Shown: positions 1 to 52,901 of the stretch, piece by piece
How the letters are laid out: each line of letters starts with the position of its first letter
Position numbering within the stretch: the first letter of the stretch is position 1
Source: Candidatus Fimivivens sp.
GTDB lineage: Bacteria > Patescibacteriota > Minisyncoccia > Moranbacterales > UBA1568
Direction of reading: 5' to 3'
Assembly (NCBI GenBank): GCA_035560715.1
Contig: DATMYW010000030.1
Coordinates: 1 to 52,901 of the forward strand
Length of the DNA stretch: 52,901 bases
Translations under genes and position numbers: made by a program
The notes under the pieces: generated by a model
Told to the model about the DNA's origin: nothing
What the model saw: only the letters and a program-made list of their open reading frames with translations
The model's database searches: none

Positions 1-94
1 GTGTATTATATACAATATGTCAAGAGGAAAGCCGCAGAATGGCCTCACGAAAAGAAAAACGCCCCCTGCGGGTCGTATTTCTTTCCTTTCAATG

Positions 95-165
95 TCGGGC
101 CGCCGGGAATCGAACCCGGACTACATGCACCCCATGCATGCGTACTACCACTATACTACGGCCCG
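95..165 (-). tRNA. tRNA-Pro (anticodon GGG), 71 nt, CCA not encoded
   Basis: Minus-strand read folds as a cloverleaf: acceptor CGGGCCG/CGGCCCG, D arm GTAT-AGTGGTA-GTAC, anticodon arm CATGC-ATGGGGT-GCATG, 4-nt variable loop, T arm CCGGG-TTCGATT-CCCGG, discriminator A. Confidence 0.9.
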
Positions 166-360
166 GAGTCCCGTGCCGTACGGCACGGGACGAAGCCCTG
201 CGCATGCAGGGCGAATCATCCTCTCCCCTCCCCCGTATAATCGCGGGATGCGATTACAGGGCATGCTTTCGACTCATTCTTCTGTTTCTTCGTAACTCGT
301 GAACCCGTTATCAAAATGACTCCTTTCTTTGACTTTCGACGTTCGGACTTGTGGCTTGGA

Positions 361-1005
361 CTATTCCAGTATGCCGTCGAGGTTCACGTCGTACAGGATC
401 GCTTCCTGCAGATGGCGATACCTGAGGATCTCCTTCCCGTCGAACCAGATCGGGATTTCCTTCTCCGCCTCGTCGACATTGCCGGACGCATGAATCAGAT
501 TCCGGATCGACCTGCTGTCGACGTCGGAAATCTGATACGAATCGACGGTGAAGTCCCCTCTGATAGTTCCTACGTCACTCGACATCGGTTCGGTCGATCC
601 GGTAATCTTGCGTACGACCCCGATAGCACCGTTCCCCTCCCAGACCATGGCAACGACCGGTCCGGCGGAAAGATACGTCGCGTTCGCCTTCAGAATCGCA
701 AGTCCGTTCTCACGGTACGTGGAGAAGGGCGATTTCTGACCTTTCTTCGCATACGCCGCCGCGGCTTTTTCTCCGACGGCCTCAAGCCATTCCTCGCCGC
801 CGACCATGTAGTGTTTGGTTGCCATCTCGGGCGTCGGGATGAGCATTTTCGTGGCGACGAGCTTGAGTCCGGTCCGCTCGTACCGGCGGATGATCTCGCC
901 GACGAGCGACCGCTGAATGCCGTCCGGCTTGATGATGACCAGTGTCCGCTCCTTCTTCGGATGTGCGTTCTCCATAACGTCGGGATAAGGATACATTCCT
1001 TCCAT
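361..1005 (-). CDS. ndk: nucleoside-diphosphate kinase, long form
   Basis: ORF 361..1065. Motifs ERTLVIIKPDG, TIRGDF, NLIHASG. Start placed at ATG 1005 because the upstream gene ends at 1038. ATG 975 is equally possible. Confidence 0.8.
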   Translation of the reverse strand: MEGMYPYPDVMENAHPKKERTLVIIKPDGIQRSLVGEIIRRYERTGLKLVATKMLIPTPEMATKHYMVGGEEWLEAVGEKAAAAYAKKGQKSPFSTYRENGLAILKANATYLSAGPVVAMVWEGNGAIGVVRKITGSTEPMSSDVGTIRGDFTVDSYQISDVDSRSIRNLIHASGNVDEAEKEIPIWFDGKEILRYRHLQEAILYDVNLDGILE

Positions 1006-1037
1006 TGATATCACGAAAGCCGTTTCAAGGCAATAAA

Positions 1038-1898
1038 TCACCTCGTAGAACCGGAAAAGACGCACCCTTTGATCGCCGCTGCACAGCGATATCCGATATC
1101 CCCGGACATATCCGTACGGCGGATCAAGGCACCGACTTCCGAGACCCTGGAAATGACTTCCGGCGACGGATGGCCGTAGGAATTTTTTCCGACCGAAATA
1201 ATCACCTCCTTCGGCCTGACCAGGGAGAGGAATTTCTCGCTTGAGGAATTTTTCGATCCATGATGGGACAACTTGAGGACTTCGGTCTCAGAAACATTTG
1301 AAAGAAACGACTCCTCTTTCGGCAAGTCTCCGGCCAAGAGGAAGTCCGTCTCGCCGTACGAAAACCGGGTCGCGACACTTCCCTCGTTCGATTCCGCGTT
1401 GGCCGGAAGATTTCCATGCGGATACAGTACACGGAGCGTCCCTCCCTCGGGAAGCGACACCGAAAGACCCTCCGTCGCGACGATTCTCTCAGGAGGGTCG
1501 GTTCCCTCGTTCAGCCGATCACCGAGGAGCTTGAAAATATCGGAGGAAGACACGGCGCCGGTCGACACGAACTCACGTACCCGATAGTTGCCGATCAGGT
1601 CCGGAAGTCCGCCGATATGGTCCGCATCGGGATGTGTCATGATGACCGTCTCGATGGTCCGGTCCCAGAACGGAACGTACCGGGACAGCCGCGAAAGCAG
1701 CAGCTTTCCGCTCCGACCACCGTCGATCAGGATCTGGTTCCCGCCCTGCGTGATGAGTATCGCGTCTCCTTGGCCGACATCGAGGAACACGACCCGCGTC
1801 TCCCGCGCGTTATTCCGCGCCCAGACGGAAAACACTCCACCGACGAGCACGGAGAGCACGAGAACGATAAATATCGTACGAAAAAGTATCTGCCGCAT
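1038..1898 (-). CDS. membrane-anchored metallo-beta-lactamase-fold protein, equivalent to the ComEC C-terminal domain
   Basis: N-terminal TM helix (IFIVLVLSVLVGGVF). Motifs VVFLDVGQGDAILI, HPDADHIGG and LKLSHHGS are typical of the ComEC/Rec2 MBL domain. Confidence 0.8.
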   Translation of the reverse strand: MRQILFRTIFIVLVLSVLVGGVFSVWARNNARETRVVFLDVGQGDAILITQGGNQILIDGGRSGKLLLSRLSRYVPFWDRTIETVIMTHPDADHIGGLPDLIGNYRVREFVSTGAVSSSDIFKLLGDRLNEGTDPPERIVATEGLSVSLPEGGTLRVLYPHGNLPANAESNEGSVATRFSYGETDFLLAGDLPKEESFLSNVSETEVLKLSHHGSKNSSSEKFLSLVRPKEVIISVGKNSYGHPSPEVISRVSEVGALIRRTDMSGDIGYRCAAAIKGCVFSGSTR

Positions 1899-1994
1899 AC
1901 GAAACCATTATCGCATACCTTGAGACCGTTGACATCGGCGGAACCGCGTGGTATCAAGAATCATCCTTTTATAAGAAAAAACGGGAAATCAATC

Positions 1995-2840
1995 ATGGCC
2001 GAAAACGATACCGCCTCATCCATCATTCTCGGAGCCCTGAAAAACGTGCTCCGATTCAGAAATTCCATCTTTGTCACCAAACTCAGCGGATCGGTCGTGG
2101 ACCACGAAGACCGACTCGCGCCGATTCTGAAAGATATCGATCTCCTCTCACGGATCGGGATCAGGCAGATTGTCGTCCATGGAGCGGGCAACGCCATAAG
2201 TACGGCGATGAAGTCGGCAGGACTCGACCCGGTATTCCTCGAAGGGAAACGGGTCACGGACGAGAGAGTGATGCGGATCGTCCAGGACGTTCTCACGGAA
2301 ATGAATCGGCGCATCCTGGATTCGGCGGATCATCTCGACAGCCGGTTCGTCGGCCTCGAAGAAAGCGGATGCCGCACGGAGCCCGTCTTCACTGCGGTCC
2401 AGGGAGATCCACGGTTCGGATTCGTCGGAAAGGTCGACAACGTCGATACGCAATGGCTGACGGAAAGACTCGCCTACGGCATGATTCCGGTTTTTCCGTC
2501 ATTCGCCCGGGGTATGGACGGACAACCGTACAATATCAATGCCGACGACATGGCAAGTGCCATCGCTCTCGCGTTAGGGGCGAAAAAATTGATCTACGTA
2601 AGCGATGTCCCCGGCGTCATGGATGGGGACCGATTGATCGGAACGCTCGACAAGCGGTCGTCCGAGGACCTCATCGCGCAGGGCGTCATTTCCGGCGGCA
2701 TGATACCGAAAGTCCGATCGATTTTCGAAACGATCGGGAGCGGCGTGCAAAACGTGCATCTGGTCGATGGAACCAAGGATCGCTCCCTGCTCCTGGAGAT
2801 CATGACCGAAGCCGGTACGGGAACCATGTTCTCCCTCTGA
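1995..2840 (+). CDS. argB: acetylglutamate kinase (amino-acid kinase family)
   Basis: In-frame ATG at 1995 within ORF 1416..2840. Motifs KLSGSV, VVHGAGNAIS, GKRVTDE, NINADD, GGMIPKV, GTGT. The upstream part of the ORF is antisense to the MBL gene. Confidence 0.8.
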   Translation: MAENDTASSIILGALKNVLRFRNSIFVTKLSGSVVDHEDRLAPILKDIDLLSRIGIRQIVVHGAGNAISTAMKSAGLDPVFLEGKRVTDERVMRIVQDVLTEMNRRILDSADHLDSRFVGLEESGCRTEPVFTAVQGDPRFGFVGKVDNVDTQWLTERLAYGMIPVFPSFARGMDGQPYNINADDMASAIALALGAKKLIYVSDVPGVMDGDRLIGTLDKRSSEDLIAQGVISGGMIPKVRSIFETIGSGVQNVHLVDGTKDRSLLLEIMTEAGTGTMFSL

Positions 2841-2866
2841 CGAAACGTCTCATCGACACCGTATGG

Positions 2867-2898
2867 CGCGGAACCGAAAGGTCTCCGCGTCTTTTTTT
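2867..2898. terminator. hairpin plus T7 between convergent argB and comEC
   Basis: CGCGGA-N11-TCCGCG followed by CTTTTTTT. Confidence 0.6.
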
Positions 2899-3036
2899 CC
2901 CCATTCATTCCCCTTTCGCTCCCCTTATTCTCATTTTTCCACCCTCTCTCCATCCACAAAAAAGTATCCTGAAATACGCGACCGCGTATTATGGGACACC
3001 CTTCGCAAAAGGCGCGTCGTGTGTCGGTCTGGTTTT

Positions 3037-4515
3037 TCACTTTTGAAGGACATCCCTTCCGACTTCCGGGACGGTTACTCGTCGTTTCTTGTCGATAATG
3101 AGAAACGTGAGACCGAGCGTGACATACCATACGATCGAGGCCACCCAGCCAAAACCGGTATGGATCATCGCCCTCCGCGAGAGAAGGGCCATGTATTCCG
3201 TACCGAGGATAATCGGACGGATCGCTGCATAGGCTGGAAACGACAGCAGACTTCCGAAGGACGGCACGACCATACCCACCGCCCCAACAAGCGCCGAAAA
3301 AAACATCGCGTACGGCACCAGGGGCAGGATGATCGCGTTTGCGAGAAACGAGACCGGCGAGAACGCGCCGAAGTTCGCGAAGATGACTGGCATGACGAAC
3401 AGGTTCGCACAGAACGTCAGGAGCGCCGCCTCGACGAACAGTCTCCCGTGGGAAACCCATTTCACGATGCGTCCGATATACGGCGACGACAACGCGATGC
3501 CCACCGTGGCCGCGAACGAAAGCAGAAATCCGACATCATGGCGGAGAATGAGCGGATTCAGGACGACCATCACCGACGCGACGATAATGATCGCGTTGAT
3601 CGAAGCATATCGTCGACCGAACCATCCCGCCGATACCAGTGTGGCAGACATGCCGAACGCGCGGACCGCCGAGGCGGGGGCGCCCGAAATAAGCACGAAC
3701 GCCGCCGTCGCGAGCAGGGAAAAAACGGCGGCATGCGGACGCGACAGACACAAGGCGATACCGAGAAGTAGAAAACAACCCGCGATAATCGAGATATTGT
3801 ATCCCGACACCGCGACGACATGCGAGAGTCCGGCGTCGCGGAAATCCGAGACTACCGCGTCCGGCAACTGCCTGCTCCCGCCAACGACAAGCCCGACTGC
3901 CAATCCGGCTTCCGGTTCTGGAAGCGCCCGTGATAGCGCTTCTTTGAACCGTCTGGAAAATCCGAACAACGCGCGCAGGACTGGATATCGAAACCCGGTC
4001 TTCTTCCATGAAGAGACGCGGCATCGGTATGCGACCCTATCCTTCGCGTAGTACATCCGCCACGTCGCATCCGGCGGCTCGACGTCGCATGACAACGTCC
4101 CGGTGTCCCCATACGAGACGTCCGACCGGATGGAAAACGTTCCGAGAACCAATTCCCTGGGACAGGTCGTTTCCTCGGTACACGTATCGAATCGAAAGAC
4201 CGTGACGATCCCCTTCACGTCCGTCTCCGGGTTCCGGACGATGGTTACGGTTCCCGAGACGCTCGCGGCTGGACGTTCGCGGTTCCACGCCGACTCCGCA
4301 CGCGATGAAAACAGAAAACCCGCCGCGAAGGCGAGCATGGAAAGCATGAAGGTCGCACTCCGTCTGCCCGGCCAGATCGAGACCGTCATGATGCCGGCTG
4401 CGAGGGCGAAGAACGGCACGGCCGCCTCGGACGGGAAGAGCGACCCCGCAAAGACACCGGGGATCACGAACGGAAACGCGCGACGGATGCACGATGCGAA
4501 ATCCATTTCAGACAA
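3037..4515 (-). CDS. comEC: ComEC/Rec2 DNA-uptake channel protein (N-terminal and competence domains only)
   Basis: 492-aa polytopic membrane ORF with ComEC-like core (LAVGLVVGGSRQLP, GLSHVVAVSGYNISII). No MBL domain at its C-terminus. Confidence 0.8.
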   Translation of the reverse strand: MSEMDFASCIRRAFPFVIPGVFAGSLFPSEAAVPFFALAAGIMTVSIWPGRRSATFMLSMLAFAAGFLFSSRAESAWNRERPAASVSGTVTIVRNPETDVKGIVTVFRFDTCTEETTCPRELVLGTFSIRSDVSYGDTGTLSCDVEPPDATWRMYYAKDRVAYRCRVSSWKKTGFRYPVLRALFGFSRRFKEALSRALPEPEAGLAVGLVVGGSRQLPDAVVSDFRDAGLSHVVAVSGYNISIIAGCFLLLGIALCLSRPHAAVFSLLATAAFVLISGAPASAVRAFGMSATLVSAGWFGRRYASINAIIIVASVMVVLNPLILRHDVGFLLSFAATVGIALSSPYIGRIVKWVSHGRLFVEAALLTFCANLFVMPVIFANFGAFSPVSFLANAIILPLVPYAMFFSALVGAVGMVVPSFGSLLSFPAYAAIRPIILGTEYMALLSRRAMIHTGFGWVASIVWYVTLGLTFLIIDKKRRVTVPEVGRDVLQK

Positions 4516-4529
4516 CAGTAAACAGAAAT

Positions 4530-4600
4530 CAGATAACAGTTAACTGCGAGAGGACACCATTCTTTCCCCTTGTTCCATGCTCCCTGTTATCTGTTAACTG
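4530..4600. promoter_or_regulatory. pair of related 17-mers in the nrdR-comEC spacer
   Basis: CAGATAACAGTTAACTG (4530..4546) and CTGTTATCTGTTAACTG (4584..4600). The 10-mers are reverse complements and TTAACTG is a direct repeat. Confidence 0.4.
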
Positions 4601-4604
4601 TCGG

Positions 4605-5063
4605 TCACTCGAGGTTCTCGATCGCCTTCTTGAAACTCTTCGCCGAACCGAAGGATTTGTATACGCTCGCGAACCGGAGATACGCGACCTCGTCCACGGC
4701 GCGGAGTTTCTCAAGGATCAGGTTCCCGATCTCCTTGCTGGCTACTTCCGGTTCCCGTTTCGCATGCAGTTCGTATTCGATCTCGTCGAGAATCTTCTCG
4801 ACCTTTTCCTCGCTTCCAGGCCGTTTCTCGAGCGCGCGTCGGAGCCCGACTTCGATCTTCTTCCGGTCATACGGCTCTGTCCGCCCGTCCTTCTTCACGA
4901 CCGTGATACCCATCGTTTCGGCCTCCTCATACGTGCTGAACCGGCCCGAGCACTTTTCGCACTCGCGCCTCCGCCTGATCGCGCGCCCTTCCTTGGTCTC
5001 GCGCGAATCGACTACCTTGGTCTCATCATGCCCGCAATATGGACACCGCATATCCTTGAACAC
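4605..5063 (-). CDS. nrdR: transcriptional repressor NrdR
   Basis: Zinc ribbon CPYCG...CEKC followed by an ATP-cone. GTG start at 5063 has GGAAGGGG 7 nt upstream. ATG 5051 (MRCPYC) is the alternative. Confidence 0.9.
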   Translation of the reverse strand: MFKDMRCPYCGHDETKVVDSRETKEGRAIRRRRECEKCSGRFSTYEEAETMGITVVKKDGRTEPYDRKKIEVGLRRALEKRPGSEEKVEKILDEIEYELHAKREPEVASKEIGNLILEKLRAVDEVAYLRFASVYKSFGSAKSFKKAIENLE

Positions 5064-5165
5064 AAAAACACCCCTTCCGCCACCAATCTACCACACTTCG
5101 ATGACGGTTCAAAATGGAAAGGAGGGCATCGATGCCCTCCTTCATCTACGGACGGTCCGCTCCGA

Positions 5166-6422
5166 CTATTTCTTCATCTTCCGCCGTATGAACGCGGGAA
5201 TCTCGAGGTCATCCCCTTCCTCGACGAATTCCTTCGTCTCGGTCCGGAGCTGGGTGGGAGCCGGCTGAATCTTCTCCTCGATGATCATCGCGGGCTTCTC
5301 CACCATGCGACGAGTGCTCTCGAACGCGGTACGAGAGAAGATGTCCTCGTCGTCGTCCTTGGCCTGGACCGGATCGGGTTCGACGGTCGCGCGGGACACG
5401 GCGGGAGCGGACGGTGCCGACGCGGAACGGGTGACGAACCCGAGCGGCGCCCGCTCCTTGGTACGGTTGGCATCGAATCCGGTCGCGACGACCGTGATCT
5501 GGATATCGCCTTTGTGCACCTGGTCGTCCACGACCGCCCCGAAGATGACCTTCGCATTGGGATCGATGCTCTCGGTGATGATGTTCGCGGCCTCGTTGAT
5601 CTCGAGCATTCCGAGATCGGCCGATCCGGAAATATTGATGAGCACTCCCTTCGCGCCGTCGATGGATAGTTCGAGGAGCGGACTGCTGATGGCCGCGCGG
5701 GCCGCCTCTTCGGCACGGTTCTCACCCGAGGCGATACCGATTCCCATGAGGGCGGAGCCGCTGTCCTCCATGATGGTCCGCACATCCGCGAAGTCCACGT
5801 TGACGATGCCCGGTTTGGTGATGAGGTCGGAAATACCCTGCACGCCCTGACGGAGTACGTCGTCGACGATACGGAACGCGTTGATGAGCGAAACCTTCTT
5901 ATCGATGATGGAGAGCAGTTTGTCGTTCGGGATGGTGATGAGCGAATCCACGCGGTCGCGCAGGTTCGAAAGCGACTCTTCGGCGATCGCACGACGCTGC
6001 GCCCCTTCGAACGTGAACGGCTTCGTCACGATGCCGATGGTGAGCGCGCCGAGTTCTTTCGCCGTCTCGGCGACGATCGGTGCCGCACCGGAACCCGTGC
6101 CTCCGCCGAGCCCGCACGCGACGAACACCATGTCGGCGCCCTTGAGCACTTCCTGGATCTCGTCTCGGTTCTCTTCGGCCGCCTGTCGGCCGATCTCAGG
6201 ATTCATGCCTGCGCCAAGTCCCTTCGTCAGGTTCTTGCCGATGTGGACCTTCTCCGCCGCCTTCGAGTTGTGCAACGCCTGCGCGTCGGTATTGATAACC
6301 ACGAACTCGACACCCTTGATCTTCGAGTCGATCATCCGCGAGACGGCGTTCCCGCCGGCACCGCCGACGCCGACGACCTTGATCTTCGCGAATGTCTCGA
6401 TATCGGGTTTGATTTCTGCCAT
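5166..6422 (-). CDS. ftsZ: cell division GTPase FtsZ
   Basis: VVGVGGAGGNAV and tubulin signature GGGTGSGAAP. Lies downstream of ftsA. Confidence 0.97.
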   Translation of the reverse strand: MAEIKPDIETFAKIKVVGVGGAGGNAVSRMIDSKIKGVEFVVINTDAQALHNSKAAEKVHIGKNLTKGLGAGMNPEIGRQAAEENRDEIQEVLKGADMVFVACGLGGGTGSGAAPIVAETAKELGALTIGIVTKPFTFEGAQRRAIAEESLSNLRDRVDSLITIPNDKLLSIIDKKVSLINAFRIVDDVLRQGVQGISDLITKPGIVNVDFADVRTIMEDSGSALMGIGIASGENRAEEAARAAISSPLLELSIDGAKGVLINISGSADLGMLEINEAANIITESIDPNAKVIFGAVVDDQVHKGDIQITVVATGFDANRTKERAPLGFVTRSASAPSAPAVSRATVEPDPVQAKDDDEDIFSRTAFESTRRMVEKPAMIIEEKIQPAPTQLRTETKEFVEEGDDLEIPAFIRRKMKK

Positions 6423-6562
6423 ACGGAGGGCATGCTAAGGGGATGATCGAAAGGGGTTTGCCCGGCGTTTGTTTTCGAAGTCCTACTGTAGCACGCGGAA
6501 AAAGCGTGTGTCAAGCGGATTTTTACCGATTTTTCTTTGTTTTTCGGTCGTTTCCGTCCTTC

Positions 6563-7843
6563 TCAGTCCAACGGCAAAAACTTCCGCAGGAGTTCCTTCG
6601 TTTTTTTTCCGGCGGAAAGCGCCCATTCCGGAACGGCCCGTTTCGCACCTTCCGTCAGGAATCCGATACCGGCGATATTGCCGCGAGACCGTCCGCGCTC
6701 CCGTGCCAGAAGGACAAGCCCTACGGCGGCAGCGAAGTCGGGACTATCGACCTGATCAAGGATGCCGCCTTGCGGTTTCGGATACCCGATATGCGACGGC
6801 AGGCGAAGGACGTCCTTGGCAAGTTCGACAGATCCGGACAGAAGCGCGCCGCCGCCGCAGAGCACCGCGCCCGCGGGCAGCAGCCCCTCGCGTCCGCATT
6901 TCGCGAGTTCCGAGTTCACGAAACGGAACAGCTCATCCATTCTCGCCTCGACGATCTCGGCGACATCGTGACGTGGAACCGACTCGGACTCGTGCGAATC
7001 GAAACGGGAAAGGTCGATTTCCTCGCGCTTGCCCACGGTGTCCGGCAACGCGGTCCCATATTGGAGCTTCACCTGTTCGGCCGTCTCGATGGAGATACGC
7101 AGACCGATCGCGATGTCGCTCGTCACGTGTGCGCCGCCGACCGGCAGTACCGCGAGGTGGACGAGCTCCCCTTCCTCATACACCGTGACCGAGGTCGTGC
7201 TCCCGCCGATGTCGACCAGCACGACACCGAGCTCTTTCTGCTTCGGATTAAGAACCGCCTCGCCGGCCGCGAGCGGTTCGACCGCATGAAAATCGGGCCG
7301 GATACCGACCTGGTCGAGGATACGGCCGATGCCCTTCATCTGATTCATGCTCGTGCCGACGACGAACGCTTCGGCCTCGAGCCGGACGCCGCGCATGCCG
7401 ACCGGGTCCTTGATGTCCTTCTGGTCGTCGAGCCGGTAGCTCTTGGGAATCACGTGAAGCACCTCGCGGTTCGACGGAAGCATCACGCGCGCCTCGACTT
7501 CCGCCATCGCACGTTCCACATCCTCTTCGGCAACCTCGCCGTCAGGACGACTGACCGCGATGACCCCGAGCGTCTTCTGACAGAAGATGTCCGTGCCGGA
7601 AATACCGACGCCGATCGTGTCGGCCGTCACGCCGGACATGCGCTCCGCGTGCGACACTGCCTTCGCGACCGCTCCCGCGACGGCCGAGGCATCGATGACG
7701 CTTCCGCGCCGCATGCCCTCGGACGGCATCGAGACGGCACCGAGCACGCGGAGCGATTCCTCGCCCGCGAACTCCTGAGCCATGACCGCACGCACCTGCG
7801 ACGATCCAATGTCTATCCCGAGATAATTTACCGTTTTCGCCAT
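6563..7843 (-). CDS. ftsA: cell division protein FtsA
   Basis: Actin-fold motifs GIDIGSSQV and VLVDIGGSTT. Adjacent to ftsZ. Confidence 0.93.
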   Translation of the reverse strand: MAKTVNYLGIDIGSSQVRAVMAQEFAGEESLRVLGAVSMPSEGMRRGSVIDASAVAGAVAKAVSHAERMSGVTADTIGVGISGTDIFCQKTLGVIAVSRPDGEVAEEDVERAMAEVEARVMLPSNREVLHVIPKSYRLDDQKDIKDPVGMRGVRLEAEAFVVGTSMNQMKGIGRILDQVGIRPDFHAVEPLAAGEAVLNPKQKELGVVLVDIGGSTTSVTVYEEGELVHLAVLPVGGAHVTSDIAIGLRISIETAEQVKLQYGTALPDTVGKREEIDLSRFDSHESESVPRHDVAEIVEARMDELFRFVNSELAKCGREGLLPAGAVLCGGGALLSGSVELAKDVLRLPSHIGYPKPQGGILDQVDSPDFAAAVGLVLLARERGRSRGNIAGIGFLTEGAKRAVPEWALSAGKKTKELLRKFLPLD

Positions 7844-8052
7844 ACGGACACTCGGAGAATTTCCTCCCCCGCAAAGACTTTCTGTTTATGCATGATAGTA
7901 TACCCCGAAAACGGGCGAAAGACAAAACGAACGAACGAACGAACGGATATGAGAAAGAAGACTGAATCTTCGGAAAAAGCTCGGCCTTCGGAGCTGCCGA
8001 TCAGGATGAGGAAAAGAAGAAAAACTCAAATCGCCTTCCCTAGGATGAGGAA

Positions 8053-8118
8053 AATAAAAAAAAGAGGAGGGACTGTGCGGTACTCCGGTCGATTTGACCG
8101 CGACAGTCCTTTTCCTCT
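8053..8118 (-). terminator. intrinsic terminator of the small ORF
   Basis: Minus strand shows GGACTGTCGCGGT-N15-ACCGCACAGTCC followed by TCCTCTTTTTTTTATTTT, about 45 nt after the stop. Confidence 0.65.
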
Positions 8119-8163
8119 TACCAGCATAGCCGGGCATATTTTGGCAGCTGGATTCTCTTGCCC

Positions 8164-8316
8164 TCAATATCCGGTCACTTCCGGCGACTCACAGCAGCCA
8201 CCTCCATCGGCTGCCGGGCAATCAGGCGAAATCAGGCCGTTGATCGGGTCGCTGCCGCTGCAAAATACTTCCGGATTCCTCGAGCGGCTCTCGACTTCCT
8301 TGGTTGGGACGTCCAT
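8164..8316 (-). CDS. 50-aa acidic Cys-rich peptide (not in the ORF track)
   Basis: Hand translation: MDVPTKEVESRSRNPEVFCSGSDPINGLISPDCPAADGGGCCESPEVTGY. SD GGAAGGA lies 8 nt before the ATG. It has its own promoter and terminator. Confidence 0.55.
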   Translation of the reverse strand: MDVPTKEVESRSRNPEVFCSGSDPINGLISPDCPAADGGGCCESPEVTGY

Positions 8317-8392
8317 AGTCACCATCCTTCCTTTTGAAAAGTTTACGAGACTTCAGTACGAAAAACTGTTAAACGAACCAGCCTTCGGGAAC

Positions 8393-8422
8393 AGTATAAG
8401 TCAGGACGGATTTTCCTGTCAA
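8393..8422 (-). promoter_or_regulatory. sigma70-type promoter of the small ORF
   Basis: Minus strand TTGACA (8422..8417), 18 nt, TATACT (8398..8393). Confidence 0.55.
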
Positions 8423-8489
8423 ACCTCCGTTTTTCTATGTTCCTAAGTTTGGACCTTGGATTTCAAGATCCGACCTTGGGAACACTATC

Positions 8490-8513
8490 AAAAAGACGAG
8501 GCATGCCTCGTCT
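8490..8513 (-). terminator. terminator after dgkA
   Basis: Perfect palindrome AGACGAGGC-AT-GCCTCGTCT, followed on the minus strand by TTTT. Confidence 0.7.
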
Positions 8514-8547
8514 CTACGGATTTCGGTCGGGAGATGTCGGGCCGATT

Positions 8548-8907
8548 TTACGGAAACAGCGCCACGAGGTGCGGCACGAAGACGACGAGTCCGACGAGTG
8601 TCGCGGCGACGGACGCGATCAGGACCGCTCCGGCGGTAAGGTCCTTGATGACCCGCACGCTCTCGTGATACTGCGGATTCAGCACGTCCATCAGGCGCTC
8701 AAAGCAGGTGTTCACGATCTCAAGCGGCAGGATGACGCCGATCGCCAGAAAGACGACCGCGCGTTCCGAAACCGTAAGCGGCAAGAGGAACGAGAGGATG
8801 ATCGACATGGCTCCCAGTATGAACTCGATGCGGAGATTGCGCTCCGTCGAGAACGCGCTGCGGATCCCGTCAATCGCATGGCGGAAACTCTTCGCGAACT
8901 TGGTCAT
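8548..8907 (-). CDS. dgkA: diacylglycerol/undecaprenol kinase family protein
   Basis: 119 aa with three TM segments. N-terminus FRHAIDGIRSAF is typical of prokaryotic DAGK. Confidence 0.8.
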   Translation of the reverse strand: MTKFAKSFRHAIDGIRSAFSTERNLRIEFILGAMSIILSFLLPLTVSERAVVFLAIGVILPLEIVNTCFERLMDVLNPQYHESVRVIKDLTAGAVLIASVAATLVGLVVFVPHLVALFP

Positions 8908-8994
8908 AAAAAAATCGTTACGGTTTCTTCCCTATTCTACAGCAGGAACGATTCCGTTCCAATCGGGTCTTTTGGGCAAAGCGTTCCCCGGAAA

Positions 8995-9026
8995 GGAAGT
9001 CCGACTCCCATGGGAGTCGGACTTCC
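8995..9026. repeat. 32-nt perfect palindrome, copy 1
   Basis: GGAAGTCCGACTCCC-AT-GGGAGTCGGACTTCC, downstream of ybeY. Confidence 0.9.
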
Positions 9027-9046
9027 GAGAGCGACAGGAAACAAGA

Positions 9047-9499
9047 CTACGGGGAAGTCAGCGTTTCGGTCACCTCATCCTGGATGCGGAACATCTCCGG
9101 TGAATGATCGTACCCAAGAAGATGCAATGTCCCATGAGAGACGACGAAGACGAGTTCCTTATTGAATGGGACGCCGTCACCCTCCGCCGCGCGACGAACG
9201 AAATCCGGCGAAATCACGAGGTCGCCGAGAGAGATACTCCCCTCGTCGTCGGGACGGATATCCTCCCCCTCGTGTTCCGAAAACGACAGCACATCGGTCG
9301 GCACGGCCTTGTCGCGATATGTCCGGTTGAGTTCCGCGATCGCCTCGTCGGTCACGAGCGCGATGCCGACGGACACGGTGTTCGACGAAGACAGGGACGG
9401 TATCCCCGAACGGGATATCGTCTCTTTCACGACCGCCTCGAAAAAGGCGTCGTCTTCTTCACAGCCCGCGCTCCTCACGATATCGAGATCGAAGTCCAT
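9047..9499 (-). CDS. ybeY: rRNA maturation endoribonuclease YbeY
   Basis: Zinc motif HGTLHLLGYDH. Confidence 0.9.
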   Translation of the reverse strand: MDFDLDIVRSAGCEEDDAFFEAVVKETISRSGIPSLSSSNTVSVGIALVTDEAIAELNRTYRDKAVPTDVLSFSEHEGEDIRPDDEGSISLGDLVISPDFVRRAAEGDGVPFNKELVFVVSHGTLHLLGYDHSPEMFRIQDEVTETLTSP

Positions 9500-9567
9500 G
9501 AACGTCCGTTCGTGACCGGAATCGCCGGTCCCGTTTCAAAAAAATCTCCGCAAAACGTGTGGCATAT

Positions 9568-9599
9568 GGAAGTCCGACTCCCATGGGATTCGGACTTCC
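9568..9599. repeat. 32-nt palindrome, copy 2 (one mismatch)
   Basis: GGAAGTCCGACTCCC-AT-GGGATTCGGACTTCC, downstream of the yqeY-like gene. Confidence 0.9.
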
Positions 9600-9607
9600 A
9601 TCGAAAA

Positions 9608-10063
9608 TCACTCCGCGAGCGCCTCCTCCACGAACCGTTTCACGGTGTTGCCGTCGGCACGGCCCGCAACCTTCTTCGACGCGGCCCCCATAAGCTTCCC
9701 GAAGTCGGCCTTCGACGCGGCACCGGTCTCGGCTTTCGTCTCGGCGACAATCTTCCGGATCTCATCGTCCGGAAGATTCGCCGGGAGGTACGCGCCGATG
9801 AACGCGAGTTCGGCCTCTTCCTTCTGTGCGAGGTCCTCGCGTCCGCCCGCACGATAGCTTTCCGCGCTTTCGCGCCGTTGCTTCGAGAGTCGCCTCAGTA
9901 CGGCGACCGCTTCCTGATCGGAAAGTTCGGTCACCGGCTTACGCAGCTCGATCGCCTCATTCTTGAGGGCGCTGCCGATCATGCGGATCACGTCGCGGCG
10001 AGCGGCATCTCCCGCCTTCATTGCCTCCTTGAGGTCGCTCTGGATCGTTTCGTAGAGTGTCAT
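9608..10063 (-). CDS. GatB/YqeY-domain protein
   Basis: MTLYETIQSDLKEAMKAGD start is typical of the family. The ORF extends to ATG 10114, 3 nt after the rpsU stop, which is an alternative start. Confidence 0.75.
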   Translation of the reverse strand: MTLYETIQSDLKEAMKAGDAARRDVIRMIGSALKNEAIELRKPVTELSDQEAVAVLRRLSKQRRESAESYRAGGREDLAQKEEAELAFIGAYLPANLPDDEIRKIVAETKAETGAASKADFGKLMGAASKKVAGRADGNTVKRFVEEALAE

Positions 10064-10117
10064 AGCGTCATGACGGGAAAACGAACCCGCACCCTTCAAA
10101 GAGTGCGGGAACATCCC

Positions 10118-10372
10118 CTAGCGGTTGAGTTTCTTCTTGATTTCGCGGAGCGACTCATCGTCGAACTTCCCGAATTTCTTCAGACGACCGATCTCCTTGC
10201 GGATCTTCGTCTTGTAGAGCGCCTCATTTCGACGCTCCGTCTTGCTCTTTTCCTCGCGGCGGAAGCGGAGCTTGCGCGCGCGCTGCAGGGTGCCACTCTG
10301 CTGGACGCGCCGCGAAAAACGGCGGATCATGCTTTCCGGCGTCTCTTTCTCTTTCTTGCGTACCTGGATCAT
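10118..10372 (-). CDS. rpsU: 30S ribosomal protein S21
   Basis: 84-aa basic protein, IRRFSRRVQQSG...RRFRREEK pattern. Confidence 0.85.
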   Translation of the reverse strand: MIQVRKKEKETPESMIRRFSRRVQQSGTLQRARKLRFRREEKSKTERRNEALYKTKIRKEIGRLKKFGKFDDESLREIKKKLNR

Positions 10373-10431
10373 GTGAACCGACCTCCTTTCTGGTGATGCT
10401 GATTAGCCTCTCCTTCTCCTCTGAAAAATCC

Positions 10432-10785
10432 TTATTTTACGGGATGGATCCCTTCCGAGAGCCTCGCTCCGCCCAACAGGTGCAGATGGATATGCGGGAT
10501 TTCCTGCCCGCCGTCATGCCCCACCCGGAACAGCAGTTTATACCCTTTCCCGGAAATGTTCAAGTCCCGGGCGATATCGCGCGCCGCGAGGATCATCCGA
10601 CCGGCGAGCCCCGCATCGTCGTCTCCGAGGTCGTTGATGGAAACGATCCGCCGTTTCGGGATGATCAGGATATGCACCGGCGCGAGCGGATGAATATCAC
10701 GGAACGCGATCAACTCGTCGGTCTCAAACACGATGACGGCCGGAACCTCACGCCGTATGATCTTGTCGAATACGGTCTCCTCCAT
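10432..10785 (-). CDS. HIT-family nucleotide hydrolase
   Basis: Histidine triad HIHLHLLGG. Confidence 0.9.
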   Translation of the reverse strand: MEETVFDKIIRREVPAVIVFETDELIAFRDIHPLAPVHILIIPKRRIVSINDLGDDDAGLAGRMILAARDIARDLNISGKGYKLLFRVGHDGGQEIPHIHLHLLGGARLSEGIHPVK

Positions 10786-10796
10786 GTCGGATAATG

Positions 10797-12266
10797 CTAT
10801 TTCTCAGGTTTCACCGACGTCGGATGGGCGAGCGCGACGTTCGTCTTGAGGATCTTCTTCACCGCGTCGGTGAGCTTCTCCTGTGTCACGGTCTCCTGCG
10901 TCCCCGACATCATATCCTTTACGATGGCAGTTCCGTCGAGCGCCTCCTTCTGCCCGAGAATTATCGTCACGTCGACGCCGAGCCTCGAGGCTACCCGCAT
11001 CTGCGCCTTGAGACTCCCGCGTCCGAAGCTTTCTGCCGCGAGTATTCCGTGTTTCTCGAGCTCCGCGAACAGCCGGAGACTCTTCTTCTTCGCGAGGTCG
11101 CCGAGCTGCGCGAGGAACACGCGCGGCTTCGGAAATTCGTACGGCCGGACCTGGGTCCGTTTCATCTCGAGGACGATCCGATCGAGACCGAGGCCAAACC
11201 CGATCGCCGGCGTCGGCTCACCGCCGAGCTCCTGTATGAGATTATCGTACCGACCGCCGCCACCCAGTGCATACTTTTTTCCTTCACGGTCGGTCGACCA
11301 GATCTCGAAGACGGTCCGGGTATAGTAGTCGAGGCCGCGGACGAGGCGCGGATTGATCGAATACGGGAGCTCGAGCTCGTCGAGATACTCGAGGAGCGAC
11401 TTGAAGTGTGCTCGGCTCTCGTCATCGAGGAAGTCCAGCGCCTGCGGGGCCTGCGAGGTCATCTGGACACACTTGTCCTCCTTGCAATCGAGGATGCGCA
11501 TGGGATTGGTGACGAGCCGCTCACGGCACGCCTGGCAGAGCTTCTGCTTTTGCGACTCGAGGAAGCGGACCAGGGCCTTTTCATAGCGCTTGCGCGACTC
11601 GGGCGTCCCGATCGAGTTCACCTGGAACTCGACGTCCTTGAGACCGAGTTCGCGGACGACCCGATACGCGATCTGGAGTACCTGTGCGTCAAGAATCGGG
11701 TCCGCTTCGCCGAAGACCTCGAAGTCACCCTGCCAGAGTTCACGATAACGTCCTTCCTGTGGTCGGTCATACCGGAACACCGGCCCCATGGAAAAAAGCC
11801 GGATCGGCTTCGGCAGGACGCTCATCCCGTGCTGGATATAGGCGCGACCGATACCGGCCGTGAATTCCGGCCGCAACGCGACGCGATCGCCGCCGCGGGT
11901 CTGAAACGAATAAATCTCCTTGTCGATAATGTCGGTTCCCTCCTTGATCGAGCGAATGAACAGATGAAGGTATTCGACTGTCGGCGTGTCGATGCGCTGG
12001 AATCCGTATTCCTGTGCGGCCGATGACAGGCTCCTTCTCACGCGCTCCCAGTACGGCTGTTCGTCGGGCAGGATATCGCGCATCCCGCGCAACGACTGCA
12101 TTAGGAGTTCATTCTCGGTCACGAGCGGAGCGGGCGCGATCTTCGTCGGCGGCTTCTTCTCCGTCTTCGTCGCGGATTTCTTCGTGGCGGGTTTGGCGCT
12201 TTTCGCGACGGTCTTCTTCGGGCTCATAGGCGGACAGGCTAATACTTGCGGATTTATCGGAGACAC
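10797..12266 (-). CDS. hisS: histidine--tRNA ligase with a K/A/P/T-rich N-terminal extension
   Basis: Class II motifs LRGMRDILP, FRYDRPQEGRYRE, GGGGRYD. About 50 extra N-terminal residues. Confidence 0.9.
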   Translation of the reverse strand: MSPINPQVLACPPMSPKKTVAKSAKPATKKSATKTEKKPPTKIAPAPLVTENELLMQSLRGMRDILPDEQPYWERVRRSLSSAAQEYGFQRIDTPTVEYLHLFIRSIKEGTDIIDKEIYSFQTRGGDRVALRPEFTAGIGRAYIQHGMSVLPKPIRLFSMGPVFRYDRPQEGRYRELWQGDFEVFGEADPILDAQVLQIAYRVVRELGLKDVEFQVNSIGTPESRKRYEKALVRFLESQKQKLCQACRERLVTNPMRILDCKEDKCVQMTSQAPQALDFLDDESRAHFKSLLEYLDELELPYSINPRLVRGLDYYTRTVFEIWSTDREGKKYALGGGGRYDNLIQELGGEPTPAIGFGLGLDRIVLEMKRTQVRPYEFPKPRVFLAQLGDLAKKKSLRLFAELEKHGILAAESFGRGSLKAQMRVASRLGVDVTIILGQKEALDGTAIVKDMMSGTQETVTQEKLTDAVKKILKTNVALAHPTSVKPEK

Positions 12267-12269
12267 GGA

Positions 12270-12914
12270 TTATCGATACCATGCGGCACGCGACAACGGC
12301 CACGCACGCAGGAGCACCCGTCCCACGACGAGCTTCCTGTCCACGGCGCCGAAAACGCGCGAATCGAGACTGTTCATGCGGTTATCACCAAGTACGAAAT
12401 ACTGGCCGTGCCCGAGCGTGAGCGGTTTCATGTCGGTCGTCAGGACCGACGGCGCGAGGTAGGAGGACTCGTCGAGCACGAAACCGTCCGGATGCGCGTC
12501 GTTCTCGATGATGATCTTGGAATGTTCGATGCGGACCGTCTCGCCGGGAAGCCCGATGACGCGCTTGATGAGATAGATACCGTGCTCCTGTGGCGAACGG
12601 AATACGATGGGTTGCTGCCGCGGCAACGATTCGATCGACGGGACCGTAAAGATCGGCTGCCCGGGCAACCCCACCTCGGTCTGTTTGAAACCGAGTTCGT
12701 TCACCACGAGGTATTCCCCGTTCTCGAAATTCGGCACCATGCTCGAACCCTGCACGAAGAACGGCTGGAAGAGAAAGACGCGGACTGGTATGATGATGAC
12801 GGCGGCAAGGAGAAACACTTTCACCATTTCAAGGAAGAATTGTCCTCCGGATAGCTCCTCCGAGGTGTCTCTGTCGCGTTTCGAAAGATCGGATCGCTCG
12901 GGATTCGTCGTCAT
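12270..12914 (-). CDS. lepB: signal peptidase I
   Basis: GSSMVPN (Ser box), KRVIGLPGE (Lys box), GDNRMNSLDSR. Confidence 0.9.
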   Translation of the reverse strand: MTTNPERSDLSKRDRDTSEELSGGQFFLEMVKVFLLAAVIIIPVRVFLFQPFFVQGSSMVPNFENGEYLVVNELGFKQTEVGLPGQPIFTVPSIESLPRQQPIVFRSPQEHGIYLIKRVIGLPGETVRIEHSKIIIENDAHPDGFVLDESSYLAPSVLTTDMKPLTLGHGQYFVLGDNRMNSLDSRVFGAVDRKLVVGRVLLRAWPLSRAAWYR

Positions 12915-13114
12915 AGGGTCGAAGTCATCAAGAAGGACGGGTCCTTCGCGAATAAGCGACTCACTCAGATGTCACATCGATCCGCGCACCCGGAAAGCGG
13001 GATGCGTTCCGCCCGGAACCGCGGTGAGATGCGAGGTGGGTCACGAAGATAACGAGGCCATAATATCACGTTTTCGACCCGGAATCAAGTGTCCCGAAGA
13101 ATCGGAAAAATGCC

Positions 13115-14560
13115 ATGTCCAAGGGAAAGATAACAGTAAAATACCTCTTCCTCGCCCTAGGTGCATTCTTGGCGTTCGGAGTGATCTTCTTCGGTATCCG
13201 CGTCTTTCGGACCGCGGAAAAGATCCACGTCGACAATGCGTCCTCGTCCGGAGCCTTCGGAAACCTCGCTTCCGTTCTTCCAGGTGGAAGGCGCGAGCCA
13301 CTCAAGGGCGAGGAAAACGGGCGGATCAACATCCTGCTCCTTGGTCGCGCCGGGAAAAACTATCCTGGCCAGAATCTGACCGACACCATCATGCTCGCGA
13401 GCATCGACACCCGTGAACATCGTGCCGCGTTCCTCTCCATACCGCGCGATCTGTTCGTACCGATCCCGGGTTCGGGCCTGTACACCAAACTCAACTCCGT
13501 CTACCAGTACGGACTCAATCAGGGAAACGGTGCGGATGCGGTCATCAGTGCCGTGGAAGAACTGACCGGACAGGACATCCCCTACTATGCCGCGCTTGAT
13601 TTCGACGGATTCGAAAAGGTTATCGACGACATCGGCGGCATTCGCGTCGAATCGACACGCGACATCCTCGACACCCGCTATCCTGGAAAAAATTATAGCT
13701 ACGAGACGTTCGAGCTTTCGGCCGGATGGCATACGCTCGACGGGGCGACGGCGCTCAAATACGCCCGGGAACGGCACGGCGACCCCGAAGGCGACTTCGG
13801 CCGGGCGAAACGCCAGCAGCAGATCATAAGGGCGTTTCAGGAAAAGGCCCTTTCGATCAGGACATACCTCGACGTTTTTACCGCGAACCGGCTGCTCGAC
13901 ACCCTGGGAGACAGCGTCCGGACGAATCTGACGATGAGCCAGATCGGGAGTCTTATCGAGATAGGAAAGACGACGGATCTCCGCAACGCCTCGGCGGCGG
14001 TCGTCGACGCGTGGAAAAAGGAGAGTCTCCTCAGGGTCTCGCATATGGACATGAACGGGGTCCGGGCGTTCATTCTCGTTCCGCGGACCGGAAACTGGAA
14101 TGAGATCCGCGACCTCGCATCCCACATCTTCGACAAGGAAGCGCTCGACCGCAAACGCGCGACCATACAAGACGAGTCCGCGTCGATCCTCGTCCTCGCA
14201 CGGCCGGAGGACACCACGTTCGCGAACCGTTTCGCCGCCTCACTCAGGGATGCGCTTCCCGCCAAAGATATCCGTGTCACGACGGACGTGAACCTTGTCC
14301 GTCCCGAACAGAGCCGAGTCGCAGACCGGACGAACCTGGGAAAACCGTTCACGTTCGATGCTCTCATCGGCGCCTTCTCGCTTTCGAAGACGGATGACGT
14401 GCCCGCCCTGCCGGCTTCGGGACCGTCACCCGATTTCGTCGTCACGATCGGCAACGATCAGCGGAGCCATCCGCTGCCCGAAACCTCGCTCGGGAGCGAT
14501 TCGTCCGACTCGGCGGGCGACGATCCCTTCTCCGAATATTTCGAACCGAAAGCACGATAG
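13115..14560 (+). CDS. LytR-CpsA-Psr (LCP) family cell-envelope phosphotransferase
   Basis: N-terminal TM helix, then INILLLGRAG...TDTIMLASID...LSIPRDL...ALDFDGFEKVIDDIGGI. Confidence 0.85.
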   Translation: MSKGKITVKYLFLALGAFLAFGVIFFGIRVFRTAEKIHVDNASSSGAFGNLASVLPGGRREPLKGEENGRINILLLGRAGKNYPGQNLTDTIMLASIDTREHRAAFLSIPRDLFVPIPGSGLYTKLNSVYQYGLNQGNGADAVISAVEELTGQDIPYYAALDFDGFEKVIDDIGGIRVESTRDILDTRYPGKNYSYETFELSAGWHTLDGATALKYARERHGDPEGDFGRAKRQQQIIRAFQEKALSIRTYLDVFTANRLLDTLGDSVRTNLTMSQIGSLIEIGKTTDLRNASAAVVDAWKKESLLRVSHMDMNGVRAFILVPRTGNWNEIRDLASHIFDKEALDRKRATIQDESASILVLARPEDTTFANRFAASLRDALPAKDIRVTTDVNLVRPEQSRVADRTNLGKPFTFDALIGAFSLSKTDDVPALPASGPSPDFVVTIGNDQRSHPLPETSLGSDSSDSAGDDPFSEYFEPKAR

Positions 14561-14778
14561 GTGCGTCAAAGCACGAAGCACTGCACACAGACGACCAGAC
14601 ACGACACAAAAAACGAACGCGGAACGAACGTATCCTCAGATGCTCTCGTGCCACTATTTATCGTTTTGATTCCCGTTTGTGCTCTCTGCTTTCGGGCTTC
14701 GTGATTTATTCGGTTTTTTGTTCTTTGTGCCCTGTGCTTTTTGTTGTGCTATCATGATAACCGTATATCGAACCGCCT

Positions 14779-15297
14779 ATGCGTCTCATCGTCGGACTCG
14801 GTAACCCGGGGACAGAATACGAAAAGACCCGACACAATGCCGGGTTCCTGTTGCTCGATTTCCTGCGCGAAGCGTGGGGGTTCGAACCGTTCCAACCGAC
14901 ACCGAAATGGAAGGGTTCCGTTTCGGCCGGAATGCGCGATGGACAGAAAGTCATCCTCCTCAAGCCGGAGACCTTCATGAACCGCTCCGGCGAGTCCGTC
15001 CGGTCGATAATGGTTTTCTTCAAACTCGTGCCGGCAGACATCATCGTCCTCCACGACGACCTCGACATCGCACCGGGAACGTTCAAGGAAGCATTCGGAT
15101 CGGGAGCCGCCGGGCACAACGGCGTCGCGGATCTCATCGAGAAACTCGGCACCAAGGATTTCACCCGTATCCGTATCGGCATCGGCCGGCCGCCCGAGAA
15201 CGTCCCCGCCGACGCGTTCGTCCTCGCGCCATTCTCGGAGGTAGAAATACAAACGTTCAAAACTATATTTCCTGAAATCGAAAAAGGACTCCGATAA
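14779..15297 (+). CDS. pth: peptidyl-tRNA hydrolase
   Basis: MRLIVGLGNPG..YEKTRHNAGF, HDDLD, GHNG. Confidence 0.93.
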   Translation: MRLIVGLGNPGTEYEKTRHNAGFLLLDFLREAWGFEPFQPTPKWKGSVSAGMRDGQKVILLKPETFMNRSGESVRSIMVFFKLVPADIIVLHDDLDIAPGTFKEAFGSGAAGHNGVADLIEKLGTKDFTRIRIGIGRPPENVPADAFVLAPFSEVEIQTFKTIFPEIEKGLR

Positions 15298-15369
15298 AAA
15301 ATCCGCTCACAAATGAAAAGACCGGGCTCCGTTACGGATACCCGGCTTTTCTGTCTTTCGCGCGGAACA

Positions 15370-16167
15370 CTACACCTTGAGAAGAATGGCATTGTCGTCA
15401 GTCAAAAAACCGCGCTCTATACCAACCGACTCCAGGAACATCTCATGTCCCCTGAAAGCGAAGGAGAGCGAATGCTCAAAATGTACGCAATGCACGTTTC
15501 CGCTTCCCAGATTCGGGAAAAGCCTTGGCTCCAGAATGGAATCCGCCAGGAAGAGCGAGTGCCACCGTACCATGAAATTCACGAGCTCTTCGACGGAGAC
15601 GCTTTGCGACGGATCTTCGTGTCGAAGCGGCTCGATAAGATCGTTCCTGTCTTTACGTGAATTCTTGCAGTGCCGATGGGAGCGCCAGAACACGAACGAT
15701 TCGTCGGAGAACGGATGATCCCGCTCCCACTCCAAGTACGCACGTCTCTCCTCGTACAAGGCCTTGGTATCGTACAGTGACACGATCCGATCACCGGGAT
15801 GACCCACTTCCTGCAGGAGCATCATCTCATGCGAATCGGTGATACGAAGCGGCTCCGGACTCCGGAATCCGATACCGGCGTCCTGCAGGAACCGCACCGC
15901 CTCGGCTTCCGAAAGGCTGACCGAAAACGGCAGATGGATATCACGGATGAAACCGTACCCCGACGACGGCTCGGAGTCGTATACCGGATACCCGCCAAGT
16001 TGTACCAGGTTCTTGGAATATCTTTTCCAGACTTTCTCGATCCATGCGGCGTGTCGTACGACCATGACCTTGCTGTCCCCTTTCTCGATACCTTCGAGCG
16101 CGCGCTCTCCACCAAGTTGCTCGATGATTTTTTCCAGAGCCGCTTGACCTGACGTGATAATAGACAT
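15370..16167 (-). CDS. hypothetical protein
   Basis: 265-aa ORF filling the pth-efp gap. No motif recognised. Confidence 0.6.
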   Translation of the reverse strand: MSIITSGQAALEKIIEQLGGERALEGIEKGDSKVMVVRHAAWIEKVWKRYSKNLVQLGGYPVYDSEPSSGYGFIRDIHLPFSVSLSEAEAVRFLQDAGIGFRSPEPLRITDSHEMMLLQEVGHPGDRIVSLYDTKALYEERRAYLEWERDHPFSDESFVFWRSHRHCKNSRKDRNDLIEPLRHEDPSQSVSVEELVNFMVRWHSLFLADSILEPRLFPNLGSGNVHCVHFEHSLSFAFRGHEMFLESVGIERGFLTDDNAILLKV

Positions 16168-16268
16168 GTTTTCCCTCCTGTTGCCGATAGGTTAGCAAAA
16201 GTACTGATTGTTAAGGTGAATCGGGACTCTATAGCATTAATGCGGGACTGTCAAACGTCCCGCTACCG

Positions 16269-16293
16269 AAAACCGCCCCGGAGGGCGGCTTTT
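16269..16293. terminator. bidirectional hairpin after efp
   Basis: AAAA-CCGCCC-CGGA-GGGCGG-CTTTT. Confidence 0.7.
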
Positions 16294-16318
16294 CTATCGT
16301 CAGTTATCGGTCGGATTC

Positions 16319-16876
16319 CTACGCCCGCGAGACGTACGCGCCTTTCTCGGTATTCACGATGACCCGGTCGCCGGCGGAGATGAAGAGCGGCACGGTCAGC
16401 TTGAGACCGTTCTCGAGCGTGACGACCTTGTCGCCGCCAGAAGCGGTGTCGCCCTTGATGCCCGGAGGCGCCTCCTTCACGGAAAACTCCATCTTCACCG
16501 GGAGCTCCACGTTGATCGCCCGCCCACCGTAGTTGAGGACAGTCACGTCGGTCCCCTCGATCAGGTATTTCGCCGCGTCACCGAGCACGTCCGACTGGAG
16601 CGCGAACTGTTCGTAGCTCTCGCCGTCCATGAACTGGTACTCATCGCCTTCGCGGTAGAGGTACTGCGCGGACGACTTCGCGGTCTCCGCCTCCTCGAAC
16701 TTGTCCTTGTCCTGGAACGTGTACTCGATCGTCGCCCCGGTCAGGATGTTCTTGAGTTTCGTGCGCATGACCGCGCCGGCACGGCCGGTCTTGGAATGCT
16801 GGTAGTCGAGCACGACGAACGGCTGTCCGTCCCACACGATCTTCTTTCCGGTCTTGATGTCGCTGAGTCCGAGCAT
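16319..16876 (-). CDS. efp: elongation factor P
   Basis: KTGKKIVWDGQPFVVLDYQHSKTGRAGAVMRTKLKN and 185-aa length. Confidence 0.95.
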   Translation of the reverse strand: MLGLSDIKTGKKIVWDGQPFVVLDYQHSKTGRAGAVMRTKLKNILTGATIEYTFQDKDKFEEAETAKSSAQYLYREGDEYQFMDGESYEQFALQSDVLGDAAKYLIEGTDVTVLNYGGRAINVELPVKMEFSVKEAPPGIKGDTASGGDKVVTLENGLKLTVPLFISAGDRVIVNTEKGAYVSRA

Positions 16877-16937
16877 AGATTCAGTCTAAAGTCAAAAGTC
16901 GAAAGGCCGCAAAGTCATCCCGTATCGGAACGGAACC

Positions 16938-17147
16938 CTACTTCACCACGTACGGGATGAGTCCCATGAACCGCGCGCGCTTGATCGCGAGCGCGACATC
17001 CTTCTGCTGCTTCGCCGACAGGCCATGGCGCTTCGGCGGATAAATCTTCCCTTGGGAGTTCAAAAACTTCCGGAGAAAATAGGCATCCTTGTAGTCAAGA
17101 TGCTCGAGTTTCTTCTGCATCGCGTCTTCCATAGATATGATATTCAA
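16938..17147 (-). CDS. rpsR: 30S ribosomal protein S18
   Basis: 69 aa, DYKD..LRKF....GKI.P.R..GL..K.Q pattern, in the rpsF-ssb-rpsR cluster. Confidence 0.9.
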   Translation of the reverse strand: MNIISMEDAMQKKLEHLDYKDAYFLRKFLNSQGKIYPPKRHGLSAKQQKDVALAIKRARFMGLIPYVVK

Positions 17148-17212
17148 ACGGATTATCTCAACCGACCCGTTTCTTCGTTGTCAGTTGTCGGTTATAAGTC
17201 GTACGTTCTTCC

Positions 17213-17734
17213 CTAGAACGGGACGTCCTCGATCCGGACCTCGTCCTTTTCATCGTCGAGATTGATGGTCGGAATCTCCTCCTCGACCGGCTCCGGCTTG
17301 TGCGCGGCCGGATGCGACGGGACCGAGGTCCGTCCGGCGGACGATCCCTGCTGCTGGTATCCGCCCTGTCGCGGCGCGTATCCACCTCCCTGGCCCTGGC
17401 TTCCCTGCGGACGGGAACCGATCTGCATCGACTCGCCGACGATCTCGGTCGTCTTGCGCTCGACACCGTCCTTGCCGACGAACGAACGGGTCTGCAGCCG
17501 CCCTTCGAAAAAGGCTTCGCTTCCCTTCGTCAGATACTGGCCCGCGATTTCCGCGAGTCGGCCCCACAGGACGACCGTATGGAACTCGGTCTTCTCCTGC
17601 TTCTGTCCGGCCTTGTCCACCCAGCGATGGTTCGTCGCGAGACCGATCGTCGCCACCGTCTGTCCGGTCTGTGTCGTCCGGACATCGGGATCGCGCGTCA
17701 GGCGACCCACCAGGATCACTCGGTTCACGTTCAT
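17213..17734 (-). CDS. ssb: single-stranded DNA-binding protein
   Basis: NRVILVGRLTRDPDVR OB-fold start, G/Q-rich linker, acidic tail ending DVPF. Confidence 0.93.
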   Translation of the reverse strand: MNVNRVILVGRLTRDPDVRTTQTGQTVATIGLATNHRWVDKAGQKQEKTEFHTVVLWGRLAEIAGQYLTKGSEAFFEGRLQTRSFVGKDGVERKTTEIVGESMQIGSRPQGSQGQGGGYAPRQGGYQQQGSSAGRTSVPSHPAAHKPEPVEEEIPTINLDDEKDEVRIEDVPF

Positions 17735-17865
17735 ATGATTTTCGGTTACCCGATTATGGACTATCGATATTTCGAAATACGAAATGCGGATTGCGAAATC
17801 GTCCGCCCTCTTCCCTGTTCCCTGTTTCCGACTTTCGATTTTCGACTTTTTGCTTTCGCCTTCTT

Positions 17866-18450
17866 CTAAATGTCGAGTACTTCCTTCAGCTGCTTGTCGA
17901 GGTCTTCCTGTGAGATCGGCTTTTTGTCGCTTGCCGCCGCCTTCACCTCCTCAGCATTCTCTTCCGTCTTCTCTTCCATCACGGCCGGTTTCTCGGTGCG
18001 GACCGGCTCGACGGCCCGCCGCTCGGAACCGCGATCGGAAAAGCGCCGTCCACCACCGCTCCGGCGATCATCCCGACGAATCGGCTTCGGACGCTCCTCG
18101 CGCGGGATGGCCTTGAGCTCCGGCAGGCCGTCCGCCCGAACGATAAGGAAGCGGGAAACCGCGTTGTAGAGCTGGAGCGCCTTGGTGATCCCATCAATCA
18201 CGTTCTCCTTGTCCTGCATCCCCTCTCCGGTCTCCGGCATCGAGAATCTCCTCGCGACATAGGTCCCGCGGCGCTCGCTCCTGATCTCATAGGCGAGATT
18301 CCGTTTTTCCTCCGTCTCTTCCGAAAGGAAGGTCCCTCCGAAATCCGTCACGATCTTTTCCACGTCCTCGCGGATCTTCGGAAGCTCGGCTTCCTTTGAA
18401 TCCCCGACGAGATAGAACAGTTCGTACTCCCTCGTTTCCTTCGCTGCCAT
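17866..18450 (-). CDS. rpsF: 30S ribosomal protein S6 with a long C-terminal extension
   Basis: YELFYLV start, position upstream of ssb-rpsR, roughly 90 extra C-terminal residues. Confidence 0.85.
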   Translation of the reverse strand: MAAKETREYELFYLVGDSKEAELPKIREDVEKIVTDFGGTFLSEETEEKRNLAYEIRSERRGTYVARRFSMPETGEGMQDKENVIDGITKALQLYNAVSRFLIVRADGLPELKAIPREERPKPIRRDDRRSGGGRRFSDRGSERRAVEPVRTEKPAVMEEKTEENAEEVKAAASDKKPISQEDLDKQLKEVLDI

Positions 18451-18572
18451 AGGGTATCACTCAACGAATTAATCATCGTAAAACCGCCAAAGAGAGCCCC
18501 TTCGCGGTTTCTGCCCGCCCTGGTCTCCTTGCGGAGCGGGGCGAAGCGTCGGACTTTCTCTCTTGTGACCGG

Positions 18573-18601
18573 ATACTAACAGGGATTCACGGACTTGGCA
18601 A
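18573..18601 (-). promoter_or_regulatory. promoter of the rpsF-ssb-rpsR operon
   Basis: Minus strand TTGCCA, 17 nt, TAGTAT. It leaves a ~115-nt leader containing hairpin AAACCGC-N16-GCGGTTTT (18480..18510). Confidence 0.5.
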
Positions 18602-18638
18602 GTGGCGACAGCATTTCGGTCATCCGAACCGCGTGACC

Positions 18639-19733
18639 TTACGACCCGTTCATATCCCGCAGAACCTGTTCCTGAGTCCGGGCGGAATCATAGATACGGA
18701 CATCGTCTATCTGACCGTCAAAATAGTAGTTTCCCGGAATCGGCGGCGTGGCGCCGTTCAGCATAGCTCCGATCGCCACTCCCGGGTTATCCGTGATGGA
18801 ACCGCTTCCCTGGCTCGATGTTCCTTCCAATACTCCGTTCACATAGATCTTGGTATTCGTTCCGTCGGCGGTCGCCTCGATATGATACCAGGTGTTCGCA
18901 ACCGGAATGGTCGTACTTTGAACGCGTCCGGCCCCGGAACCGATTTCGAAATTGAACCTGTTGCCGAACATCGGCCCCTGAAACAGCAGCGCCATTCCGC
19001 CGGCAGGTCCGCCAATATCACGCCCGACGGCCATGATGTACTTGTCGACCGAAACGGATCCGATCCTGACCCAGGCCGCCAAGGTGAATACATTCGTCGG
19101 CATCGTAATCGAAGAAGTCCGCGCCGCGAAGTTGTCCGTTCCGTTGAAGTTGCCCGCCTGTCCGAACTTTCCCGAACTCCAATATCCGCTGCTGCCACTC
19201 CAGGTCAGTATGTTTCCGTTTCCGCTCGAATCCAGGACGGTGCTTCCCGACCCGTCATCGAATTTCCACCATCCGAGCATTTCGAGCGGCTTCACTTTGA
19301 CCTCCACGGCGCGGGTCGTACTACTGGTCTTTCCTCTGGATTTCACCCTCGTGACCAGCATCCGGTCGGTAGCGCAATCGGTAATGGCGACATCGCCGTT
19401 CTCACCCTGGAAAAAGTTGACCGTCCAGCCATCGACAGAGGTGATGTCACCGCCCGAACAGGTCGCCCCGGAAATATTGTTCGCGATCTCCTGCACAGTC
19501 AGTCGTCCACCCTTGTAAATCTGATACAGTACCAGTTCTATACCGGAATCGGCCACTTGGAACGATCGTGTCGAATTCCCGGTGGAGAGTGCCGCCTTCT
19601 GTTGCAGGACCGCCGCGGACAGGACCGTCAGCGAGGTCACGAGCATGAGTGACAGTATGATGAGGGAAAAGACGAGAACGGAGCCTTCGGCCGTGGAACG
19701 GAATACGCGAACCTTGTTTCCCATATGATTCAT
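18639..19733 (-). CDS. pilin-like (PilX-type hydrophobic N-terminus) LamG-domain surface protein
   Basis: N-terminus EGSVLVFSLIILSLMLVTSL. C-terminal LamG-like strand pattern (IYVNGVLEG, FDGQIDDVRIYDSA). No canonical G/FTLIE prepilin motif. Confidence 0.7.
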   Translation of the reverse strand: MNHMGNKVRVFRSTAEGSVLVFSLIILSLMLVTSLTVLSAAVLQQKAALSTGNSTRSFQVADSGIELVLYQIYKGGRLTVQEIANNISGATCSGGDITSVDGWTVNFFQGENGDVAITDCATDRMLVTRVKSRGKTSSTTRAVEVKVKPLEMLGWWKFDDGSGSTVLDSSGNGNILTWSGSSGYWSSGKFGQAGNFNGTDNFAARTSSITMPTNVFTLAAWVRIGSVSVDKYIMAVGRDIGGPAGGMALLFQGPMFGNRFNFEIGSGAGRVQSTTIPVANTWYHIEATADGTNTKIYVNGVLEGTSSQGSGSITDNPGVAIGAMLNGATPPIPGNYYFDGQIDDVRIYDSARTQEQVLRDMNGS

Positions 19734-19772
19734 GTCCTGCGCGGATGATCAGCTTTCAATATTGAAACCGGA

Positions 19773-21044
19773 TCAGTCGAACAGCTGCTTATAATGGTCT
19801 GCCCAATAGAGGATACCGTTGATGTACGGCGCGTAACACGTACCGAGATAACTGCAGGCGGCCGACTTCATGGCGGATGTCTTACCGGACGTCACGCCCG
19901 GTGTCTTCGCGAGTTTCAAGGCCATCGCCATCACGCCGTCAGTCAGGTTCCAGGGGCTCGGAGGGTTGTGACCCGTCGCCGACGAGACCTGTGATTTGTA
20001 GGCATTCCACGTATCCGGCATGAACTGCGCGACGCCCATCGCACCACCCGTTCCGGTATACCCCTTCGGATTACAGGAGACCTTCTGTTTCTTGTAGTCG
20101 ATGTCCAAATCGTCGCAGATTTTCTTGAACAAATCACGCCGCCGCTGGAACGTCGCCCATGCCGTCTTGCCAAGTTTTCCGGCCTTGTACGATGCCTGCG
20201 CGCCGCTCTCCACCTGCGCGTACGTACAACCGCCGACATTGGCACCGAGGTTGGTCTCCATCTTGAGCACGCCGACGAGGAACCCCTTCGGCACGCCGGT
20301 CTTCTTGTTCGCGTACTCGACCGCGTCCTTGATATCGCTCGCATCGTAGGAATTCCCAGTCAAAGTCGACAAGTCGCTCTGCAATTCGGCGACTTCCTTC
20401 CTCAGTCGGTCGACGACCTTCTGCTGATCCTCCAGATCGGCCGCGGTCGACTGCTGATCGGAAGCGAGTTCCTGTTTCTGCACGAGTTTGCTTCCGAGCG
20501 TCGCCTCATGCGCCTGCTTGAGCGCCTCGAGGTCCGACTGCGCCTGGAGCGCCTGATCCTGCGACGAATGTATGTCCGAAAGCGCCGCGCTCATCCGTTC
20601 GCCGACCGTCATGACCCGGTCGGGATCATTGAGCGCGCGGGTGACATCGTCCGCCGAGAGGAGTGCCGTGAATGCCGGGTCCTCCGACTCGGACTGCATC
20701 TCCCGAACGAGCCCGGCCAGTATGAGACGGTTCTCATCGATCCGGTTCTGGATGAGCTCGACTTCGGCCTGTTTCTTCTCGATCTCGTTCGTGGCCTGTG
20801 CGATCCGCGTCTTCGTCGCGACGATCGCCTGCTGCGTCACCGCAAGCGACGCGTTGATCCGGTTCAACTGTCCCGAAAGAGCGTCAGCCTGAGCTTGCGC
20901 CTGTTGCAATTTTTTTTGCGCCCTCTCATAATCCTTCTCTATGGAATCGACATCCTGCGCCTGCGCCACCAGAGCCGTCACCGCGGAGGTGCCGGAAATC
21001 ACGAGGGCAAGAAAAAGAGCGAGTATGCGGAATACCTGTTTCAT
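19773..21044 (-). CDS. secreted coiled-coil protein with C-terminal lytic transglycosylase (SLT-like) domain
   Basis: Signal peptide, about 200 aa of Q/A/E/L-rich coiled coil, then GAMGVAQFMPDTW. Confidence 0.75.
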   Translation of the reverse strand: MKQVFRILALFLALVISGTSAVTALVAQAQDVDSIEKDYERAQKKLQQAQAQADALSGQLNRINASLAVTQQAIVATKTRIAQATNEIEKKQAEVELIQNRIDENRLILAGLVREMQSESEDPAFTALLSADDVTRALNDPDRVMTVGERMSAALSDIHSSQDQALQAQSDLEALKQAHEATLGSKLVQKQELASDQQSTAADLEDQQKVVDRLRKEVAELQSDLSTLTGNSYDASDIKDAVEYANKKTGVPKGFLVGVLKMETNLGANVGGCTYAQVESGAQASYKAGKLGKTAWATFQRRRDLFKKICDDLDIDYKKQKVSCNPKGYTGTGGAMGVAQFMPDTWNAYKSQVSSATGHNPPSPWNLTDGVMAMALKLAKTPGVTSGKTSAMKSAACSYLGTCYAPYINGILYWADHYKQLFD

Positions 21045-21145
21045 TTCCGTATCATACCATGAACACCCTATCAGCGAAAGGAGTTTGACCGAAAAAGGCC
21101 GTCCGAAAGCATCGGACGGCCTTTGTATTCGGGACGATACATTCG

Positions 21146-22180
21146 TTAGGCCAAGAGGGCCGCGTCCTCCTTCGCCTTCTTCATGATCGCTTTGCCGATC
21201 GCTTCCGCGATTTTCGGATTTTCTTTGAGAAACGTCTTTGCCGTCTCGCGACCGACACCGAGTTTCGTCTCGCCGAAGAGGTATGAGTTGCCCGATTTCT
21301 TGACGGTCTCCAGACGGACTCCCGTATCCAACAGATCACCCGAAGCCGAGATGCCCTCGTTGTACATGATGTCGATTTCGGTCGTCCGGAACGGTGGAGC
21401 CACCTTGTTCTTCACGACCTTTATCTTCACGCGGTTGCCGACGACTTCCTCGCCCTTCTTGATCTGGGCGGCACGGCGCACCTCGATCCGGACCGATGAA
21501 TAGAACTTGAGTGCCTGACCGCCGGTCGTCGTCTCTGGATTGCCGAACATGACGCCGATCTTCATGCGCAGCTGGTTGATGAAGATGACCACTGTATTGG
21601 ACTTGGCCATGATCGGAGTAAGTTTGCGCAGGGCCTGCGACATGAGCCGAGCCTGTCGTCCGACATGCTGATCCCCCATCTCGCCTTCGATCTCCGCGCG
21701 CGGGACGAGTGCCGCCACCGAGTCGACCACGATCACGTCGAGCGCGTTCGAACGCACGAGTGTCTCGACGATGTCGAGCGCCTGTTCGCCCGCGTCCGGC
21801 TGTGAGATCAGAAGGTCGGCCGTCTTCACCCCGAGTTTCTTCGCATACTCCGGATCGAGCGCATGCTCCGCGTCGATGAAAGCCGCGGTCCCGCCCATCT
21901 TCTGCGCGTTCGCGATGATATGGAGCGCCAAGGTCGTCTTGCCCGACGACTCCGGCCCATACACCTCGATCACGCGGCCTCGCGGCACGCCGCCGATGCC
22001 GAGCGCCAGGTCGAGCGAGACCGATCCCGTCGGAATCGCCTCGATGTCCACCTTGCGGACTTCGCCGAGCTTCATGATCATCTCGTCCCCGAACTTCTCC
22101 TTGATGGATCCCATCACCGCGTCAAGACCGTCCTTTCCGCCACGCTTCTCCTGCTTCGCGTTCACGTCTTTCGCTGCCAT
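21146..22180 (-). CDS. recA: recombinase RecA
   Basis: Walker [22 protein letters not shown], whole-length RecA pattern. Confidence 0.98.
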
Positions 22181-22211
22181 ACGTATATCCGATTATTGAT
22201 AAACTCTCCGG

Positions 22212-23189
22212 TCATCCTCTTCCGTCCGGTCCGTAGACCGTCGTCGACGGCTTCGGGTCCTCTGAGACCGGCGACTCCCCTCCATCGTCCTGGCGGACCA
22301 GTACCGCGTTCCCGACATCCGACTGGACCTCAATCCGCTCCCGTGCCGAAAACGGCCGCGTCTCACCCGAAGGAAGCGTCCCATTCCATACGGTCTCACC
22401 GTCGACTCGGACCGAAACATGCGTCGGGATCGTCGCACGGACCGAAATCCTCACGGACGACGTCGGCGCCTGATCAGAGGCGACAAACGAGACATCGCTT
22501 CCCGGGGGCAGTACCGCATTGACTGCGACGGTCCTCGTACGCGTCTTCCCGAACCGGTTCTCCGACGTTATGACGATCGTATTGAGACCGGAGGTGAGCG
22601 ACAATTCCTCGGAAAAAGCTCCGCGCTCATCGACGGTCGTTTCGCCTCCGTTTATGCGAACGGTAGCGCGCGGGTCGGATTCACCGCTGACAACGGTCGT
22701 CGCCACGGTCAGGGAATCACCGTCTCGCGGGGACAACAGTACCAACCGCGGCTCCGAGATGAATGTCTGGAACTGGAAATAGAGGTACGAGAAGGAACCG
22801 ATGACGACAACCGCGATAACGGAAAGAACGACGCCTCTCGTCGATACCGGAACTTGGAAACGTATCGGACATTTCGGATGGAAACGCGACGGGGCTGGTG
22901 CCCCGCTCAGATTCTTCCGTATGCTCCGCTCACGCTCGTAGAGCTTGAGAATCGCTTCCTCGGGAATACCGAGAAATGCCGCGTATGCGCGCAGAAACCC
23001 ACGGACATACACTTCCGGAGGGAGACTCCCATACGCGCCCGACTCGAGCGCCTCGAGGTATTTCACCTGGATGCTCGTCGCACGGGACACCTCCGAGAGG
23101 CTGATCCGATTGTCGGCACGGACCTTGCGAAGCTTTTCTCCGAGTGTGAGCGATCCGACCCGTTTTCTGGTGAAATTCGCGGCAGTCAT
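22212..23189 (-). CDS. RodZ-like HTH membrane protein
   Basis: N-terminal Cro/C1-type HTH (LGEKLRKVRADNRISLSEVS), one TM helix, extracellular beta-rich C-terminus. Confidence 0.75.
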   Translation of the reverse strand: MTAANFTRKRVGSLTLGEKLRKVRADNRISLSEVSRATSIQVKYLEALESGAYGSLPPEVYVRGFLRAYAAFLGIPEEAILKLYERERSIRKNLSGAPAPSRFHPKCPIRFQVPVSTRGVVLSVIAVVVIGSFSYLYFQFQTFISEPRLVLLSPRDGDSLTVATTVVSGESDPRATVRINGGETTVDERGAFSEELSLTSGLNTIVITSENRFGKTRTRTVAVNAVLPPGSDVSFVASDQAPTSSVRISVRATIPTHVSVRVDGETVWNGTLPSGETRPFSARERIEVQSDVGNAVLVRQDDGGESPVSEDPKPSTTVYGPDGRG

Positions 23190-23550
23190 GCCTCCATCCT
23201 AGCACGCCCCGACCGATGGGCCAAGGGAGTGAAAAACGTGGATCGGAAGAACGATTTCTCGTATTACTCACTCATCTTTCATTTCCACTCGTTTGTCTCC
23301 CTTCCAAAAAACTCTGGCGGAGCGTTACAGGCGGGCACAAGCACGGCTCTTCGCGAAGTGCGGGGAGCGACGGTCCAGAGCGCGGAAATACATCCTGGTC
23401 CTGTCGATCGCGAACGACTGCACCGGATCACCATAGGCAAGTACGCCCTCGCAAAGACAGACTCATAGGAAACGATCCGTTCGGCAACGAAGACCGACCC
23501 CGTAGACCGCGGGACACGCTTTCGACCTTATGGACCTGATGGACTTTCGA

Positions 23551-26007
23551 CTACACTTGCCACTTGTCGCGTTCGACCTGATCCGACAAGGGGTCGTCAT
23601 ACTCGGGCGCGTCGGACTGCCCGGCGAATTTTCCGACGAGCACCGGCCGGCCCTTATTGTTGCCTTCCGGCGGGCCGACGATCCCGTTCTCTTCCAGGAG
23701 GTCGAGCAGTTTCGCGGCGCGACCGTACCCGACCGAGAGCCGGCGCTGCAGAAATGTCGTCGCGGCGCGTCCCGACTCGATAACGAGCTGCTTTGCTTCG
23801 TCATACTTGTCATCCAGGTCGTTCGGATCGTCCGACGACGCCGAAAAATCAACATCTCCTGCGGGTGCCACGAATCCGGGCAGTTTTTCCTGTTCCCCGC
23901 CACCGAAATCGTCGTCAAGATTCTCCTCGCCGAGATCCTTCTTCTGGTCGATGAAAAATTTCACGATGTCCTTCACCTCCCGATCATCGACGTAGACACC
24001 CTGGATACGCTTCGGCTGAGACGATTCCGGCGGAGCATAGAGCATATCCCCTTTGCCAATGAGCTTCTCGGCACCGCCCGTATCAAGGATGATGCGAGAG
24101 TCCATCTGATTCGAGACCGCGAACGCGATCTTGCCAGGAATATTCGACTTGATAAGACCCGTCACCACGTCCGAAACCGGCTTCTGCGTCGCGAGAACGA
24201 GATGGATACCGGCCGCACGCGACATCTGCGCAAGCCGGACGATCGCACCCTCGACCTCCTTGCCATGCGACATCATGAGGTCGGCCATCTCGTCGATGAC
24301 GATCACGATATACGGCAACGGCTCCAACGGAACCGTCCGCGGCCGTCCGTCCGGACCGTTCTTATCGACATACGTCTCGCCGCGACGTTCTTTCTCGCGG
24401 TACGATCGGAGATCGCGGACCCGCACGGCCTCGAAGAGCCGGAGCCTGCGTTCCATCTCGCCGATCGCGTACTTGAGGGCGTTCACGACATGCTTGGAAT
24501 CGGTGATGACCCTGCCGCCCTTGAGGTGCGGGATGCCGTTGTAAAGCGACAGTTCGACGCGCTTCGGGTCGACCAGGATGAGCTGCAGATCCTCAGGCGA
24601 GTTCTGATAGAGAAACGAGAGGAGGACCGAATTGATGCAGACGCTTTTCCCCGACCCGGTGCGACCCGCGATGAGGAGGTGCGGCATCGATTCAAGGTCC
24701 GCCACTTCGTAATCACCCGAGACCGATTCACCGAGCACGAAGGAGAGGTTCGATTTACGTTTCGCGAAAGACTCGCTCTCGAGGATGTCGCGCATGCGGA
24801 CACTCGCCTGCTTCGTGTTCGGCACCTCGATGCCGACGAGCGACTTGTTCGGAATCGGTGCTTCGATACGGATCGGGTGCTTCGCGAGCGCGAGCGCGAG
24901 GTCATTCGATAGTCCGACGATCTTGGACAGCTTGGTCCCGAACGCCGGGCTGAACGTGTACTGCGTGACGGTGGGTCCGACCGTCGTGTCACCCATCTCG
25001 CCCGAGATATTGAAGTATTTGAGCGTACTCTGGATGACCTGCCGGGTCTGATCCAGGTCCCCCGAATCGGCACTGCCGCTCTTCCCGCGGAAGAAATCCG
25101 CGTCCGGCCGCTGCCAGACCGACGGATGGCGTTTCTTCCGCCGCTTCGGAGCGTCTTCTTCCTCATCGTCTTCGTCTTCGTTTTCGTCTTCTTCTTCCGT
25201 CGTATCAAACAGCGCCTCCTGGACTGACCGCTCATGCGCGGCTTTCGCGGCGCCGTCCTCCTCAGGAAAACTGATGGTGCCGATATTCCTGCGGGCGTCC
25301 TCGATTTCCGGAGCCGGTACGGACATGGTCGCTCCGAGCGAAGATATCGCGAGCGGCACGGTTTCGACAGGTTCCGAAACGGCTTCCTCCGATTCCTCCC
25401 CGCTCCCGGAGCGCAGCGACAGGATCTTCCCCTTCAGATACGACAGAAAATGAATGAGTGAGACATTGAATGCGGCGATGGTGCCCGAAAGGAAAAGCGC
25501 GATCAGGATAACCGTCCCCGCCGGCCGTCCGGCATACGTGAACAGGAGCGCCGCCAGACCGTACCCTACGTACCCTCCACCCGATCCGCGTTTCGCGGCC
25601 GCGAGCATCTCCTTGCCCGAATCACCGAGATACAGGTGAAACAATCCCAATAGCGAGACGAAGATGACGCCGAGTCCGATGAACTTCACCACGTCCGACA
25701 GGGTCGTCGACCGTCGGCGCAGCAGAAAAAAGGCCGAGATGAGAAGGACCGCCGGAAACAGCCACTTGCCCCATCCGAACAACGCGCCGACAACGGAATC
25801 GGACAGCGACCCGATCGACCCGCCGACGCCGAAAAACGCGAACGTAAACAAAATCGCGCACGCGACCAGGAGGATCGCCACGATGCTGCGTTTCGCGTCA
25901 CCGCCGAGCGCATCGCCCCATCCGGATTCCACTTCCTCTTCCGGCTCCTCGTCATGCTTCCGTCTCCGACCGTGCGCCGGCTTCTCCTCCTGCTTTTTCC
26001 GTCCCAT
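23551..26007 (-). CDS. ftsK: DNA translocase FtsK
   Basis: N-terminal TM helices, acidic linker, Walker A GRTGSGKSV, C-terminal gamma-like wHTH (RRLSVGYGRAAKLLD). Confidence 0.95.
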   Translation of the reverse strand: MGRKKQEEKPAHGRRRKHDEEPEEEVESGWGDALGGDAKRSIVAILLVACAILFTFAFFGVGGSIGSLSDSVVGALFGWGKWLFPAVLLISAFFLLRRRSTTLSDVVKFIGLGVIFVSLLGLFHLYLGDSGKEMLAAAKRGSGGGYVGYGLAALLFTYAGRPAGTVILIALFLSGTIAAFNVSLIHFLSYLKGKILSLRSGSGEESEEAVSEPVETVPLAISSLGATMSVPAPEIEDARRNIGTISFPEEDGAAKAAHERSVQEALFDTTEEEDENEDEDDEEEDAPKRRKKRHPSVWQRPDADFFRGKSGSADSGDLDQTRQVIQSTLKYFNISGEMGDTTVGPTVTQYTFSPAFGTKLSKIVGLSNDLALALAKHPIRIEAPIPNKSLVGIEVPNTKQASVRMRDILESESFAKRKSNLSFVLGESVSGDYEVADLESMPHLLIAGRTGSGKSVCINSVLLSFLYQNSPEDLQLILVDPKRVELSLYNGIPHLKGGRVITDSKHVVNALKYAIGEMERRLRLFEAVRVRDLRSYREKERRGETYVDKNGPDGRPRTVPLEPLPYIVIVIDEMADLMMSHGKEVEGAIVRLAQMSRAAGIHLVLATQKPVSDVVTGLIKSNIPGKIAFAVSNQMDSRIILDTGGAEKLIGKGDMLYAPPESSQPKRIQGVYVDDREVKDIVKFFIDQKKDLGEENLDDDFGGGEQEKLPGFVAPAGDVDFSASSDDPNDLDDKYDEAKQLVIESGRAATTFLQRRLSVGYGRAAKLLDLLEENGIVGPPEGNNKGRPVLVGKFAGQSDAPEYDDPLSDQVERDKWQV

Positions 26008-26144
26008 AGGAAAACAGTGAACATATCACCACGACACGCCGGAAATCCCGAGTGTCGGAACATGTCCCATTATAACACCGCTTTCGCGGGATAAAAAACA
26101 CCCGGCACGTTTCCGTACCGGGGTATTCCCTTTCCATTCGGGAC

Positions 26145-26711
26145 TCATACCAGCAACCGTTCCTCGATCCGCTCTTTCTTCGGCAGGATCGAAGCTGCCG
26201 CCCCCAGGAACTCCGGCTTCGGCATTTGGAGAAGGACCGACTTGCCGACTCTGACAAACACCGACTCCGGTGCGACGGGACTGAACGTCACGCTCCAGAA
26301 ACGGAACAGCGTTTCAAGATCGGGCAGCGTGCATCCGACCTTTTCTGCCTGGACACACAACCGCCCGCTCTTTTTGACGACGAAGACCGACATCTCGGGC
26401 GTTTTTTCCTCGGTGATTGAAACTCCCCCGTGCAACGAGTACGACGGTCCCTCCAGCACGGTACATGCATCCCCCTCCCGGAAAAACCCTTCCGGAACCG
26501 GAAATGCCAGTCCGGCCCCCAAGACCCGTTCCCGATCGAGAAGGACCGCGACAAAAGCGTTGTTATCATTGGAACGCGGAATCCGCTCGAGATACGAACG
26601 GACCTTCGGGATGAGTTCCCGTTCCGCGATACTCCAGGATAGTCCCTTCCCGTCACCAACGACGACACCGTACCGCGTACCGTCTTTCCCCACATACAGA
26701 TATGTTTTCAA
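26145..26711 (-). CDS. hypothetical protein (TTG start)
   Basis: 188-aa ORF. AAAGGAGGAAGCT lies immediately upstream of TTG 26711. Hairpin plus T-run downstream at 26093..26123. Confidence 0.65.
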   Translation of the reverse strand: MKTYLYVGKDGTRYGVVVGDGKGLSWSIAERELIPKVRSYLERIPRSNDNNAFVAVLLDRERVLGAGLAFPVPEGFFREGDACTVLEGPSYSLHGGVSITEEKTPEMSVFVVKKSGRLCVQAEKVGCTLPDLETLFRFWSVTFSPVAPESVFVRVGKSVLLQMPKPEFLGAAASILPKKERIEERLLV

Positions 26712-26862
26712 AGCTTCCTCCTTTCGTTTGTTTTGCGAGACGTTCCACTGGAAAGTCTCTTTCAGAATAAAGACGACGCGATTTCTTTCGATGTCGTCAT
26801 CTTCGTCGCCGCTCCTTTGCAGTGATCATTTCGAATTCCCCGCGGTATTCCTCCGGTCTTCA

Positions 26863-27294
26863 TCAATTCAAATGCTGATTTTCTTTCCCTCGCGCCCGAC
26901 CGAAAATCGATGCGAAAGAATCGGTTTGCCTCTCTCCGAAAAAGTATACGAACTCGACGTCGACCCTCTGAACCAGAAACAGGTCACGGTACAGCCGCGT
27001 TCTCTTGCAGAATGGCGGAACGATGAACCGGAAACCGTTGTCGGAAAACGACATATGCGACGCATCCATCAACAAGACAAGTTCATCCTTTCGTTCCTCC
27101 AATTTCGGGAACTGCGACAAAAGCACCCTGCGACATACCGGGATCATTTTCGGCATGGATTTCCGATCGACATCCATCCCAATGATATGGGACACGATCG
27201 GCTCCAGGGGATACTTCTGTCCATCGATCTCGACCTCCCTCCCGAAGAGGACCCCGAGCATTTCTCCGAAACGGAATTCTTCTATCGTAGCCAT
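26863..27294 (-). CDS. hypothetical protein
   Basis: In-frame ATG 27294 (MATIEEF...) lies downstream of its own promoter and leader hairpin. The longer ORF to 27342 would cover those elements. Confidence 0.6.
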   Translation of the reverse strand: MATIEEFRFGEMLGVLFGREVEIDGQKYPLEPIVSHIIGMDVDRKSMPKMIPVCRRVLLSQFPKLEERKDELVLLMDASHMSFSDNGFRFIVPPFCKRTRLYRDLFLVQRVDVEFVYFFGERQTDSFASIFGRARGKENQHLN

Positions 27295-27313
27295 GATTGG
27301 TAACGGACTATGA

Positions 27314-27333
27314 TTCCCGCGGAAGCCCCGCGG
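27314..27333 (-). promoter_or_regulatory. leader hairpin, exact 20-nt repeat copy 1
   Basis: TTCCCGCGGAAGCCCCGCGG on the plus strand. On the mRNA it reads CCGCGG-GGCTT-CCGCGG-GAA, 19 nt before the ATG. Confidence 0.6.
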
Positions 27334-27363
27334 TGGGCACATTCACCTCTTTTCGTACGTTCC

Positions 27364-27392
27364 TTTCTAGCGCACGTCACGGTTCCTGTCAA
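27364..27392 (-). promoter_or_regulatory. promoter of 26863..27294
   Basis: Minus strand TTGACA, 17 nt, TAGAAA, with GTGCGCTAG overlapping the -10. Confidence 0.5.
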
Positions 27393-27398
27393 CGAATT

Positions 27399-27427
27399 AA
27401 GCCCGTTCTCTTATCGAGAACGGGCTT
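27399..27427 (-). terminator. hairpin after 27438..27953
   Basis: Perfect 12-bp stem AAGCCCGTTCTC-TTATC-GAGAACGGGCTT, followed on the minus strand by AATT. Confidence 0.55.
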
Positions 27428-27437
27428 CGTTTGGCGT

Positions 27438-27953
27438 TTACGCCGGAACCGTTTCCATACCGCCGAGCGGTGGTCGCCGATCCGATCCACGGTCGGAATC
27501 CCGGAAGGTCTCTCCGGAATCCGATACGGGAGGGGAAGTCGGCGACCGATTCTCGTCATCGGTCCTGAGGACTATCGTCGCCTGCGGTATGAGAAACTTT
27601 TTCCCGAACCGCGTCTCAAGCGAAGCGAGTGCCTTTCCGAGTCGGTCCCAGTCTTCGTCGCACGGCTCTCGATTACGCGTCTTCTCATCTATATCGCAGA
27701 CGGCATGGGCAAGCTTCTCCAACAGCGGCTCCATCGACGGAAAATCCGGCAATTTGCCGAGAACATACGTGCCGATATTCTCCATCATTTCCGGACCGTA
27801 TCTCTCGAGAACATCCCGTTCGCCGGACACGATCTCCATGATTTCCTCGATCTCGGAGGATCCGTCCCCGAAAAAATACCGGCGCTGCAACATGAGATTG
27901 ATGACGTCGCGCAACACGAGAGTCACCATCTTCACGTTCTCCTGGCCTTCCAT
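27438..27953 (-). CDS. hypothetical acidic protein
   Basis: In-frame ATG 27953 (MEGQENV...) placed by analogy with the neighbouring gene, downstream of the same promoter/leader module. Confidence 0.6.
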   Translation of the reverse strand: MEGQENVKMVTLVLRDVINLMLQRRYFFGDGSSEIEEIMEIVSGERDVLERYGPEMMENIGTYVLGKLPDFPSMEPLLEKLAHAVCDIDEKTRNREPCDEDWDRLGKALASLETRFGKKFLIPQATIVLRTDDENRSPTSPPVSDSGETFRDSDRGSDRRPPLGGMETVPA

Positions 27954-27968
27954 GATAATGAGCTTTGG

Positions 27969-27988
27969 TTCCCGCGGAAGCCCCGCGG
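27969..27988 (-). promoter_or_regulatory. leader hairpin, exact 20-nt repeat copy 2
   Basis: Identical TTCCCGCGGAAGCCCCGCGG, 15 nt before the ATG. Confidence 0.6.
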
Positions 27989-28017
27989 CAGGCATCGGTT
28001 CTTTGTGTTCCCATCCA

Positions 28018-28046
28018 TTCCTAGCGCACCTGTGGCGCACTGTCAA
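28018..28046 (-). promoter_or_regulatory. promoter of 27438..27953
   Basis: Minus strand TTGACA, 17 nt, TAGGAA, with the same GTGCGCTAG context. Confidence 0.5.
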
Positions 28047-28141
28047 AGGGATGTTCCCGGATTCCCGCCGGCACCGCATCGTTCGGCTCTCGACCGTTAG
28101 GAATATCAATAAATACGAGTCCATTTTTTCCTTTCAAACCA

Positions 28142-28169
28142 TTGACAGTCGGAAAGAAATCAGTATAAT
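28142..28169 (+). promoter_or_regulatory. promoter of 28229..28909
   Basis: TTGACA, 16 nt, TATAAT. GGAGG lies 5 nt before ATG 28229. Confidence 0.65.
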
Positions 28170-28228
28170 AGGATACAGTCAATTTTACAGTTCCAGCCAC
28201 TAATAACCGACACGAAACCGGAGGTTCC

Positions 28229-28909
28229 ATGGTTCCTGAAAGCAAACCGAGGCTCATCCTGATCGGCAAAGAACGGACTTTACCGATACTCGATCTATTG
28301 CAAACCTTACTTTCTGACCTTTTCTTCGTCGAGGTGAACGTGTTCCGTGACGTAATCCCGAAGTGCTACACGAAAACAAGAACTCCCACATTGAAAGCGA
28401 TCGCGATTGCGGATTATGTGACCTCATCACTCGAAATCCCCGAGGATGTCTTCGCTTTTGGCATCGGCTTCACAGCGGAGAAGCTGCATTGGAACGATGA
28501 TCGAACGGGAGAGGAGCTCCTCAACCCCGATTCGAGGAAGCATCTCGACGAGCTTCTATCCAAACTATGCGGCCGCGATTACTGCCTGAATGTCGGCTGC
28601 TCCCTGCTCTCCGCAGACATGTCGGTTTCAAAGACATTCGTCATACCGGAGTATCTTTGCGTCAAGGCACTGACCGACGAGGAGAAGAGGGCGTTCGTCG
28701 CCGGTATGCAGAAACAGAGATTCGGCAAAGTCGGTCCTACGTTCCCGTTCCGTGAAACGGACGAGTGGCGACAGGTACTCGATATGCCTGAAGCAGACAT
28801 CGAGATCATCGCTAAACGGATTCTCCATCGGCTCTCGAAGCAGGACTGCCCGCTCAACGCGGAAATGCGTGGCCGTTTCGAAACCGCGGCGAATCTGCAA
28901 GCGCAGTGA
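28229..28909 (+). CDS. hypothetical protein
   Basis: 226-aa ORF with consensus promoter, SD and terminator. Confidence 0.7.
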   Translation: MVPESKPRLILIGKERTLPILDLLQTLLSDLFFVEVNVFRDVIPKCYTKTRTPTLKAIAIADYVTSSLEIPEDVFAFGIGFTAEKLHWNDDRTGEELLNPDSRKHLDELLSKLCGRDYCLNVGCSLLSADMSVSKTFVIPEYLCVKALTDEEKRAFVAGMQKQRFGKVGPTFPFRETDEWRQVLDMPEADIEIIAKRILHRLSKQDCPLNAEMRGRFETAANLQAQ

Positions 28910-28928
28910 AGACCTTCGTCTGGAAACG

Positions 28929-28965
28929 ACGGACCATACTTCAAAAAGGTATGGTCCGTTTTTTT
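28929..28965 (+). terminator. intrinsic terminator
   Basis: ACGGACCATAC-N9-GTATGGTCCGT followed by TTTTTT. Confidence 0.8.
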
Positions 28966-29041
28966 CGTGATACTCGTCATCAAATAAAAACGACCGTCCA
29001 CGGGAATGTGAACGGTCTGTCTTGTCGGTGTCGTTGACGCC

Positions 29042-29350
29042 TCAGGATGCTGCGGACGCCTTTTTGAAATAATACCCGCTGAACTGGGCCGGCTGATCCC
29101 CAAGGGAAAATTCGATAATGGTCGCACCATCCATCGTCGTGAGCGTCACGCGCTGAGAATGCTTTGCGCACAATTGCGCGTAACCGTCCCCGAGAGTGTG
29201 AACCGTCCTGATCCGAAACGGGCCGGAGCCGTGTCTGGTGACGATCGCACGTAACCCGTTTCGCATACGATTGTGCCAGATGACGACGTCACCCTCCTTA
29301 AATACCGTTCCCTTGACCCTTTTCTTCTTCGAATGTTCTTGTTTTGACAT
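29042..29350 (-). CDS. hypothetical small basic protein
   Basis: 102-aa ORF. No motif recognised. Confidence 0.55.
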   Translation of the reverse strand: MSKQEHSKKKRVKGTVFKEGDVVIWHNRMRNGLRAIVTRHGSGPFRIRTVHTLGDGYAQLCAKHSQRVTLTTMDGATIIEFSLGDQPAQFSGYYFKKASAAS

Positions 29351-29486
29351 ATACCCCCCGTCCGTTTGGTTAACGAGCCACTCCCTTCATCCGACATTTT
29401 TGAAAACCGATGCTACCACGCCACTCACTCCCCGTCAACCGTTTGTACCGAATGACTTGCGGAAGCAGTGTTGCCTGCCCGCCTTT

Positions 29487-29537
29487 GGAGGGTACCTGCT
29501 CCGAAACGGTTTTTCTCGCTGCCAGGCCGGATACGTG
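29487..29537 (+). repeat. degenerate fragment of the hairpin element family (A0)
   Basis: Shares an exact 19-mer CCTGCTCCGAAACGGTTTT (plus CTC after one extra T) with copy A1, followed by GCCAGGCCGGATACGTG resembling A1 GCCAAACCGGATATGTA. Confidence 0.6.
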
Positions 29538-29596
29538 AAAAATATGGCTTCTGTCTGTGATACATGTGCCATAGGACCAATCACCTGGGACGATCG

Positions 29597-30349
29597 TCAT
29601 ATCGAAACGAGCGCGAACGCGTTCGAGAGATATCGCAGACATTCCTCCGGTGTCAGTACCTTGCTTTCCGCATCGATGCTCAGACCCGGATATCGGGAGG
29701 ACAGCTTTACCGCCTCCGTCAGGTCCGCGGGATCCGGACCGAGACCTCCCGCTACGGCGTGACCAAGCGACGGGAAGCGGCTCGTGAATTGCCATAGGAG
29801 CGCTCCCGCTTCCTTTGGGTCAAACGGCTTCCCGGTACCCCCGCTCGGATCGAACATCACGGAGTCTACCAGGTCCGCATAACAGCCGATCCGCTCCATA
29901 AGACCGGATACGCCATCGACCGTCCTCATTGTTTCCTTTCCTATCTGGAGCACCAGATGCTTTTCCGGATGTCGCCACTTGAACGCTTCAAGATGATCAA
30001 TGGGCGGCCAGGCGATATTGAGTTGGAACCCGTCAAGCCCCGGTCCCGCGATCGCGACCAGTTCCTGCAGTTGAATGTTGAGCGACTCCGTTCTGGCAGC
30101 TCCGTAGTGAATCAGCGTGAGCAGTCGATGATCAGAAATGCAGGCCTCCCTGAGCGCTTCCCGCGTCGTATACCGCTCGAAACATACGTTCGACGATTCC
30201 TGCTGTGACGACTCCGGCCCCACGAGCAGTCCGACCATGAGCCGGTATGCCGACCCTTCCGGCATCAAGGCAAGCGCCTCCCGGATCAGGTCCGGCGTCC
30301 ATGGTCCCGTCCGTCCGATGTACGGGCCGATTTTTTTCTCTCTTGTCAT
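29597..30349 (-). CDS. phosphoribosylanthranilate isomerase-like (TrpF-type) TIM-barrel protein
   Basis: DSVMFDPSGGTGKPFD and AVAGGLGPD resemble the TrpF phosphate-binding motifs. No other trp genes in the window. Confidence 0.6.
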   Translation of the reverse strand: MTREKKIGPYIGRTGPWTPDLIREALALMPEGSAYRLMVGLLVGPESSQQESSNVCFERYTTREALREACISDHRLLTLIHYGAARTESLNIQLQELVAIAGPGLDGFQLNIAWPPIDHLEAFKWRHPEKHLVLQIGKETMRTVDGVSGLMERIGCYADLVDSVMFDPSGGTGKPFDPKEAGALLWQFTSRFPSLGHAVAGGLGPDPADLTEAVKLSSRYPGLSIDAESKVLTPEECLRYLSNAFALVSI

Positions 30350-30569
30350 GTCCTCCCCCCCCTTCTTCGTCTGATGTTAATAAGCCGATACCGTCCACCA
30401 CGGACAGCCCGTCATTTTCCCGCACCCGAGGGAAAAAATCAAGTGCAAAGAAAGGCGCCGGTTTTCCGCAAGGATGGGCGGATTGACACGTCGCTTGTCC
30501 GCATGCTTCAGTACTCAAGCCAGGTTACAATATACGGTTCACTGACAACAAACAAAGACGGAGAATGCC

Positions 30570-30908
30570 ATGTCGGAACAAGTCACAAGCAAGATCGGCC
30601 CGTTTATCGAATGTCTGAGAAACGATCTCGACGGGAAATACCGCATCATAAGCGTCGGGAAGGAAAACGGTTTTGCCACGTACACCCTGCAAAACCGGAA
30701 GGGTCCTGTCGTCATAGACATTCCGGACACCGTGGTCCGATTCGAAGGAACCGGTTCCATCGCGGAATGTCCGACGGACGAGCTGCGAAAATACGTACTG
30801 GAAGCCTTCAAAAACGGACAGTGGAAGCTCGCCGTCATTCGCCCTCCGAAACCGGACGAACTCGAAGAAATCGACGGGCCTCCTCATGGTACCTCGACCT
30901 TCCGCTGA
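30570..30908 (+). CDS. hypothetical protein
   Basis: 112-aa ORF followed by a terminator. Confidence 0.6.
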   Translation: MSEQVTSKIGPFIECLRNDLDGKYRIISVGKENGFATYTLQNRKGPVVIDIPDTVVRFEGTGSIAECPTDELRKYVLEAFKNGQWKLAVIRPPKPDELEEIDGPPHGTSTFR

Positions 30909-30941
30909 CAAGACCGCGATTCAATCCGCGCGCAAACGAAC

Positions 30942-30975
30942 GAAGCCGCCCGAACCGGACGGCTTCTTCTTTTTG
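30942..30975. terminator. bidirectional terminator between 30570..30908 and the LysE gene
   Basis: GAAGCCG-N11-CGGCTTC followed by TTCTTTTT. Confidence 0.7.
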
Positions 30976-30992
30976 TCCGCGGCGGGAACCGT

Positions 30993-31604
30993 TCACCCGA
31001 GGAAATACTCCAGGCCCGACACGGCGGAGCGGATCGCAAAGAGGACGAGCAGGAGCGCGAGGAATTTATAGGTGAGCGAGACGAGCCCCTTACGATGAAG
31101 CAGATCGCGGAAGCGCGAGAAGACAAACGCGAGCCCAACCATCGCGGCAAGCCAGCCCATTTCGAACACGAGGAGGAACAGGAAATGCCCCGCGGGGAGC
31201 ATCACGTCGAGCGAAAACGCCCGCGGTACGGCAATCGTGATCCAGAAGATCCAGAATCCGCCGTTGAGCACCGTAAGCAGCATGATCTTCCGGAACGGAA
31301 AAACTTCGCCGCCTTCCTCCGGTACCGCGGAGATATGCCAGACCTGCCATGCAAGCCACAAAAGCACGACTGCCCCGACAAGCGAGACAAGATGAAACAC
31401 CGACTCCGGGACGGACAGCCAGGAGAAGGCCAGGAGTACGAAGAGCGCGACGACCGACTCCGCGACCAGCGCGCGGAAAACGACGCGCAGGCTCCGCACG
31501 AACCCGCGCCCGAGCACCTCGGCGAAGACCGACGCCATCATCGGTCCGGGCACCGCCCCGCCCACCAGCCCGAGGAGGAACGTTTCGAGAAGGAGATTGA
31601 ACAT
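30993..31604 (-). CDS. LysE/RhtB-family amino-acid exporter
   Basis: 203 aa, about six TM helices, N-terminal FLLGLVGGAVPGP motif. Confidence 0.75.
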   Translation of the reverse strand: MFNLLLETFLLGLVGGAVPGPMMASVFAEVLGRGFVRSLRVVFRALVAESVVALFVLLAFSWLSVPESVFHLVSLVGAVVLLWLAWQVWHISAVPEEGGEVFPFRKIMLLTVLNGGFWIFWITIAVPRAFSLDVMLPAGHFLFLLVFEMGWLAAMVGLAFVFSRFRDLLHRKGLVSLTYKFLALLLVLFAIRSAVSGLEYFLG

Positions 31605-31613
31605 ATCCGTTTC

Positions 31614-32222
31614 CTATTTCTTCCGCAAGGCAAGCGTGAACCAGTCCTGACCGCGGAGCGATTGCCGATTCTCGTAAACCGCCTCGTAGCCGATACCGGC
31701 AAGCTCCCGGATAAGGTCGGGCGTATAGAAATAGAAGATCCGGGTCCCGAACTCGTCGGTACGCGTGTGTCCTTCTTCCGGATACTCCCCTTCCTTGAGC
31801 GAGAGATAGAAGATGCCGCCCGGCACAAGCGCCGCATGCGCCCGGGCGAGGATATCCGCAACACGCTCCCGGTCGGAATGAAGAAGCGACGCGAACGCGA
31901 CAACCGCATCGAGTCCTTCCGGGAATCCGTAGGTCTCGATATCGGCAACCTCGAACTTCGCCTCCGGAAACGCCTCCCTCGCCATCCGTATGAACTCCCC
32001 GGATACGTCCACACCGACATATCGGTCCGTCCTCAGGAGGAATTCCGCCACCTCTCGTCCGTGCCCGCAGCCGATCTCAAGGACGAAGGGATGTTCCTTC
32101 CCGACCAATCCGAAGACCCGCTCCACGTCGTCGACACGCGTGCCGATTCCATCGAACTTCCGCGCCATCTCCCGCGCAGCCCGCTCGTACGTCTCGATGG
32201 TCTCTCGTTTCCGGTCGGTCAT
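31614..32222 (-). CDS. class I SAM-dependent methyltransferase
   Basis: Motif I VLEIGCGHGR. Post-I acidic residue VGVDVS. Confidence 0.8.
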   Translation of the reverse strand: MTDRKRETIETYERAAREMARKFDGIGTRVDDVERVFGLVGKEHPFVLEIGCGHGREVAEFLLRTDRYVGVDVSGEFIRMAREAFPEAKFEVADIETYGFPEGLDAVVAFASLLHSDRERVADILARAHAALVPGGIFYLSLKEGEYPEEGHTRTDEFGTRIFYFYTPDLIRELAGIGYEAVYENRQSLRGQDWFTLALRKK

Positions 32223-32713
32223 GAAATAATACTCCTCACGAAATTCACAAAGTAGTCTTTCAAGTTAATCACTATCCGTAACACTACGTCACTATGCTCG
32301 ATAATCAAAACAAAAGCAGCGACAAAAAGAATCAGCAATGACTTTTCCCCGAGAAAACTTATCAGTCTTTTCACTTGTATCAAACAATTGGGAAATACTT
32401 TCCTATAATATCCGGATCTGTATACATCTCTCATTAAAATAATTCCCACAAAAAAACCAAAAGAAGCAATCGCATACAGGGCTAATAACCCGGCATCATG
32501 ATCAGTAACACCTGTTTCTTTCTTGCTAAACGCTACTATCCCATACAAAGAAAACAGTAATATCAAGGTTATTCTCGATATAGGAGCCTTATTTAACTCT
32601 GAGGCAGCCTTGTCAAAATTATCTTTCACAAGATCATAAGGAACTCCCGAAGTCGAGGCTTCGGGCTGTTTTTCTGTCTGTTTAACTATCTTATAGTCAA
32701 TGCTTGTAGACAT
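32219..32713 (-). CDS. AT-rich gene for a three-TM membrane protein
   Basis: 164-aa ORF. Its stop overlaps the methyltransferase start (ATGA at 32222..32219). Local G+C is about 32-42% by hand count. Confidence 0.7.
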   Translation of the reverse strand: MSTSIDYKIVKQTEKQPEASTSGVPYDLVKDNFDKAASELNKAPISRITLILLFSLYGIVAFSKKETGVTDHDAGLLALYAIASFGFFVGIILMRDVYRSGYYRKVFPNCLIQVKRLISFLGEKSLLILFVAAFVLIIEHSDVVLRIVINLKDYFVNFVRSIIS

Positions 32714-32725
32714 AAAAATACCAGA

Positions 32726-33127
32726 CTAACTCACTTTCACAATAATAGGAATCTCCTCGATTTTCTCACCATTAATCTCTATATCTACAGCATAATTTCC
32801 TGAGACTTCGAATTTCGTATCGTTGAGTTGCAATATCATCCCTAGATCTACGCTTCCAGTAGGACTTTTCTCGACACCAGCAATAACAGGAGGCAAATCA
32901 AGAATAACCCCGCCGGTGTCCTTATTCACTAAACTTATCTTCTGGGTATACTGCTTCTCGCTTGGAACGCTTATATTTGTCACAACAAACATCTGTCGAT
33001 GTACTGGGACTTCATCTCCAGACTTCTGTAAATTTATATTTTTGAAAACTCCGATTACATTTAACTTCCCCGCATCACCTGTAAATGCATAGTCGCAAAC
33101 CAAGGCGATATTAACTTTGTACTCCAT
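32726..33127 (-). CDS. AT-rich gene for a small beta-rich hypothetical protein
   Basis: 133-aa ORF, 10 nt after the protease stop and 12 nt before the next gene. Confidence 0.7.
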   Translation of the reverse strand: MEYKVNIALVCDYAFTGDAGKLNVIGVFKNINLQKSGDEVPVHRQMFVVTNISVPSEKQYTQKISLVNKDTGGVILDLPPVIAGVEKSPTGSVDLGMILQLNDTKFEVSGNYAVDIEINGEKIEEIPIIVKVS

Positions 33128-33137
33128 AATATTTTTC

Positions 33138-34163
33138 TTACTTCCACCCCTGATTGACGATACGGAACGAGACCTGCTCCTGCTGGACGTTCACGATCCC
33201 CTGCGGGGTCTGCTGCGGGACGACCTGCTGGGTCTTCTTGAACTCCATACGGATCTCGAACCGGTTCGATTTTTCCGCGCTTTCAATTGCTGCGATCACA
33301 TAGTCTTTCTTGTTCTCAGCGCGGAACTCGCCACACTCGGCCTCGGGACTCCACTGCCCGTGGAGAACCATCTCGTCGCGATACGACTCGTAGAGCGAGG
33401 TGAGGAGCGTCGCGAGTTCTCCCTCGGCATACGAGACTGTCTTTATGCCAAGGTCTTCCTTGGCCTCGCGCCGACCGATGACATACTGGTGAGAGTAGAG
33501 TTTCTCGGTCAGGGTATCGATGATGCCGTCGATCGCCTTCTCGTCGAGCTTGGTCTGATGGCTGCCGAGGAGTCGCTTGGCGAGCAGTCGGATAAGCTTA
33601 TACGTGCGGTTCACATTGCCGAGTGCGAGTGGATGCACCGACGGCGTGCTATCGGCAAGCTTGTTGAAGATCTTGGTCAGTTCCTCGTCGCCCTTGATGC
33701 CGACACCTTCTTTCGCAAGGTCGAAGTACGCCATCACCTCCTCGACCGAAATCGGGATCCTGGCCTGCGGGTTCTGCGGATCGGCCGGATTGAAGACGTT
33801 CGCCGTCGAAGGGTCGATCGGGGTCAGCTCGCCCATGTCCGTCATCACGATCTCATCGGCGCCGAGCGCGATCATCGTCGCGGCGCTGTGCGCCTTGTAC
33901 GGCACGAGGACCGAAAAGGTATCGCAGTATTCGCGGATCATGGAGACGAGTCGCCATGGCACCATCGTGTCCCCACCCGCGCTGAACAGGACGAGATCGA
34001 TCTTCGGCACCTTGCCGATCGTGCGGAGCTGCTCACTCATCAGAGGAATCACGTCCATCGCGATCTTGGCACTCACCGGGCCCTGCCGGTCACTCGTCAC
34101 ATACGTAATCACCTTCGACCCTCGGGCCGATTCGATTTTTTTGAAAAGTTCGCTGCGTTCCAT
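33138..34163 (-). CDS. SDH-family Clp-fold serine protease
   Basis: VITYVTSDRQG, LVLFSAGGD, VPYKAHSAATMIALGADEIVM. Start moved to ATG 34163 because the ORF extension to 34319 runs through repeat A1. Confidence 0.75.
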   Translation of the reverse strand: MERSELFKKIESARGSKVITYVTSDRQGPVSAKIAMDVIPLMSEQLRTIGKVPKIDLVLFSAGGDTMVPWRLVSMIREYCDTFSVLVPYKAHSAATMIALGADEIVMTDMGELTPIDPSTANVFNPADPQNPQARIPISVEEVMAYFDLAKEGVGIKGDEELTKIFNKLADSTPSVHPLALGNVNRTYKLIRLLAKRLLGSHQTKLDEKAIDGIIDTLTEKLYSHQYVIGRREAKEDLGIKTVSYAEGELATLLTSLYESYRDEMVLHGQWSPEAECGEFRAENKKDYVIAAIESAEKSNRFEIRMEFKKTQQVVPQQTPQGIVNVQQEQVSFRIVNQGWK

Positions 34164-34194
34164 ATTTTTGGTTCGAATGTATTTCAACACCGTC

Positions 34195-34223
34195 ATCATA
34201 CACCCGAAAAACCCTTTTGTAAA
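34195..34223 (-). promoter_or_regulatory. promoter of the protease operon
   Basis: Minus strand TTTACA, 17 nt, TATGAT. Confidence 0.55.
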
Positions 34224-34268
34224 GCCTTCAAGCATCGCTACATGTCGATTACCTCCCCCACGAAACAC

Positions 34269-34431
34269 TTTGCAGGAGCAGGGTAGTCCCTGCTCCGAAA
34301 CGGTTTTCTCCCTTGCCAAGCCGCAGCCTTGGCGAAGGCTGGTTTGCCAAACCGGATATGTAACATCGATCGTAAACCATGTGGTTCAGGGTGCCCTCCA
34401 CGGGCGGGCAGGCAATCCTGAACCTGCGAGA
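34269..34431 (+). repeat. MITE-like hairpin element, copy A1 (163 nt)
   Basis: 5' hairpin GGAGCAGGG-TAGT-CCCTGCTCC, central GCCAAGCC...GGCTGG hairpin, 3' hairpin GGTTCAGG-N26-CCTGAACC, ends CTGCGAG. Confidence 0.85.
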
Positions 34432-34474
34432 AAACTACGAGAAGTATCCCTCATCCAAGCCTTTCCCCTGACGA

Positions 34475-34503
34475 TTGACTTATTTTCAAAAAAATGTTAT
34501 TTT
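34475..34503 (+). promoter_or_regulatory. cassette 1 promoter
   Basis: Box CTCATCCAAGCCTTTCC at 34450, then TTGACT, 17 nt, TATTTT. Confidence 0.5.
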
Positions 34504-34567
34504 TTCCAGTCGGTCAGCAGATCATTTCCAACAAACAAACGAGGCAAAACGCCGAAGGATCACCAAC

Positions 34568-35182
34568 ATGAACATCTATGAAATACTCGGATTAAAACTC
34601 CCTGTTCGGAATCGTTTCTCGTATATAAAGATGAGCGGGCCAATGAAGGTACTCGCCAGATACGAGACATCCAACGCATACGGCTTCGTAGTCCAAGAAG
34701 GCGTCCAAAGAAACATCATCGACATCCGGATTCCGAAAGATCTCGTGAAAGAACCAGTGGGAACGATCGACATGATCACGGTTACCTGGGAAAAGGATCA
34801 CGCCTTCATAGCGCCGCTTCAAAATTCCGACGCAAGGGAAGCTGATTATGGCAAACCGTTCTACCTTGATGGACCCCTTCAGGGTATGGCCGTACGATGC
34901 TTCACGATGCGAAACGATCACAGCGCCCCGCATGTGGCAGTTCCGATAGGCCAGCCACTTCCTCTCCTGTCCGCTTTCGAAGACGCCGGAGATCGACTCG
35001 TACTGATCAAAATGGATGACAACGGGCACGCGATCAAGAAAATGTCTCCGCTGACGGAATACAGCACAACCCCATGGGAAGAAATTCTCCTGAATCCATC
35101 GGGGTTTCGACTCCAGGTAGACGAAAGGTACGATACCGAAAACAAGGCCTTCCGTTTTTCCGAAAAACTTTCCAAAGAATGA
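34568..35182 (+). CDS. hypothetical protein (cassette 1)
   Basis: In-frame ATG 34568 (MNIYEILG...) with GAAGGA 9 nt upstream. The ORF-track start 34475 is the TTG of the -35 box. Confidence 0.65.
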   Translation: MNIYEILGLKLPVRNRFSYIKMSGPMKVLARYETSNAYGFVVQEGVQRNIIDIRIPKDLVKEPVGTIDMITVTWEKDHAFIAPLQNSDAREADYGKPFYLDGPLQGMAVRCFTMRNDHSAPHVAVPIGQPLPLLSAFEDAGDRLVLIKMDDNGHAIKKMSPLTEYSTTPWEEILLNPSGFRLQVDERYDTENKAFRFSEKLSKE

Positions 35183-35206
35183 ATCTTCCTCGGACACACG
35201 GTTCAG

Positions 35207-35252
35207 GGACGTTCTCTCGCATGTTAAGGCGAGGAACGTCCTTTATTATTTT
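35207..35252 (+). terminator. cassette 1 terminator
   Basis: GGACGTTCTCTCGC-N8-GCGAGGAACGTCC followed by TTTATTATTTT. Confidence 0.65.
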
Positions 35253-35444
35253 CAGCGAGCAAAAAACCACATGCGCGATATTTCATTGCATGAGATTTCT
35301 CGTGTAATGTGATCCATCCGTCATCGTCCGCATGAATATGCCGCGCACATAATCGTTTGTGCGATTCATTGCGTCATTTCCAAAGAGCGGATACTCGCGA
35401 CAAAACGCGCAAACTCTCACCTCATCCAAGCCCTTTCCGAACCG

Positions 35445-35473
35445 TTGACAGGAAATTAGTTCTTTGCTATAAT
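35445..35473 (+). promoter_or_regulatory. cassette 2 promoter
   Basis: Box CTCATCCAAGCCCTTTCCGA at 35421, then TTGACA, 17 nt (GGAAATTAGTTCTTTGC), TATAAT. Confidence 0.7.
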
Positions 35474-35506
35474 ATGTCGTTATCAGTGAGTTGTTTTACA
35501 ATGGTT

Positions 35507-35552
35507 GGTCATAGCCAAAAAAAGTTCATCCGGACTCTTTCTGGCTATGACC
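35507..35552 (+). promoter_or_regulatory. long perfect hairpin in the cassette 2 leader
   Basis: GGTCATAGCCA-N24-TGGCTATGACC, no following T-run, inside the 150-nt leader. Confidence 0.5.
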
Positions 35553-35623
35553 AAGAAAAAAGGTCTTAGTTCCGCCTCGGATGAGAGGAAACACAACCGC
35601 GCGACTGAGCGCAGGAGGCAATT

Positions 35624-36334
35624 ATGTCAGACAATATAAGAGATCCGTTCTATATCTCGAGAGTCTATCCAGGCGAATTAAACGCCCTGGTAAAGCACAT
35701 GATGCAACAGATGGGAACCAATGATCCGAATGAGGCGGTGAAGGGCATCAATAGCGGTGCGTATGCCGTTACAAAGGCACTCCCGTATTCCAAAGCCGAT
35801 GGTGTGCTCGCCATCGAACTCAGGTCGGATGGAACGACTGGGCCCGAGTGGATTCGTAAATGGAGAATGCGCGGCTACAAAGTCCCTGACAGGATACAAG
35901 AGCGTCTGTTGTCGCCTTCGTTCGAACCGACAAATGGCGTTACGTATCGCGTCGTGATTGTCTCCGAATCTGCGATTCTCATAAATCTGGGTACATGGAA
36001 CTCGACCTCGTCGGAGATCGGTTTCTCGGAAATTCTTGAGGAGGCCGGCAGGCGGAATCTCTCGATGATTGAGAACGAGGAAATCCCCTTCCTTCTCATG
36101 GAACGATTCACGAAAGGCCAGTACGAAAAAATGGGGTTTAAAGACATTGTCGTTCCTACACTGATCCCGGGTCCAATACCGACGATAAATGACCAGGAAG
36201 CTCAGTCATACGCGACATATCTGGAAACCTTCTACTACTTCGGTCGATTTTCACGGATCGAGGCGCTCGAATCAGCGATCTTCCAAAGAAATAGTGCTCG
36301 CGGCTATGCGCTCATCGAACGCAGCGAGTCATGA
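35624..36334 (+). CDS. hypothetical protein (cassette 2)
   Basis: 236-aa ORF. AGGAGG lies 6 nt before the ATG. Confidence 0.7.
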   Translation: MSDNIRDPFYISRVYPGELNALVKHMMQQMGTNDPNEAVKGINSGAYAVTKALPYSKADGVLAIELRSDGTTGPEWIRKWRMRGYKVPDRIQERLLSPSFEPTNGVTYRVVIVSESAILINLGTWNSTSSEIGFSEILEEAGRRNLSMIENEEIPFLLMERFTKGQYEKMGFKDIVVPTLIPGPIPTINDQEAQSYATYLETFYYFGRFSRIEALESAIFQRNSARGYALIERSES

Positions 36335-36355
36335 TCAGGATACGATGAGACACAG

Positions 36356-36383
36356 AAAAAGGGATCTCCAACGAGGTCCCTTT
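36356..36383 (+). terminator. cassette 2 terminator
   Basis: AAAAA-GGGATC-N8-GGTCCC-TTT, then stub CTCATTTCTCATCCAAC. Confidence 0.55.
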
Positions 36384-36400
36384 CTCATTTCTCATCCAAC

Positions 36401-36545
36401 TTTTGCAGGAGCAGGGTAGTCCCTGCTCCACACAGTTGTTCTCCCTTGCCAAGCCGTAGCCGTGGCGAAGGCTGGCGTGCCAAGCCGAATTCATAATATC
36501 GATCGTAAACCGCATGGTTCAGGGTGCAACCCTGAACCTGCGAGA
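36401..36545 (+). repeat. MITE-like hairpin element, copy A2 (145 nt)
   Basis: Same three-hairpin layout. 3' hairpin GGTTCAGGGT-GCA-ACCCTGAACC. Confidence 0.85.
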
Positions 36546-36560
36546 GGATACTCCCGCTCG

Positions 36561-36589
36561 TTGACACCCCCCTCCGGACCTGGTACGCT
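36561..36589 (+). promoter_or_regulatory. cassette 3 promoter (P2 type)
   Basis: TTGACA, 17 nt, TACGCT. A TACAAT at 36605 is an alternative -10. Confidence 0.45.
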
Positions 36590-36654
36590 GCCGAGAAGTG
36601 CTTTTTACAATCCGCATCAATCACCCGAAACCCTCTTAACGCGAAGGAGGCACC

Positions 36655-37095
36655 ATGCCACAAAACCTCATGAAAATTCAGATGTACGTTCCTGAAGGGT
36701 TCTCGACGATCAAGTCCGCACTCGATCGGTCGTTCGAGAAAGCCGGGTATCGGCTCGAAATGTGTACCGCCGAGGCGAAACCGCCATCGACCGATCCAAT
36801 AACGCTCGCGGTTCGGATGATCCCCGACGATTTCGGAGCGATTGCCGCCGGCCTCGCAATCATCGTTTCAGAAGAACCGGGCGGGCGGACGAAACTGGAC
36901 TGTGGGCTCGCGATACGAAAATACGACGATAATACGCATCGGGTGAATGCCCAGTTCGGTAATTTCTCTGTTGCCACCACATCGGACGAAATCGCTGGCC
37001 ATCGCATCTATGGCGGGGCATACGTCACGAAACTTGAGAAGGATCTGGACGCACTCATCCAGCAAATCCTGCCGCGGCGCCCCGTTCGCGCGTAA
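36655..37095 (+). CDS. hypothetical protein (cassette 3)
   Basis: 146-aa ORF. AAGGAGG lies 5 nt before the ATG. Confidence 0.7.
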   Translation: MPQNLMKIQMYVPEGFSTIKSALDRSFEKAGYRLEMCTAEAKPPSTDPITLAVRMIPDDFGAIAAGLAIIVSEEPGGRTKLDCGLAIRKYDDNTHRVNAQFGNFSVATTSDEIAGHRIYGGAYVTKLEKDLDALIQQILPRRPVRA

Positions 37096-37119
37096 CGACT
37101 GAAAAAAATACCCGATTAC

Positions 37120-37152
37120 CCGGCATGCGGCCCAACGCATGTCGGTTTTTTT
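37120..37152 (+). terminator. cassette 3 terminator
   Basis: CCGGCATGCG-N6-CGCATGTCGG followed by TTTTTTT. Confidence 0.8.
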
Positions 37153-37173
37153 GCCAAAAATCGATTCCCTTCG

Positions 37174-37202
37174 TTGACGCCCCCTTCCGGACCTGGTACG
37201 CT
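37174..37202 (+). promoter_or_regulatory. cassette 4 promoter (P2 type)
   Basis: TTGACG, 17 nt, TACGCT. Near-duplicate of 36561..36589 and its leader. Confidence 0.45.
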
Positions 37203-37268
37203 GCCAAGAAGTACTTTTTACAATCCGCATCAATCACCCGAAACCTTTTCAAAACAAAGGAGCGTAAC

Positions 37269-38156
37269 ATGACCACGACCAAACCGACACCGATCCTCAT
37301 TTCCGGCCTGCCGGGAAAAATGGCTACCCTGGTAGCGCAGGCGCTCATCCGCGACAACCGCTACCTGGTCGTTCCACACGCACTCGTCGGTCTGGAAACC
37401 ACCGACCCCGAAATCTTTCTCGAGCTCCACGACAAGCTGGGGCCGATGACGCGAATACCGTTCGAAACCGTGTATGCGCCTGGCAGACCAAATTACCTCC
37501 AGGAGCTGAAGTCGCGATACCCGGGACTCATCATCGTGGACTATTCCGTCCCGTCGGCCGTGAATACGAACGCCGAGCTGTTCTGTGACGCCGGTATCCC
37601 CTTCGTCATGGGCACGACCGGCGGCGACCGCAAGGCTCTCCAACGCACCGTCGAGCGATCGGGGGTTCCGGCCGTCATCTCCCCGAACATGTCGCCGGCG
37701 ATCGTCCTCTTGCTCTCGATGTTCGAGTATGCCGCCATGACCTTCCCCGATGCGCTCAAGGACTTCTCGCTCGAGATCATCGAGAGCCACCAGGCTGGAA
37801 AGAAGGACAAGAGCGGAACCGCAAAAAAGATTGGGGAACTCTTCGGACAGCTCGGAGTCGACTATCGCGGCGAGGATTCGATCAACGCGATCAGAAACCG
37901 CATGGCACAGCTCGCCATGTGCATCCCGCCCGAATATCTCGACGGCCACGGCTGGCACACCTACCGTCTGATATCGCCGGATGGCAGCGTTATGCTCGAA
38001 TTCAGGCACAACGTCAACGGACGGCAGACCTATGTCGACGGGACGGTCCTCGCCCTCGTATTTCTCATGGAAAAGGTCCGGGAAGCCTGCCTCGGAGTGT
38101 TCACGAACGAACCGACTGATACCTACTTCACGATGATCGACGTCCTGAAAGGATGA
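37269..38156 (+). CDS. dapB: 4-hydroxy-tetrahydrodipicolinate reductase homologue (plant/long type), cassette 4
   Basis: In-frame ATG 37269 with AAGGAG upstream. N-terminal Rossmann ILISGLPGKMA, MGTTGG, catalytic-loop-like ESHQAGKKDKSGTA. Confidence 0.7.
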   Translation: MTTTKPTPILISGLPGKMATLVAQALIRDNRYLVVPHALVGLETTDPEIFLELHDKLGPMTRIPFETVYAPGRPNYLQELKSRYPGLIIVDYSVPSAVNTNAELFCDAGIPFVMGTTGGDRKALQRTVERSGVPAVISPNMSPAIVLLLSMFEYAAMTFPDALKDFSLEIIESHQAGKKDKSGTAKKIGELFGQLGVDYRGEDSINAIRNRMAQLAMCIPPEYLDGHGWHTYRLISPDGSVMLEFRHNVNGRQTYVDGTVLALVFLMEKVREACLGVFTNEPTDTYFTMIDVLKG

Positions 38157-38183
38157 CAACGCGAACCGAAACGACAACGAACG

Positions 38184-38214
38184 AAAGGGATTCCACCGAA
38201 ACGGAATCCCTTTT
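38184..38214 (+). terminator. cassette 4 terminator
   Basis: AAAGGGATTCC-N8-GGAATCCCTTTT. Confidence 0.8.
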
Positions 38215-38230
38215 CTATTTTTCCTCCAAC

Positions 38231-38419
38231 TTTTGCAGGAGCAGGGTTGTACCCTGCTCCGAAACGGTCGGTCTCCCTTGCCAAGCCGGAGCCTCGGCGA
38301 AGGCTGGCTTGCCAAGCCGCAGTCATGGCAAAGGCTGGCTTGCCAAGCCGAATATATGAAGTCGCTCGTAAACCGCGTGGTTCAGGGTGTAACCCTGAAC
38401 CTGCGAGAAACCTGCGAGA
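38231..38419 (+). repeat. MITE-like hairpin element, copy A3 (189 nt)
   Basis: Same layout. Internal 31-nt unit CTTGCCAAGCC..GGCTGG duplicated in tandem (38277..38307, 38308..38338). 11-nt AACCTGCGAGA duplicated at the 3' end. Confidence 0.85.
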
Positions 38420-38450
38420 ATTATCCCAAATCCAAGCCATTTCCGGACAG

Positions 38451-38479
38451 TTGACTGGAAAGCGATTCTTTGCTATAAT
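38451..38479 (+). promoter_or_regulatory. cassette 5 promoter (P1 type)
   Basis: TTGACT, 17 nt (GGAAAGCGATTCTTTGC), TATAAT. Confidence 0.75.
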
Positions 38480-38542
38480 ACACCGTTATAGTAGTCTTTA
38501 CACCACAAACCACCAACCAGGGCCCGGAAAACGGGGAAATCG

Positions 38543-38878
38543 ATGAAACAGATTGAAAGCCTCAAGGAATTCAAAGGGGGGAATTATTATTGTGTCATTA
38601 CTTTCGGTTGGACAGGCAGCGCCGAAGATCAGCAAACTTTCTTCGTCAGAACGGTAAAACAAACAGGGGGTCTCAGCATAACATACGATTCCGGAAAGAA
38701 GGCGGAACTTTCCCCGACGAACCTGAAAGAAGGTCTCGAATCCGGCGCCTATTACTCCTCCAGCAAGAGCGCCTTTCTTAAAGAGGTGAGATCCTTCCTC
38801 TCCAACATGAAAAGGACTCGAAAAAAGCGATCTCGAACAATACATGACTTCGAACAGTTTATTGCGACTCTTCCGTAA
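38543..38878 (+). CDS. hypothetical protein (cassette 5)
   Basis: 111-aa ORF behind the conserved leader. No signal peptide. Confidence 0.6.
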   Translation: MKQIESLKEFKGGNYYCVITFGWTGSAEDQQTFFVRTVKQTGGLSITYDSGKKAELSPTNLKEGLESGAYYSSSKSAFLKEVRSFLSNMKRTRKKRSRTIHDFEQFIATLP

Positions 38879-38916
38879 CAAGAGGAGGCTTAAAAAAGAC
38901 GGCCTTGATCGTATGC

Positions 38917-38946
38917 AAAGGAGCTCCATCCAACCGGAGCTCCTTT
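38917..38946. terminator. cassette 5 terminator
   Basis: AAAGGAGCTCC-N8-GGAGCTCCTTT. Confidence 0.8.
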
Positions 38947-38947
38947 C

Positions 38948-39007
38948 TCATTTCTCCTTCAACCCGAGCTTGTCGATTCTCGATCGGATACTGCCCGGCT
39001 GGCGCCC
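38948..39007 (-). pseudogene. fossil copy H3 of the helicase 3' end
   Basis: Minus-strand read GRQPGSIRSRIDKLGLKEK-stop versus helicase GRQPGSIRSRIEKLGLGEK-stop. Six synonymous and two non-synonymous codon differences. Confidence 0.8.
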
Positions 39008-39039
39008 GATCATCCCTCATCCAAGCCCTTTCCGGACGG

Positions 39040-39068
39040 TTGACTGGAAAGCGATTCTTTGCTATAAT
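39040..39068 (+). promoter_or_regulatory. cassette 6 promoter (P1 type)
   Basis: Box CTCATCCAAGCCCTTTCCGGA at 39016, then TTGACT, 17 nt (GGAAAGCGATTCTTTGC), TATAAT. Confidence 0.75.
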
Positions 39069-39130
39069 GCACCGTTATAGTAGTTTTTACACCACAAACC
39101 ACCAACCAGGGCCCGGCAACGGGTTTACTC

Positions 39131-39724
39131 ATGAATACACGATCCACGTTTCGCGGTTTTCTTATCGGATTCTTTCTTGTTTTTTTGGCCGCGTGCAGCC
39201 AGAAATCAAGCGAAAATCCAAGGGACATCGAGGAGCGGCTTAGGCAGGCTCCGCCGAAAACCTTCCTGATCGACGAAAAAGGGAATGTGACCAAAGTCGG
39301 CCACGTTGCCGCAGAAACGGACGAAATCACGTCCGTTAACACCGATGGGGCATTCGGCACTATGCCAATCCGGACGGCTACGGGAAGGATCGTCGAGATC
39401 GTCGTGCCCGATCACCAGAACTACGCCGCCTACGAGCGCATGTTCCCTGGCTTGCAATCACAGGACATCCTGAGAAAGGCAGGGCAAGGGGCGATCGCTC
39501 TCATGGCTGACGGTTCCGTCATGGTCATCGTCAATCCGACGTATGAGTATGGCATCGCGATGGTCTCGAAATCAATCGGAACGAGACAGACGCTCTCAAC
39601 CGATGACATCGTAGCTAAAGCGGTCAACATCGTCTCTCCGAAAACTCCAGGAAAGGCGCTCAACGGCTATGATGAGCTGTGTGCGACCTACGTCAGCGGT
39701 ACAAGATTGCGACCTCAGAAGTAA
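39131..39724 (+). CDS. lipoprotein L1 (cassette 6)
   Basis: Signal peptide MNTRSTFRGFLIGFFLVFLAAC with lipobox L-A-A-C (Cys22). Confidence 0.8.
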   Translation: MNTRSTFRGFLIGFFLVFLAACSQKSSENPRDIEERLRQAPPKTFLIDEKGNVTKVGHVAAETDEITSVNTDGAFGTMPIRTATGRIVEIVVPDHQNYAAYERMFPGLQSQDILRKAGQGAIALMADGSVMVIVNPTYEYGIAMVSKSIGTRQTLSTDDIVAKAVNIVSPKTPGKALNGYDELCATYVSGTRLRPQK

Positions 39725-39743
39725 CGAGGCCTCAACCAAAGAA

Positions 39744-39769
39744 AAAGGAGCTTCCAACGGAGCTCCTTT
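39744..39769. terminator. cassette 6 terminator
   Basis: AAAGGAGCT-N8-AGCTCCTTT. Confidence 0.75.
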
Positions 39770-39770
39770 C

Positions 39771-39827
39771 TCATTTCTCCCCCAACCCGAGCTTTTCAAT
39801 TCTCGAACGGATACTGCCCGGTTGGCG
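39771..39827 (-). pseudogene. fossil copy H2 of the helicase 3' end
   Basis: Minus-strand read RQPGSIRSRIEKLGLGEK-stop is identical to the helicase C-terminus, although 8 nucleotides differ. All eight changes are synonymous. Confidence 0.85.
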
Positions 39828-39874
39828 GACGAAAGACGGACGGACCTGATCCGACTGAACCCTTTCCGAAAGTC

Positions 39875-39903
39875 TTGACATACGGCACGAAATATACTAT
39901 CGT
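39875..39903 (+). promoter_or_regulatory. cassette 7 promoter
   Basis: TTGACA, 17 nt, TATCGT, preceded by the partial box CCCTTTCCGAA. Confidence 0.5.
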
Positions 39904-39961
39904 ATCGTGAAGCATCTTACCATCATTTTTCCCTAACCTCTGACCGAAACCGGAGACTCTC

Positions 39962-41056
39962 ATGAAACAAGCGGGACCAACCCAACCAGAAAGCGCCATC
40001 ACCGAACTCCAAAAACTGTTTGACGAAGCGTTTATCGCGTTTGAGAACCAGCCCATTACACCGGGAATAGCCAACCTCGGAGGTGCGGAAATCCCGACAC
40101 ATGTCGGAGGTATCGAAATACGGACGATTCAGCCGGGTGAAGACGGATACACGCTGGGAAATACGTATCTGACCCAGATCTGTAACCAGTTCCGGGAATG
40201 GAGTGCTGACGTACGTGAGGAATACCGGAGGCGGGGCGTGGCGCACGTCGCGATACTCCCGCTCTATATCATGCACGAATTCTTCCGGGCCACCGGAAAG
40301 ATCTCCCTACGTCCGACTGAGCGCGATATGATCATGCTCTCGAGACACTGGAAAAAACCGCTTCAGGAATCAGTGTATGATGCCATTGACACGACAGCGC
40401 ATATCATGGGCCTGGCATGTTCCATCGGATTGGCAGCGGGAGCCGGTTACTTGCTGTTCTGGCCCGGAGGACTGAAGGGAAACGTCGACTATTTCAACGC
40501 CCTTTTCCTGAACACGACCAAGGTGATCCTGACGATTGCCGTTGCCATCGGAATGATGTGGGCAACGAATCTGTTCCTCGGTTACATCGGAAAGAAGGCC
40601 GCGGTCAAACGATTCGTAGAACGGGTTTTCCGCTGGAGATTGGGACGTTTCATCCGAACGGAAAGTCGCTACGAAGTGTTTCGCACCGTTCTGGACAACA
40701 GTCGCTACTGCGACGAATCGGACGCCTATTACGAAACCATCGCGTTTCGTGATTATCCGGACGGATTGGAACGGACCCTGTTCGCCGCCGGACGGTCATA
40801 TGTCGCCGCGCATCCGGATGCCATCGGTATCGCAGGGACGTCATATGAACTGTCCATGATTGGATGGAAACAGCGTCGGCCGGAATTCGCGGAACCGACG
40901 GTATCGGGTCCATGCGTTCTCTTCTACCACGAGCGGGAACACGCGACTGACAAACGGCATTGCCCATATGGAATCGTACTCGGCACGATCGGTGAACTCT
41001 CAAAAGAAGATGCCGATATCTTCCGCGGGCTCTTGAACAATGAGCGTCTTGTCTGA
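39962..41056 (+). CDS. hypothetical two-TM membrane protein (cassette 7)
   Basis: 364-aa ORF. GGAG lies 6 nt before the ATG. Central hydrophobic helices IMGLACSIGLAAGAGYLLFW and VILTIAVAIGMMWATNLFLGYI. Confidence 0.7.
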   Translation: MKQAGPTQPESAITELQKLFDEAFIAFENQPITPGIANLGGAEIPTHVGGIEIRTIQPGEDGYTLGNTYLTQICNQFREWSADVREEYRRRGVAHVAILPLYIMHEFFRATGKISLRPTERDMIMLSRHWKKPLQESVYDAIDTTAHIMGLACSIGLAAGAGYLLFWPGGLKGNVDYFNALFLNTTKVILTIAVAIGMMWATNLFLGYIGKKAAVKRFVERVFRWRLGRFIRTESRYEVFRTVLDNSRYCDESDAYYETIAFRDYPDGLERTLFAAGRSYVAAHPDAIGIAGTSYELSMIGWKQRRPEFAEPTVSGPCVLFYHEREHATDKRHCPYGIVLGTIGELSKEDADIFRGLLNNERLV

Positions 41057-41069
41057 ACGAGACCGAACA

Positions 41070-41105
41070 AAAACCCGACGCGTGCAGCCGCGCCCGTCGG
41101 GTTTT
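41070..41105 (+). terminator. cassette 7 terminator
   Basis: AAAACCCGACG-N14-CGTCGGGTTTT. Confidence 0.85.
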
Positions 41106-41135
41106 ATTCTCCTCATCCAAGCCATTTCCGGACGG

Positions 41136-41164
41136 TTGACTGGAAAGCGTTTCTTTGCTATAAG
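41136..41164 (+). promoter_or_regulatory. cassette 8 promoter (P1 type)
   Basis: Box CTCATCCAAGCCATTTCCGGA at 41112, then TTGACT, 17 nt (GGAAAGCGTTTCTTTGC), TATAAG. Confidence 0.7.
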
Positions 41165-41224
41165 ACATCTTTATCAGTGCCTTACCATTTCAACTCAAAC
41201 AAGGTCCCGGCAACGGGTTTACTC

Positions 41225-41806
41225 ATGAATACACGATCCACGTTTCGCGGTTTTCTTATCGGCATCGCGCTCATTTTCCTCGCCGCATGCGGCCAGAAAA
41301 CCGAAACGAATCCGCCGGAGGTCGCGAGGCAAAAGGCCGAGGAGATCCGAAGCGCGACTCCGACGACCTTCGTAAGAAGTTTCGCGGATCACATCGTAAG
41401 GATCACGAACATCGACAAGGACACGTTCACCGCGATCGAGCCCGACGGCACGTTCCGAACTTACGCGATTTCGGCGGCAGCAAAAACGGTCGACGAGATC
41501 ATAAAGCCGGACGACCCGAACTACGCCGACTACGTGCATATGTTCCAAAACGAATCCGTCATCGCGGCGATACACAACGCGGGTCAGTACGCCTTCATCG
41601 TTGCCAAGGATGGGACGATCGGTCAAATAGTCAATAACCCCGCCCCCGCCGCACTCACCGCCAACGTCCGCTGGCATCAGGGAGCAATGATTGTAAAAAT
41701 GGAGATTTCCTCGATCGCCACACGACTTATCGACGTCGTTCCGACAAGTGACATTAGGTACAACACCTTTGCCGGAAAGTACTGCCGCGAAGAAAAGGCG
41801 AAGTGA
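41225..41806 (+). CDS. lipoprotein L2 (cassette 8)
   Basis: In-frame ATG 41225. MNTRSTFRGFLIGIALIFLAAC lipobox (Cys22). The first 38 nt of the CDS are identical to L1. Confidence 0.8.
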   Translation: MNTRSTFRGFLIGIALIFLAACGQKTETNPPEVARQKAEEIRSATPTTFVRSFADHIVRITNIDKDTFTAIEPDGTFRTYAISAAAKTVDEIIKPDDPNYADYVHMFQNESVIAAIHNAGQYAFIVAKDGTIGQIVNNPAPAALTANVRWHQGAMIVKMEISSIATRLIDVVPTSDIRYNTFAGKYCREEKAK

Positions 41807-41824
41807 TTGTCGGCGCGCAACAAA

Positions 41825-41850
41825 AAAGGAGCTTCCAACGGAGCTCCTTT
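41825..41850. terminator. cassette 8 terminator
   Basis: AAAGGAGCT-N8-AGCTCCTTT. Confidence 0.75.
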
Positions 41851-41911
41851 CTCATTTCTCCCCCAACCCGAGCTTCTCGATCCGCGAACGGATGCTGCCA
41901 GGCTGACGGCC
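41839..41911. repeat. 73-bp perfect direct repeat, left copy (contains pseudo 3' end H1, 41852..41911)
   Basis: Identical base for base to 42730..42802 (offset 891). Covers half the terminator plus the stop and last 19 codons of the helicase. Confidence 0.9.
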
Positions 41912-41990
41912 AAAGGGAAATATCGTCCCTCCTCCAAGCCATTTTCAAACCATTTCACAAGGAAATGATAATGTCCCCATTTTCGAACCA

Positions 41991-42019
41991 TTGACGAGGT
42001 AGCTATTTCCTGCTATAAT
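41991..42019 (+). promoter_or_regulatory. cassette 9 promoter
   Basis: TTGACG, 17 nt, TATAAT. Confidence 0.7.
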
Positions 42020-42078
42020 AGACCGTCGCAGTAGTCTTACCAATAACTCTCAACCAGGGCCTGGAAACGGGTTTTATC

Positions 42079-42693
42079 ATGCACACATATTCCACGCTTC
42101 GCCACATCCTCGTCGGATTCTTTCTCGTTTTCCTCGCCGCATGCACGGAGATGACCAATCCGCAGGATGTCGCAACGGAATTCCAGAATAAACTAAAGGA
42201 GGCCCCGATCGGATCCTATGTGATCACCAATTACGGAACATGCCTAAGAATAGAGTCGCGATCTTCCGACCGTGATAGCCTGTATGTCTTTACCGGACGC
42301 GGCTCGATGAGTAAACTCGGGATCACTGCTCTTTCCTACGAGTCCAAAAAACTACTCCTCCCAGGGGAAGAAGGGTATGCGGCTCAGGACAGGAGTTTCC
42401 GCGATATTACTCAAGAATCCCGGATATTAAATGCGCCAAAAGGCACCCTCCTTCTCCGGAAGAATATCTCCAACGGAAGAACGGAAGTCGGTATGATAAT
42501 GGCATCCACCGGCTGCCCCGGTGTCGTGAATGTCTGTTGGAAAAATGGCTCGCAGGCAGAATCTGAACAAGTATTCACGCTTACCAAAACGATCACCTCT
42601 ATCATCACTCCCTCCGAACAGGACTATAAAACGTACATGCTCTTGTTCAATAATGGGAAAGTCTTCCATCCGGAAGGATTCAGAAAAGGCTGA
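42079..42693 (+). CDS. lipoprotein L3 (cassette 9)
   Basis: MHTYSTLRHILVGFFLVFLAAC lipobox (Cys22), behind the conserved leader. Confidence 0.8.
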   Translation: MHTYSTLRHILVGFFLVFLAACTEMTNPQDVATEFQNKLKEAPIGSYVITNYGTCLRIESRSSDRDSLYVFTGRGSMSKLGITALSYESKKLLLPGEEGYAAQDRSFRDITQESRILNAPKGTLLLRKNISNGRTEVGMIMASTGCPGVVNVCWKNGSQAESEQVFTLTKTITSIITPSEQDYKTYMLLFNNGKVFHPEGFRKG

Positions 42694-42713
42694 AATCGAC
42701 GAGGTATGAAAAT

Positions 42714-42741
42714 AGGAGCTCCATCCAATCGGAGCTCCTTT
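42714..42741. terminator. bidirectional terminator shared by L3 and the helicase
   Basis: AGGAGCTCC-N8-GGAGCTCCT followed by TT. Confidence 0.75.
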
Positions 42742-42802
42742 CTCATTTCTCCCCCAACCCGAGCTTCTCGATCCGCGAACGGATGCTGCCAGGCTGACGG
42801 CC
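42730..42802. repeat. 73-bp perfect direct repeat, right copy (functional helicase 3' end)
   Basis: See 41839..41911. Confidence 0.9.
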
Positions 42803-44383
42803 GAGGGTGTGCGAGATCGATTTGATATCGGCCCCTCCCTGGACAAGCCTTCGGAGCCACTTGTCCTCGTCTTCCTTCCACGGCGTATACGCCTTCGGGA
42901 ATGTCTTCCGTATCTCGTCATAATGACCGGGGCCGGCGGTTTTGGGAGTCGGACTCCCGCTTGGGAGTCGGACTCCCTTTTTCACTTCTTTTCTCCCCTT
43001 CGTCTTCTGCTTACCCATTTTTCCCTTTCCCCCTTGCCACGTAGGAGCCTTGGCGGAGGAGGGCTGCACCCCGCAGATGATCAAAAACCCTTCCTCATCT
43101 TTCCGGATCTCGTCTTCGCTCCGTGAGCCGTACGATGTCGCGGCCGACTCGCTCGCCTCGCGAAAGAGGAGGTCGCGCTCGCGCACCGCCGGGTGCGTGA
43201 GGAACGCGCGGTCGGAGAGTCCGACGAGCGAAAGCCCCGCGAGGGTGCGCACGCGGGAGAGCGCCACATATCCCTGCCCGTATTCGAACACGCGAGACAG
43301 GTCCATGACCGCCGCATCGAGCGAGGTTCCCTGACTCTTGTGGATCGTCATCGCCCACGCGAGCCGCAACGGGATCTGCCGGATCCGCGCCACGATCTCC
43401 TCCCCTTCCTCGACCGCCCATTCGGCAGGAGCGACCGTCACCGTGTCACCGTCGCGGGTGCGGACAATCGGGAATTTCTTGGTCGCATCGAACCCGATGA
43501 CCGTGCCGAGCGTCCCGTTCACGTATCCTTCCTCGGCATTGTTCTTGGTGAACATGACCGAGGCGCCCTCCTTGAGTTCGAGCTTCTCGGGCGAAAGGCA
43601 CCCGCGGATGAGCGAGGCGAGCGGTCCCTCGGGTCCCCGCGTCGCCATACGGAAGACGACTGCCTTCCCGGGAAGCCGGTCGAGCGCGGCCGCATTGATC
43701 CCGTCCACGTCGGTATTGTGCGAGAAAAGCACCGGCAGGTCCTCGTCCGGCACATCATCGGGTCCCAGGAGGCACTTGCGAACGAGTTCGAGGTGCGTCT
43801 CGCCGAATTCGTCACGGCGGATCGCGGAGAGTATCTCGAGGAATGCCGGGTCTTCCTGACGGTGCTGCTCATGCAGATAGCAGACGACCGGATCGAGCGC
43901 GGCCCACGCGGACGACTCGAACGCGAACTGGGCCGCCCCATCGCGCGACACCGGCGGCAGCTGGAAGAAGTCGCCGACGAGCACGACCTGGATCCCGCCA
44001 AAGGGAAGCGTCGTTCCCTTGGCGTGCCGGCACACCCGCTCCACAAGCGAAAGTGTCCGCGCATCGAGCATCGAGATCTCGTCGATTACGAGGACGTTCG
44101 TCTCGCGAATCCGACGCAGGGCCGCACGGTTCTTCACGAGACGGCGGAATCCCTCGTCGTCGAGCTCGCGGTTCGCACCGATCCCGCTCCACGAGTGGAT
44201 GGTCATCCCGTGGATATGCGTGGCCGCGATTCCGGTCGAGGCCGTCACCGCGTACGCGATACCCCGGGAACGAAGGTATTCCGCATATCGGTTCACGACA
44301 TGCGTCTTGCCGGCACCCGCCTCCCCCGTGAGGAAAACGTTCGCGCCGGTCTTGAGTATGGATAGCGCCTGGTCCTGGGTCAT
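42743..44383 (-). CDS. PIF1/RecD-like ATP-dependent DNA helicase with a C-terminal Myb/HTH-like tail
   Basis: Walker A GEAGAGKTH, VLVIDEISM, VLVGDFFQLPPV, TIHKSQG. Tail YTPWKEDEDKWL...LGRQPGSIRSRIEKLGL. Confidence 0.88.
   Translation of the reverse strand: MTQDQALSILKTGANVFLTGEAGAGKTHVVNRYAEYLRSRGIAYAVTASTGIAATHIHGMTIHSWSGIGANRELDDEGFRRLVKNRAALRRIRETNVLVIDEISMLDARTLSLVERVCRHAKGTTLPFGGIQVVLVGDFFQLPPVSRDGAAQFAFESSAWAALDPVVCYLHEQHRQEDPAFLEILSAIRRDEFGETHLELVRKCLLGPDDVPDEDLPVLFSHNTDVDGINAAALDRLPGKAVVFRMATRGPEGPLASLIRGCLSPEKLELKEGASVMFTKNNAEEGYVNGTLGTVIGFDATKKFPIVRTRDGDTVTVAPAEWAVEEGEEIVARIRQIPLRLAWAMTIHKSQGTSLDAAVMDLSRVFEYGQGYVALSRVRTLAGLSLVGLSDRAFLTHPAVRERDLLFREASESAATSYGSRSEDEIRKDEEGFLIICGVQPSSAKAPTWQGGKGKMGKQKTKGRKEVKKGVRLPSGSPTPKTAGPGHYDEIRKTFPKAYTPWKEDEDKWLRRLVQGGADIKSISHTLGRQPGSIRSRIEKLGLGEK
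42942..42977. repeat. tandem 17-mers, each holding a 15-nt palindrome, inside the helicase CDS
   Basis: TTGGGAGTCGGACTCCC at 42942..42958 and 42961..42977. Core GGGAGTCGGACT also forms the half-site of the 32-nt intergenic palindromes. Confidence 0.85.
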
Positions 44384-44424
44384 ATTCGTTTCCTTATCCT
44401 ATCATCCGACAGACAAAACTGAAA

Positions 44425-44461
44425 CAAAAAAAGACTTGGGAACGGTTATCCCCAGGTCTTT
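44425..44461 (-). terminator. terminator after 44472..45053
   Basis: Minus strand AAAGACCTGGG-N10-CCCAAGTCTTT followed by TTTTT. Confidence 0.7.
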
Positions 44462-44471
44462 GGCGAAAAGC

Positions 44472-45053
44472 TCACATCCGCCTAAGCACATCGCGCACGC
44501 GATAGGCGGCATACCGCTCAGAAACGAGGTACGCTCCGATCGTGCACGCCAACACGATCAACGTGATAACATGCCCGCCGGGAATCAGCGCAAGAAAAAG
44601 CACGACAAACCCGACCGATACCGACGTCCATTCCGCCCATGAACACTCGAAGTACCCGAAGGCGGACGTGATGGCCGCCCAGGACGGTTTGTCTCGTCTC
44701 GCCCGTGTCACCGACTGCACGGACAGGACCGACAGGACGGCGATAAAGAATACCCAGACCAAAAGCACCGCGCCTTCCTCCAGCCGGCCGACGGACTTGG
44801 CAATAAACCCTATATGTGCCAGGAGCCGATACCCGACGTCCGGCTTCGAAACGAGCGCCGAGAGACCAAATGAGACGGCGAGAAAAAGACCGTACGACAG
44901 CATCTTTTCAGTTCCCGTCTCCCTCTCATATGGGTCCTCTTCCGACCCGAGTCGTCCTTCCACGAATCGTTCCGCGCTATCGGACAGACCGAATCTGATT
45001 TTTATATCGGAAATCAGATCCCGTTCATATCGCATAAGATGCCGTATCATCAT
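44472..45053 (-). CDS. hypothetical multi-TM membrane protein
   Basis: 193-aa ORF. AAGGAGGG lies 1-2 nt (unusually close) before the ATG. Confidence 0.65.
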   Translation of the reverse strand: MMIRHLMRYERDLISDIKIRFGLSDSAERFVEGRLGSEEDPYERETGTEKMLSYGLFLAVSFGLSALVSKPDVGYRLLAHIGFIAKSVGRLEEGAVLLVWVFFIAVLSVLSVQSVTRARRDKPSWAAITSAFGYFECSWAEWTSVSVGFVVLFLALIPGGHVITLIVLACTIGAYLVSERYAAYRVRDVLRRM

Positions 45054-45429
45054 ACCCTCCTTGTTTTCCGTTGTAAAAAAGCAATCGCCTCACGATGGTA
45101 CAGTCAACGGTTCATGGCGTCAACTTCGTTCGGAAAAAATGACCGCTCCGTCCCGTTTTCCGATTTCAGCGAAAAATCGAGGCCTGAATAAGCCTCATTT
45201 CCGGTCGGTTTCAAAGTTCGGGACAGGACCGAATTTCAGGAACGGATGCATGAGACGCTTCCGGAAGCCTCCGCCCCGTACTACCAGAGTACGAAATATG
45301 GTCGTACTCCGATACCGGTTGTCATATCCCCATATCAAACGGTACACCAACTGACGACCGCATTATTATGTTACATTATTCTTTCAGGATTTCAGCAGAG
45401 CAGTAAGGACGGTCTCGCTCCCGTAATAC

Positions 45430-45464
45430 CGAAAGCCCCCTGCACCGTACGGTACTGGGGGCTT
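45430..45464 (-). terminator. terminator after rpoC
   Basis: AAGCCCCC-N16-GGGGGCTT, followed on the minus strand by TCGGTATT. Confidence 0.6.
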
Positions 45465-45484
45465 GGGACAGGGTCGGGTCGGGA

Positions 45485-48400
45485 CTACTCGGCGATTTCT
45501 TCCGCGACATCGGCAACCGGGGCCGCGACGGGCTCGCGGAATCCGGTACCGGCCGGGATGAGACGCCCGATGATGACGTTCTCCTTGAGGCCGCGGAGGC
45601 GGTCCTCCTTGCCGGCGACCGACGCGTTGATAAGCACCCGCGCCGTTTCCATGAAGGATGCGGCCGAGAGAAAGGACTCCGTCGAGAGCGCCACCTTGGT
45701 GATACCGAGGACGAGCTGTTCGCCCTGGGCGGTCGCCTTGCCGGCCGCCGCGACCTCCTGGTTCGACTCGCCGAACTGCGCGGTCTCGACGATGTCGCCC
45801 GGCAGGAGCTCGGTCGCACCCGGATCCGTGATGCGGATGCGGGAAAGCATCTGGCGGATGATCACCTCGATGTGCTTGTCGTTGATACCTTCGCCCTGGC
45901 TCGCGTAGATCTCTTCGATCTCGCGGATGATGTAGCGATGCAGCGCCTCCTTGCCCGAGATCTCGTAGAGTTTCTTGAGATCGAGGTGCCCCTCGGAGAG
46001 GACCGTCCCCTCACCCACGAGGTCGCCTTCCTTCACGAGTACCGAGAGGTTCGCCGGGACGGAGAACTCGCGATCTTCCTTGTCCACGGTGGTGATGACG
46101 ATCTTGACCGTCTTCTCGCCGTCCTTCGAAACTGACAACACGGTGCCGGCGACATCGGAGATGACGCCCTCGGACTTCGGTGTGCGGGCCTCGAAGATCT
46201 CCTCAACGCGCGGAAGACCCTGCGTGATGTCGGACCCGGCGATACCGCCGATGTGGAACGTACGCATGGTGAGCTGGGTACCCGGCTCGCCGATCGCCTG
46301 TGCGGCGACGACTCCGACTGAGGCGCCGATCTCGACCATCGCGTTGCGACCGAGGTCGACCCCGTAGCACTTGCGGCAGATGCCGCGGTTGGATTTGCAG
46401 GACACGAGCGAACGGATCCTTACTTTCTGGATGCCGACCTTCTCGATCTCGGCCGCCTTCGGTTTCGAGATGAGTTCGTTCTTCTTCACGATGACCTCGC
46501 CCGTATCGGGATGCTTGATCGTCTCGAGCGCGACGCGACCGCGGACCCGTCCCGCGAAGCTCATGCCGATCGATTCGGAATCCTCACGGTAGAGGAACGC
46601 GCCATCAGTATCCTTGCAGTCCTCCTCACGGACGATGATATCCTGCGACACGTCGACCAGTCGACGGGTGAGGTAACCGGCGGTCGCGGTGCGGAGCGCG
46701 GTATCCGCCATACCCTTTCGCGCGCCGTGCGTGGAGATGAAGTACTCGAGAACATTGAACCCTTCCTTGAACGAGCTCTTGACCGGGAGCTCGATGGTCT
46801 CGCCGGTCGCTCCGGCCATAAGTCCCTTCATTCCGGTCATCTGGACGACGACGGATTCGGAACCGCGGGCTTTGGAGTAGACCATGGAGTAGACCGGGCC
46901 CTCCTTGTCGAGAGACGAGCGGACCGCATCGGTAATCTTGTTCTTCGCCTCGTTCCAGATCTCGATGACGCGATTCTTGCGCTCCTCGTTGGTGAGAAAG
47001 CCCATCTCGTACTGTCCCTTCACCTCGACGACCTTGGTCTCGGCATCAGCCATAATCGTCTCCTTCTCGACCGGGACCTTGAGATCGTCCATACCCCAGC
47101 TGATGCCGGAGCGGGAGACGTAACGGAACCCGAGGTCCTTGAGCTTGTCGGCGAACTTCGCAGTCTCTTCCTGACCGACTTCCTCGAGCATGCGAGCCAT
47201 GACGCCGTTGAGACTCTTCTTCACGAACTCTTCGTTCATGAAGCGGAGGTGATCCGGCAAGATGTCGTTGAAGAGCACTCGGCCGGCGGACGTCTCGATG
47301 AGCTCGCCTTTCCAAAGAAGCTTGATCTTCGCATTCACGTCGATCAATCCGCTCTGATACGCGAAGATGACCTCGTCCATGTTCGAGAACGCTTTCCCCT
47401 CGCCCTTCACGCCACTCTTGAGGTGCGTCAGATAGTACGCGCCGAGCACCATGTCGAGCGTCGCGGACACGATCGGATCGCCGGACGCCGGCTTCAGAAG
47501 GTTCTTCGCGGAAAGCATCATGTTCGCGCTCTCCCAACGGGCCTGATCGGTAAGCGGTACGTGAACCGCCATCTGGTCGCCGTCGAAGTCCGCGTTGAAC
47601 GCGGAACACACCATCGGATGGAGGCGGATGGCCTTGCCCTCGATCAGGACCGGCTGAAACGCCTGGATGGAGAGACGGTGCAGGGTCGGGGCGCGGTTCA
47701 GGAGCACGTAGTGGTGCTCGATGATCTGGTCGAGGATCTCATATGCCTCTTCCGCCTCGGCGTCGACCATGCGGCCGGCGGTGCGGACATTGTGCGCGTC
47801 CTCACGTTCGATGAGCTTCTGGATGATGAACGGCTTGAAAAGTTCGAGTGCCATCTTTTTCGGAAGACCGCACTGGTGCAGCTTGAGCTTCGGACCGACG
47901 ACGATCACGGAGCGTCCCGAATAATCGACGCGCTTTCCAAGCAGGTTCTGACGGAACCGACCCTGCTTCCCTTTGAGCGCGTCGGCGAGCGAACGGAGCG
48001 GTCGGCGCTGCCCGGTAGAGGCGGCGGCGCTGGCCTGACCGCGGCGGGCACCGTTGTCGAAGAGCGCGTCCACCGCTTCCTGCAGCATGCGCTTCTCATT
48101 TCTCGTGATGACTTCCGGCGCGCCGATAGACAAGAGCTTCTTCAACCGGTTGTTGCGGTTGATGATACGACGATAGAGATCGTTGAGGTCGGACGTGGCG
48201 AACCGTCCGCCATCGAGGGCGACCATCGGACGCAGATCCGGCGGGATGACCGGGATGACGGTCGGGAGCATCCACTCGAGCCGCAATTGCGCCTTCTGGA
48301 AGCCCTGGAAGACCTTGAGCCGCTGGAGATGCTTCTTGGGATCGGACATCTCGCCCGCCTCAAGCTCGGCCCGGAGCGACGTGATCATCGCCGGGATATC

Positions 48401-49087
48401 GATCTTCTCGAGAATCTTTCGGACGGCCTCGGCACCGATGCCGGCGGAGAAGACCTGTCCGAAACGGGTCGAGAGGTTGAAGTACTCGATCTCGGAAAGG
48501 ATGCGGTACGGCGTGAGACTGCGGAGTTCCTCCTTGGTCGTGCGATACTGCTCGCGCAGGCTTTCGAGGGCTTCATCGGAATCTTTGAGTTCCTTCTGCT
48601 TCGTCTTGTATTCGGTCTCGAGTTCCTTGAGCGACTTCTCTTTGAGACTCTCGTTCACCTCGGTCACGATGTAGGACGAGAAGTAGATGACGCGCTCGAG
48701 GTCCTGCGGCGAGATGCCGAGGACGAGACCGATCTTCGACGGGACGCCGCGAAGGTACCAGATGTGCGAGACCGGTGTCGCGAGCTTGATATGACCCATC
48801 CGCTCGCGGCGGACGATCGCGCGCGTCACCTCGACGCCGCATTTGTCGCAGACAATCCCCTTGTAGCGGATGCGCTTGTACTTGCCGCAGTAGCATTCCC
48901 AATCCTTCGAGGGACCGAAGATGCGCTCGCAGAAGAGCCCGTCCGGCTCGTATCGCTGGGTGCGGTAGTTGATGGTCTCCGGCTTGGTGACTTCACCCGT
49001 GGACCAGCCGAGGATCTCCTCGGGGCTCGCCAGGGTCAGCTTGACGCTGCTGAAGTCGCTTACTTTCGTGATGTTTTCCGTGGACAT
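45485..49087 (-). CDS. rpoC: DNA-directed RNA polymerase subunit beta'
   Basis: 1200 aa. Catalytic NADFDGDQM and the zinc-binding CDKCGVEV region. Confidence 0.98.
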
Positions 49088-49115
49088 AGGCGTGTGGCGT
49101 TAGAAGTCGTCAAGG

Positions 49116-52544
<3,429 letters not shown>

Positions 52545-52772
52545 ACGAAAATTGCCATCGTCACTTCTTGCTGTTTCGGCGAGGCCGTCGATAAAACAAG
52601 CGGTAACTGATGGTTGCGGTTATTTATGAAATTGTGCCACCCGTACGGACGAGAAACATTCTCTTCGAGGAAAAAAGAGAAACGTAACGAGGAAACCCGC
52701 GCTTCTGCGCGTTTTTCCTTTAACCTCCGACTGAAGAGTCCTCTAGAGCGGACTTTCCTACCAAGTGGCCCC

Positions 52773-52801
52773 ATCGTAACAGGAGAGGAAAAATGTGTCA
52801 A
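52773..52801 (-). promoter_or_regulatory. candidate rpoB promoter
   Basis: Minus strand TTGACA, 17 nt, TACGAT. It leaves a leader of roughly 220 nt. Confidence 0.5.
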
Positions 52802-52901
52802 GGCCGGGATACGGCAATGTTTCTGAAAATGAAAAGAAAGAAATATTATGGCTCAAATAAATCCTTTTTCGGAAATGAAATACGATTTTCCTCTTTTTCC
52901 C

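Follow-up and report, generated by a model that had tools for sequence, protein, structure and literature searches.

IS200/IS605 elements lack inverted repeats at their ends and rely on guide tetranucleotides to define the cleavage sites; IS608 shows a strand bias for the lagging-strand template. REPINs and BIMEs with their RAYT (TnpA-REP) transposases have been described in Pseudomonas fluorescens SBW25 and in E. coli (PMC3116915, PMC3337134, PMC3479197). Classical REPs require a GTAG tag (PMC3479197, PMC3733652), and dimers with two differing stems are known in P. aeruginosa (PMC3733652). TIRYTs are TIR-flanked tyrosine transposases, and the TIR families that go with them are of moderate abundance (Di Nocera et al. 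2013, PMC3733652). A modular layout, boxA-boxB(n)-boxC, is known from the pneumococcal BOX elements (PMC3049150). Here we compare with these systems three miniature repeats, A1 to A3, in the window, i.e. the whole analysed stretch of 52,901 nucleotides.

Results

Structure of the A elements

A1 (34269..34431), A2 (36401..36545) and A3 (38231..38419) are full miniature elements of about 150-190 nt, all in the plus orientation, with scores of 139, 142.6 and 140.6 bits in the covariance model R1. The positions, the common orientation and the terminal hairpins given for them in an earlier note on this DNA were confirmed in the sequence. The copies are 88-90% identical; over aligned columns 127 of 143 positions agree between A1 and A2, 134 of 152 between A1 and A3 and 131 of 145 between A2 and A3. 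All are intergenic and devoid of coding capacity, and searches for their motifs gave 0 matches in 100 shuffles.

The 5' end of every copy reads (T)TTGCA-GGAGCAGGG-loop-CCCTGCTCC, the 3' end GGTTCAGGG(T)-loop-(A)CCCTGAACC-TGCGAG. The 5' hairpins, termed AG-type, occupy 34275..34296 in A1 (tag TTGCA, then GGAGCAGGG-TAGT-CCCTGCTCC; repeat I5), 36408..36429 in A2 and 38238..38260 in A3 (GGAGCAGGGT-TGT-ACCCTGCTCC), again on the plus strand. The TT-type hairpins of the 3' end lie on the same strand at 34383..34424 in A1, where they hold a nested loop insert (GCCCTCCACGGGCGGGCAGGCA) and are followed by TGCGAG, at 36516..36538 in A2 (GGTTCAGGGT-GCA-ACCCTGAACC, then TGCGAG), and at 38379..38401 in A3.

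Between the ends we found a 31-nt unit (CTTGCCAAGCCG.AG.C.TGGCRAAGGCTGG in A1, 34312..34342), which occurs once in A1 and in A2 (36445..36475) and twice in tandem in A3 (38277..38338; all plus strand), each time followed by a partial unit. This agrees with the tandem duplication proposed earlier for A3. The internal hairpin proposed with it fared less well: the module is real, while its predicted pairing is not uniform across the copies, so that the term hairpin is only partly supported. Similarly, the GGTTCAGG hairpin of A1 does have a loop of 26 nt, but only 19 nt of it are added, and this insert is not private to A1 as had been thought. It recurs in the related locus L053, in inverted form at about 29470-29492 of the window, and in L135, in the hairpin at the right end of a full-length element. 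The 11-nt terminal duplication of A3 (AACCTGCGAGA twice) is present, and a degenerate form of it also follows A1 (repeat D8). Besides the three full copies that had been counted there is a fourth, degenerate half copy beyond the array at 29457..29537 on the plus strand, which was recognised by R1 (23.7 bits, E 0.035) and by local alignment to A1-A3; what remains of it is a hairpin of the AG type carrying the loop insert in inverted form, followed by GAAACGGTTTTTCTCGC-TGCCAGGCCGGATA.

The terminal inverted repeat of A1-A3 matched at 15-19 of 27 positions without gaps and at 18 of 26 with one gap, in agreement with the 18 of 27 reported before, and reaches about 11 nt inward of each end hairpin. 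Ungapped comparison of 40-nt ends gave 22-25 matches in A3 and in the related copies L009 and L035b. A1 and A2 reached 18-19 of 40, a lower score because the loop difference shifts the register. Both terminal hairpins were present in the minimum-free-energy and in the centroid DNA folds with z-scores of -3.1 to -6.5; they fold as two separate structures, to which the consensus adds only a terminal helix of 5 bp. The stem differences between the two ends (AG/CT versus TT/AA) are compensatory, as the earlier note had claimed. In a set of 37 distinct A and RAYT-flanking hairpins compensatory changes were seen at 9 of 10 stem pairs; because these hairpins were chosen as perfect stems, the figure of 99% paired positions is circular and the stem diversity alone is informative. 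Likewise, the invariance of the 3' hairpin in the family alignment is an artefact, as the same hairpin served as the search pattern. Judged by the diversity of these stems, the end hairpins are conserved in structure, not in sequence.

Genomic context and recombination

A1-A3 are housed in a cassette array, the joints of which are marked by remnants of a helicase 3' end. The PIF1/RecD-like helicase gene is located at 42743..44383 on the minus strand (Pfam PF05970, E 4.9e-33). The array around A1-A3, a stack of single-gene units that is unusually variable, is more curious than the A copies. Its fixed far border is the gene of an SDH-type ClpP-like protease (33138..34163, minus strand; Pfam PF01972), as defined by synteny and an empty-site alignment, and A1 lies 105 nt upstream of the start of this gene. 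A2 and A3 occupy the slot after ...CCAAC, as described before: 20 nt from the helicase stop region (TTTCTCATTTCTCATCCAAC, 36381..36400, plus strand) remain as a stub directly 5' of A2 and are identical to 42739-42758 at 18 of 20 positions, and a more diverged stub (38210..38230, plus strand; repeat D9) lies directly 5' of A3. The right flank is common to A1 and A3 (D8) and the left flank to A2 and A3 (D9). Given these common flanks, the local copies do not represent three independent insertions.

The site of A1 is empty in L053 and L050, where homology stops between ...ACTT and TGCAGG, so that the empty sites suggested by the earlier note do exist in relatives. L053 carries its copy across the SDH gene from the site of A1. 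A contig of about 96% identity from a related strain in run X3 has one hybrid copy in place of the segment from A1 to A2, with the 5' part of A1 fused to the middle of A2 and the 2.1 kb between them missing. In X1 and X2 no excision or insertion junctions were found among the assembled contigs, which drop rare variants. Taken together, the local copies have probably spread by homologous recombination or segmental duplication within the array and not by three insertions.

The A family in relatives

The earlier note had set mobility against a solitary element with identical occupancy in all relatives. A covariance-model search yielded further copies in related genomes, dispersed and in both orientations, and A occupancy differs among the relatives. 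The family is scattered in Candidatus Moraniibacteriota, on both strands and in differing contexts, with 0-3 internal units per copy. Pattern scans together with R1 detected at least seven full copies on 6 contigs of MAG ELA282 and four on 2 contigs of MAG ELA496; neither MAG is complete, and all counts stay below the hundreds. In L035 copies of the family form a tandem cluster. When 1.31 Mb of sequence surrounding 80 helicase loci of Patescibacteria was searched, strong R1 matches were confined to the window, L053 and L054. In X1, which is the likely source metagenome, two more contigs of matching depth (22.8 and 22.1 versus 24-26.5) contain diverged A parts.

Target-site duplications had been proposed as a mark of insertion, but a direct repeat flanked none of about 14 copies. 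The flank beside the AG-type end is T-rich, with TT in 11 of 14 copies, and beside the TT-type end most plus-strand flanks read G(A/G), corresponding to YTC on the minus strand. No constant tetra- or pentanucleotide was seen in the flanks of the A copies compared.

Relation to RAYT genes

The ends of A match, in sequence and in geometry, the hairpins that flank genes of HUH/Y1 proteins of 167-172 aa. Such hairpin-flanked RAYT loci with an inverted arrangement were found in related sequences (L033, L003/L130, L131, L134, L135 and L210-L212). One side is made up of GCAGG, a stem and a TGY loop, the other of a stem, an RCA loop and CCTGC. In L033 the gene of a 167-aa protein (624-1127) is located between a 5' hairpin and an A2-like 3' end, which is identical to the TT-type hairpin of A2 plus TGC at 26 of 26 nt. 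A copy of about 200 nt that adjoins this gene has retained only the first ~10 and the last ~25 codons, i.e. internally deleted RAYT versions adjoin full ones. In L131 a hairpin located 29 nt upstream of its RAYT gene is identical to the AG-type end of A3 from GCAGG onward (26/26 nt). In the full-length elements L211 and L212 the 5' hairpin is of the TT type and the 3' hairpin, with TGC after it, of the AG type, the same pair as in A, and the RAYT gene of L210 has miniatures of about 100 nt with the same ends on each side. Furthermore, L135 and A1 have a TTCTCCC motif and the loop insert in common.

Two proteins of the RAYT set were scanned with the NCBIfam model NF047646 ("REP-associated tyrosine transposase"). 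The L033 protein and its homologue from the Moraniibacteriota locus L003, which is 55% identical, scored 82.4 and 85.8 at a cut-off of 80. Relatives are labelled 'REP element-mobilizing transposase RayT' by JGI, and the motifs NHIH and YIxxNPV are invariant across 7 RAYT members. The Pfam Y1_Tnp score of 19.7 was below the cut-off of 23, and the match to PDB 4er8 was weak (E 0.36).

In minus orientation the A elements fitted the ends of L211 and L212 better than in plus orientation, with 64-65 versus 55-56 of 80 positions for L009 and 57-59 versus 51 for A3. This fit to full-length elements with mixed ends suggests that the minus strand of the window is the transposase-sense strand.

A cognate of the IS200/IS605 or RAYT type had been anticipated. 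The relatives bear this out with RAYT genes between the same ends, while ORF and domain scans of the 52.9-kb window detected neither a RAYT nor another transposase. In runs X1-X3 no RAYT gene with at least 80% nucleotide likeness to two Moraniibacteriota loci (L134, L135) was found, and among the 80 RAYT loci listed none was from ELA282 or ELA496. Thus the cognate was not seen in any genome with the exact A subfamily.

Discussion

We favor the view that A1-A3 are non-autonomous, REPIN/MITE-like derivatives of a RAYT transposon that are mobilised in trans, and we consider this highly probable. An A element would comprise both ends of a small RAYT (HUH/Y1) transposon, the gene of which has been swapped for 0-3 units of 31 nt. 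A RAYT supplied in trans would bind the hairpins on single-stranded DNA, cut beside them and rejoin the strands in a 'peel and paste' reaction of the IS200/IS605 type. Reactions of this type leave no target duplication. Of the earlier designation as MITE-like, the non-autonomous mobile element is thus retained, but not a classical MITE with a DDE transposase and target-site duplications.

Like REPINs and BIMEs, A is noncoding and intergenic, its spacer varies in length and its hairpins border, in relatives, a Y1/HUH gene whose product scores above the cut-off of the NCBIfam RAYT model. In contrast to classical REPs, A lacks GTAG and has the tag TTGCA / TGCGA, in the wider family GC(N) / (N)GC immediately next to the outer side of a GG...CC stem. 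A further differs from REPINs in the copy number, which so far is few to about 10 per MAG instead of hundreds, in a spacer of 60-130 nt with the tandem 31-nt unit, in a doublet of separate hairpins instead of one long hairpin and in a host of the Patescibacteria (CPR) lineage; in addition, the RAYT gene often has miniatures and partial ends stacked alongside. With the TIRYTs the family shares RAYT-like genes between inverted repeats that are unrelated to GTAG REPs, and moderately abundant miniatures. The difference, as far as TIRYT families can be compared by their description, is that each inverted repeat of A is itself a near-perfect hairpin of 9-11 bp. BOX elements have no sequence relation to A, make target duplications, are linked to a different IS type and reside in another host phylum. 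Purely as an analogy, A is likewise modular, with two complementary-ended modules around tandem short units that fold independently and vary in number, and changes in length leave the ends undisturbed.

The Y1/HUH transposase, the hairpin ends, the missing target duplication and the presumed single-strand transposition are features in common with IS200/IS605. Yet in A the inverted repetition of the ends is genuine and extends to the tags and to the loops, which are TGY on one side and RCA on the opposite one, and the A-linked protein carries the RAYT signature YIxxNPV and does not reach the Pfam cut-off for Y1_Tnp. With the minus strand as sense strand, the shared orientation would put all of A1-A3 on the G-rich strand, which fits a lagging-strand template.

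It is unlikely that A is instead an immobile, domesticated REP-like structure (for instance an insulator, a stabiliser of mRNA 3' ends or a site for protein binding) that is retained at the joints for its use to the host. Classical REPs and BIMEs are known to have secondary roles of this kind (PMC3479197, PMC3733652), the hairpins of A are stable, A2 and A3 are placed exactly between a terminator and the following promoter, and the window is free of a transposase. However, other joints of the same array and relatives with the same units do without A, the length of which is free to vary via the unit number. Moreover, A2 and A3 are downstream of intrinsic-terminator-like hairpins, hence little transcript is expected there.

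An integron attC-like site for site-specific recombination, at which single-gene cassettes are inserted, would also be an imperfect inverted-repeat element at joints of promoter-proximal single-gene units, and A shares the slot at cassette joints with the helicase 3' remnant. The ends could form a bulged stem by means of the 5-bp terminal helix, and the break of the X3 variant falls within A; but the X3 joint is the expected product of plain homologous recombination between 89%-identical copies. We regard such a site as very improbable: neither the window nor the surroundings of the array in relatives contain an integrase or recombinase, a Pfam scan of 40 ORFs of the window gave no integron integrase, the R/L boxes (RYYYAAC/GTTRRRY) are absent at the ends of A and the cassettes have promoters of their own. 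Furthermore, most joints lack A, and A is also present at places remote from any array, in tandem clusters and on the flanks of RAYT genes.

The strong folding (z -3 to -6.5), the consensus of two hairpins and a 5-bp closing helix, and a compensatory change in the AG-type hairpin (alignment columns 15/21: 12 G-C, 4 U-A) would suit a structured small RNA gene or a cis-regulatory RNA with the hairpins as RNA helices. This is hardly credible given that the elements have 0-3 internal units and large loop insertions, take both orientations relative to neighbouring genes, form tandem or partial clusters and have ends in common with transposase genes. No promoter was seen within or directly upstream of A, consensus promoters being downstream. 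Rfam 15 returned tRNA only in a gathering-score scan of the whole window and no match for 34100-38600 even at E<=1, so that A did not turn out to be a known structured RNA, the case which the earlier note had held against mobility.

Least likely of all is a classical MITE whose terminal inverted repeats are read as double-stranded DNA by a DDE transposase: A is small and noncoding with terminal inverted repeats of ~26-40 nt, but none of ~14 copies has a target-site duplication, Y1/HUH RAYT genes are the sole ones found enclosed by such ends, and the stems co-vary to keep hairpins, for which double-strand recognition has no need.

RAYT elements are small jumping genes of Moraniibacteriota and many other bacteria, and as their derivative A is ordinary selfish DNA. 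Within the array its copies probably now serve as portable homology where units are gained and lost.

Structure of the A elements

A1 (34269-34431), A2 (36401-36545) and A3 (38231-38419) lie on the plus strand and represent a single element with an identity of 88-90% over the aligned columns. Each copy opens with (T)TTGCA. A hairpin of 9-10 bp, GGAGCAGGG(T)/(A)CCCTGCTCC, comes next, and then a short conserved stretch, GAAACGG..TTCTCCC. An internal 31-nt unit, CTTGCCAAGCCG.AG.C.TGGCRAAGGCTGG, is present once in A1 and A2 and twice in A3, in all cases with a partial unit thereafter. The part 3' of the internal units reads CGATCGTAAACC..., and the element is closed by another hairpin, GGTTCAGGGT/ACCCTGAACC, and the tag TGCGAG. 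These motifs had no chance matches in shuffled sequence. Both end hairpins were present in single-strand DNA folds with z-values of -3.1 to -6.5. The ends are inverted repeats at 15-19 of 27 ungapped positions and their likeness runs ~11 nt further inside each hairpin. The predicted pairing of the 31-nt unit was inconsistent between copies in single-sequence folds. Taken together, the sequence, shuffles, folds and inverted-repeat counts confirmed the description in the earlier note of same-strand copies with end hairpins and inverted-repeat ends, and only small corrections were required.

Relationship of the A ends to RAYT genes

The end hairpins of A recur at genes of REP-associated tyrosine transposases (RAYTs, Y1/HUH type). 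At locus L033 an A-type 3' hairpin with its tag closes a small element, the sole gene of which encodes a 167-aa protein. This protein and a 55%-identical homologue from a Moraniibacteriota MAG (L003:2306-2812) scored above the curated NCBIfam cut-off for 'REP-associated tyrosine transposase', and relatives carry the JGI name RayT. All RAYT proteins compared have NHIH as HUH motif and YIxxNPV as tyrosine motif. Adjoining the L033 element is a ~200-nt copy with the same ends, in which only the first ~10 and the last ~25 codons are left; judged by its sequence this copy is a miniature in the making.

The nearest upstream and downstream hairpins of ~80 RAYT genes have one common geometry, with GC(N)-GG-stem-T-TGY-A-stem-CC on the upstream side and its reverse complement, ending in CC-(N)GC, on the downstream side. 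The stems are diverse with compensatory changes in 9 of 10 stem pairs. Perfect pairing in this count merely reflects that the hairpins had been chosen as perfect stems, so that only the stem diversity is informative. The A ends are members of the RAYT-flanking hairpin set. The first hairpin of A3 including the tag is identical to a hairpin 29 nt upstream of the RAYT gene at L131, and the last 26 nt of A2 equal the right end of the L033 element. Furthermore, the full-length elements L211 and L212 carry a TT-type stem 5' of the gene and an AG-type stem plus TGC 3' of it, i.e. the same hetero-typic pair of end hairpins as A. A cognate RAYT gene would be expected to be bounded by GCAGGTTCAGGGT... 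and ...GGAGCAGGGT-ACA-ACCCTGCTCC-TGC.

A-family sequences matched the ends of L211 and L212 better on the minus strand (L009, 64-65/80 versus 55-56; A3, 57-59 versus 51), from which we infer, weakly, that the minus strand of the window is probably the transposase-sense strand. The motif GTAAAC gave no guide to the orientation, since it belongs to the extended inverted repeat.

No transposase was detected in the window by tblastn with the L033 RAYT or by Pfam analysis of 40 ORFs, and none of the 80 RAYT loci listed was from ELA282 or ELA496, two Candidatus Moraniibacteriota MAGs. No assembled contig of the metagenome runs X1-X3 matched either of two RAYT loci from Moraniibacteriota at a likeness of 80%, a test that is insensitive to diverged genes and does not imply absence.

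Two RAYT genes adjoin reverse-transcriptase genes (L212, 1-819, and the P0008 contig; RVT_1, bAvd), and one of these two loci also has a bAvd-like accessory gene. A reverse-transcriptase gene paired with bAvd is characteristic of diversity-generating retroelements. The neighborhood with RAYT may be a coincidence.

A secondary role of the A elements for the host, as an insulator or in the stabilisation of transcripts, is conceivable and would be compatible with the proposed RAYT origin.

Distribution and variants of the A family

The family was found by exact-pattern scans with either hairpin, and R1, a covariance model built from 16 A-family copies, agreed. At least seven copies were present in ELA282 (6 contigs) and four in ELA496. 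They occur on both strands, in unrelated contexts and with 0, 1, 2 or 3 internal units, and are also arranged in clusters, tandem or partial. Across 1.31 Mb of sequence surrounding 80 Patescibacteria helicase genes, strong R1 matches were restricted to the window, ELA282 and ELA496, indicating that the A subfamily is confined to a small clade. The 3' hairpin with its tag was seen on many metagenome contigs of other lineages. X1, a sediment metagenome and the likely source sample, contains the window almost word for word, and two further depth-matched contigs carry diverged A parts. Patescibacteria genomes are small and otherwise repeat-poor.

The variability of the family bears on the question of whether A is a structured RNA, which we consider unlikely. 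Unit number and loop size vary among the copies, which are found in either orientation and also as fragments, and A2 and A3 are placed after terminators and before promoters. In addition, A has no Rfam match: only tRNA was detected at gathering score in the whole window, and nothing at E<=1 in 34100-38600.

The earlier note had described a 26-nt loop insertion in A1. The loop is present, but it is not private to A1. A GC-rich insert of ~20 nt, GCCC.CC....GGC.GGCAGGCA, resides in the end-hairpin loop of four different copies: at 34393-34414, inverted at 29470-29492 in a degenerate half copy matched by R1 inside the window (~29457-29537), in ELA496 (L053, ~13020-13045) and at L135 (~2020-2045), where a full-length RAYT element carries it in its right end. 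The insert is evidently a heritable hairpin variant. RAYT elements of several lineages, miniature as well as full-length, repeatedly show tandem partial duplications of half a stem plus tag at their ends (e.g. AACCTGCGAGA x2). They were seen in the window (38398-38419 and 34421-34448), at L033 (545-580) and L035 (10075-10190), and adjoining the RAYT genes of L132, L138, L141 and L160. They may have been left by the cutting/joining reaction or by slippage at the hairpin.

The helicase-protease array

The window is bacterial chromosome, with rpoB and rpoC encoded by the minus strand of 45485-52544, and it also encodes RecA, SSB, EF-P, FtsK and ComEC. Five Candidatus Moraniibacteriota MAGs have PIF1-like helicases with 74-79% identity to that of the window, thus the host is a relative of this group. 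An array of nine single-gene units, all equipped with a promoter module and a terminator of their own, occupies 34164-42742 on the plus strand. It is bordered by two minus-strand genes, that of an SDH-type protease (33138-34163), which A1 adjoins at the far end of the array, and that of the helicase (42743-44383).

The promoter/leader modules P1 (35417-35488, 38423-38494, 39012-39083 and 41108-41179) and P2 (36558-36649 and 37171-37262) are conserved, 72-93% identical, and precede unrelated genes; P1 contains a perfect TTGACA-17-TATAAT. Three paralogous lipoprotein genes (39131-39724, 41225-41806 and 42079-42693) have a common signal peptide and lipobox (...FLAAC) and diverged mature parts, with homologues of 23-55% identity in the same interval of L050, L052 and L055. 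The DapB-like cassette gene (dihydrodipicolinate reductase fold, 37269-38156) has a 70%-identical cassette copy in L050, the locus of the MAG W9_075, and a related gene is the first unit in the ~96%-identical strain of X3. PADLOC gave no defence-system match for the nine cassette proteins and generic helicase-domain matches only for the helicase. An inverted repeat at 35505-35554 with 21-nt arms, 90% complementarity and an 8-nt loop is located in the leader between P1 and the start of the unit 35624-36334. The ~170 nt from the terminator of the first unit to the next P1 (35250-35416) have neither a counterpart at other joints nor an obvious ORF.

At three joints (38914-39010, 39737-39833 and 41818-41914) the helicase stop region is found again, together with ~45-60 nt of the 3' coding end; the true gene end is at 42739-42815. 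Directly 5' of A2 and A3 only the first 20 nt of the remnant are present. With growing distance from the helicase, the match to the real gene end was 64/64, 52/60, 51/60 and 18/20 (stub). The remnants of W9_075 decay likewise, from 100% to 85% and 71%. The interval holds no unit in ELA282, one in ELA496, two to three in W9_075 and nine in the window. Because remnant identity falls with distance, new units seem to be added beside the helicase gene and to bring a fresh helicase 3' end every time. No recombinase gene is in sight of the array.

The joints end in YYYYAAC, as would suit an attC-like site. However, the GTTRRRY partner and R/L boxes are absent at A, no integrase was detected by Pfam in the window ORFs, most joints lack A, and A also occurs outside arrays. 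Such a site is thus unlikely, and identity of A with an integron attC was rejected.

Occupancy and recombination

Occupancy differs between relatives, in line with the MITE-like nature ascribed to the element in the earlier note. ELA496 and W9_075 have no element at the A1 site, where homology ends between ...ACTT and TGCAGG, and ELA496 has a copy at the opposite side of the protease gene. Unit c4 (dapB-like) precedes the full helicase remnant in W9_075 and the stub with A3 in the window. Inspection of the flanks of ~14 copies yielded no target-site duplication and no fixed target word, only a T-rich bias. The absence of duplications fits single-strand Y1 transposition. A DDE-type MITE is unlikely, as there is no target duplication and Y1 genes are the only ones found inside such ends. 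No excision joints were found in the assembled contigs of X1 and X2.

A1 and A3 have a common right flank, A2 and A3 a common left flank. In place of A1-c1-c2-A2 of the window, the X3 strain, which stems from a different study, has a single copy, in which the 5' part of A1 is joined to the middle of A2. Thus the A copies of the locus behave as substrates of homologous recombination. X3 also lacks c3, the unit between the two P2 repeats, as expected for recombination between P2 copies.

Discussion

The closest known kinds are REPINs and BIMEs together with their RAYTs, and the TIR-flanked RAYT relatives of Di Nocera et al. (PMC3337134, PMC3479197, PMC3733652, PMC5581495). In contrast to these, A lacks a GTAG tag, is modest in copy number, has separate hairpins instead of a single long one and has hetero-typic ends. 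The build, A-B(n)-C around a tandem unit of 31 nt, is BOX-like (cf. PMC3049150). In an incomplete collection of full texts we found no description of REP/RAYT miniatures in CPR bacteria.

Because the remnants decay with distance from the helicase and no recombinase gene is in sight, we raise the speculative and rather improbable idea that the interval between helicase and SDH protease is an integrase-less cassette-accretion site of a CPR bacterium with the A elements as part of the machinery. Small circles consisting of a promoter, one gene, a terminator and ~60 nt from the 3' end of the helicase gene would recombine into the array at the 3' terminus of this gene; with every such event the helicase gene would be restored and an older remnant left. 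The RAYT-derived A elements would provide portable homology for excision or exchange of units. Alternatively, paired A copies might serve as ends for a RAYT to mobilise the enclosed genes, e.g. A2-c3-c4-A3.

The repeats of the earlier note gain a concrete identity as probable RAYT-type miniature derivatives. In itself the A family is an ordinary kind of selfish DNA. The repeats break assemblies, with Logan contigs from the source sample stopping there, and they are possible strain markers. If the A ends prove to be RAYT substrates, the family would be small, well defined and convenient for studies of RAYT specificity, given its hetero-typic ends, the lack of a GTAG tag and the abundant natural covariation of stems. 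For the organisms, the A repeats supply homology for gene gain and loss in a hypervariable locus, and RAYT-type elements of Patescibacteria spawn miniatures with a modular, length-variable core.

Follow-up and report, generated by a model that had tools for sequence, protein, structure and literature searches.

A variable nine-gene array beside a PIF1-like helicase gene in Candidatus Moraniibacteriota contains displaced ends of that gene

On the chromosome of an uncultured ultra-small bacterium, Candidatus Moraniibacteriota, a ClpP/SDH-type protease gene and a PIF1-like helicase gene flank nine plus-strand genes (g1 to g9, 34568-42693) in the 52,901-nt stretch analysed here (the window). The junctions of this array share a few recurring modules that are absent from the rest of the window. 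Comparison with related sequences supported the interval as a hotspot of cassette accretion or exchange with no visible integrase. We found variable gene content, displaced functional helicase 3' ends, polarity and recombination among the repeats. The reading we prefer, at a probability of roughly 45%, is that of a polar, additive cassette island that general recombination has assembled, using portable homology.

Both flanks of the array are conserved. The left anchor is the protease gene (33138-34163, minus strand; Pfam SDH_protease, E = 3.8e-15; NCBIfam Clp_like_SDH), whose true start is MERSEL (34163) by comparison with the related loci L004 and L005. The right anchor is the SF1B helicase gene with a C-terminal HTH tail (42743-44383, minus strand; Pfam PIF1, E = 4.9e-33), which adjoins rpoC/rpoB in the window and in relatives. 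Protease orthologues (82-92% identity) were found downstream of the helicase in L001, L004, L005 and L082. Across ten related loci and the window, the helicase-protease interval holds 0, 1, 3 or 9 genes: it is empty in L005 and L082 (57 nt, terminator only), has one gene in L004 and L170 and three in L001, and other cargo adjoins the helicase in L003, L006, L081, L083 and L169. Genes g2, g4, g5 and g9 have orthologues at the same locus in other genomes, and the DapB-like and g9-like genes stand in opposite order in L001 and the window. This variation bears out the accretion or exchange hotspot proposed in the first-pass annotation. Equally, the junction modules are not a genome-wide promoter and terminator consensus, being confined to this locus in the window and in the ~90 kb of relatives searched. 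No recent (near-identical) transfer was seen between the sampled lineages.

All nine ORFs were present at the starts first annotated, and in each the annotated frame scored best for codon usage. The orphan g1 (34568-35182; 204 aa, 50% GC) had no Pfam, PHROG, PADLOC or NCBIfam match and is followed by a terminator hairpin read from the sequence (35207-35253). g2 (35624-36334; 236 aa) has one known homologue (75% identity, L169), 3' of which lie a full terminator and helicase tail. By profile search and codon frame g3 (36655-37095; 146 aa) is another orphan, with its terminator at 37120-37152. The DapB-like gene g4 (37269-38156) resembles plant-type dihydrodipicolinate reductase (Pfam DapB_N and DapB_C; TIGR02130, E = 3e-70); L001 and L083 each carry an orthologue (70-71% identity), which in L083 lies directly beside the helicase. 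L004 and L081 have homologues of g5 (38543-38878; 111 aa) at the same position, with 25-26% identity. The orphan two-TM protein g7 (39962-41056; 364 aa) had no homologue among 5.8e9 proteins, and the gene has its own terminator (41070-41105, inverted repeat I11). The three lipoproteins g6 (39131-39724; lipobox LAAC), g8 (41225-41806) and g9 (42079-42693) are paralogues (41/28/23% identity). The cargo, described at first as unrelated from cassette to cassette, is therefore not unrelated throughout, and four of its genes have the same-locus orthologues noted above. A 52%-identity orthologue of g8 adjoins the protease in L170, as does a 54%-identity orthologue of g9 in L001. The AF2 model of g8 predicts tandem small beta-barrels (pLDDT 83) and had no PDB match. 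Six of the nine array genes have no paralogue, and the GC content of g1, g2, g5 and g9 is 46-50% vs ~58% for the genome. A hairpin was found 3' of every one of the nine genes, as annotated.

The terminators are joined to remnants of the helicase gene, for which the template is its last ~62 nt (42743-42804). The sequence GGAGCTCCTTTCTCATTTCTC occurs exactly four times (38936, 39759, 41840 and 42731; 0 expected by chance), and a ~97-nt family of terminator plus tail is found at 38914, 39737, 41818 and 42709. The native bidirectional terminator (42714-42739, not assigned to a strand) serves the helicase gene and g9; L003-L006, L081 and L082 have the same hairpin 3' of their helicase gene, even at the empty site. 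Away from the helicase the stubs, all on the plus strand, run from identical to the live end (41852), through synonymously diverged (39771), to carrying non-synonymous changes (38948). The youngest is a short-loop terminator with a 62-nt stub identical to the live end (41825-41914). The next is a short-loop terminator with a 62-nt stub of foreign allele type (39744-39833), differing from the live end by 8 nt, all synonymous; the live ends of L083 and L003 are closer to it, at 2-3 nt, and its junction to g7 is contained in Logan contig L162. The oldest long stub, also of 62 nt, follows a native-type hairpin (38917-39010) and shows five synonymous and two non-synonymous codon changes. Counts of synonymous/non-synonymous codon changes between stubs and live ends were 7/0 (stub 39771), 5/2 (stub 38948), 4/0 and 4/2, and 0, 21, 81 and 167 of 20000 random trials, respectively, did as well. 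The stubs farthest from the helicase (38215 and 36385) are truncated or decayed: a GGGAT-type hairpin with the 16-nt stub TCATTTCTCATCCAAC (36358-36400, plus strand) and a GGGAT-type terminator with the decayed 16-nt stub CTATTTTTCCTCCAAC (38183-38230, plus strand). Helicase stubs 3' of both GGGAT-type hairpins measure 16-20 nt, and the live helicase terminator of L083 is a GGGAT-type hairpin as at 36358. A further stub annotated at 35388, CGGATACT, did not survive, as this 8-mer is not above chance. Since the stubs differ mostly at synonymous sites and match the alleles of other lineages, they are displaced functional ends rather than products of decay in place, and the growth of decay with distance from the helicase indicates addition at the helicase end.

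A structured repeat of ~170-190 nt, REP/MITE-like, fills three junctions on the plus strand, and the first-pass annotation did not describe it. Copy U1 (34255-34446) has the terminal inverted repeats TTGCAGGAGCAGGGT and ACCCTGAACCTGCGA; U2 (36401-36556) contains hairpins with z-scores of -5.3 and -6.5; and U3 (38231-38422), with an internal 31-nt unit triplicated, has its junction backed by Logan contig L171. Further copies occur in L004 (13003-13159) and as a tandem cluster in L082 (9530-10170). The short stubs annotated at 36381 and 38211 are indeed helicase stubs, but they are joined to this previously unrecognised element, which occurs elsewhere.

The 5' modules, all on the plus strand, are also repetitive, and the terminator-plus-tail, box and promoter modules first annotated were recovered where 0-0.02 copies were expected. 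The box is present at 35421, 38427, 39016 and 41112 (0 expected), with variants at 34450 and 41929. It contains the palindrome TTTCCGGA, triplicated in L004, and is no less likely to be an operator than a recombination site. Copies of the promoter TTGAC-N10-TTNTTTGCTATAAT lie at 35445, 38451, 39040, 41136 and 41991 (0.02 expected). Weaker promoter-like sites lie upstream of g1 and g7, and a duplicated 92-nt promoter/leader is common to g3 and g4. Contrary to the first-pass annotation, the conserved leader is limited to g5, g6, g8 and g9. The g1 region (34447-34567) combines a degenerate box, a promoter-like site (TTGACT-17-TATTTT, 34475-34503, with an A7 run in the spacer) and a leader. At g2 (35417-35623) a box and consensus promoter (35445-35473) are joined to the gene's own hairpin-containing leader; the leader, not the box or promoter, is common to the g2 homologue in L169, which has a different promoter. 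The g3 promoter/leader P'L' (36558-36654; TTGACA-17-TACGCT, GGAGG Shine-Dalgarno) and its second copy at g4 (37171-37268) form a 92-nt direct repeat (36558-36649 and 37171-37262, 89% identity), and a related promoter lies upstream of the DapB-like gene of L001. The box-promoter-leader (BPL) module of g5 (38423-38542) is 93% identical to that of g6 (39012-39130), and in L004 and L081 it drives the g5-like genes too. The g7 promoter and leader span 39834-39961 (TTGACA-17-TATCGT at 39875-39903), the g8 BPL module spans 41108-41224 (TTGACT-17-TATAAG), and the variant module of g9 (41915-42078) has a 38-nt internal duplication.

Several features show homologous recombination acting on these modules. 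The copy at 41818-41914 is a mosaic of a 39744-type hairpin and a live-type tail, and the g2 promoter is a fusion. The signal-peptide regions of the lipoproteins group by genome (71-83% nucleotide identity) and their mature parts by orthologue (68-69% vs 53-56%), a pattern that shows within-genome gene conversion of the 5' modules. Genes for ComEC (3037-4515) and RecA (21146-22180) are both in the window, and experiments in Patescibacteria have demonstrated natural transformation that depends on ComEC and inserts DNA by homology (PMC10633639).

In the polar, additive island that we propose, one- or two-gene units would be inserted next to the helicase, each closed by the helicase terminator hairpin together with the final ~62 nt of that gene's ORF. 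Because a unit brings this terminator and tail, the helicase would retain a working 3' end and the older end would be displaced inwards as a dead stub. Most units would be driven by one common ~120-nt box/promoter/leader module, which probably contains an operator, so that the stacked genes are likely to be co-regulated. We infer that joining is by the cell's general recombination system, with RecA acting either on sister copies or on DNA imported by ComEC-type natural transformation. Two modules would provide the portable homology arms, the terminator plus tail and the promoter/leader (plus signal peptide), and a cassette-specific integrase would not be required. Several points count against general recombination: for units to stack rather than replace one another, an illegitimate or circle-integration step would have had to occur at least once; the candidate arms measure just 60-120 nt and have diverged by 10-25%; and near-identical transfer between the sampled lineages was not seen.

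A serious rival is a site-specific enzyme acting in trans, which we regard as possible but doubtful. The attachment site would then be the final ~62 nt of the helicase gene, and small circular elements carrying cargo, terminator and a spare helicase tail would integrate at its inner boundary, each moving earlier units inwards; the recombinase would be encoded at another genomic locus or by a helper phage or element. All five long stubs, three from the window and two from the independent MAG L001 with the same architecture, end within a few nt of one codon, the Leu of LGRQ ~62 nt from the stop, despite five different bordering sequences. A site-specific cut would directly account for this boundary, whereas general recombination fits it only if all descend from one founding junction. 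The functional tails carried by incoming units and the polar stub decay also suit such integration, as does a phage-family gene in L001 (BRO-N; phrog_15286, E = 3e-88) between the live tail and an opposite-orientation stub, so that unrelated cargo has exploited the same point. However, the cassette side of the junction has no conserved sequence and so no recognisable second half-site, the two short stubs break elsewhere (~20 nt), and the g3/g4 promoter duplication and signal-peptide conversion are unconnected with the 62-nt site. The helicase-tail pattern was not found in 2.9 million viral contigs. Within the sequence searched (53 kb from this genome, +/-10 kb in relatives), we found no recombinase or transposase domain in any of the 49 window ORFs, in agreement with the first-pass annotation, nor any in the neighbours in L001/L002 or among the leading Pfam families of the 148 ORFs that lie downstream of helicase homologues at greater distance; integrases and excisionases were equally missing from the window and relatives' flanks and not common downstream of related helicases.

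A hairpin-guided mechanism on single-stranded DNA, following the logic of integrons, IS200/IS605 or IS91, is unlikely to have built the array. Its recombination signals, read by some enzyme, would be the terminator hairpin with a conserved TCCAAC loop and a second TCCAA(C/G) 20 nt downstream, the box being a relic. The terminator stems do covary (GGAGCTCC, GGGATCyC, GAGGCTCT) with the CCAAC loop retained in 9 of 11 variants, although this loop could be conserved for a role in terminating the helicase mRNA. Of 27 plus-strand TCCAA[CG] copies in the window, 19 are in the array (13 in 2.7 kb of junctions), against only 2 on the array minus strand, and they lie in terminator loops, at the exact short-stub break and in the box; this enrichment is mostly a by-product of the repeated modules, and no TCCAAC adjoins the 62-nt boundary. 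The box aligns to the short stub or the hairpin 3' arm, but with modest, uncorrected p-values, and no HUH, Y1 or IntI-like protein was found.

Purely local evolution, with tandem duplication giving an ancestral array that then diverged in place and suffered differential loss in relatives, all with no horizontal input, is strongly disfavoured. The paralogy of g6, g8 and g9, the duplicated promoter/leader modules and the cargo types shared with relatives, about as diverged as the flanking genes, are in its favour, but synonymous stub changes that match other lineages' alleles are not expected from neutral decay in place. It also conflicts with the gene order of L001, the six genes lacking paralogues, the low GC of four genes and the absence of any g7 homologue.

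Logan contigs from two sequencing runs were 100% identical to and colinear with 32420-36630, 37216-38526, 39765-41235 and 42737-45372, so several junctions are not artefacts of one assembly, and contig L173 backs the protease-g1-g2 order. An assembly chimera of strain variants of a one-cassette locus, strung together through common repeats, is the least credible reading, even though repeats of 60-120 nt are close to assembler k-mer sizes and relatives' contigs often stop at the locus (L003, L005, L006, L081 and L083), because unique junction sequences (stub-to-promoter, stub-to-U) must occur in real molecules, these four stretches include the stub/U/BPL and stub/g7/g8 junctions, and L001 independently has the two-stub architecture.

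As the first-pass annotation had concluded, the array is not an integron. Tandem accretion of the kind in the site-specific rival is how integrative elements accumulate at tRNA genes or, in streptococci, at the fda 3' end, and the polar stub decay seen here resembles the successive integrations described for tycheposon islands.

The array (34568-42693, plus strand) belongs to the chromosome of a Candidatus Moraniibacteriota (Patescibacteria/CPR) bacterium and lies between two minus-strand genes, which encode a ClpP/SDH-type protease (33138-34163) and a PIF1-like helicase carrying a C-terminal helix-turn-helix tail (42743-44383). To the right are rpoC (45485-49087) and rpoB (49116-52544). ComEC, FtsZ, HisRS, EF-P, RecA and FtsK are encoded by other genes of the window, and the nearest homologues of the helicase (72-79% identity) all come from Moraniibacteriota MAGs. 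The nine plus-strand ORFs reported in the first-pass annotation (g1 to g9, from left to right) proved to be real, each having the top codon-usage score in its annotated frame. Longest-ORF calls were misleading in two neighbouring regions: upstream of the helicase the real gene is 44472-45053 (minus strand, 192-193 aa), also called in the Logan contig L161, and left of 32.2 kb the real genes are 30993-31604 (LysE-like in the related locus L001) and 31614-32222, both on the minus strand, rather than the overlapping plus-strand ORFs. Logan contigs, assembled independently from two sequencing runs (SRR7629281, SRR7629282), were 100% identical to the window at 32420-36630, 37216-38526, 39765-41235 and 42737-45372, stretches that include the stub/U, U/promoter, stub/g7 and g7/g8 junctions, where a stub is a displaced copy of the helicase 3' end and U is a structured repeat.

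Read from its left end on the plus strand, the array begins with the protease start, followed by the first copy of U (U1). The g1 unit then comprises a degenerate box/promoter, the gene and a terminator, and the g2 unit a box/promoter with its own leader, the gene, a GGGAT-type terminator, a 16-nt helicase stub and U2. The g3 and g4 units both start with a second type of promoter/leader (P'L'); g3 ends in a terminator, and g4, encoding a DapB-like protein, in a GGGAT-type terminator, a 16-nt stub and U3. The units of g5, g6 and g8 have the same composition, namely a box-promoter-leader module (BPL), the gene, the terminator hairpin T and a 62-nt stub. The g7 unit has its own promoter and its own terminator, and the g9 unit consists of a variant BPL, the gene, T and the live helicase end. 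Near-consensus extended -10 promoters were predicted upstream of g2, g5, g6, g8 and g9, and weaker promoter-like sites upstream of g1 and g7; P'L' is a duplicated 92-nt element common to g3 and g4 and unconnected with the helicase tail. A hairpin is present 3' of all nine genes. In the promoter-like site of g1 (34475-34503), the 17-nt spacer contains an A7 run followed by T-rich sequence, where slippage could alter the spacer length and thereby cause phase variation.

The repeated junction modules are real and occur far above chance. The terminator/helicase-tail 21-mer and the box were each found four times in the window against 0 expected, and the promoter with its conserved spacer five times against 0.02 expected. 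Within the window these modules are confined to this interval, and in relatives to the equivalent locus, and so do not represent a genome-wide promoter/terminator consensus, a possibility that the first-pass annotation had raised against its own proposal. T is the native bidirectional terminator of the helicase, and the same hairpin is found 3' of the helicase in six related loci (L003-L006, L081, L082), the empty site included. BPL has a sharp left edge at CCTCATCCAAGCC irrespective of its left neighbour, holds the palindrome TTTCCGGA (three copies in the related locus L004) and has a leader terminating in a CCCG-GAAA-CGGG hairpin. The leader described earlier as conserved is confined to g5, g6, g8 and g9, and CGGATACT at 35388, previously listed as a module and helicase relic, is noise, a chance 8-mer.

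One short motif, TCCAA(C/G), recurs across the modules. It is conserved in the terminator loop despite covarying stems, forms the core of the box and coincides exactly with the ~20-nt break of the short stubs. On the plus strand, 19 of the 27 copies in the window lie in the array, 13 of them in 2.7 kb of junctions (strand-specific examples at 36367, 36395, 38225, 38929, 39020, 39753, 41116, 41834 and 41933). This recurrence may reflect shared descent of the modules or else a recombination signal. The box can be aligned to a short stub or to a hairpin arm, and some alignments favour an origin of the box and -35 region from a decayed helicase tail or terminator; because the p-values are modest, we keep this idea as a lead only.

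The junction inventory of the first-pass annotation was incomplete, having overlooked U, a repeat of ~170-190 nt present at three of the nine junctions (34255-34446, 36401-36556 and 38231-38422), with a partial copy at 29470-29530. Inverted repeats (TTGCAGGAGCAGGGT and ACCCTGAACCTGCGA) and strong hairpins (z-scores -5.3 and -6.5) mark the termini of U, which may also contain a 19-nt insert and whose 31-nt internal unit is repeatable. Among relatives it was found at other positions in L004 (13003-13159) and L005 and as a tandem cluster in L082 (9530-10170). Since in L004 U is on the downstream side of the protease and in L082 it is clustered elsewhere, it is not part of the protease upstream region or promoter, and the same positions rule out a decayed 3' part of the helicase. 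Short, non-coding, and both dispersed and clustered, U behaves like a REP/BIME- or MITE-type element to judge from its sequence, and no RAYT or transposase for it was found in the window. Within the helicase CDS (43026-43059 and 42942-42977), the low-complexity linker includes an in-frame 34-nt stretch 82% identical to the U core, also present in the helicases of three relatives (L002, L003 and L006), and the palindrome TTGGGAGTCGGACTCCC in two tandem copies. Near 9 kb there are two occurrences of a related 32-nt palindrome (8995-9026 and 9568-9599). Coding sequence seems to have absorbed palindromic repeats.

The stubs indicate the direction of growth. The window holds the live helicase end, three 62-nt stubs (38948, 39771 and 41852) and two short ones of ~16-20 nt (36385 and 38215), and L001 holds two further long stubs. 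In all five long stubs the similarity to the live gene breaks off at the LGRQPGS Leu codon, ~62 nt before the stop and within a few nt of each other, and is followed by five different sequences; the short stubs break at ~20 nt. No stubs were found in more distant helicase loci, the window and L001 being the only two of 76 loci to carry them. Diverged stubs can still be read as helicase C-termini. Compared with the live ends, synonymous and non-synonymous codon changes numbered 7 and 0 in the stub at 39771 (matched by 0 of 20000 random trials), 5 and 2 at 38948 (21 of 20000), 4 and 0 in the second stub of L001 (81 of 20000) and 4 and 2 in the first (167 of 20000). Decay in place would yield mostly non-synonymous changes, and these stubs therefore diverged while they were working gene ends. 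The live ends of L083 and L003 differ from the stub at 39771 by only 2-3 nt, its own gene by 8 nt. The diverged stubs are either replaced former ends of this lineage or imports that arrived with cassettes from other lineages. With rising distance from the helicase, the stub at 41852 is identical to the live end, that at 39771 has diverged synonymously, that at 38948 has amino-acid changes, and those at 38215 and 36385 are truncated and decayed, a gradient that indicates array growth at the helicase end.

Comparison with relatives supports the earlier proposal of a hotspot for cassette accretion and exchange with reusable junction modules. The helicase and protease enclose no gene in L005 and L082 (57 nt with T alone), one in L004 (a g5-like gene with the same BPL), three in L001 and nine in the window. 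In the orientation of the window, L001 carries a g9-like lipoprotein gene, a stub, a DapB-like gene, a second stub and a BRO-N gene on the helicase strand. The interval of L170 holds a single g8-like lipoprotein gene, and the gene adjoining the helicase encodes other lipoprotein paralogues in L003 and L006, a g5-like protein in L081, a DapB-like protein in L083 and a g2-like protein in L169. L002 is without the protease and has a helicase-FtsK distance of 2.7 kb, against 16.7 kb in the window. Because contents differ and the DapB-like and g9-like genes come in opposite order in L001 and in the window, the same genes in the same order everywhere, which the earlier proposal could not have accommodated, is clearly not what relatives show.

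Variability extends over the whole FtsK-to-helicase span, in the window including 26.2-34.2 kb and especially 32219-33127, where two genes (an orphan and a DUF6941 gene, 36-39% GC) are missing from L001 and L004. This segment marks a second point of insertion, on the downstream side of the protease; L004 carries a U element there. The BRO-N gene of L001 (11679-12527; phrog_15286, E 3e-88; 43-48% identical to genes of IMG/VR viral contigs) is on the helicase strand, flanked by the live helicase end and a stub, and lacks the usual terminator; a phage-type gene has entered the same site. At the empty sites of L005 (8800-8860) and L082 (4958-5015) the protease start codon is only ~20 nt past the helicase terminator hairpin. 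As the ~90-nt protease upstream region common to the window, L001 and L004 is absent there, the empty state may be a deletion derivative rather than ancestral.

The cargo had been described as unrelated from cassette to cassette, which holds outside the lipoproteins g6, g8 and g9; these three are paralogues, and their family has about ten members in a set of 1.84 billion proteins. An AF2 model (pLDDT 83) predicts two small beta-barrels, and a structure search gave no significant PDB match. The family is clade-restricted, and its presence in the cargo points to cell-surface variation, which bears on host attachment or phage resistance in episymbionts. Gene g4 encodes a plant-type DapB-like reductase, g5 has counterparts (25% identical) at the equivalent position in L004 and L081, and g2 has one known homologue; no homologue was found for g7 and no family match for g1 and g3. 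None of the nine genes matched the defence and phage libraries (PADLOC, PHROG), exact-protein look-ups of g5, g6, g8 and g9 found none on record, and Rfam and tRNA scans of the array detected no known RNA. The GC content of g1, g2, g5 and g9 is 46-50%, against ~58% for the genome.

We consider polar addition at the helicase 3' end by general recombination together with natural transformation the most likely joining mechanism, at a probability of about 0.45. The terminator-plus-tail and promoter/leader modules would act as portable homology, and natural transformation would feed DNA to recombination at the helicase 3' end. The copy at 41818-41914 is a mosaic, with a hairpin of the 39744 type and a tail of the live type. 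In g2, the shared box/promoter is fused to a leader that occurs with another promoter in L169. The duplication of P'L' at g3 and g4, which does not involve the helicase tail, also counts in favour of general recombination. Across the 66-nt signal-peptide regions of the lipoprotein genes (39131-39196, 41225-41290 and 42079-42144), DNA groups by genome (g6-g8 83%, g6-g9 73%, g8-g9 71%, against 61-62% with orthologues), whereas the mature parts group by orthologue (g8 with L170 69%, g9 with L001 68%, against 53-56% within the genome). This discordance indicates gene conversion or recombination at the lipoprotein 5' module. The presence of ComEC and RecA genes in the window lends further support. 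Among Patescibacteria, experiments have shown transformation that depends on ComEC and ends in homologous insertion, with competence established only for Saccharibacteria, another lineage (PMC10633639). A mosaic test along the helicase gene, up to near its 3' end, against nine relatives found no recent recombination tract; identities to these relatives were noisy (60-90%).

A serious but less probable rival is a site-specific system acting in trans to add cassettes. General recombination has to account for stacking, which requires an addition step (single-crossover integration of a circle or an illegitimate join) that simple flank-to-flank replacement does not supply. A site-specific system would fit the polar growth, the 62-nt boundary held constant in two genomes and the phage-family gene at the same point in L001. 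Against it, no recombinase or transposase domain was found in the 49 ORFs of the window (52.9 kb) or in the neighbouring ORFs of relatives, no integrase within 10 kb either side in L001-L006 and L081-L083, and no recombinase or transposase in the families frequent among 148 ORFs that lie downstream of more distant helicase homologues (80 in number). Scans of viral contigs with the helicase tail, the leader, g7 and g2 gave no match. An intriguing minority reading, which we regard as improbable, is a hairpin-guided mechanism. Similarly improbable is an integron-like cassette system native to CPR bacteria, integrase-less or served in trans. Its cassettes would be units ready for expression, built of operator/promoter/leader, ORF and terminator hairpin; the mobility signal would be the hairpin (conserved TCCAAC loop) with the last 62 nt of a PIF1-type helicase gene, and an enzyme reading such signals on single-stranded or transforming DNA would excise cassettes and re-insert them at the 3' end of the helicase gene, perhaps assisted by the neighbouring helicase.

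Although CPR/Patescibacteria have very small genomes with few classical mobile elements, they exchange genes amply (PMC12455944), and their routes of gene gain are poorly understood. At this locus, repeated gains at one site can be read compactly from the sequence: displaced gene ends act as time stamps, and a reusable expression module allows newcomers to be expressed at once. If general recombination and competence suffice, it would represent a simple route of pangenome growth in streamlined bacteria and a natural landing pad for engineering them. A hidden site-specific enzyme would instead make it a new cassette-capture system, and the integron-like reading, if true, would give streamlined episymbionts a private means to collect and swap surface and accessory genes.

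Integrons are defined by IntI, attI, attC sites with RYYYAAC...GTTRRRY cores, and promoterless cassettes under a common Pc. Like an integron, the array runs in one direction and extends at one end; its cassettes are small, mostly carry one gene each, differ in function without being related, and have a hairpin-forming element at their 3' ends. Here, however, the repeated element is a piece of the neighbouring gene, the cassette 3' elements being intrinsic-terminator hairpins followed by helicase coding sequence; every array gene has its own promoter-like site and terminator, so there is no common Pc. No IntI-type Phage_integrase or other recombinase domain is encoded in the 49 ORFs of the 52.9 kb, and no attI or attC site and no GTTRRRY partner was found in the array. 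An integron is ruled out by the absence of IntI and attC and the presence of a promoter per cassette, and the earlier judgement to that effect was correct.

Prophage morons are self-contained promoter-gene-terminator units, often encoding lipoproteins, that adjoin an attachment site. The cassettes share this self-contained build, but there is no prophage, no cargo match to PHROGs, and the BRO-N gene of L001 is the sole phage-like gene. In the vlp and vsp loci of Mycoplasma, tandem lipoprotein genes diverge in their mature parts but are highly conserved in the 5' untranslated and signal-peptide regions. The lipoprotein genes of the array show the same pattern in a small-genome, probably host-attached organism, but make up only three of the nine genes, and neither an invertible element nor an obvious repeat-based switch was found at the array. 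Flexible genomic islands of aquatic bacteria, of the additive and the replacement kind, have been explained by homologous recombination in their conserved flanks (PMC4033161). As in those islands, the same chromosomal position holds different genes in related strains; the scale here is far smaller, and the junctions are explicitly modular and traceable.

The closest analogues are systems of tandem accretion at gene 3' ends together with the minimal mobile elements of Neisseria. Tandem accretion at a gene 3' end is known from the ICESt1/CIME arrays at fda in Streptococcus thermophilus and from tRNA-gene islands. The tycheposon islands of Prochlorococcus also accrete at a gene 3' end (bioRxiv 10.1101/2020.12.28.424599). 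As in all of these, units are stacked at the 3' end of a single conserved gene, partial 3'-end copies flank them as direct repeats, the newcomer brings the working end, older units are displaced inwards and decay, and the crossover boundary in the repeats is constant (~62 nt in the five long stubs, ~20 nt in the short ones). Unlike these islands, the array consists of single-gene, self-expressed units of 0.8-2 kb with one or two genes, has no integrase, replication or transfer genes in the units or nearby, and targets a protein-coding helicase gene in a CPR bacterium; its repeated piece includes the terminator, and most units have one common promoter/leader module. The Neisseria elements (Saunders & Snyder 2002; Snyder et al. 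2007; both as cited in PMC2649163) are, in that account, whole-gene cassettes varying by strain between the same two conserved genes, with no dedicated recombinase and with exchange ascribed to natural transformation and homologous recombination. The array resembles them in having different cassettes between two conserved genes and in the small inverted-repeat elements at its borders (Correia there, U here); in the regions searched here no mobility gene was found, and the window encodes ComEC and RecA. As the Neisseria elements are described there, they replace one another and leave no copies of flank ends, whereas the array stacks its units, leaves helicase-tail copies and carries homology within itself (terminator plus tail, promoter/leader) in addition to that of the flanks.

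Follow-up and report, generated by a model that had tools for sequence, protein, structure and literature searches.

In the Vpma and Vsp families of mycoplasmas, clustered lipoprotein genes diverge in their mature parts but are highly conserved in the 5′ UTR and the signal peptide (PMC2268961). Mycoplasma loci of this kind depend on one promoter moved by recombinases of the Xer1/Mbr/HvsR type at sites in the 5′ UTR, or on slippage tracts in promoters, and at the variable loci the mature regions are built of repeats and genes occur in either orientation (PMC2268961). The Erp genes of Borrelia burgdorferi, which encode paralogous surface lipoproteins, share the promoter/operator, the leader peptide and the first mature residues; the remainders of the ORFs are very diverse and recombine, and all Erp proteins are co-expressed rather than switched (PMC10016077). 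The gene cassettes of integrons lack promoters, terminate in attC sites and depend on an IntI integrase encoded next to them. That tandem paralogues evolve in concert through gene conversion over short tracts is a general phenomenon in bacteria.

The locus described here lies in a window of 52,901 nucleotides (the whole stretch of DNA that was analysed), which is a metagenome assembly; two independent runs were compared with it as k = 31 unitigs, with contigs only. The closest genome is a MAG of Ca. Moraniibacteriota, and the host is an uncultured ultra-small CPR bacterium, Moraniibacteriota-like; an earlier note on this DNA had likened the layout to that of wall-less bacteria such as mycoplasmas, but the host is not a mollicute, the relatives being Patescibacteria. 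The locus is chromosomal, with FtsK/RecA on one side and rpoC/rpoB on the other, and the genes for RecA and ComEC are present within the window. Three lipoprotein-like genes, L1 to L3, lie there in a single orientation (Table 1). Their family is very small, with about ten relatives in all public data, every one from a Moraniibacteriota-like CPR bacterium: 5 matches were obtained in a search of 5.8e9 proteins and 11 in a search of 1.84e9 representatives, and the one GTDB genome that matches the leader pattern is a Ca. Moraniibacteriota MAG. In relatives, the usual arrangement is a single-copy family gene convergent with a Pif1-like helicase gene, as in FtsK / P0008 / Pif1 (locus L012) or SDH protease / P0007 / dapB / Pif1 (L010), and the helicase adjoins the family gene in L012, L010, L013 and L002. 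The interval from FtsK/SDH protease to the helicase has grown to ~17 kb in the window genome, and one-gene units with repeated flanks make up much of it.

Table 1. Features of the lipoprotein array and its flanks (window coordinates; promoters and terminators are predicted)
Feature	Position	Strand	Remarks
g111 promoter and leader module	38423..38542	+	L-type module upstream of ORFan g111
g111	38543..38878	+	111-aa ORFan between L-type flanks
Terminator hairpin and helicase-3′-end remnant after g111	38917..39010	+	antisense reads IGRQPGSIRSRIDKLGLKEK*
L1 promoter and leader module	39012..39130	+	promoter scan; alignment with relatives
57-nt block, first copy	39112..39168	+	leader hairpin, 7 nt, ATG, first 38 coding nt of L1; exact identity
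L1	39131..39724	+	197 aa; signal peptide MNTRSTFRGFLIGFFLVFLAAC, then two ~75-aa beta-rich domains (modelled); ORF and translation
Terminator and helicase-3′-end remnant after L1	39744..39833	+	antisense VRQPGSIRSRIEKLGLGEK*
g364	39962..41056	+	364 aa, between L1 and L2
L2 promoter and leader module	41108..41224	+	−10 = TATAAG
57-nt block, second copy	41206..41262	+	L2 copy; exact identity
L2	41225..41806	+	193 aa; signal peptide MNTRSTFRGFLIGIALIFLAAC; ORF and translation, family profile
Terminator and helicase-3′-end remnant after L2	41825..41911	+	last 20 codons identical to true helicase end
L3 promoter and leader module	41985..42078	+	TTGACG-17-TGCTATAAT; hairpin CCTGGAAACGGG
L3	42079..42693	+	204 aa; signal peptide MHTYSTLRHILVGFFLVFLAAC; convergent with helicase gene; ORF and translation, family profile
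Bidirectional terminator common to L3 and helicase gene	42714..42739	.	found on both strands
Pif1-like helicase	42743..44383	-	PF05970 E 4.9e-33; conserved locus anchor; source of trailing repeats

Translation confirmed the three ORFs and their 22-residue signal peptides, with F-L-A-A-C at residues 18–22. These peptides have a positively charged n-region and a hydrophobic h-region, a helix is predicted at residues 9–17 in the AlphaFold model of L1, and the lipobox [LVI][ASTVI][GAS]C reads L-A-A-C at residues 19–22 in all three; matches to LptM models are weak and involve the lipobox region only. The lipobox Cys is present in 11 of the 13 family members having an N-terminus, the exceptions being the L3 orthologue of L002, which has Tyr, and P0009, which has a plain membrane anchor. 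Neither Lgt nor LspA was identified among the ORFs scanned in the 53-kb window. Judged from these N-termini, L1–L3 are probably exported, lipid-anchored envelope proteins. Their mature parts had been described as only faintly similar, which understated the relation: pairwise alignment gives 33% identity over 116 aa for L1/L2 (E 5e-17) and 19% each for L1/L3 and L2/L3 (E 6e-8 and E 2e-8, respectively), L1 matches the family profile with E 5e-75, and on these alignments the three are true paralogues. The N-half of L1 matches its C-half (hhalign probability 96.6%, E 5e-10), and with an AlphaFold model of mean pLDDT 81.5 (about 90 for residues 31–170) this suggests that each L protein consists of two copies of a ~75-aa beta-rich, SH3/Tudor-like domain. 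A fold search with the model gave no significant match (best E 0.012, TM 0.26), and L1–L3 matched no known family in Pfam and NCBIfam. As for the other two units, g364 gave nothing above cut-off against Pfam and NCBIfam, and g111 found only itself among 5.8e9 proteins; g111 was considered as a homologue of L1–L3 and rejected (hhalign probability 0.9% against the family).

Each L gene is preceded by its own predicted promoter, as the earlier note had stated, and this is near consensus; no RNA run was found to cover the region. The promoter scan scores L1 and L3 at 11/12 of the consensus with TG, L2 has TATAAG, and the predicted −35/−10 promoters are at 38451, 39040, 41136 and 41991. In L1, the module comprises an inverted repeat (CTTTCCGGAC..TGGAAAG) over the −35, TTGACT-17-TGCTATAAT, a CA-rich leader, CCAGGG and the hairpin CCCGGCAACGGG, and is 93% identical to 38420–38522, ahead of the unrelated ORFan g111. 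The leader, of ~55 nt and without a canonical Shine-Dalgarno sequence, ends with CCAGGG, a 4–5-bp hairpin, 7–8 nt and ATG. It is more conserved than the coding body in every family member found, with 58–86% identity over 68 nt, as against 10–56% for the mature proteins of the same genes. Up to the ATG it is kept in all relatives at a fixed distance from the −10, even in the most distant, L012, where the hairpin is retained with a different sequence (CCGGG-TTA-CCCGG), and the spacer TTTACTC is exact in L1, L2 and L002. A role for the hairpin can be proposed only tentatively, because its leader is no more stable in folding than shuffled sequence (z 0.06 to 1.06) and its closing pair is broken in L010. 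As a guess from the layout, it may place the AGGG that lies upstream of it at a suitable spacing from the ATG; gene 38 of phage T4 offers a parallel.

The identity of 39112–39168 with 41206–41262, already seen in the earlier note, holds base for base and ends at the next base on either side. Outside this 57-nt block, the codon alignment of L1 and L2 is 48% identical, and 63% in the rest of the signal-peptide codons; chance does not explain 57 matches in a row, since 0.63^57 = 3.5e-12. For shared amino acids, the same codon is used in 12/12 cases inside the block and in 29/58 outside it. The block is the sharpest portion of a larger repeated module that includes promoter, leader, terminator and trailing repeat. 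Terminators with trailing repeats are at 38914, 39737, 41818 and 42709, and the repeat that follows each unit reproduces ~65 nt of the 3′ end of the helicase gene, with the reading frame GRQPGSIRSRIEKLGLGEK* kept. The copy after L1 differs from the true end by 8 synonymous changes and 1 non-synonymous change, with a random expectation of 25% synonymous; the copies in L002 carry SIRARMRKLGL, a variant of L002's own helicase. One of the two L002 units with such a copy adjoins a Bro-N gene. The end copies in L002 and the L2 copy in the window match the helicase end of their own genome, and those after g111 and L1 are 8–10 changes away from the present helicase end; conversion is therefore not uniform, and import from diverged relatives would explain these two copies equally well.

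Between relatives the bodies diverge fast, being 25–56% identical to their best matches, while neighbouring genes of the same relatives keep 63–96% (SDH protease 90–94%, RecA 96%, FtsK 77%, helicase 67–77%, dapB 63–71%). The hypervariability within one genome that had been supposed did not hold up, as each paralogue has an orthologue elsewhere at 52–56%, and the three copies are therefore old. L2 has the orthologues P0004 (52–54%) and P0006 (41%), and that of L3 is in MAG JAAXXG010000004.1 (L002 7921..7313, 55–56%), with Tyr in place of the lipobox Cys. The mature parts are 55% (L1-P0005), 54% (L2-P0004) and 56% (L3-L002) identical to orthologues, as against 28% (L1-L2) and 18% (L1-L3) between paralogues in the same matrix. 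The signal parts are 86% (L1-L2) and 73% (L1-L3) identical between paralogues, but 36% for L2-P0004 and 33% for L3-L002, the range for L1–L3 and their own orthologues being 33–59%. Signal peptides thus group by genome and mature domains by orthologue, which together with the 12/12 shared codons indicates gene conversion of short tracts. Further members and mosaics, which the earlier note had proposed to seek, were both found beyond the window: L001 and L013 are ~97–100% identical in the upstream flank and ~62% in the body, without any difference over at least 40 nt in the lipobox region, and on this comparison the pair is a mosaic between relatives.

Taken together, L1–L3 are probably old tandem paralogues whose flanks are kept alike by selection plus gene conversion and whose bodies diverge fast, the copies being co-regulated rather than switched. 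An alternative without conversion, in which an RNA element for translation initiation or regulation reaches into the first codons and purifying selection on it is so strong that it alone accounts for the 57-nt identity, is unlikely. Such selection would fit the retention of the leader and the exact spacer described above, but the 38 coding nt of the block vary in orthologues, whose starts read ATGCGTACACGATTCAAC in L001, ATGTCATCAAGC in L011 and ATGCGCAAATTC in L002, and both the abrupt borders, with the excess of synonymous identity inside them, and the grouping of signal peptides by genome count against it. Phase or antigen variation of the mycoplasma type, with one or few copies turned on through promoter inversion, tract slippage or 5′-site recombination, is very unlikely. 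Of the mycoplasma analogy in the earlier note, what stood was the vpma/vsp layout (PMC2268961), in which 5′ UTR and signal peptide are conserved and the mature parts diverge; the 5′ ends of L1–L3 are homogenised and the bodies differ strongly between close relatives, as switching would also have it. The switch features of the analogy did not appear anywhere in the 53 kb: Tandem Repeats Finder returned nothing from the L coding parts but a 16-nt trace at 42472–42487, the promoter spacers are free of homopolymer and short-repeat tracts, neither promoters nor genes are flanked by inverted repeats, invertible segments were not found, and the ORFs scanned across the window include no recombinase or integrase domain. 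Moreover, the proteins are modelled as globular two-domain folds and not as tandem-repeat mature regions, all copies have one orientation and their own predicted promoters, and a single arrangement is seen, as contigs, in the two runs of the source sample.

The helicase-end copies raise the question of mobile cassettes for which the 3′ end of the Pif1-helicase gene would hold a defined insertion site; entering by site-specific recombination or by single crossover of excised circles, each would carry in a copy of that end, and they would accumulate in tandem. Such a copy closes every unit (g111, L1 and L2; P0007 in L010; two in L002), the inner border near LGRQPGS is common to all copies, the copies differ almost solely by synonymous changes in the helicase frame, as though derived from working helicases of diverged lineages, and L001 and L011 have a different first cassette within near-identical flanks. 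This origin is nevertheless improbable, for neither the window nor the loci read yielded an integrase, the mutual homology of L1–L3 is what tandem duplication predicts, and a fixed border is equally expected from one old duplication homogenised later by conversion. It is highly improbable that the array is false, put together during assembly from co-occurring strains by way of repeats of 57–120 nt. Although in both source runs the unitig breaks coincide exactly with the repeated modules, and a 7.7x contig (versus 21–33x) links module pieces to another gene start, so that a related strain in the sample is indicated, the L, g111 and g364 segments are of similar depth in each run (21–33x in X1, 4–12x in X2) and every one matches the window with 0 differences in both. 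Arrays with the same flanks also occur in the independent assemblies L010 and L002, and two left and two right contexts of the block exist, whatever their order.

Compared with the described systems, the layout of the L genes, by analogy, resembles Borrelia Erp with its ‘upstream homology box’ (UHB) more than mycoplasma Vlp/Vpma. Like the Erp (OspE/F-related) genes, the L copies have their own conserved promoter and leader and homogenised 5′ ends; unlike them, they are chromosomal and tandem with bodies that are all homologous, whereas Erp genes are found at allelic positions of the cp32 prophage plasmids and reportedly have bodies of many independent origins. No family match in Pfam/NCBIfam relates L1–L3 to Erp (OspE/OspF/Elp), and no counterpart of the Erp regulators (BpaB and others) was identified at the L locus. 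With Vpma of M. agalactiae, Vsp of M. bovis, Vsa and Vlp the L genes share clustering, a conserved 5′ part and divergent bodies, but the recombinase, promoter tracts, repeat-built bodies and mixed orientation of those loci are all absent; nor do L1–L3, from a host that is not a mollicute, have a Pfam/NCBIfam family match to Vlp, Vsp or Vpma. One-gene units, repeated junctions, a single orientation and many ORFans recall integron cassettes, but here the units have their own predicted promoter and terminator, the repeat at the junctions copies the 3′ end of a helicase gene, and the window yielded no integrase. An abrupt tract of full identity in otherwise saturated paralogues, with the converted part grouping by genome, is as in concerted evolution; what differs from the usual case is that expression and export signals and a terminator with a neighbor-gene remnant are converted, not the functional bodies.

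In the favored reading of old, co-regulated paralogues, the array would have arisen by tandem duplication or by unequal crossing-over between the repeated flanks, which may be kept alike by RecA-type short-tract gene conversion together with purifying selection on the leader. Each L gene would form a separate transcription unit, from an extended −10, sigma-70-type promoter to an intrinsic terminator, as predicted. Since the flanks are alike, the same signals would serve the expression and export of all copies, which would thereby be co-regulated, and the bodies may diversify because they are exposed at the surface, facing a host cell or phages.

L1, L2 and L3, the three lipoprotein-type genes of the window, are true paralogs, and to judge from their sequences they encode probable surface lipoproteins of a CPR (Patescibacteria) bacterium. 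As the earlier note claimed, each protein begins with a lipoprotein-type signal peptide of 22 residues, and the translations of residues 1–22 all end F-L-A-A-C. The same note regarded the mature parts as only faintly similar, a view that has to be given up, because the bodies prove homologous after removal of the signal peptides: pairwise identity is 33% over 116 aa for L1 and L2 (E 5e-17), and 19% for both L1/L3 (E 6e-8) and L2/L3 (E 2e-8). Within the family, the N-terminal half can be aligned to the C-terminal half (hhalign probability 96.6%, E 5e-10), and a strand/helix pattern is present twice in the AlphaFold model of L1 (mean pLDDT 81.5; about 90 across most of the mature part). Searches of Pfam, NCBIfam and PDB sequences with L1–L3 and their neighbors revealed no family, only lipobox-level matches to LptM models, and Foldseek of the L1 model against PDB found nothing significant (best E 0.012, TM 0.26), its weak matches being scattered tandem Tudor/SH3/Sm-like folds and barrels. 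L1–L3 are new as a protein family and belong to no known one. The lipobox Cys is missing in two members, one in locus L002 of a related MAG (7313–7921, minus strand; Tyr) and P0009 (550–1161 of the relative's locus L011), which has a plain hydrophobic anchor; what the family conserves may be anchoring in the membrane, not lipidation.

Features of the window discussed in the text
Feature	Position	Strand	Remark
Perfect palindrome, copy 1	8995–9026		GGAAGTCCGACTCCCATGGGAGTCGGACTTCC
Perfect palindrome, copy 2	9568–9599		GGAAGTCCGACTCCCATGGGAGTCGGACTTCC
FtsK anchor	23551..26007	-	77% identical to Pfam-annotated FtsK of L010/L012
FtsK–helicase interval	26008–42742		16.7 kb
Hairpin-rich repeat, fragment	29492–29529		
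Hairpin-rich repeat, copy 1	34262–34445		
Hairpin-rich repeat, copy 2	36395–36550		
Second promoter and leader module, copy 1	36558–36649		precedes 146-aa ORF
Second promoter and leader module, copy 2	37171–37262		precedes dapB
Hairpin-rich repeat, copy 3	38226–38425		
31-nt tandem repeat	38277–38350		in copy 3
-35 inverted repeat, g111	38440–38461		
g111	38543..38878	+	111-aa ORFan
-35 inverted repeat, L1	39028–39051		
57-nt block, L1	39112–39168		
L1	39131..39724	+	197 aa ORF
-35 inverted repeat, L2	41125–41146		
-10 hexamer, L2	41159–41164		TATAAG
57-nt block, L2	41206–41262		
L2	41225..41806	+	193 aa ORF
L3	42079..42693	+	204 aa ORF
Pif1-like helicase anchor	42743..44383	-	same anchor as in relatives
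Palindrome-related sequence	42963–42977		GGGAGTCGGACTCCC; 3′ part of helicase gene

Further members, for which the earlier note had proposed a search, exist outside the window. When 5.8 billion proteins were screened by word seeding, two came up in addition to the window's own three, and exhaustive HMM screening of 1.84 billion cluster representatives added eight, three of them half-length. The exact L1 protein gave no recorded match, and no additional or degenerate family copies appeared when the window was searched in all six frames with the family profile. When GTDB genomes were searched with the leader motif described below, one match was obtained, in a MAG labelled Candidatus Moraniibacteriota (Patescibacteria/Parcubacteria group); seven leader-pattern matches in JGI metagenome contigs were dismissed as chance, lying in high-GC coding DNA without promoter context. 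The source runs of the window sequence are freshwater sediment metagenomes. The window also has rpoB/rpoC-sized ORFs, FtsZ, ComEC, RecA and an FtsK homolog; it comes from the chromosome of a CPR bacterium and not from a mollicute.

An upstream module is common to L1, L2, L3 and g111, and consists of an inverted repeat over the -35, a promoter, a CA-rich leader, the motif CCAGGG, a small hairpin (CCCGGCAACGGG or CCTGGAAACGGG), 7 nt and the ATG in this order. The predicted promoter, which stands before each L copy as the earlier note had it, is composed of TTGACT/G, a 17-nt spacer and TGCTATAAT (11/12 consensus with TG). The -10 hexamer of L2 differs from the TATAAT of g111, L1 and L3, and transcription of L2 may be weaker. 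The inverted repeat, (C)TTTCCGGAC-GTTGACTGGAAA(G) in g111, L1 and L2, may be the operator at which a shared regulator acts; it is kept only partly in relatives. An AGGAGG-type Shine-Dalgarno sequence was not found before any of the four genes, whereas neighboring genes, for example those at 36655 and 37269, do carry one. These two unrelated genes are preceded by a second promoter and leader module, whose copies are 89% identical and have a normal AAGGAG Shine-Dalgarno sequence.

Between the -10 and the ATG, identity is 58–86% among ten genes of seven assemblies, against 10–56% for their mature proteins. The distance between these two points is almost constant among family genes, and in the other loci read (6–15 kb each) the leader motif occurs only before the family gene. 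To judge by these comparisons, the leader is under selection. In L3 a C-to-U change in the hairpin keeps a G-U pair, and the most distant member, in locus L012, has a hairpin of different sequence (CCGGG-TTA-CCCGG) at the equivalent position; the closing pair is broken in L010. A structured, riboswitch-like RNA element was also considered and dropped: the folding energy of the leader is no better than that of shuffles, and Rfam gave no match in 34.1–42.8 kb at the gathering threshold or at E<=1, so that the claim is limited to a leader that is conserved and carries a small hairpin. The hairpin might bring the upstream AGGG near the ATG, presumably the layout of phage T4 gene 38.

The identity of L1 and L2 over 57 nt, to which the earlier note drew attention, was confirmed, and on either side the first base beyond it already differs. 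This block is the most sharply defined piece of a modular set of repeated flanks. Outside this block the two DNAs are 48% identical in a protein-guided codon alignment, and the remaining signal-peptide codons 63%; even at 63% identity, a run of this length is not due to chance (P 3.5e-12). Residues shared by L1 and L2 use the same codon at 12/12 positions in the block versus 29/58 outside. Selection on the leader alone fails to explain the block, since its 38 coding nt are not conserved in the orthologs. L1, L2 and L3 are 55, 54 and 56% identical to their respective orthologs (P0005, P0004 and the L002 gene) in the mature part, and 59, 36 and 33% in the signal part; among themselves, L1/L2, L1/L3 and L2/L3 are 28, 18 and 18% identical in the mature part, and 86, 73 and 59% in the signal part. 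The two matrices disagree: the paralogs predate the split from these relatives, yet their 5′ ends have been made alike within the genome of the window, probably by gene conversion. The region upstream of L1 is itself a mosaic, 93% identical to that of g111 until the hairpin and then identical to that of L2.

Downstream of g111, L1, L2 and L3 lies a predicted hairpin terminator, GGAGCTCC, followed by about 65 nt encoding ...GRQPGSIRSRIEKLGLGEK* on the opposite strand, the C-terminal sequence of the convergent helicase. The real helicase end follows L3, and remnants of it follow g111, L1 and L2, as well as P0007, the family protein of L010; L002 has two copies, which carry its own amino-acid variant, SIRARMRKLGL. 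The remnants behave like the 5′ ends of the L genes: the copy after L2 is the same as the true end, and that after L1 departs from it by eight synonymous changes and one non-synonymous change. With about 25% synonymous changes expected at random, this excess (P ~1e-4 by our arithmetic) indicates that the differences were shaped in working helicase genes; for a remnant frozen in situ, we estimate ~0.003. Repeated conversion, with the functional helicase gene as donor, would fit this pattern, and so would import together with diverged DNA; both RecA and ComEC occur in the window.

Between relatives and the window, RecA (L012) is 96% identical, the SDH protease 90–94%, FtsK 77%, the helicase 67–77% and dapB 63–71%, against 26–55% for the best family match. 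L001 and L013 are loci in assemblies from different samples. Before the promoter they are ~97–100% identical for some 150 nt, and across the lipobox region at least 40 nt match without any difference, but their gene bodies are only ~62% identical, a mosaic of the chimeric kind that the earlier note suggested seeking. The SDH flank is common to L001 and L011 (~92%) until some 150 nt before the gene, after which they carry different family types. The proposed layout of conserved 5′ ends on highly divergent bodies therefore holds, and the 5′ module contains recombination borders; the mycoplasma analogy, in so far as it implies a switch, finds no support. The family bodies evolve fast, and the expression/export module is conserved and homogenized.

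Such a switch, or any phase variation, left no sign. Tandem Repeats Finder detected no repeat arrays in the L coding parts or promoter spacers, no inverted repeats bracketing promoter or gene were found around the L copies, and the window ORFs scanned contain no recombinase or integrase domain. All copies have one orientation and their own predicted promoter and terminator, and the two source runs contain a single arrangement, as seen in k=31 unitigs, in which repeats interrupt the sequence and rare variants stay hidden. The vpma/vsp loci resemble the L family in their conserved 5′ UTR and signal peptide, but depend on one promoter, on sites for recombination within the 5′ UTR, on a neighboring Xer-type recombinase and on bodies rich in repeats (PMC2268961); these defining features were looked for around the L genes and not found. 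A closer functional analog, although unrelated in sequence, is the Borrelia Erp/UHB system, in which a conserved promoter/operator and leader peptide precede diverse recombining bodies and whose genes are co-expressed, not switched (PMC10016077); its genes belong to prophage plasmids and its bodies are of several origins. By analogy, the L family would work like the Erp type. Integron cassettes differ from the L units in every defining feature.

The surroundings of the family gene are shared among relatives. The order is FtsK, P0008 and a convergent Pif1-like helicase in L012, and SDH protease, P0007, dapB and Pif1 in L010; in L013 P0006 is followed by the helicase end, and in L001 and L011 the start of the SDH protease is followed by a family gene of L2 or L1 type. 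The FtsK–helicase interval of L012, whose RecA is 96% identical to that of the window, is ~1 kb with one gene. A single family gene beside the helicase looks like the ancestral state, and the window like an expanded one; L1–L3 sit in an expanded series of one-gene units next to the helicase. Most ORFs in this interval of the window have no Pfam family, and GC falls to 49–54% around 32–42 kb. In L013 (101–4835) the SDH-protease side is replaced by DUF2130, an AAA_15/AAA_21 ATPase, a methyltransferase and an annotated Bro-N gene, which looks like a defense-type island beside the family gene. In L002 (5254–6200), the locus of the Moraniibacteriota MAG, a 282-aa ORF, similar by eye to Bro-N/antirepressor proteins, lies between the true helicase end and its second copy, the arrangement expected after insertion into the 3′ end of the helicase gene.

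The window contains other repeats. An intergenic, hairpin-rich repeat of ~150–200 nt, with three stems within closing ends TTGCAGG...CCTGCGA, stands directly after truncated helicase-end remnants. It has no Rfam match and no covariation among its three copies; either an insertion of the MITE kind or a novel small RNA could account for it. The two perfect palindromes are 573 nt apart.

L-type modules also stand before other gene starts in a lower-depth contig of X1, one of the source runs, and in high-depth contigs of a biofilm metagenome, X3, so the module occurs in relatives with other cargo. The in-window example is g111, which has L-type flanks on both sides and no homolog in 5.8 billion proteins; comparison with the family rejected it as a diverged member, which leaves two readings, a new gene picked up by an L cassette and a spacer that encodes no protein. 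A more far-reaching reading, which we consider unlikely, is that the helicase-adjacent interval is a recombination-driven cassette locus, in which the flanking modules act as portable homology arms for single-gene units. The arms would be the promoter/leader/signal module upstream and the terminator and helicase-end module downstream; the units would be duplicated, converted, swapped between strains and accumulated, and their cargo would be mostly fast-evolving surface proteins and ORFans. If this were true, the locus would be a population-level generator of surface diversity in an episymbiont without a dedicated recombinase.

The current view has CPR bacteria living in attachment to host cells, yet almost all of their surface proteins are uncharacterized. 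The family provides a defined candidate, tiny and clade-specific, of probably lipid-anchored two-domain proteins, whose bodies outpace neighboring housekeeping genes, as expected for proteins facing host or phages. The locus gives no evidence for a new switching mechanism; it is a clean natural case in which concerted evolution affects the signals for expression and export and a helicase remnant, not the bodies. Gene regulation in CPR organisms is barely known, and the leader, which outconserves its proteins and has no ordinary Shine-Dalgarno sequence, is a candidate expression element in these bacteria.

Follow-up and report, generated by a model that had tools for sequence, protein, structure and literature searches.

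The window, by which we mean the whole stretch of 52,901 nucleotides that was analysed, is a contig of an uncultured member of Candidatus Moranbacteria (Patescibacteria/CPR). On its minus strand rpoB (49116-52544), rpoC (45485-49087) and a small membrane ORF (44472-45053) are followed by the gene for a PIF1-family helicase (42743-44383), which is matched by the profiles Pfam PF05970 PIF1 (E=4.9e-33) and PF21530 (E=8.5e-7) and has the P-loop helicase core of the PIF1/AAA_30 kind together with a 2B domain. The nearest relatives of this helicase are 72-79% identical to it and, where named, come from Candidatus Moranbacteria/Moraniibacteriota. Core genes start again at ftsK (23551-26007) and recA, beyond an island of 16.7 kb whose G+C content is 0.43-0.58, as against 0.61-0.65 for the helicase and rpoBC. 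Across the whole window Rfam gave a tRNA-Pro at 94-165 as its sole match, with none at E<=1 in 34000-43000. The part of the island next to the helicase is occupied by small genes that converge on it, here called cassettes, and by partial copies of the helicase's own 3' end. From the helicase outwards, the features are as follows.

42743..44383, minus strand: PIF1-family helicase gene, 546 amino acids, conserved, downstream of rpoB-rpoC; its last 18 codons plus the stop are the repeated "tail"
42743..42799, minus strand: H0, the working helicase 3' end (RQPGSIRSRIEKLGLGEK, then stop), with the silent states of the related allele L092 at seven of eight diagnostic sites
42714..42739, no single strand: two-way terminator hairpin common to the helicase and the convergent lipo204, type 1 loop, scoring on both strands
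41991..42693, plus strand: cassette nearest the helicase, with promoter TTGACG-17-TATAAT (41991-42019), leader and lipo204 (42079-42693), FLAAC lipobox
41852..41908, minus strand: H1, fossil end, base-identical to H0 within a 73-base exact block, with a type-2 terminator loop
41136..41850, plus strand: cassette with promoter (41136-41164), lipo209 (from its ATG, 41225-41806) and terminator (41825-41850)
39875..41094, plus strand: cassette p364, with promoter TTGACA-17-TATCGT (39875-39903), a membrane-like gene of 364 amino acids (39962-41056) and its own terminator (41077-41094)
39771..39827, minus strand: H2, fossil helicase end of the L081/L003 allele type, with eight silent differences from H0
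39744..39769, no single strand: two-way terminator below H2, serving lipo197, type-2 loop, inside a 53-base block (39742-39794) identical in H1 and H2
39012..39724, plus strand: cassette with conserved end motif ATCCCTCATCCAAGCC, promoter TTGACT-17-TATAAT (39040-39068), leader and lipo197 (39131-39724)
38948..39004, minus strand: H3, an older fossil end (RQPGSIRSRIDKLGLKEK, then stop), with a terminator at 38917-38946
38423..38878, plus strand: cassette with the same promoter type (38451-38479) and a gene of 111 amino acids (38543-38878)
38215..38232, minus strand: possible truncated fossil AAG TTG GAG GAA AAA TAG (KLEEK, then stop) with terminator, beside a DapB-like cassette (weak evidence)
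36385..36402, minus strand: possible truncated fossil AAG TTG GAT GAG AAA TGA (KLDEK, then stop) with terminator, beside the p236 cassette (weak evidence)

Four copies of the helicase end thus stand in direct orientation, in the order H0, cassette, H1, cassettes, H2, cassette, H3, cassette, and three of them (H1, H2 and H3) are detached from any helicase body. The tail motif occurs exactly four times in the window, compared with the 0-0.03 occurrences expected by chance. Directly after each copy comes a hairpin with terminator scores on both strands, and each hairpin is adjoined by a convergent gene on the opposite strand: lipo204, lipo209 (with p364 behind it), lipo197 and the 111-amino-acid gene. 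The p364 cassette has no helicase end of its own. All of these cassettes converge on the helicase, and their genes have their own near-consensus sigma-70 promoters (TTGACT/A-17-TATAAT, with 10-12 of 12 matches) followed by a conserved leader; the lipo209 promoter was identified by eye.

Most of the cassette genes beside fossils are hypervariable lipoproteins. The products of lipo204, lipo209 and lipo197 share a signal peptide and, in all three, a putative lipobox F-L-A-A-C at residues 18-22; their family matches are weak ones only, to the signal region, and their mutual amino-acid identity is 23-32% overall. At the DNA level the cassettes are 60-100% identical at both ends and 20-50% identical, near random, in the core. 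The other boundary of the cassette, GGCTTGGATGAGG, is sharp in 11 different contexts in the window and four other genomes. We found no homolog of p364 among 5.8 billion proteins and one database relative of lipo197 (P0122, 54% identity), and exact-protein look-ups for lipo197 and lipo204 gave no match. The older cassettes farther out (p235, p236, p146 and DapB-like) are divided by a different, hairpin-rich repeat. We also weighed whether another gene's coding end could account for the "type-B" repeat (34269-38408), and rejected this: its copies differ by an indel that breaks the frame, which makes the repeat non-coding. As a separate observation, two of the farther-out cassettes may keep the last five codons of the helicase end; the KLDEK candidate is based on the 78% identity (E=1.5e-4) between 36351-36400 and 39737-39786.

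The detached end at issue is H2. A first-pass annotation, made from the letters of the window, had claimed that H2 shares 18 residues with the helicase C-terminus while differing from it at eight nucleotides, all of them synonymous, and a repeated codon alignment gave exactly this result. Read on the minus strand from 39827 to 39771, H2 encodes the same peptide, RQPGSIRSRIEKLGLGEK, as H0 does from 42799 to 42743, and both end in TGA. In codons, H2 is CGC CAA CCG GGC AGT ATC CGT TCG AGA ATT GAA AAG CTC GGG TTG GGG GAG AAA TGA and H0 is CGT CAG CCT GGC AGC ATC CGT TCG CGG ATC GAG AAG CTC GGG TTG GGG GAG AAA TGA. The two differ at exactly eight bases, at tail positions 3, 6, 9, 15, 25, 27, 30 and 33, and all eight differences are silent (H0/H2: CGT/CGC, CAG/CAA, CCT/CCG, AGC/AGT, CGG/AGA with two changes, ATC/ATT and GAG/GAA). 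Seven lie at third codon positions and the remaining one is the first base of CGG/AGA. That so uniform an outcome would be unlikely by chance had been a rough estimate, and it can now be given as a number. When eight random substitutions (six transitions and two transversions) were simulated in the 57 bases, the peptide stayed intact in 4-8 of 300,000 trials, or about 1-3 in 100,000; a count of 13 synonymous and 41 non-synonymous sites gives a similar (13/54)^8 = 1.1e-5. The silent-to-replacement ratio is 8:0, compared with about 2:6 expected under neutral divergence. Furthermore, the differences are confined to the first 33 bases, and the following 37 bases (39758-39794 = 42730-42766) are identical, into the terminator stem (Fisher p=0.0017).

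The surroundings of H2 agree for the most part with what the annotation had said of them. Upstream of H2 lies unrelated sequence, with no helicase similarity detected beyond the fossil start. The further statement that nothing is in frame with H2 is almost correct: a 36-codon ORF does span it, from an ATG at 39881-39879 to the stop at 39771, but this ATG is no more than the p364 promoter's -35 box read as its reverse complement; no ribosome-binding site was seen for the ORF, and the promoter scan gave no minus-strand promoter there. We also asked whether the fossils are longer than they appear, the conserved promoter-end motif beside them being degenerate helicase coding sequence. When the six working alleles used for comparison were aligned locally with it, and shuffles served as controls, two nominal matches resulted, both for H1, with no consistent support, and this idea was dropped.

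The silent states of H2 are those of working helicase ends elsewhere, all eight being found in functional alleles. Among such ends H2 matches L081 at 55 of 57 bases, L003 at 54 of 57 and L086 at 53 of 57, and its own H0 at 49 of 57. Of the eight diagnostic sites, seven have the H2 state in L081 and likewise in L003, and seven have the H0 state in L092, which is the window's closest relative in the helicase C-terminal region. This distribution of silent states assigns H0 to the resident helicase lineage and H2 to another. L081, the best H2-like allele, came from a metagenome scan with a degenerate tail pattern; the pattern was found in five metagenome loci, in a single copy each, with no new arrays. 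Between the helicase bodies of the window and L081, 45% of the codons for the same amino acid differ. Compared with the end of L081, H0 differs at 7 of 18 codons, as expected, and H2 at 2 of 18 (P=0.0024, or about 0.02 allowing for nine comparisons). The lineage of H2 is about as far from the window as a different species-level relative, with about 75% helicase protein identity.

We consider it very probable that H2 is the fossil of a foreign, working allele, left behind by the insertion of a cassette. The central claim of the first-pass annotation, that H2 is the displaced 3' end of another, selectively maintained helicase allele, is in this respect well supported by the match to L081 and L003, the diagnostic sites, the 8:0 ratio and the recurrence of the pattern in relatives. 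Two of the checks it proposed came out negative. No helicase end that matches H2 exactly was found, the best (L081) being two bases off, and the neighbouring cassettes lipo197 and p364 were not found beside an H2-type allele; a donor with the same cassette next to an H2-type end was likewise not found, lipo197 having the one relative at 54% and p364 none.

The arrangement is not peculiar to the window. At least three other genomes have fossil ends behind their copy of this helicase, with two in L088/L001, one in L086 and one in L087. In one of them, L088b, the first 15 codons show four silent and no replacement changes relative to the resident end, an independent repeat of the pattern of H2. 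Others have decayed: the L086 fossil is frameshifted and that of L087 carries R to C and E to G changes. The marks of neutral decay, namely frame loss and replacement changes, are seen in the L086 frameshift and in part in H3, which combines five H2-type silent base states (CGC, CCG, AGT, AGA) with two amino-acid changes, E to D and G to K. The L087 fossil belongs to an allele class ending in LGLGE-stop that is working in L004 and L083. Helicase loci at 46-58% identity have no fossil ends, which makes the feature clade-specific.

The islands themselves vary widely among relatives. The interval between the helicase and ftsK measures 1.3 kb in L085, 2.8 kb in L002, 4.4 kb in L004 and about 7.5 kb in L082, compared with 16.7 kb in the window. 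The DapB-like cassette comes first in L081 (rank 1), directly adjoining the working end of the helicase, and second in L086 and L088 (rank 2); in the window it lies much farther out, fourth from the protease end. The ortholog of lipo204 in L088 (54% identity) is in the last cassette there, as against the first in the window. One cassette of L088 is a Bro-N gene, and the island of L087 runs on into type I restriction-modification, Bro-N and TIR-domain genes. The p164 gene is 99% identical to that of L088 while its neighbours are about 80-93% identical, and L087 carries the truncated 5' half of a second helicase; both are further signs of exchange between lineages.

In regard to how H2 came to its present place, we note that the helicase-end copies are mosaics. 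Exact blocks are shared by H0 and H2 (37 bases), H1 and H2 (53 bases) and H0 and H1 (73 bases); the coding part pairs H0 with H1 and H2 with H3, and the terminator loop pairs H1 with H2 and H0 with H3. This mosaic structure, in which 37-73 bases at a time are shared exactly, leads us to favour recombination inside the end/terminator repeat. Our preferred reading, which we hold with moderate confidence, is that H2 is a dead foreign helicase end that was imported by homologous recombination within this repeat into an island of stacked cassettes. The low G+C content of the island (0.50-0.55, as against 0.61-0.65 for the helicase and rpoBC) also speaks for it.

According to this reading, H2 would have evolved as the working end of an L081/L003-type helicase in a different Moranbacteria lineage, under selection at the protein level, and would have reached this chromosome with imported DNA, its divergence having happened elsewhere. 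Small, self-contained cassettes are stacked serially between the helicase and ftsK, and a unit consists of a conserved promoter and leader, one gene (in many cases for a surface lipoprotein of the hypervariable kind), a two-way terminator and one helicase-end copy. DNA from a related lineage, in the form of a cassette looped out as a circle or of a fragment between two such repeats, may recombine within the end/terminator repeat of about 95 bases, of which 37-73 bases are exact blocks. The reaction would be carried out by the homologous-recombination machinery of the cell itself, perhaps with a need for RecA, whose gene the window contains. One crossover within the 3' part of the repeat, where the sequences are identical, would leave the helicase with its native first 33 bases, let the cargo enter and strand the incoming first 33 bases farther out as a fossil; a crossover in this 3' block would also swap the terminator loops. 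Further crossovers between copies could later reorder the cassettes, double them or remove them. Directly shown are the fossil and its foreign allele type, the array and its recurrence in other genomes, the mosaic structure and the lack of a recombinase gene; the circular or repeat-flanked intermediates, the role of RecA, and in what direction and order the insertions occurred are inferred. The four things that this crossover model predicts, native first 33 bases, cargo, fossil and loop swap, are all observed.

The main rival is site-specific accretion, in which a trans-acting recombinase inserts cassettes, or a larger parent element that has since decayed, at CTCGGC/CGYCAGCC, the 5' edge of the last 19 codons. 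The incoming DNA would carry a replacement helicase end, and H2 would once have been the working end here until the next insertion displaced it. The positions of the junctions speak for such an enzyme. In four genomes (the window, L086, L087 and L088) the fossil starts cluster within about 15 bases, from -9 to +6 around the R codon (CTCGGC/CGY CAG CC), and they do so whatever stands to their left, in at least three kinds of setting that include the promoters of p364 and DapB, the canonical promoter end and a Bro-N gene's 3' end. Upstream of the start point the similarity to the helicase ceases, and the other cassette end, GGCTTGGATGAGG, is equally sharp in its 11 contexts. There are also precedents in icd/icdC with e14 (PMC13626634) and in the accretion of CIMEs at the end of a target gene (PMC5704250). 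The clustering counts against independent illegitimate founding events and suggests a site-specific step at the founding junctions.

Neither the ORFs of the window's island, searched with Pfam, PHROGs and NCBIfam, nor the ORFs tested from the L002, L086, L087, L088 and L092 islands gave a recombinase or transposase domain. The degenerate tail pattern had no match in viral contigs, blastn of 38900-42810 against phage and plasmid collections found nothing, and PHROGs gave nothing for the cassette proteins. A cognate autonomous element (ICE, IME or phage) was seen neither in six close-relative loci nor elsewhere among 90 related loci, and no circular form or empty-site variant was observed. Targeting of the dif/Xer or Tn7-like kind was set aside as a reading. 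Besides this lack of an integrase or transposase domain and of viral, phage or plasmid matches, two features of the array stand against a site-specific enzyme. H0 keeps the resident silent states, and a crossover strictly at the 5' edge would require that the latest incoming ends were of the native type by chance; in addition, the mosaic of coding part and terminator speaks for crossovers that fell within the repeat. As the means by which the cassettes spread, we favour homologous recombination over a site-specific enzyme. An enzyme acting in trans nevertheless stays a serious rival because the fossil starts fall within about 15 bases, although we judge it unlikely as the explanation of H2. 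The first-pass annotation had described H2 as the footprint of an incoming element or of recombining DNA. The import of foreign DNA is supported by the foreign allele type and the 8:0 ratio; no integrating element with a recombinase was found, so that the choice between the two is inferred.

Assembly is a further matter to weigh, since sequence from co-occurring strains, or a small circular element made of H2, p364 and a lipoprotein gene, might have been threaded into the contig through exact repeats. Such repeats do bracket the segment, one of 53 bases (39742-39794 = 41823-41875) and one of 57 bases (39112-39168 = 41206-41262), the Logan contigs break exactly 30 bases into them, and the assembly graph permits a 2.1-kb circle as well. 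With these repeats flanking H2 and p364, a short-k assembly alone cannot establish on which side lipo197 and lipo209 each lie, nor demonstrate integration. The detachment of H2 is another matter. The junction between the p364 promoter and the helicase end is present in two assemblies, and an intact helicase gene could not yield it; the stretch 39765-41235, with H2 and its upstream junction in it, has a 100% match in the independent Logan contig L090 (SRR7629281). Comparable fossils with junctions of their own occur in independent assemblies from other studies (L086, L087, L088 and L089). Every path through the graph joins H2 to non-helicase sequence, so its status as a detached end is independent of assembly order, and we regard an artefact or unintegrated form as very unlikely.

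Less probable still is a tandem duplication in place, in which the helicase end and a lipoprotein gene were duplicated and then diverged in the ordinary way, leaving H2 as an old local pseudogene. The lipoprotein genes do resemble paralogs in their common promoter, leader and signal peptide, unequal crossing-over is to be expected between such repeats, and H1, being identical to H0, could be a recent local duplicate. A neutral copy, however, gains about three replacement changes for each silent one, and the 8:0 ratio of H2 (P about 1e-5) excludes duplication in place followed by drift. H2 also has the silent states of another lineage and is nearer to the end of L081 than the window's own helicase is. 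Furthermore, the cassette cores, at 23-32% amino-acid identity, and the fossil ends, at 86-100%, cannot be equal in age. It is just as improbable that H2 is still coding and so held under selection at the protein level, either for a small protein through the ATG-initiated 36-codon ORF (39771-39881) or as a spare end that could be fused back onto the helicase by deletion of cassettes, which direct repeats with blocks of 37-73 bases would allow, much as e14 excision does for icd/icdC (PMC13626634), since that ORF's ATG lies inside the reverse complement of a -35 box with neither ribosome-binding site nor minus-strand promoter seen, H1 and H3 are shut by in-frame stops just upstream (15 and 5 codons, respectively, before the R codon), and the fossils of L086 and L087, like H3, decay.

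The locus can be compared with several known systems. The closest is e14/phage 21 in E. coli, where the insert brings a replacement end for icd and strands the old end, icdC, beyond it; since the end that came in with the insert was itself functional, most differences between the two copies are silent or conservative, and deletion of the e14 insert fuses icd to the other copy (PMC13626634). The Moranbacteria locus resembles this in having an intact gene, an insert and then a direct partial copy of the gene's own 3' end, with mainly silent differences. It differs in scale and in equipment: e14, a prophage of 15 kb, encodes an integrase and is excised on SOS induction, whereas the units here are single-gene cassettes of 0.6-2 kb that have no recombinase and stand in three to five stacked, mosaic copies in a CPR host.

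A second comparison is with CIME and IME accretion (the ICESt1 family at fda, and IMEs at tRNA-Lys), in which decayed elements that lack an integrase (CIMEs) remain between repeats at gene 3' ends (PMC5704250). The H0-H3 array has the serial repeats of such a structure. Those arrays, however, trace to integrase elements of known specificity that are still present in the same species, and none was found in the 90 related loci examined here; in addition, the Moranbacteria units are far smaller, and each has its own promoter and conserved ends in common with the others. Because no integrase-bearing element was found, the locus lacks the defining property both of the icd/icdC type and of CIME/IME accretion.

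Integrons come to mind because of the ordered, small, mostly single-gene cassettes of unrelated content beside one fixed chromosomal gene, with a recurring boundary sequence and cassettes reshuffled between genomes. An integron in the strict sense can nonetheless be rejected: there is no IntI and no attI/attC, the neighbour is a PIF1 helicase, the cassettes bear strong promoters and converge on the fixed gene, and the boundary is the end of a coding gene with its terminator. The orphan modules of rhs, cdiA and maf are similar in that new 3' modules displace old ones and the downstream fragments keep a short piece of the main gene, a possible anchor for recombination; there, the displaced piece is the variable toxin tip with its immunity gene, whereas here it is the invariant extreme C-terminus of a housekeeping-type helicase, the variable cargo being a gene of its own that runs convergent to it. 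In the additive flexible genomic islands that one report outlines for aquatic prokaryotes, close relatives differ by cassettes added at a fixed spot between conserved genes, and homologous recombination is implicated (PMC4033161). As outlined there, this is a general concept from which serial gene-end fossils with the silent signature of another lineage would not be predicted. The locus works like accretion at a gene's 3' end, and we would assign it to no named family; the kind of footprint is already known from icd/icdC with e14 and from accretion arrays, and what is new is the integrase-less CPR setting.

The silent-only signature makes a scrap of 57 bases into a dated and sourced marker of gene flow, which indicates that DNA from a lineage with an approximately 75% identical helicase protein entered the chromosome represented by the window and stayed there. 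CPR bacteria have small genomes with few recognisable mobile elements, and their mechanisms of gene exchange are largely unknown. The interval between the helicase and ftsK is a concrete, recurrent place in which to study how they acquire and shuffle surface and defence genes. If docking needs no dedicated integrase, cassette arrays could arise here by a simple route of general use; should there be a recombinase acting in trans, the site it recognises has already been confined to about 15 bases.

Put more generally, and only tentatively, Moranbacteria might carry an integrase-less, integron-like accretion locus, at which the helicase end and terminator of about 95 bases serve as the dock and the GGCTTGGATGAGG promoter end as the other boundary. 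Self-expressing cassettes, mainly with hypervariable surface-lipoprotein alleles from other lineages and also with defence-type genes, would be stacked there, each dragging along its donor's helicase end, by general recombination or by an unrecognised enzyme acting in trans. Should this idea, doubtful as we hold it to be, prove true, such a "stack of alleles" would let an episymbiont with a tiny genome gather surface variants.

The cassettes, small promoter-bearing genes stacked behind the PIF1 helicase gene and converging on its end, carry two types of promoter and leader, and between the older cassettes lies a repeat that we term type B. In the window, these elements are placed as follows:

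35417-35488, main cassette promoter module
38423-38535, main cassette promoter module
39012-39123, main cassette promoter module
41108-41215, main cassette promoter module
41925-42078, main cassette promoter module
36558-36649 and 37171-37262, second promoter and leader type, 89% identical
34269-34394, 36402-36545 and 38232-38408, type B repeat
29492-29529, partial type B copy

The main modules are strongly conserved, and each bears the end motif ATCCCTCATCCAAGCC. In each, the -35 box is enclosed by an inverted repeat, TTTCC-N12-GGAAA, that is a possible operator. The leader carries a small GNRA-type hairpin (CCCG-GCAA-CGGG) immediately 5' of the start codon, and these modules and leaders have no obvious Shine-Dalgarno sequence. 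The second type reads TTGACA-17-TACGCT with an AAGGAG ribosome site, and drives the p146 and DapB-like cassettes. Type B, a non-coding, hairpin-rich repeat of about 130-180 bases, fills the slot between older cassettes that in younger cassettes is occupied by a helicase end, a detached copy of the last 18 codons and stop of the helicase gene. It also occurs in two related Moranbacteria loci (L004 13003-13159; L082 9577-10063, three copies in tandem). The copy at 38225-38410 has a folding energy of -86.9 kcal/mol (z = -5.2), and the repeat has no match in Rfam; a small RNA, a REP-like element and a recombination site are all candidates for its nature.

Further features lie around the helicase and toward the ftsK edge of the island:

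L087 8298-9068, truncated second helicase copy (5' half, 256 codons), upstream of the intact gene
L088 6896-9862, opposite strand, a run of four genes, each about 200 aa, between rpoC and helicase
Window 27285-27339 and 27940-27994, 55-base direct repeat containing CCCGCGGAAGCCCCGCGG, copies 75% identical, near the island edge on the ftsK side

The truncated copy, which shares 82% DNA identity with the resident gene across its first 569 bases, is a 5' fossil, the mirror of the 3' fossils. The four-gene run is present in both L088 and L089; at this place the window contains just one ORF, of 193 aa. The rpoC-helicase interval may represent another variable site, on the helicase's other side.

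Genes with these coordinates bear on what the island carries:

Window 39962-41056, p364, predicted membrane protein (364 aa) with its own promoter and terminator
L087 13416-17487, L088 11679-12527 and L002 11684-12853, defence-type or mobile-type genes at the corresponding helicase-downstream hotspot of sister genomes
Window 32219-32713 and L088 16055-16546, p164, membrane-like protein (164 aa)

No relatives of p364 were detectable among 5.8 billion proteins, nor did it match any family. Across the three hotspot regions, the cargo comprises RadC, type I restriction-modification HsdS and HsdM, Bro-N, a ThsB-like TIR domain and a nucleoside 2-deoxyribosyltransferase-like gene. The p164 proteins of the window and L088 are 99.4% identical, whereas DNA identity is about 80-93% for its flanking genes (protease, methyltransferase and LysE) and 87% for rpoBC. 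This disparity in sequence identity suggests a very recent transfer of p164 between lineages.

Follow-up and report, generated by a model that had tools for sequence, protein, structure and literature searches.

Tandem accretion at the 3′ end of a housekeeping gene is known from the SCC elements at rlmH/orfX of staphylococci and from the islands at tRNA and tmRNA genes. The locus described here resembles these systems in its cargo stacked beside an intact core gene, in its direct repeats of the gene end and, for the array as a whole, in the empty sites of relatives. While SCC elements and tRNA islands have a dedicated recombinase (Ccr or Int), a short core and a fixed crossover, no recombinase was found in our window (the whole stretch of DNA that was analysed, 52,901 nt), and the repeats are 50–100 nt long, mosaic and variable in their breakpoints, next to single-gene units of ~0.6–1.2 kb with their own promoter. 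Integron arrays also share features with the locus, such as one-directional single-gene cassettes, hairpin separators and a content that varies between close relatives. However, intI, attI and Pc are all missing here; the genes that border the array encode a PIF1 helicase and an SDH protease, sigma-70-like promoters are recognisable in seven of the nine cassettes themselves, and the separators are terminator hairpins joined to a helicase pseudogene fragment instead of attC.

A further comparison is offered by the multigene surface-protein loci that undergo gene conversion, such as vsp/vlp of Mycoplasma, pilE/pilS of Neisseria and vls of Borrelia. Like them, the locus contains lipoprotein paralogues with near-identical 5′ regions and highly divergent mature parts, some copies are mosaic, perfectly identical patches occur, and a RecA-type process may be at work in it. 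Unlike them, it has a fragment of an unrelated core gene in the flank and non-paralogous genes (dapB-like, p364 and p111) within the array, and a switch of phase or antigenic variation would be hypothetical here. The generic mechanism of loop-out between direct repeats is also relevant, given a 73-nt repeat around an 818-nt segment, for which a chromosome lacking the lipoprotein gene L3 and a circle would be the predicted products, consistent with the behaviour of the Logan contigs described below.

The genomes of CPR bacteria (Patescibacteria) are very small, and how their surface and accessory genes vary is poorly understood; a literature search on hypervariable lipoprotein loci in the CPR found nothing relevant. 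Here, we describe a CPR locus with 0 to 9 self-promoted cassettes among close relatives, including a nearly unique lipoprotein family, in which the separators are recycled core-gene fragments that appear to be still recombining with the helicase gene and able to alter the end of its protein.

Results

Nine cassettes between a helicase and a protease

The cassette array (34320–42742, plus strand) consists of p235, p236, p146, a dapB-like gene, p111, L1, p364, L2 and L3. One of its fixed borders is the gene of a PIF1-family helicase (42743–44383, minus strand; 546 aa; Pfam PF05970, E 4.9e-33) with a C-terminal HTH-like tail, whose closest relatives are annotated as Candidatus Moranbacteria and are 72–79% identical. 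The other fixed border is the gene of a ClpP-like SDH-type serine protease (33138–34319, minus strand; PF01972, E 3.8e-15), the real start of which is probably the ATG at 34235. A recognisable TTGAC-type −35/−10 promoter module, either L-type or dapB-type, was found in seven of the nine cassettes, and copies of the L3 promoter module family lie at 35417, 38423, 39012, 41108 and 41977. The promoter-like site of L3 itself (41991–42019, plus strand) reads TTGACG-17-TATAAT with an extended TG and agrees with the consensus at 11 of 12 positions. Within the array, Rfam and ARAGORN gave no match, and the cassette ends carry no terminal inverted repeats.

L1 (39131–39724; 197 aa), L2 (41225–41806; 193 aa; terminator at 41825–41850) and L3 (42079–42693; 204 aa), all on the plus strand, are lipoprotein paralogues, L3 being a predicted lipoprotein with a lipobox and a signal peptide ending in FLAAC. 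The L2 protein is 41% identical to L1 and 23% identical to L3, and a profile of this small, lineage-restricted family found only eight proteins among 1.84 billion representatives. For L3, no Pfam, NCBIfam or PADLOC match was obtained, a word-indexed homologue search returned L3 itself as the sole match, and its AlphaFold2 model, of moderate confidence (pLDDT 73), had no PDB fold match at E <= 1e-3 (TM <= 0.33).

A perfect 73-nt repeat on both sides of L3

The segments 41839–41911 and 42730–42802 are identical at 73 of 73 positions with an offset of 891, and the exact match extends by 0 nt on either side. This is the longest exact direct repeat of the window, the next longest being 57, 53 and 37 nt, and ~1.6e-35 exact pairs of 73 nt would be expected by chance. 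The right copy (42730–42802, minus strand) is the genuine 3′ end of the helicase gene, contiguous with the ORF at 42743–44383: it comprises 13 nt past the stop including the 3′ hairpin arm (42730–42742), the TGA stop read on the minus strand (42743–42745) and the last 19 helicase codons, GRQPGSIRSRIEKLGLGEK (42746–42802). The left copy (41839–41911, minus strand), read by tblastn as ...FPFGRQPGSIRSRIEKLGLGEK, is a helicase-tail remnant without the helicase body, located between the L2 terminator and the L3 promoter. Between the two copies, the 818 nt from 41912 to 42729 contain one strong promoter-like site, a leader of ~60 nt and the ORF of L3. The perfect repeat, its content and the single promoter, leader and gene that it encloses had all been claimed in an initial sequence-only reading of this DNA, and our analysis confirms them. 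The same reading held that identity breaks sharply at both ends. This is true of the right end, where the boundary against the helicase is abrupt, but not of the left, where the similarity is interrupted only by a 4-nt indel and some mismatched bases of the hairpin loop and left arm, and continues to 41822/42709 (94.7% over 94 aligned columns).

The repeat belongs to a family of linkers

As one of two possibilities, the 73-mers had been read as an attL/attR-like pair. They are not a unique pair, since they belong to a family of linker modules with four long copies in the window (at 38914, 39737, 41818 and 42709) and two short ones (36352–36400 and 38180–38230); six of the nine cassettes end in such a linker. 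The linker beside the helicase, c4 (42709–42805), combines the real helicase tail with a type-A bidirectional hairpin, AGGAGCTCC-ATCCAATC-GGAGCTCCT, which is an 11-8-11 inverted repeat. This hairpin (−24.7 kcal/mol, z −5.1) is a bidirectional terminator at 42714–42739, and the type-A form is the native helicase terminator in the relatives L004–L007, L082, L083 and L166. The linker containing the left 73-mer, c3 (41818–41914), has a type-B hairpin, with a 4-nt loop deletion, and a tail remnant (nhmmer positions 243–340, E 7.9e-24). Read in the orientation of the helicase strand, c3 runs from tail through a short spacer and GGCTTGGAGGAGGG to promoter, and its homology with linkers of L166 and L167 shows that it is old.

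Two further long linkers carry older tail remnants. One of them, c2 (39737–39833), follows L1 and has a type-B hairpin (nhmmer E 1.6e-23), and the other, c1 (38913–39013), follows p111 and has a type-A hairpin (E 9.8e-26). In the same register as the 73-mer, they match the real tail at 64/73 and 63/73 positions, respectively, and with 91.5% (c2) and 91.8% (c1) identity to the helicase tail of L004 both are closer to that tail than to the one of the window's own helicase. The short linkers retain a hairpin and ~17 nt of helicase tail: c0b (38180–38230; nhmmer positions 289–339, E 9.5e-4) follows the dapB-like gene and runs straight into a copy of module C, and c0a (36352–36400; tail CTCATTTCTCATCCAAC; nhmmer E 0.1) follows p236, is likewise joined to a module C copy and is 78% identical to 39737–39786.

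All seven long remnants, counting those in relatives, begin at profile positions 229–244, within ~15 nt of each other, and the partners met by the remnants at this outer end are four: the L-type promoter, the dapB promoter, the p364 upstream region and the 3′ end of a Bro-N gene. Distant full-length helicases (L085 and L145) align to the same profile only from position 230, so the outer boundary of the remnants corresponds to the start of the nucleotide-conserved helicase block, which weakens the common boundary as proof of an att site. The promoter-upstream motif TCCCTCATCCAAGCC was considered as decayed helicase coding sequence; local alignment gave p ~0.01–0.1 and nhmmer no extension, a weak hint.

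Linker c3 is a mosaic of its neighbours

Comparison of the long linkers revealed that c3 equals c2 exactly over 53 nt on its left (41823–41875) and c4 exactly over the 73 nt on its right (41839–41911). The first block ends at 41875 and the second begins at 41839, leaving an overlap of 37 nt. At 11 informative sites c3 agrees with c2 and not c4, and all of these are on the left; at nine it agrees with c4 and not c2, and all of these are on the right. Such perfect segregation of the 20 sites has a probability below 1e-4 by chance. A further exact block, of 57 nt, is common to the leader and signal peptide region of L1 (39112–39168) and to L2 (41206–41262), and the 57-nt and 53-nt blocks adjoin coding regions whose proteins share only 41% identity. 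Block-wise identity thus involves more than two paralogous copies, as gene conversion would produce it, and the block ends differ between copy pairs instead of marking a single fixed crossover point in a short core.

The same was seen in the relative L002, whose remnant r1 is likewise a mosaic, and where the true helicase tail, r1 and r2 all carry GCGCGGATGAGGAAGCTCGGGCTGG, which the true tails of other species do not have. Lineage-specific substitutions common to the copies within one genome therefore exist, in a mixed pattern, given that c1 and c2 resemble the L004 tail. Since the true helicase tail of L002 carries the remnant-type substitutions (RARMRKLGL...) of the dapB-linked remnants in L002 and L166, exchange with the real helicase gene does occur. 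A very recent duplication or recombination using the repeated segment, the second possibility raised by the sequence-only reading, is supported by the mosaic structure of c3 and by the identity of c3 with c4 at 73/73 positions against 63–64/73 for the older copies.

Recombination genes and mobile elements

To describe the recombination genes of the window, nearly all ORFs of at least 130 aa, including every non-overlapping ORF of at least 250 aa, were compared with Pfam and NCBIfam. Integrase, transposase, resolvase and recombinase domains were absent from these ORFs, several of which have no detectable family. Target-duplicating direct repeats surround the L3 element at 73/73 positions, as in integrative elements, and no recombinase gene was detected in or near the element within the 52.9 kb. 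Transposon insertion would leave a target-site duplication of 2–15 bp, inverted repeats and a transposase gene, and the repeat here is at least 73 nt long. The machinery of homologous recombination is represented by RecA (21146–22180; PF00154, E 2.9e-137), and ComEC is encoded at 3037–4515. An exact search with the 21-nt core GGAGCTCCTTTCTCATTTCTC gave 0 matches in JGI metagenome contigs and IMG/VR, revealing neither viral carriers nor strain variants, and blastn of 41800–42810 against phage and plasmid collections gave no match.

The locus varies between relatives

Between the helicase and SDH genes, relatives have 0 to at least three cassettes (0 in L006 and L083, one in L005, two in L166 and three in L002), against nine in the window; L082 has the same single cassette as L005 on a contig that ends before SDH. 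The best relative is 79% identical, and these comparisons are with other species. An empty site had been predicted for related genomes. It exists for the array as a whole, since the helicase abuts the SDH protease in L006 and L083, while a site lacking L3 alone is only hinted at by Logan contig L001 (see below). Helicase-tail remnants occur in three other species (two in L002/L164, one in L166 and one in L167), and both remnants of L002/L164 recur in a second, independent MAG, the identity between the two MAGs being 99.87% over 15.6 kb. The presence of this type of remnant in three related Moranbacteria species also led us to reject the pair in the window as a unique attL/attR. The same remnant and hairpin type lies 3′ of dapB in both L002 and L166 while the other neighbour differs, which indicates that remnants travel with the gene that they terminate. 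In L002, no cassette lies farther from the helicase than the orthologue of L3. The L002 locus also contains a Bro-N gene, inserted at this site in the opposite orientation, and a defence island occupies the site in L167; mobile DNA thus targets it. By these comparisons, the array locus is an apparent recombination hot spot, hypervariable between relatives.

Logan contigs hint at an L3-less haplotype

Logan contig L001 (SRR7629281, k=31) corresponds to 42737–45372 of the window. It runs unbroken across 42802/42803, a point at which the window haplotype requires a fork in a k=31 graph, and stops exactly at the c2 fork. No mismatch to the window was found in this contig or in two others, L162 and L163, and all three break where the repeats of the window predict, L163 (from SRR7629282) being too short to reach the repeat. 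The ends of the single contig L001 hint that the junction from tail to L3 promoter is absent or rare in the SRR7629281 sample. The exact products of L3, p111 and L2 (the last from three alternative starts) had no record in Logan or in other assemblies. We rejected the missing L3 record as a sign of an L3-less sample, because the k=31 contigs predicted for L3, L2 and p111 are 879, 620 and 619 nt long while the recovered contigs have 1091–2636 nt, so that the index probably has a length floor. A search for papers on SRR7629281 found no match.

Discussion

Given the linker family, the mosaic of c3, the variability between relatives and a window in which no recombinase was found, we consider that the 73-mer pair is, on balance, probably the product of RecA-type homologous recombination between paralogous linkers, either by gene conversion or by loop-out and loop-in of L3. 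A linker would comprise the bidirectional terminator that the helicase gene has in common with the gene converging on it, together with ~5 to 22 codons from the helicase end. We infer that linkers originated in old segmental duplications or re-integrated looped-out circles with their right end inside the helicase 3′ end, and that the hairpin and U-tract were retained because they terminate the transcript of each cassette. With copies 85–90% alike, recombination among linkers would have continued, in a manner presumably dependent on RecA. Most recently, c3 would have exchanged with c4, as a crossover product or, if conversion ran in that direction, as the recipient of a tract from c4; the exchanged stretch would reach from within the 37-nt core common with c2 to the limit of homology and so leave 73 identical bases. 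This direct repeat would now let L3 loop out and in, and L3-plus and L3-minus genomes may coexist as a presence/absence polymorphism. Some points count against this reading. At 73 nt, the repeat is a short substrate for RecA; the junctions with four partners within ~15 nt in helicase coordinates are unexpected for repeated illegitimate events and may reflect an att-like boundary; and the Bro-N gene of L002 and the defence island of L167 show that the site is a target of mobile DNA. That the L3 cassette (cassette 9) is the youngest layer of the array does not follow from the repeat: gene conversion would yield an identical 73-mer and leave the age and order of the cassettes as they were, and in L002 the L3 orthologue is the one most distant from the helicase.

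The integrase-type insertion at the helicase end that had been offered as one reading of the repeat would require the cassettes to be small circular elements whose attP copies the helicase 3′ end, with a recombinase encoded elsewhere and the 73-mers as attL and attR of L3, the latest arrival. Several observations would suit this: direct repeats flank a single promoter-gene-terminator unit, cargo has accreted in tandem beside an intact gene end as in islands at tRNA genes or rlmH, the seven long remnants start within 15 nt though their partners differ, and the 11-8-11 inverted repeat of the type-A hairpin has the geometry of a tyrosine-recombinase core site; relatives have empty sites, an L3-less haplotype is hinted at, and the Bro-N gene of L002 sits at the same place in the other orientation. 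We nevertheless regard it as rather unlikely, since no sizeable ORF of the window has a recombinase domain, the core of the 73-mer was found on no IMG/VR viral contig or JGI metagenome contig and the cassette DNA has no match in the phage and plasmid collections. Breakpoints vary (41875 against 41839) where one crossover point is expected, and perfect patches of 57 and 53 nt also lie between internal cassettes without a helicase insertion, and such homogenisation extends to promoters and leaders, modules with no resemblance to att sites. The common remnant boundary is the start of the nucleotide-conserved helicase block, where distant full-length helicases also start to align, and the remnants are inherited with the terminator of the upstream gene, not with the downstream promoter. 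It is unlikely, too, that in one lineage of Moranbacteria the helicase 3′ end and its terminator form a dedicated capture site, an integron-like platform without a linked integrase, on which a trans-acting recombinase or a helicase-HTH mechanism would shuffle the cassettes, each event rewriting the last ~20 codons, with L3 still segregating.

An assembly artefact is quite improbable. A MAG contig could thread two strain variants through the repeat, so that the order L2, 73-mer, L3, 73-mer, helicase or the identity of the left copy would be unreal; exact repeats of 73, 57 and 53 nt do lie within 3.7 kb (39112–42802) of a metagenome-assembled contig, the de Bruijn graph of L2-repeat-helicase plus a circular or foreign repeat-L3 equals that of the integrated form, and the SRR7629281 contig does not show the fork that the window haplotype requires. 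But assembly needs both unique junctions (tail/L3 promoter and L3/type-A hairpin/tail) in the reads, so a tail remnant does precede L3, irrespective of what stands on its left. This architecture is also found in four species, with L002/L164 in two independent assemblies, and L001, L162 and L163 agree with the window at every base and end at the points predicted from the repeats. We consider it highly improbable that L3 and a new copy of the helicase end, of 73 nt (or ~95 nt), arose together in a fresh illegitimate event, be it a tandem duplication of recent date or an insertion that duplicated a long target. Perfect identity and the abrupt right boundary against the window's helicase would fit, but a recent tandem duplication predicts near-identical L2 and L3, which are 23% identical; the left part of c3 is a type-B hairpin as in the L1 and L2 cassettes and not a copy of c4, its linker has homologues in L166 and L167 and is therefore old, and weak residual helicase similarity continues past the 73-mer (p ~0.01–0.1). 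Scarcely credible, finally, is selection in place of recency, with a sequence-specific function (terminator plus binding site or antisense target) holding all 73 nt identical. The first ~25 nt (hairpin arm and U-tract, TTTCTCATTTCTC) are indeed needed for plus-strand termination, and this part alone is retained in c0a and c0b, but the distal ~50 nt vary freely in c1 and c2 (63–64/73) and in the remnants of other species, so that their exact sequence shows no sign of constraint.

The locus illustrates that a perfect repeat around one gene is, alone, no evidence of integrase-type insertion. If some cells truly have the L3 cassette and others lack it, the locus would be a tractable natural case in which an uncultivated symbiont is still gaining and losing genes. 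On the capture-site reading, the cargo would comprise lineage-specific lipoproteins, the dapB-like gene, the Bro-N gene and, in L167, defence genes.

Genomic context and composition of the repeat

The window covers part of the chromosome of a Candidatus Moranbacteria (CPR/Patescibacteria) MAG; the closest homologues of its PIF1 helicase are all annotated as Moranbacteria or Moraniibacteriota (best non-self match 79% identical), and its proteins are on record from an NCBI assembly. Housekeeping genes (ndk, comEC, ftsZ, hisS, lepB, efp, rpsF, recA, ftsK, rpoC, rpoB) surround the array, and the minus strand carries rpoB, rpoC, a 192-aa membrane protein, the helicase and a ClpP-like SDH protease in that order. 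The helicase-to-protease gap measures 8.4 kb and holds nine cassettes, all on the plus strand (p235, p236, p146, dapB-like, p111, L1, p364, L2, L3), with a TTGAC-type promoter module recognisable upstream of seven of them.

As the sequence-only reading had claimed, 41839-41911 and 42730-42802 are identical at 73 of 73 positions (offset 891), and the exact match extends 0 nt beyond either end. This pair is the longest exact direct repeat within the window, and ~1.6e-35 such pairs would be expected by chance. In its right-hand copy the repeat forms the genuine 3′ end of the PIF1-family helicase ORF (546 aa, 42743-44383, minus strand; PF05970, E 4.9e-33). The contents ascribed to the repeat match that end: 13 nt past the stop, including the 3′ arm of the hairpin, the TGA, and the last 19 codons, encoding GRQPGSIRSRIEKLGLGEK. 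Sequence features also confirmed that the 818-nt spacer holds one strong promoter-like site (TTGACG-17-TATAAT, predicted at 41991-42019), a leader and L3, a predicted 204-aa ORF with a lipoprotein signal peptide (42079-42693), which is followed by a bidirectional terminator hairpin (42714-42739; −24.7 kcal/mol, z = −5.1). The proposed sharp break in identity stood for the exact match at both ends but not for the similarity on the left, which carries on through the other hairpin arm across a 4-nt indel (41822-41911 against 42709-42802, 94.7% over 94 aligned columns). The −35 region of the L3 promoter is itself internally duplicated (41933-41996; direct copies CCATTTTCAAACCATT and CCATTTTCGAACCATT, ~44 nt apart), giving a second, weaker promoter-like site at 41944-41972.

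A family of helicase-tail linkers with a mosaic member

A repeat search of the window recovered four long linker modules of ~97 nt, starting at 38914, 39737, 41818 and 42709 (c1 to c4, after p111, L1, L2 and L3; c4 is the real helicase end), each a terminator hairpin followed by helicase-tail codons on the minus strand. A nucleotide profile built on 11 helicases of the clade (300 terminal nt plus 45 nt) recovered the long copies at E 1e-23 to 1e-25, together with two short linkers at 38180-38230 (E 9.5e-4) and 36352-36400 (E 0.1), which retain the hairpin and ~17 nt of tail and no more. The helicase terminator and tail are therefore repeated at the end of six of the nine cassettes, and the 73-mers, far from being a lone attL/attR-like pair, belong to a module family with further copies in the window.

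In the 73-nt register, the older copies c1 and c2 match the real tail at 63 and 64 positions, and c3 at all 73. c3 equals c2 exactly over 53 nt (41823-41875 = 39742-39794) and c4 exactly over 73 nt, the two blocks overlapping in a 37-nt core common to c2, c3 and c4. All 11 columns in which c3 agrees with c2 and not c4 lie on the left side of the aligned homologous region, and all 9 columns in which it agrees with c4 and not c2 lie on the right. Because such complete segregation has a probability below 1e-4, c3 is a recombinant. The 73-nt repeat is probably an ordinary recombination footprint.

L1 and L2 also share an exact 57-nt block covering leader, start codon and signal peptide (39112-39168 = 41206-41262), and the two proteins are just 41% identical despite the exact 57-nt and 53-nt flanking blocks. 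Exact patches thus occur outside the helicase tail, and block-wise homogenisation is general among the inter-cassette modules here; the leader, signal-peptide and terminator flanks of L1 and L2 have been homogenised around a fast-diverging or replaced core. In c1 (38950-39015, minus strand) the helicase frame opens with an ATG right after a stop codon, creating a potential 21-aa ORF, MIGRQPGSIRSRIDKLGLKEK, which is probably fortuitous.

The array in related genomes

Helicase loci were collected from 185,579 species-representative genomes, JGI metagenomes and exact-protein look-ups, and the clade with helicase identity of at least 72% was compared. Across it the helicase-to-protease interval is hypervariable. 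Two loci (L006, L083) have no cassette, the protease match starting at most ~55 nt from the helicase stop; L005 has one, p111-like, as does L082, whose contig stops before any protease; L166 has two (an L-family lipoprotein and dapB) and L002/L164 three (a Bro-N gene, dapB and an L3 orthologue of 54% identity), against nine in the window. In L167, two cassettes are followed at 13416-19221 by RadC, an HsdS/HsdM type I R-M system, Bro-N and a ThsB-TIR gene, so the helicase-tail site also hosts a defence island; a truncated second PIF1 fragment (N-terminal part, 256 aa, 8298-9068) lies upstream of its intact helicase.

Remnants, that is, helicase-tail copies without the helicase body, number two in L002/L164 and one each in L166 and L167. 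Two independent MAGs, 99.87% identical across 15.6 kb, both show those of L002/L164, and the remnants are therefore a biological phenomenon, not one assembly's accident. Self-tail BLAST on 80 fetched loci with a near-full-length helicase found no helicase-tail repeats outside the clade. The L3 orthologue of L002 is the cassette farthest from the helicase, which leaves unestablished the earlier suggestion that cassette 9 is the youngest layer.

The Bro-N gene of L002/L164/L165 (282 aa; PF02498, E 1.6e-5; 11679-12527, plus strand) sits between the true helicase tail and the remnant r1, oriented as the helicase. A DapB-like gene (dihydrodipicolinate reductase fold) occupies different array positions in four species (window 37269-38156, plus strand; L002 12664-13533; L166 7694-8569; L084 11690-12040); it carries a promoter and a helicase-tail linker of its own, behaves like a mobile cassette, and is odd cargo for a CPR genome. 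A profile search for the L-family lipoproteins returned 8 proteins among 1.84 billion representatives, 3 of them from the window; the family is nearly unique to the clade and has no recognisable fold match. Mutually related ~200-aa proteins without signal peptides are encoded on the minus strand in the rpoC-to-helicase interval of relatives (four copies in L164, 6896-9862; two in L166, 3934-5120), and the L167 copy (12582-13127) is a cassette downstream of the helicase. The sole gene in that interval of the window, encoding the 192-aa membrane protein, is unrelated to this family, so variability extends to the region upstream of the helicase.

Exchange between remnants and the helicase gene

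In both L002 and L166, dapB is followed on its 3′ side by a remnant plus hairpin of one type (...GCGCGG(AT)GAGGAAGCTCGGGCTGGCATGA, hairpin GAGGCTCTCGCGAGAAGAGCCTC), which on its far side borders a Bro-N gene in L002 and a lipoprotein promoter in L166; the remnant goes with the gene that uses it as terminator. The true helicase tail of L002 has remnant-type substitutions, and its protein ends in RARMRKLGLEGD, not RSRIEKLGLGEK; being unlike the C-terminus of relatives, this end points to an insertion at the site that rewrote it. r1 is itself a mosaic whose 5′ end resembles the window and whose 3′ end resembles L002. c1 and c2 are ~91.5-91.8% identical to the L004 helicase tail versus ~86% to the window's own, and c1 is 89.7% identical to that of L007. 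These comparisons argue for sequence exchange between remnants and the real helicase gene in both directions.

All seven long remnants start at profile positions 229-244, adjoining four unrelated partner sequences, which resembles a defined att boundary. For the distant helicase genes of L085 and L145, both intact, alignment to the profile likewise starts no earlier than position 230, so the remnant boundary is also the start of a nucleotide-conserved block, the sole part of an old remnant that would stay recognisable and convertible. The c3 flank has a weak residual match to helicase codons ~30 further upstream (CTTGGAGGAG-GGACG versus CTTGGAGGCGCGGACG; p ~0.01 against four relatives, 0.09 against the window itself, not significant alone), which would fit an older, longer, decayed remnant. 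The proximal ~25 nt of every copy comprise a hairpin arm and TTTCTCATTTCTC, whose opposite strand encodes GEK-stop; they form the U-tract of the plus-strand terminator, which accounts for the retention of this part at least.

Both short linkers are joined to a copy of module C, a structured element natively upstream of the protease, and the long linkers to promoter modules. Such joints of tail to upstream module have the circularly permuted order that tandem segmental duplication, or re-integration of a looped-out circle, would produce if one end lay inside the helicase 3′ end. The conserved module C, ~170 nt long, contains three hairpins (GGAGCAGGG-TAGT-CCCTGCTCC; 31-nt TTGCCAAGCC...GGCGAAGGCTGG sub-repeats in variable number; GGTTCAGGGT-GCA-ACCCTGAACC) and occurs in the window at 34255-34475, 36388-36560 and 38218-38425, and in L083 (9585-10070, 3-4 tandem copies), L006 (13430-13561), L005 (13000-13165) and L166 (8660-8860). 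It stands upstream of the protease in the window and L166, and is multi-copy and placed elsewhere in other relatives; it had no Rfam match, and a small RNA gene and a MITE/REP-like repeat are both conceivable. p146 is flanked on each side by a copy of another promoter module (TCGTTGACACCCCC...TACGCT...; 36558-36649 and 37171-37262, 89% identical). In L166 a single copy drives dapB directly, which suggests that p146 came in between dapB and its promoter and that the promoter was duplicated in the process.

Mechanism

RecA-type homologous recombination among old, paralogous helicase-tail linkers is the best-supported origin of the repeat, and we regard it as probable. A conversion tract may have passed between c4 and c3, ending on one side where homology runs out; equally, a reciprocal exchange across the repeat may have looped the L3 cassette in or out. 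RecA, ComEC and FtsK are encoded in the window. The sequence-only reading had offered site-specific insertion, or else a very recent duplication or recombination. Recombination is upheld by the mosaic c3; a fresh tandem duplication was rejected because L2 and L3 are just 23% identical.

That a dedicated site-specific system moves the cassettes is unlikely. The shared starting point of the remnants, the lox-like 11-8-11 hairpin and the Bro-N and defence genes lodged at this site would suit it, but neither a fixed crossover point nor any extrachromosomal copy was found, nor a recombinase in the window, though one acting in trans from elsewhere in the genome may exist. Pfam, NCBIfam and PADLOC detected no integrase, resolvase, invertase or transposase domain in the ORFs scanned (nearly all of at least 130 aa and every non-overlapping one of at least 250 aa in 52.9 kb of genome, several without a family). 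Misassembly, which at most would have mis-linked L2 to the left copy, is less likely still, as both unique junctions are necessarily present in reads.

The arrangement works in the manner of cargo accreting in tandem beside a core gene, as SCC does at the 3′ end of rlmH and islands do at that of tRNA genes, but no recombinase was found here and there is no fixed core. The likeness to an integron is superficial, with no intI, no attC and cassettes that have their own promoters. The array behaves as multigene surface-protein loci do under concerted evolution, combining mosaic patches with 5′ and 3′ flanks that are conserved around mature parts that diverge; what is unusual here is that the 3′ flank reuses a piece of a neighbouring core gene and feeds changes back into it. 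The locus offers a good case, open to testing with reads, of cassette turnover still under way in a CPR genome.

Possible polymorphism in read-derived contigs

Two Logan (k = 31) contigs of run SRR7629281 match the window with no mismatch, L001 over 42737-45372 and L162 over 39765-41235. In the window, the 31-mers starting at 42737-42772 are present twice, in c3 and c4, and the graph of the window haplotype therefore forks after the 31-mer at 42772, towards the helicase (42773) or the L3 promoter side (41882). L001 passes unbroken through this fork and ends exactly at 42737, the start of the three-copy core, where the c2 branch (the start of L162) joins. On the simplest reading of this one contig's ends, the dominant haplotype in SRR7629281 would lack the junction of tail to L3 promoter, so that either L2 abuts the helicase with a single 73-mer or c3 is not yet equal to c4. 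The first of these would be the empty site predicted earlier. In either case, if true, the event would be recent, and it would still be segregating. That L3 is missing from the Logan protein index is uninformative, as L2 and p111, likewise on predicted contigs below 1 kb, are missing too. Logan contigs from SRR7629281 and SRR7629282 also share an exact end at 45372, which falls between rpoC and the gene for the membrane protein. The window has no repeat that accounts for it, and this suggests a branch towards a variant strain or towards a repeat in another part of the genome.
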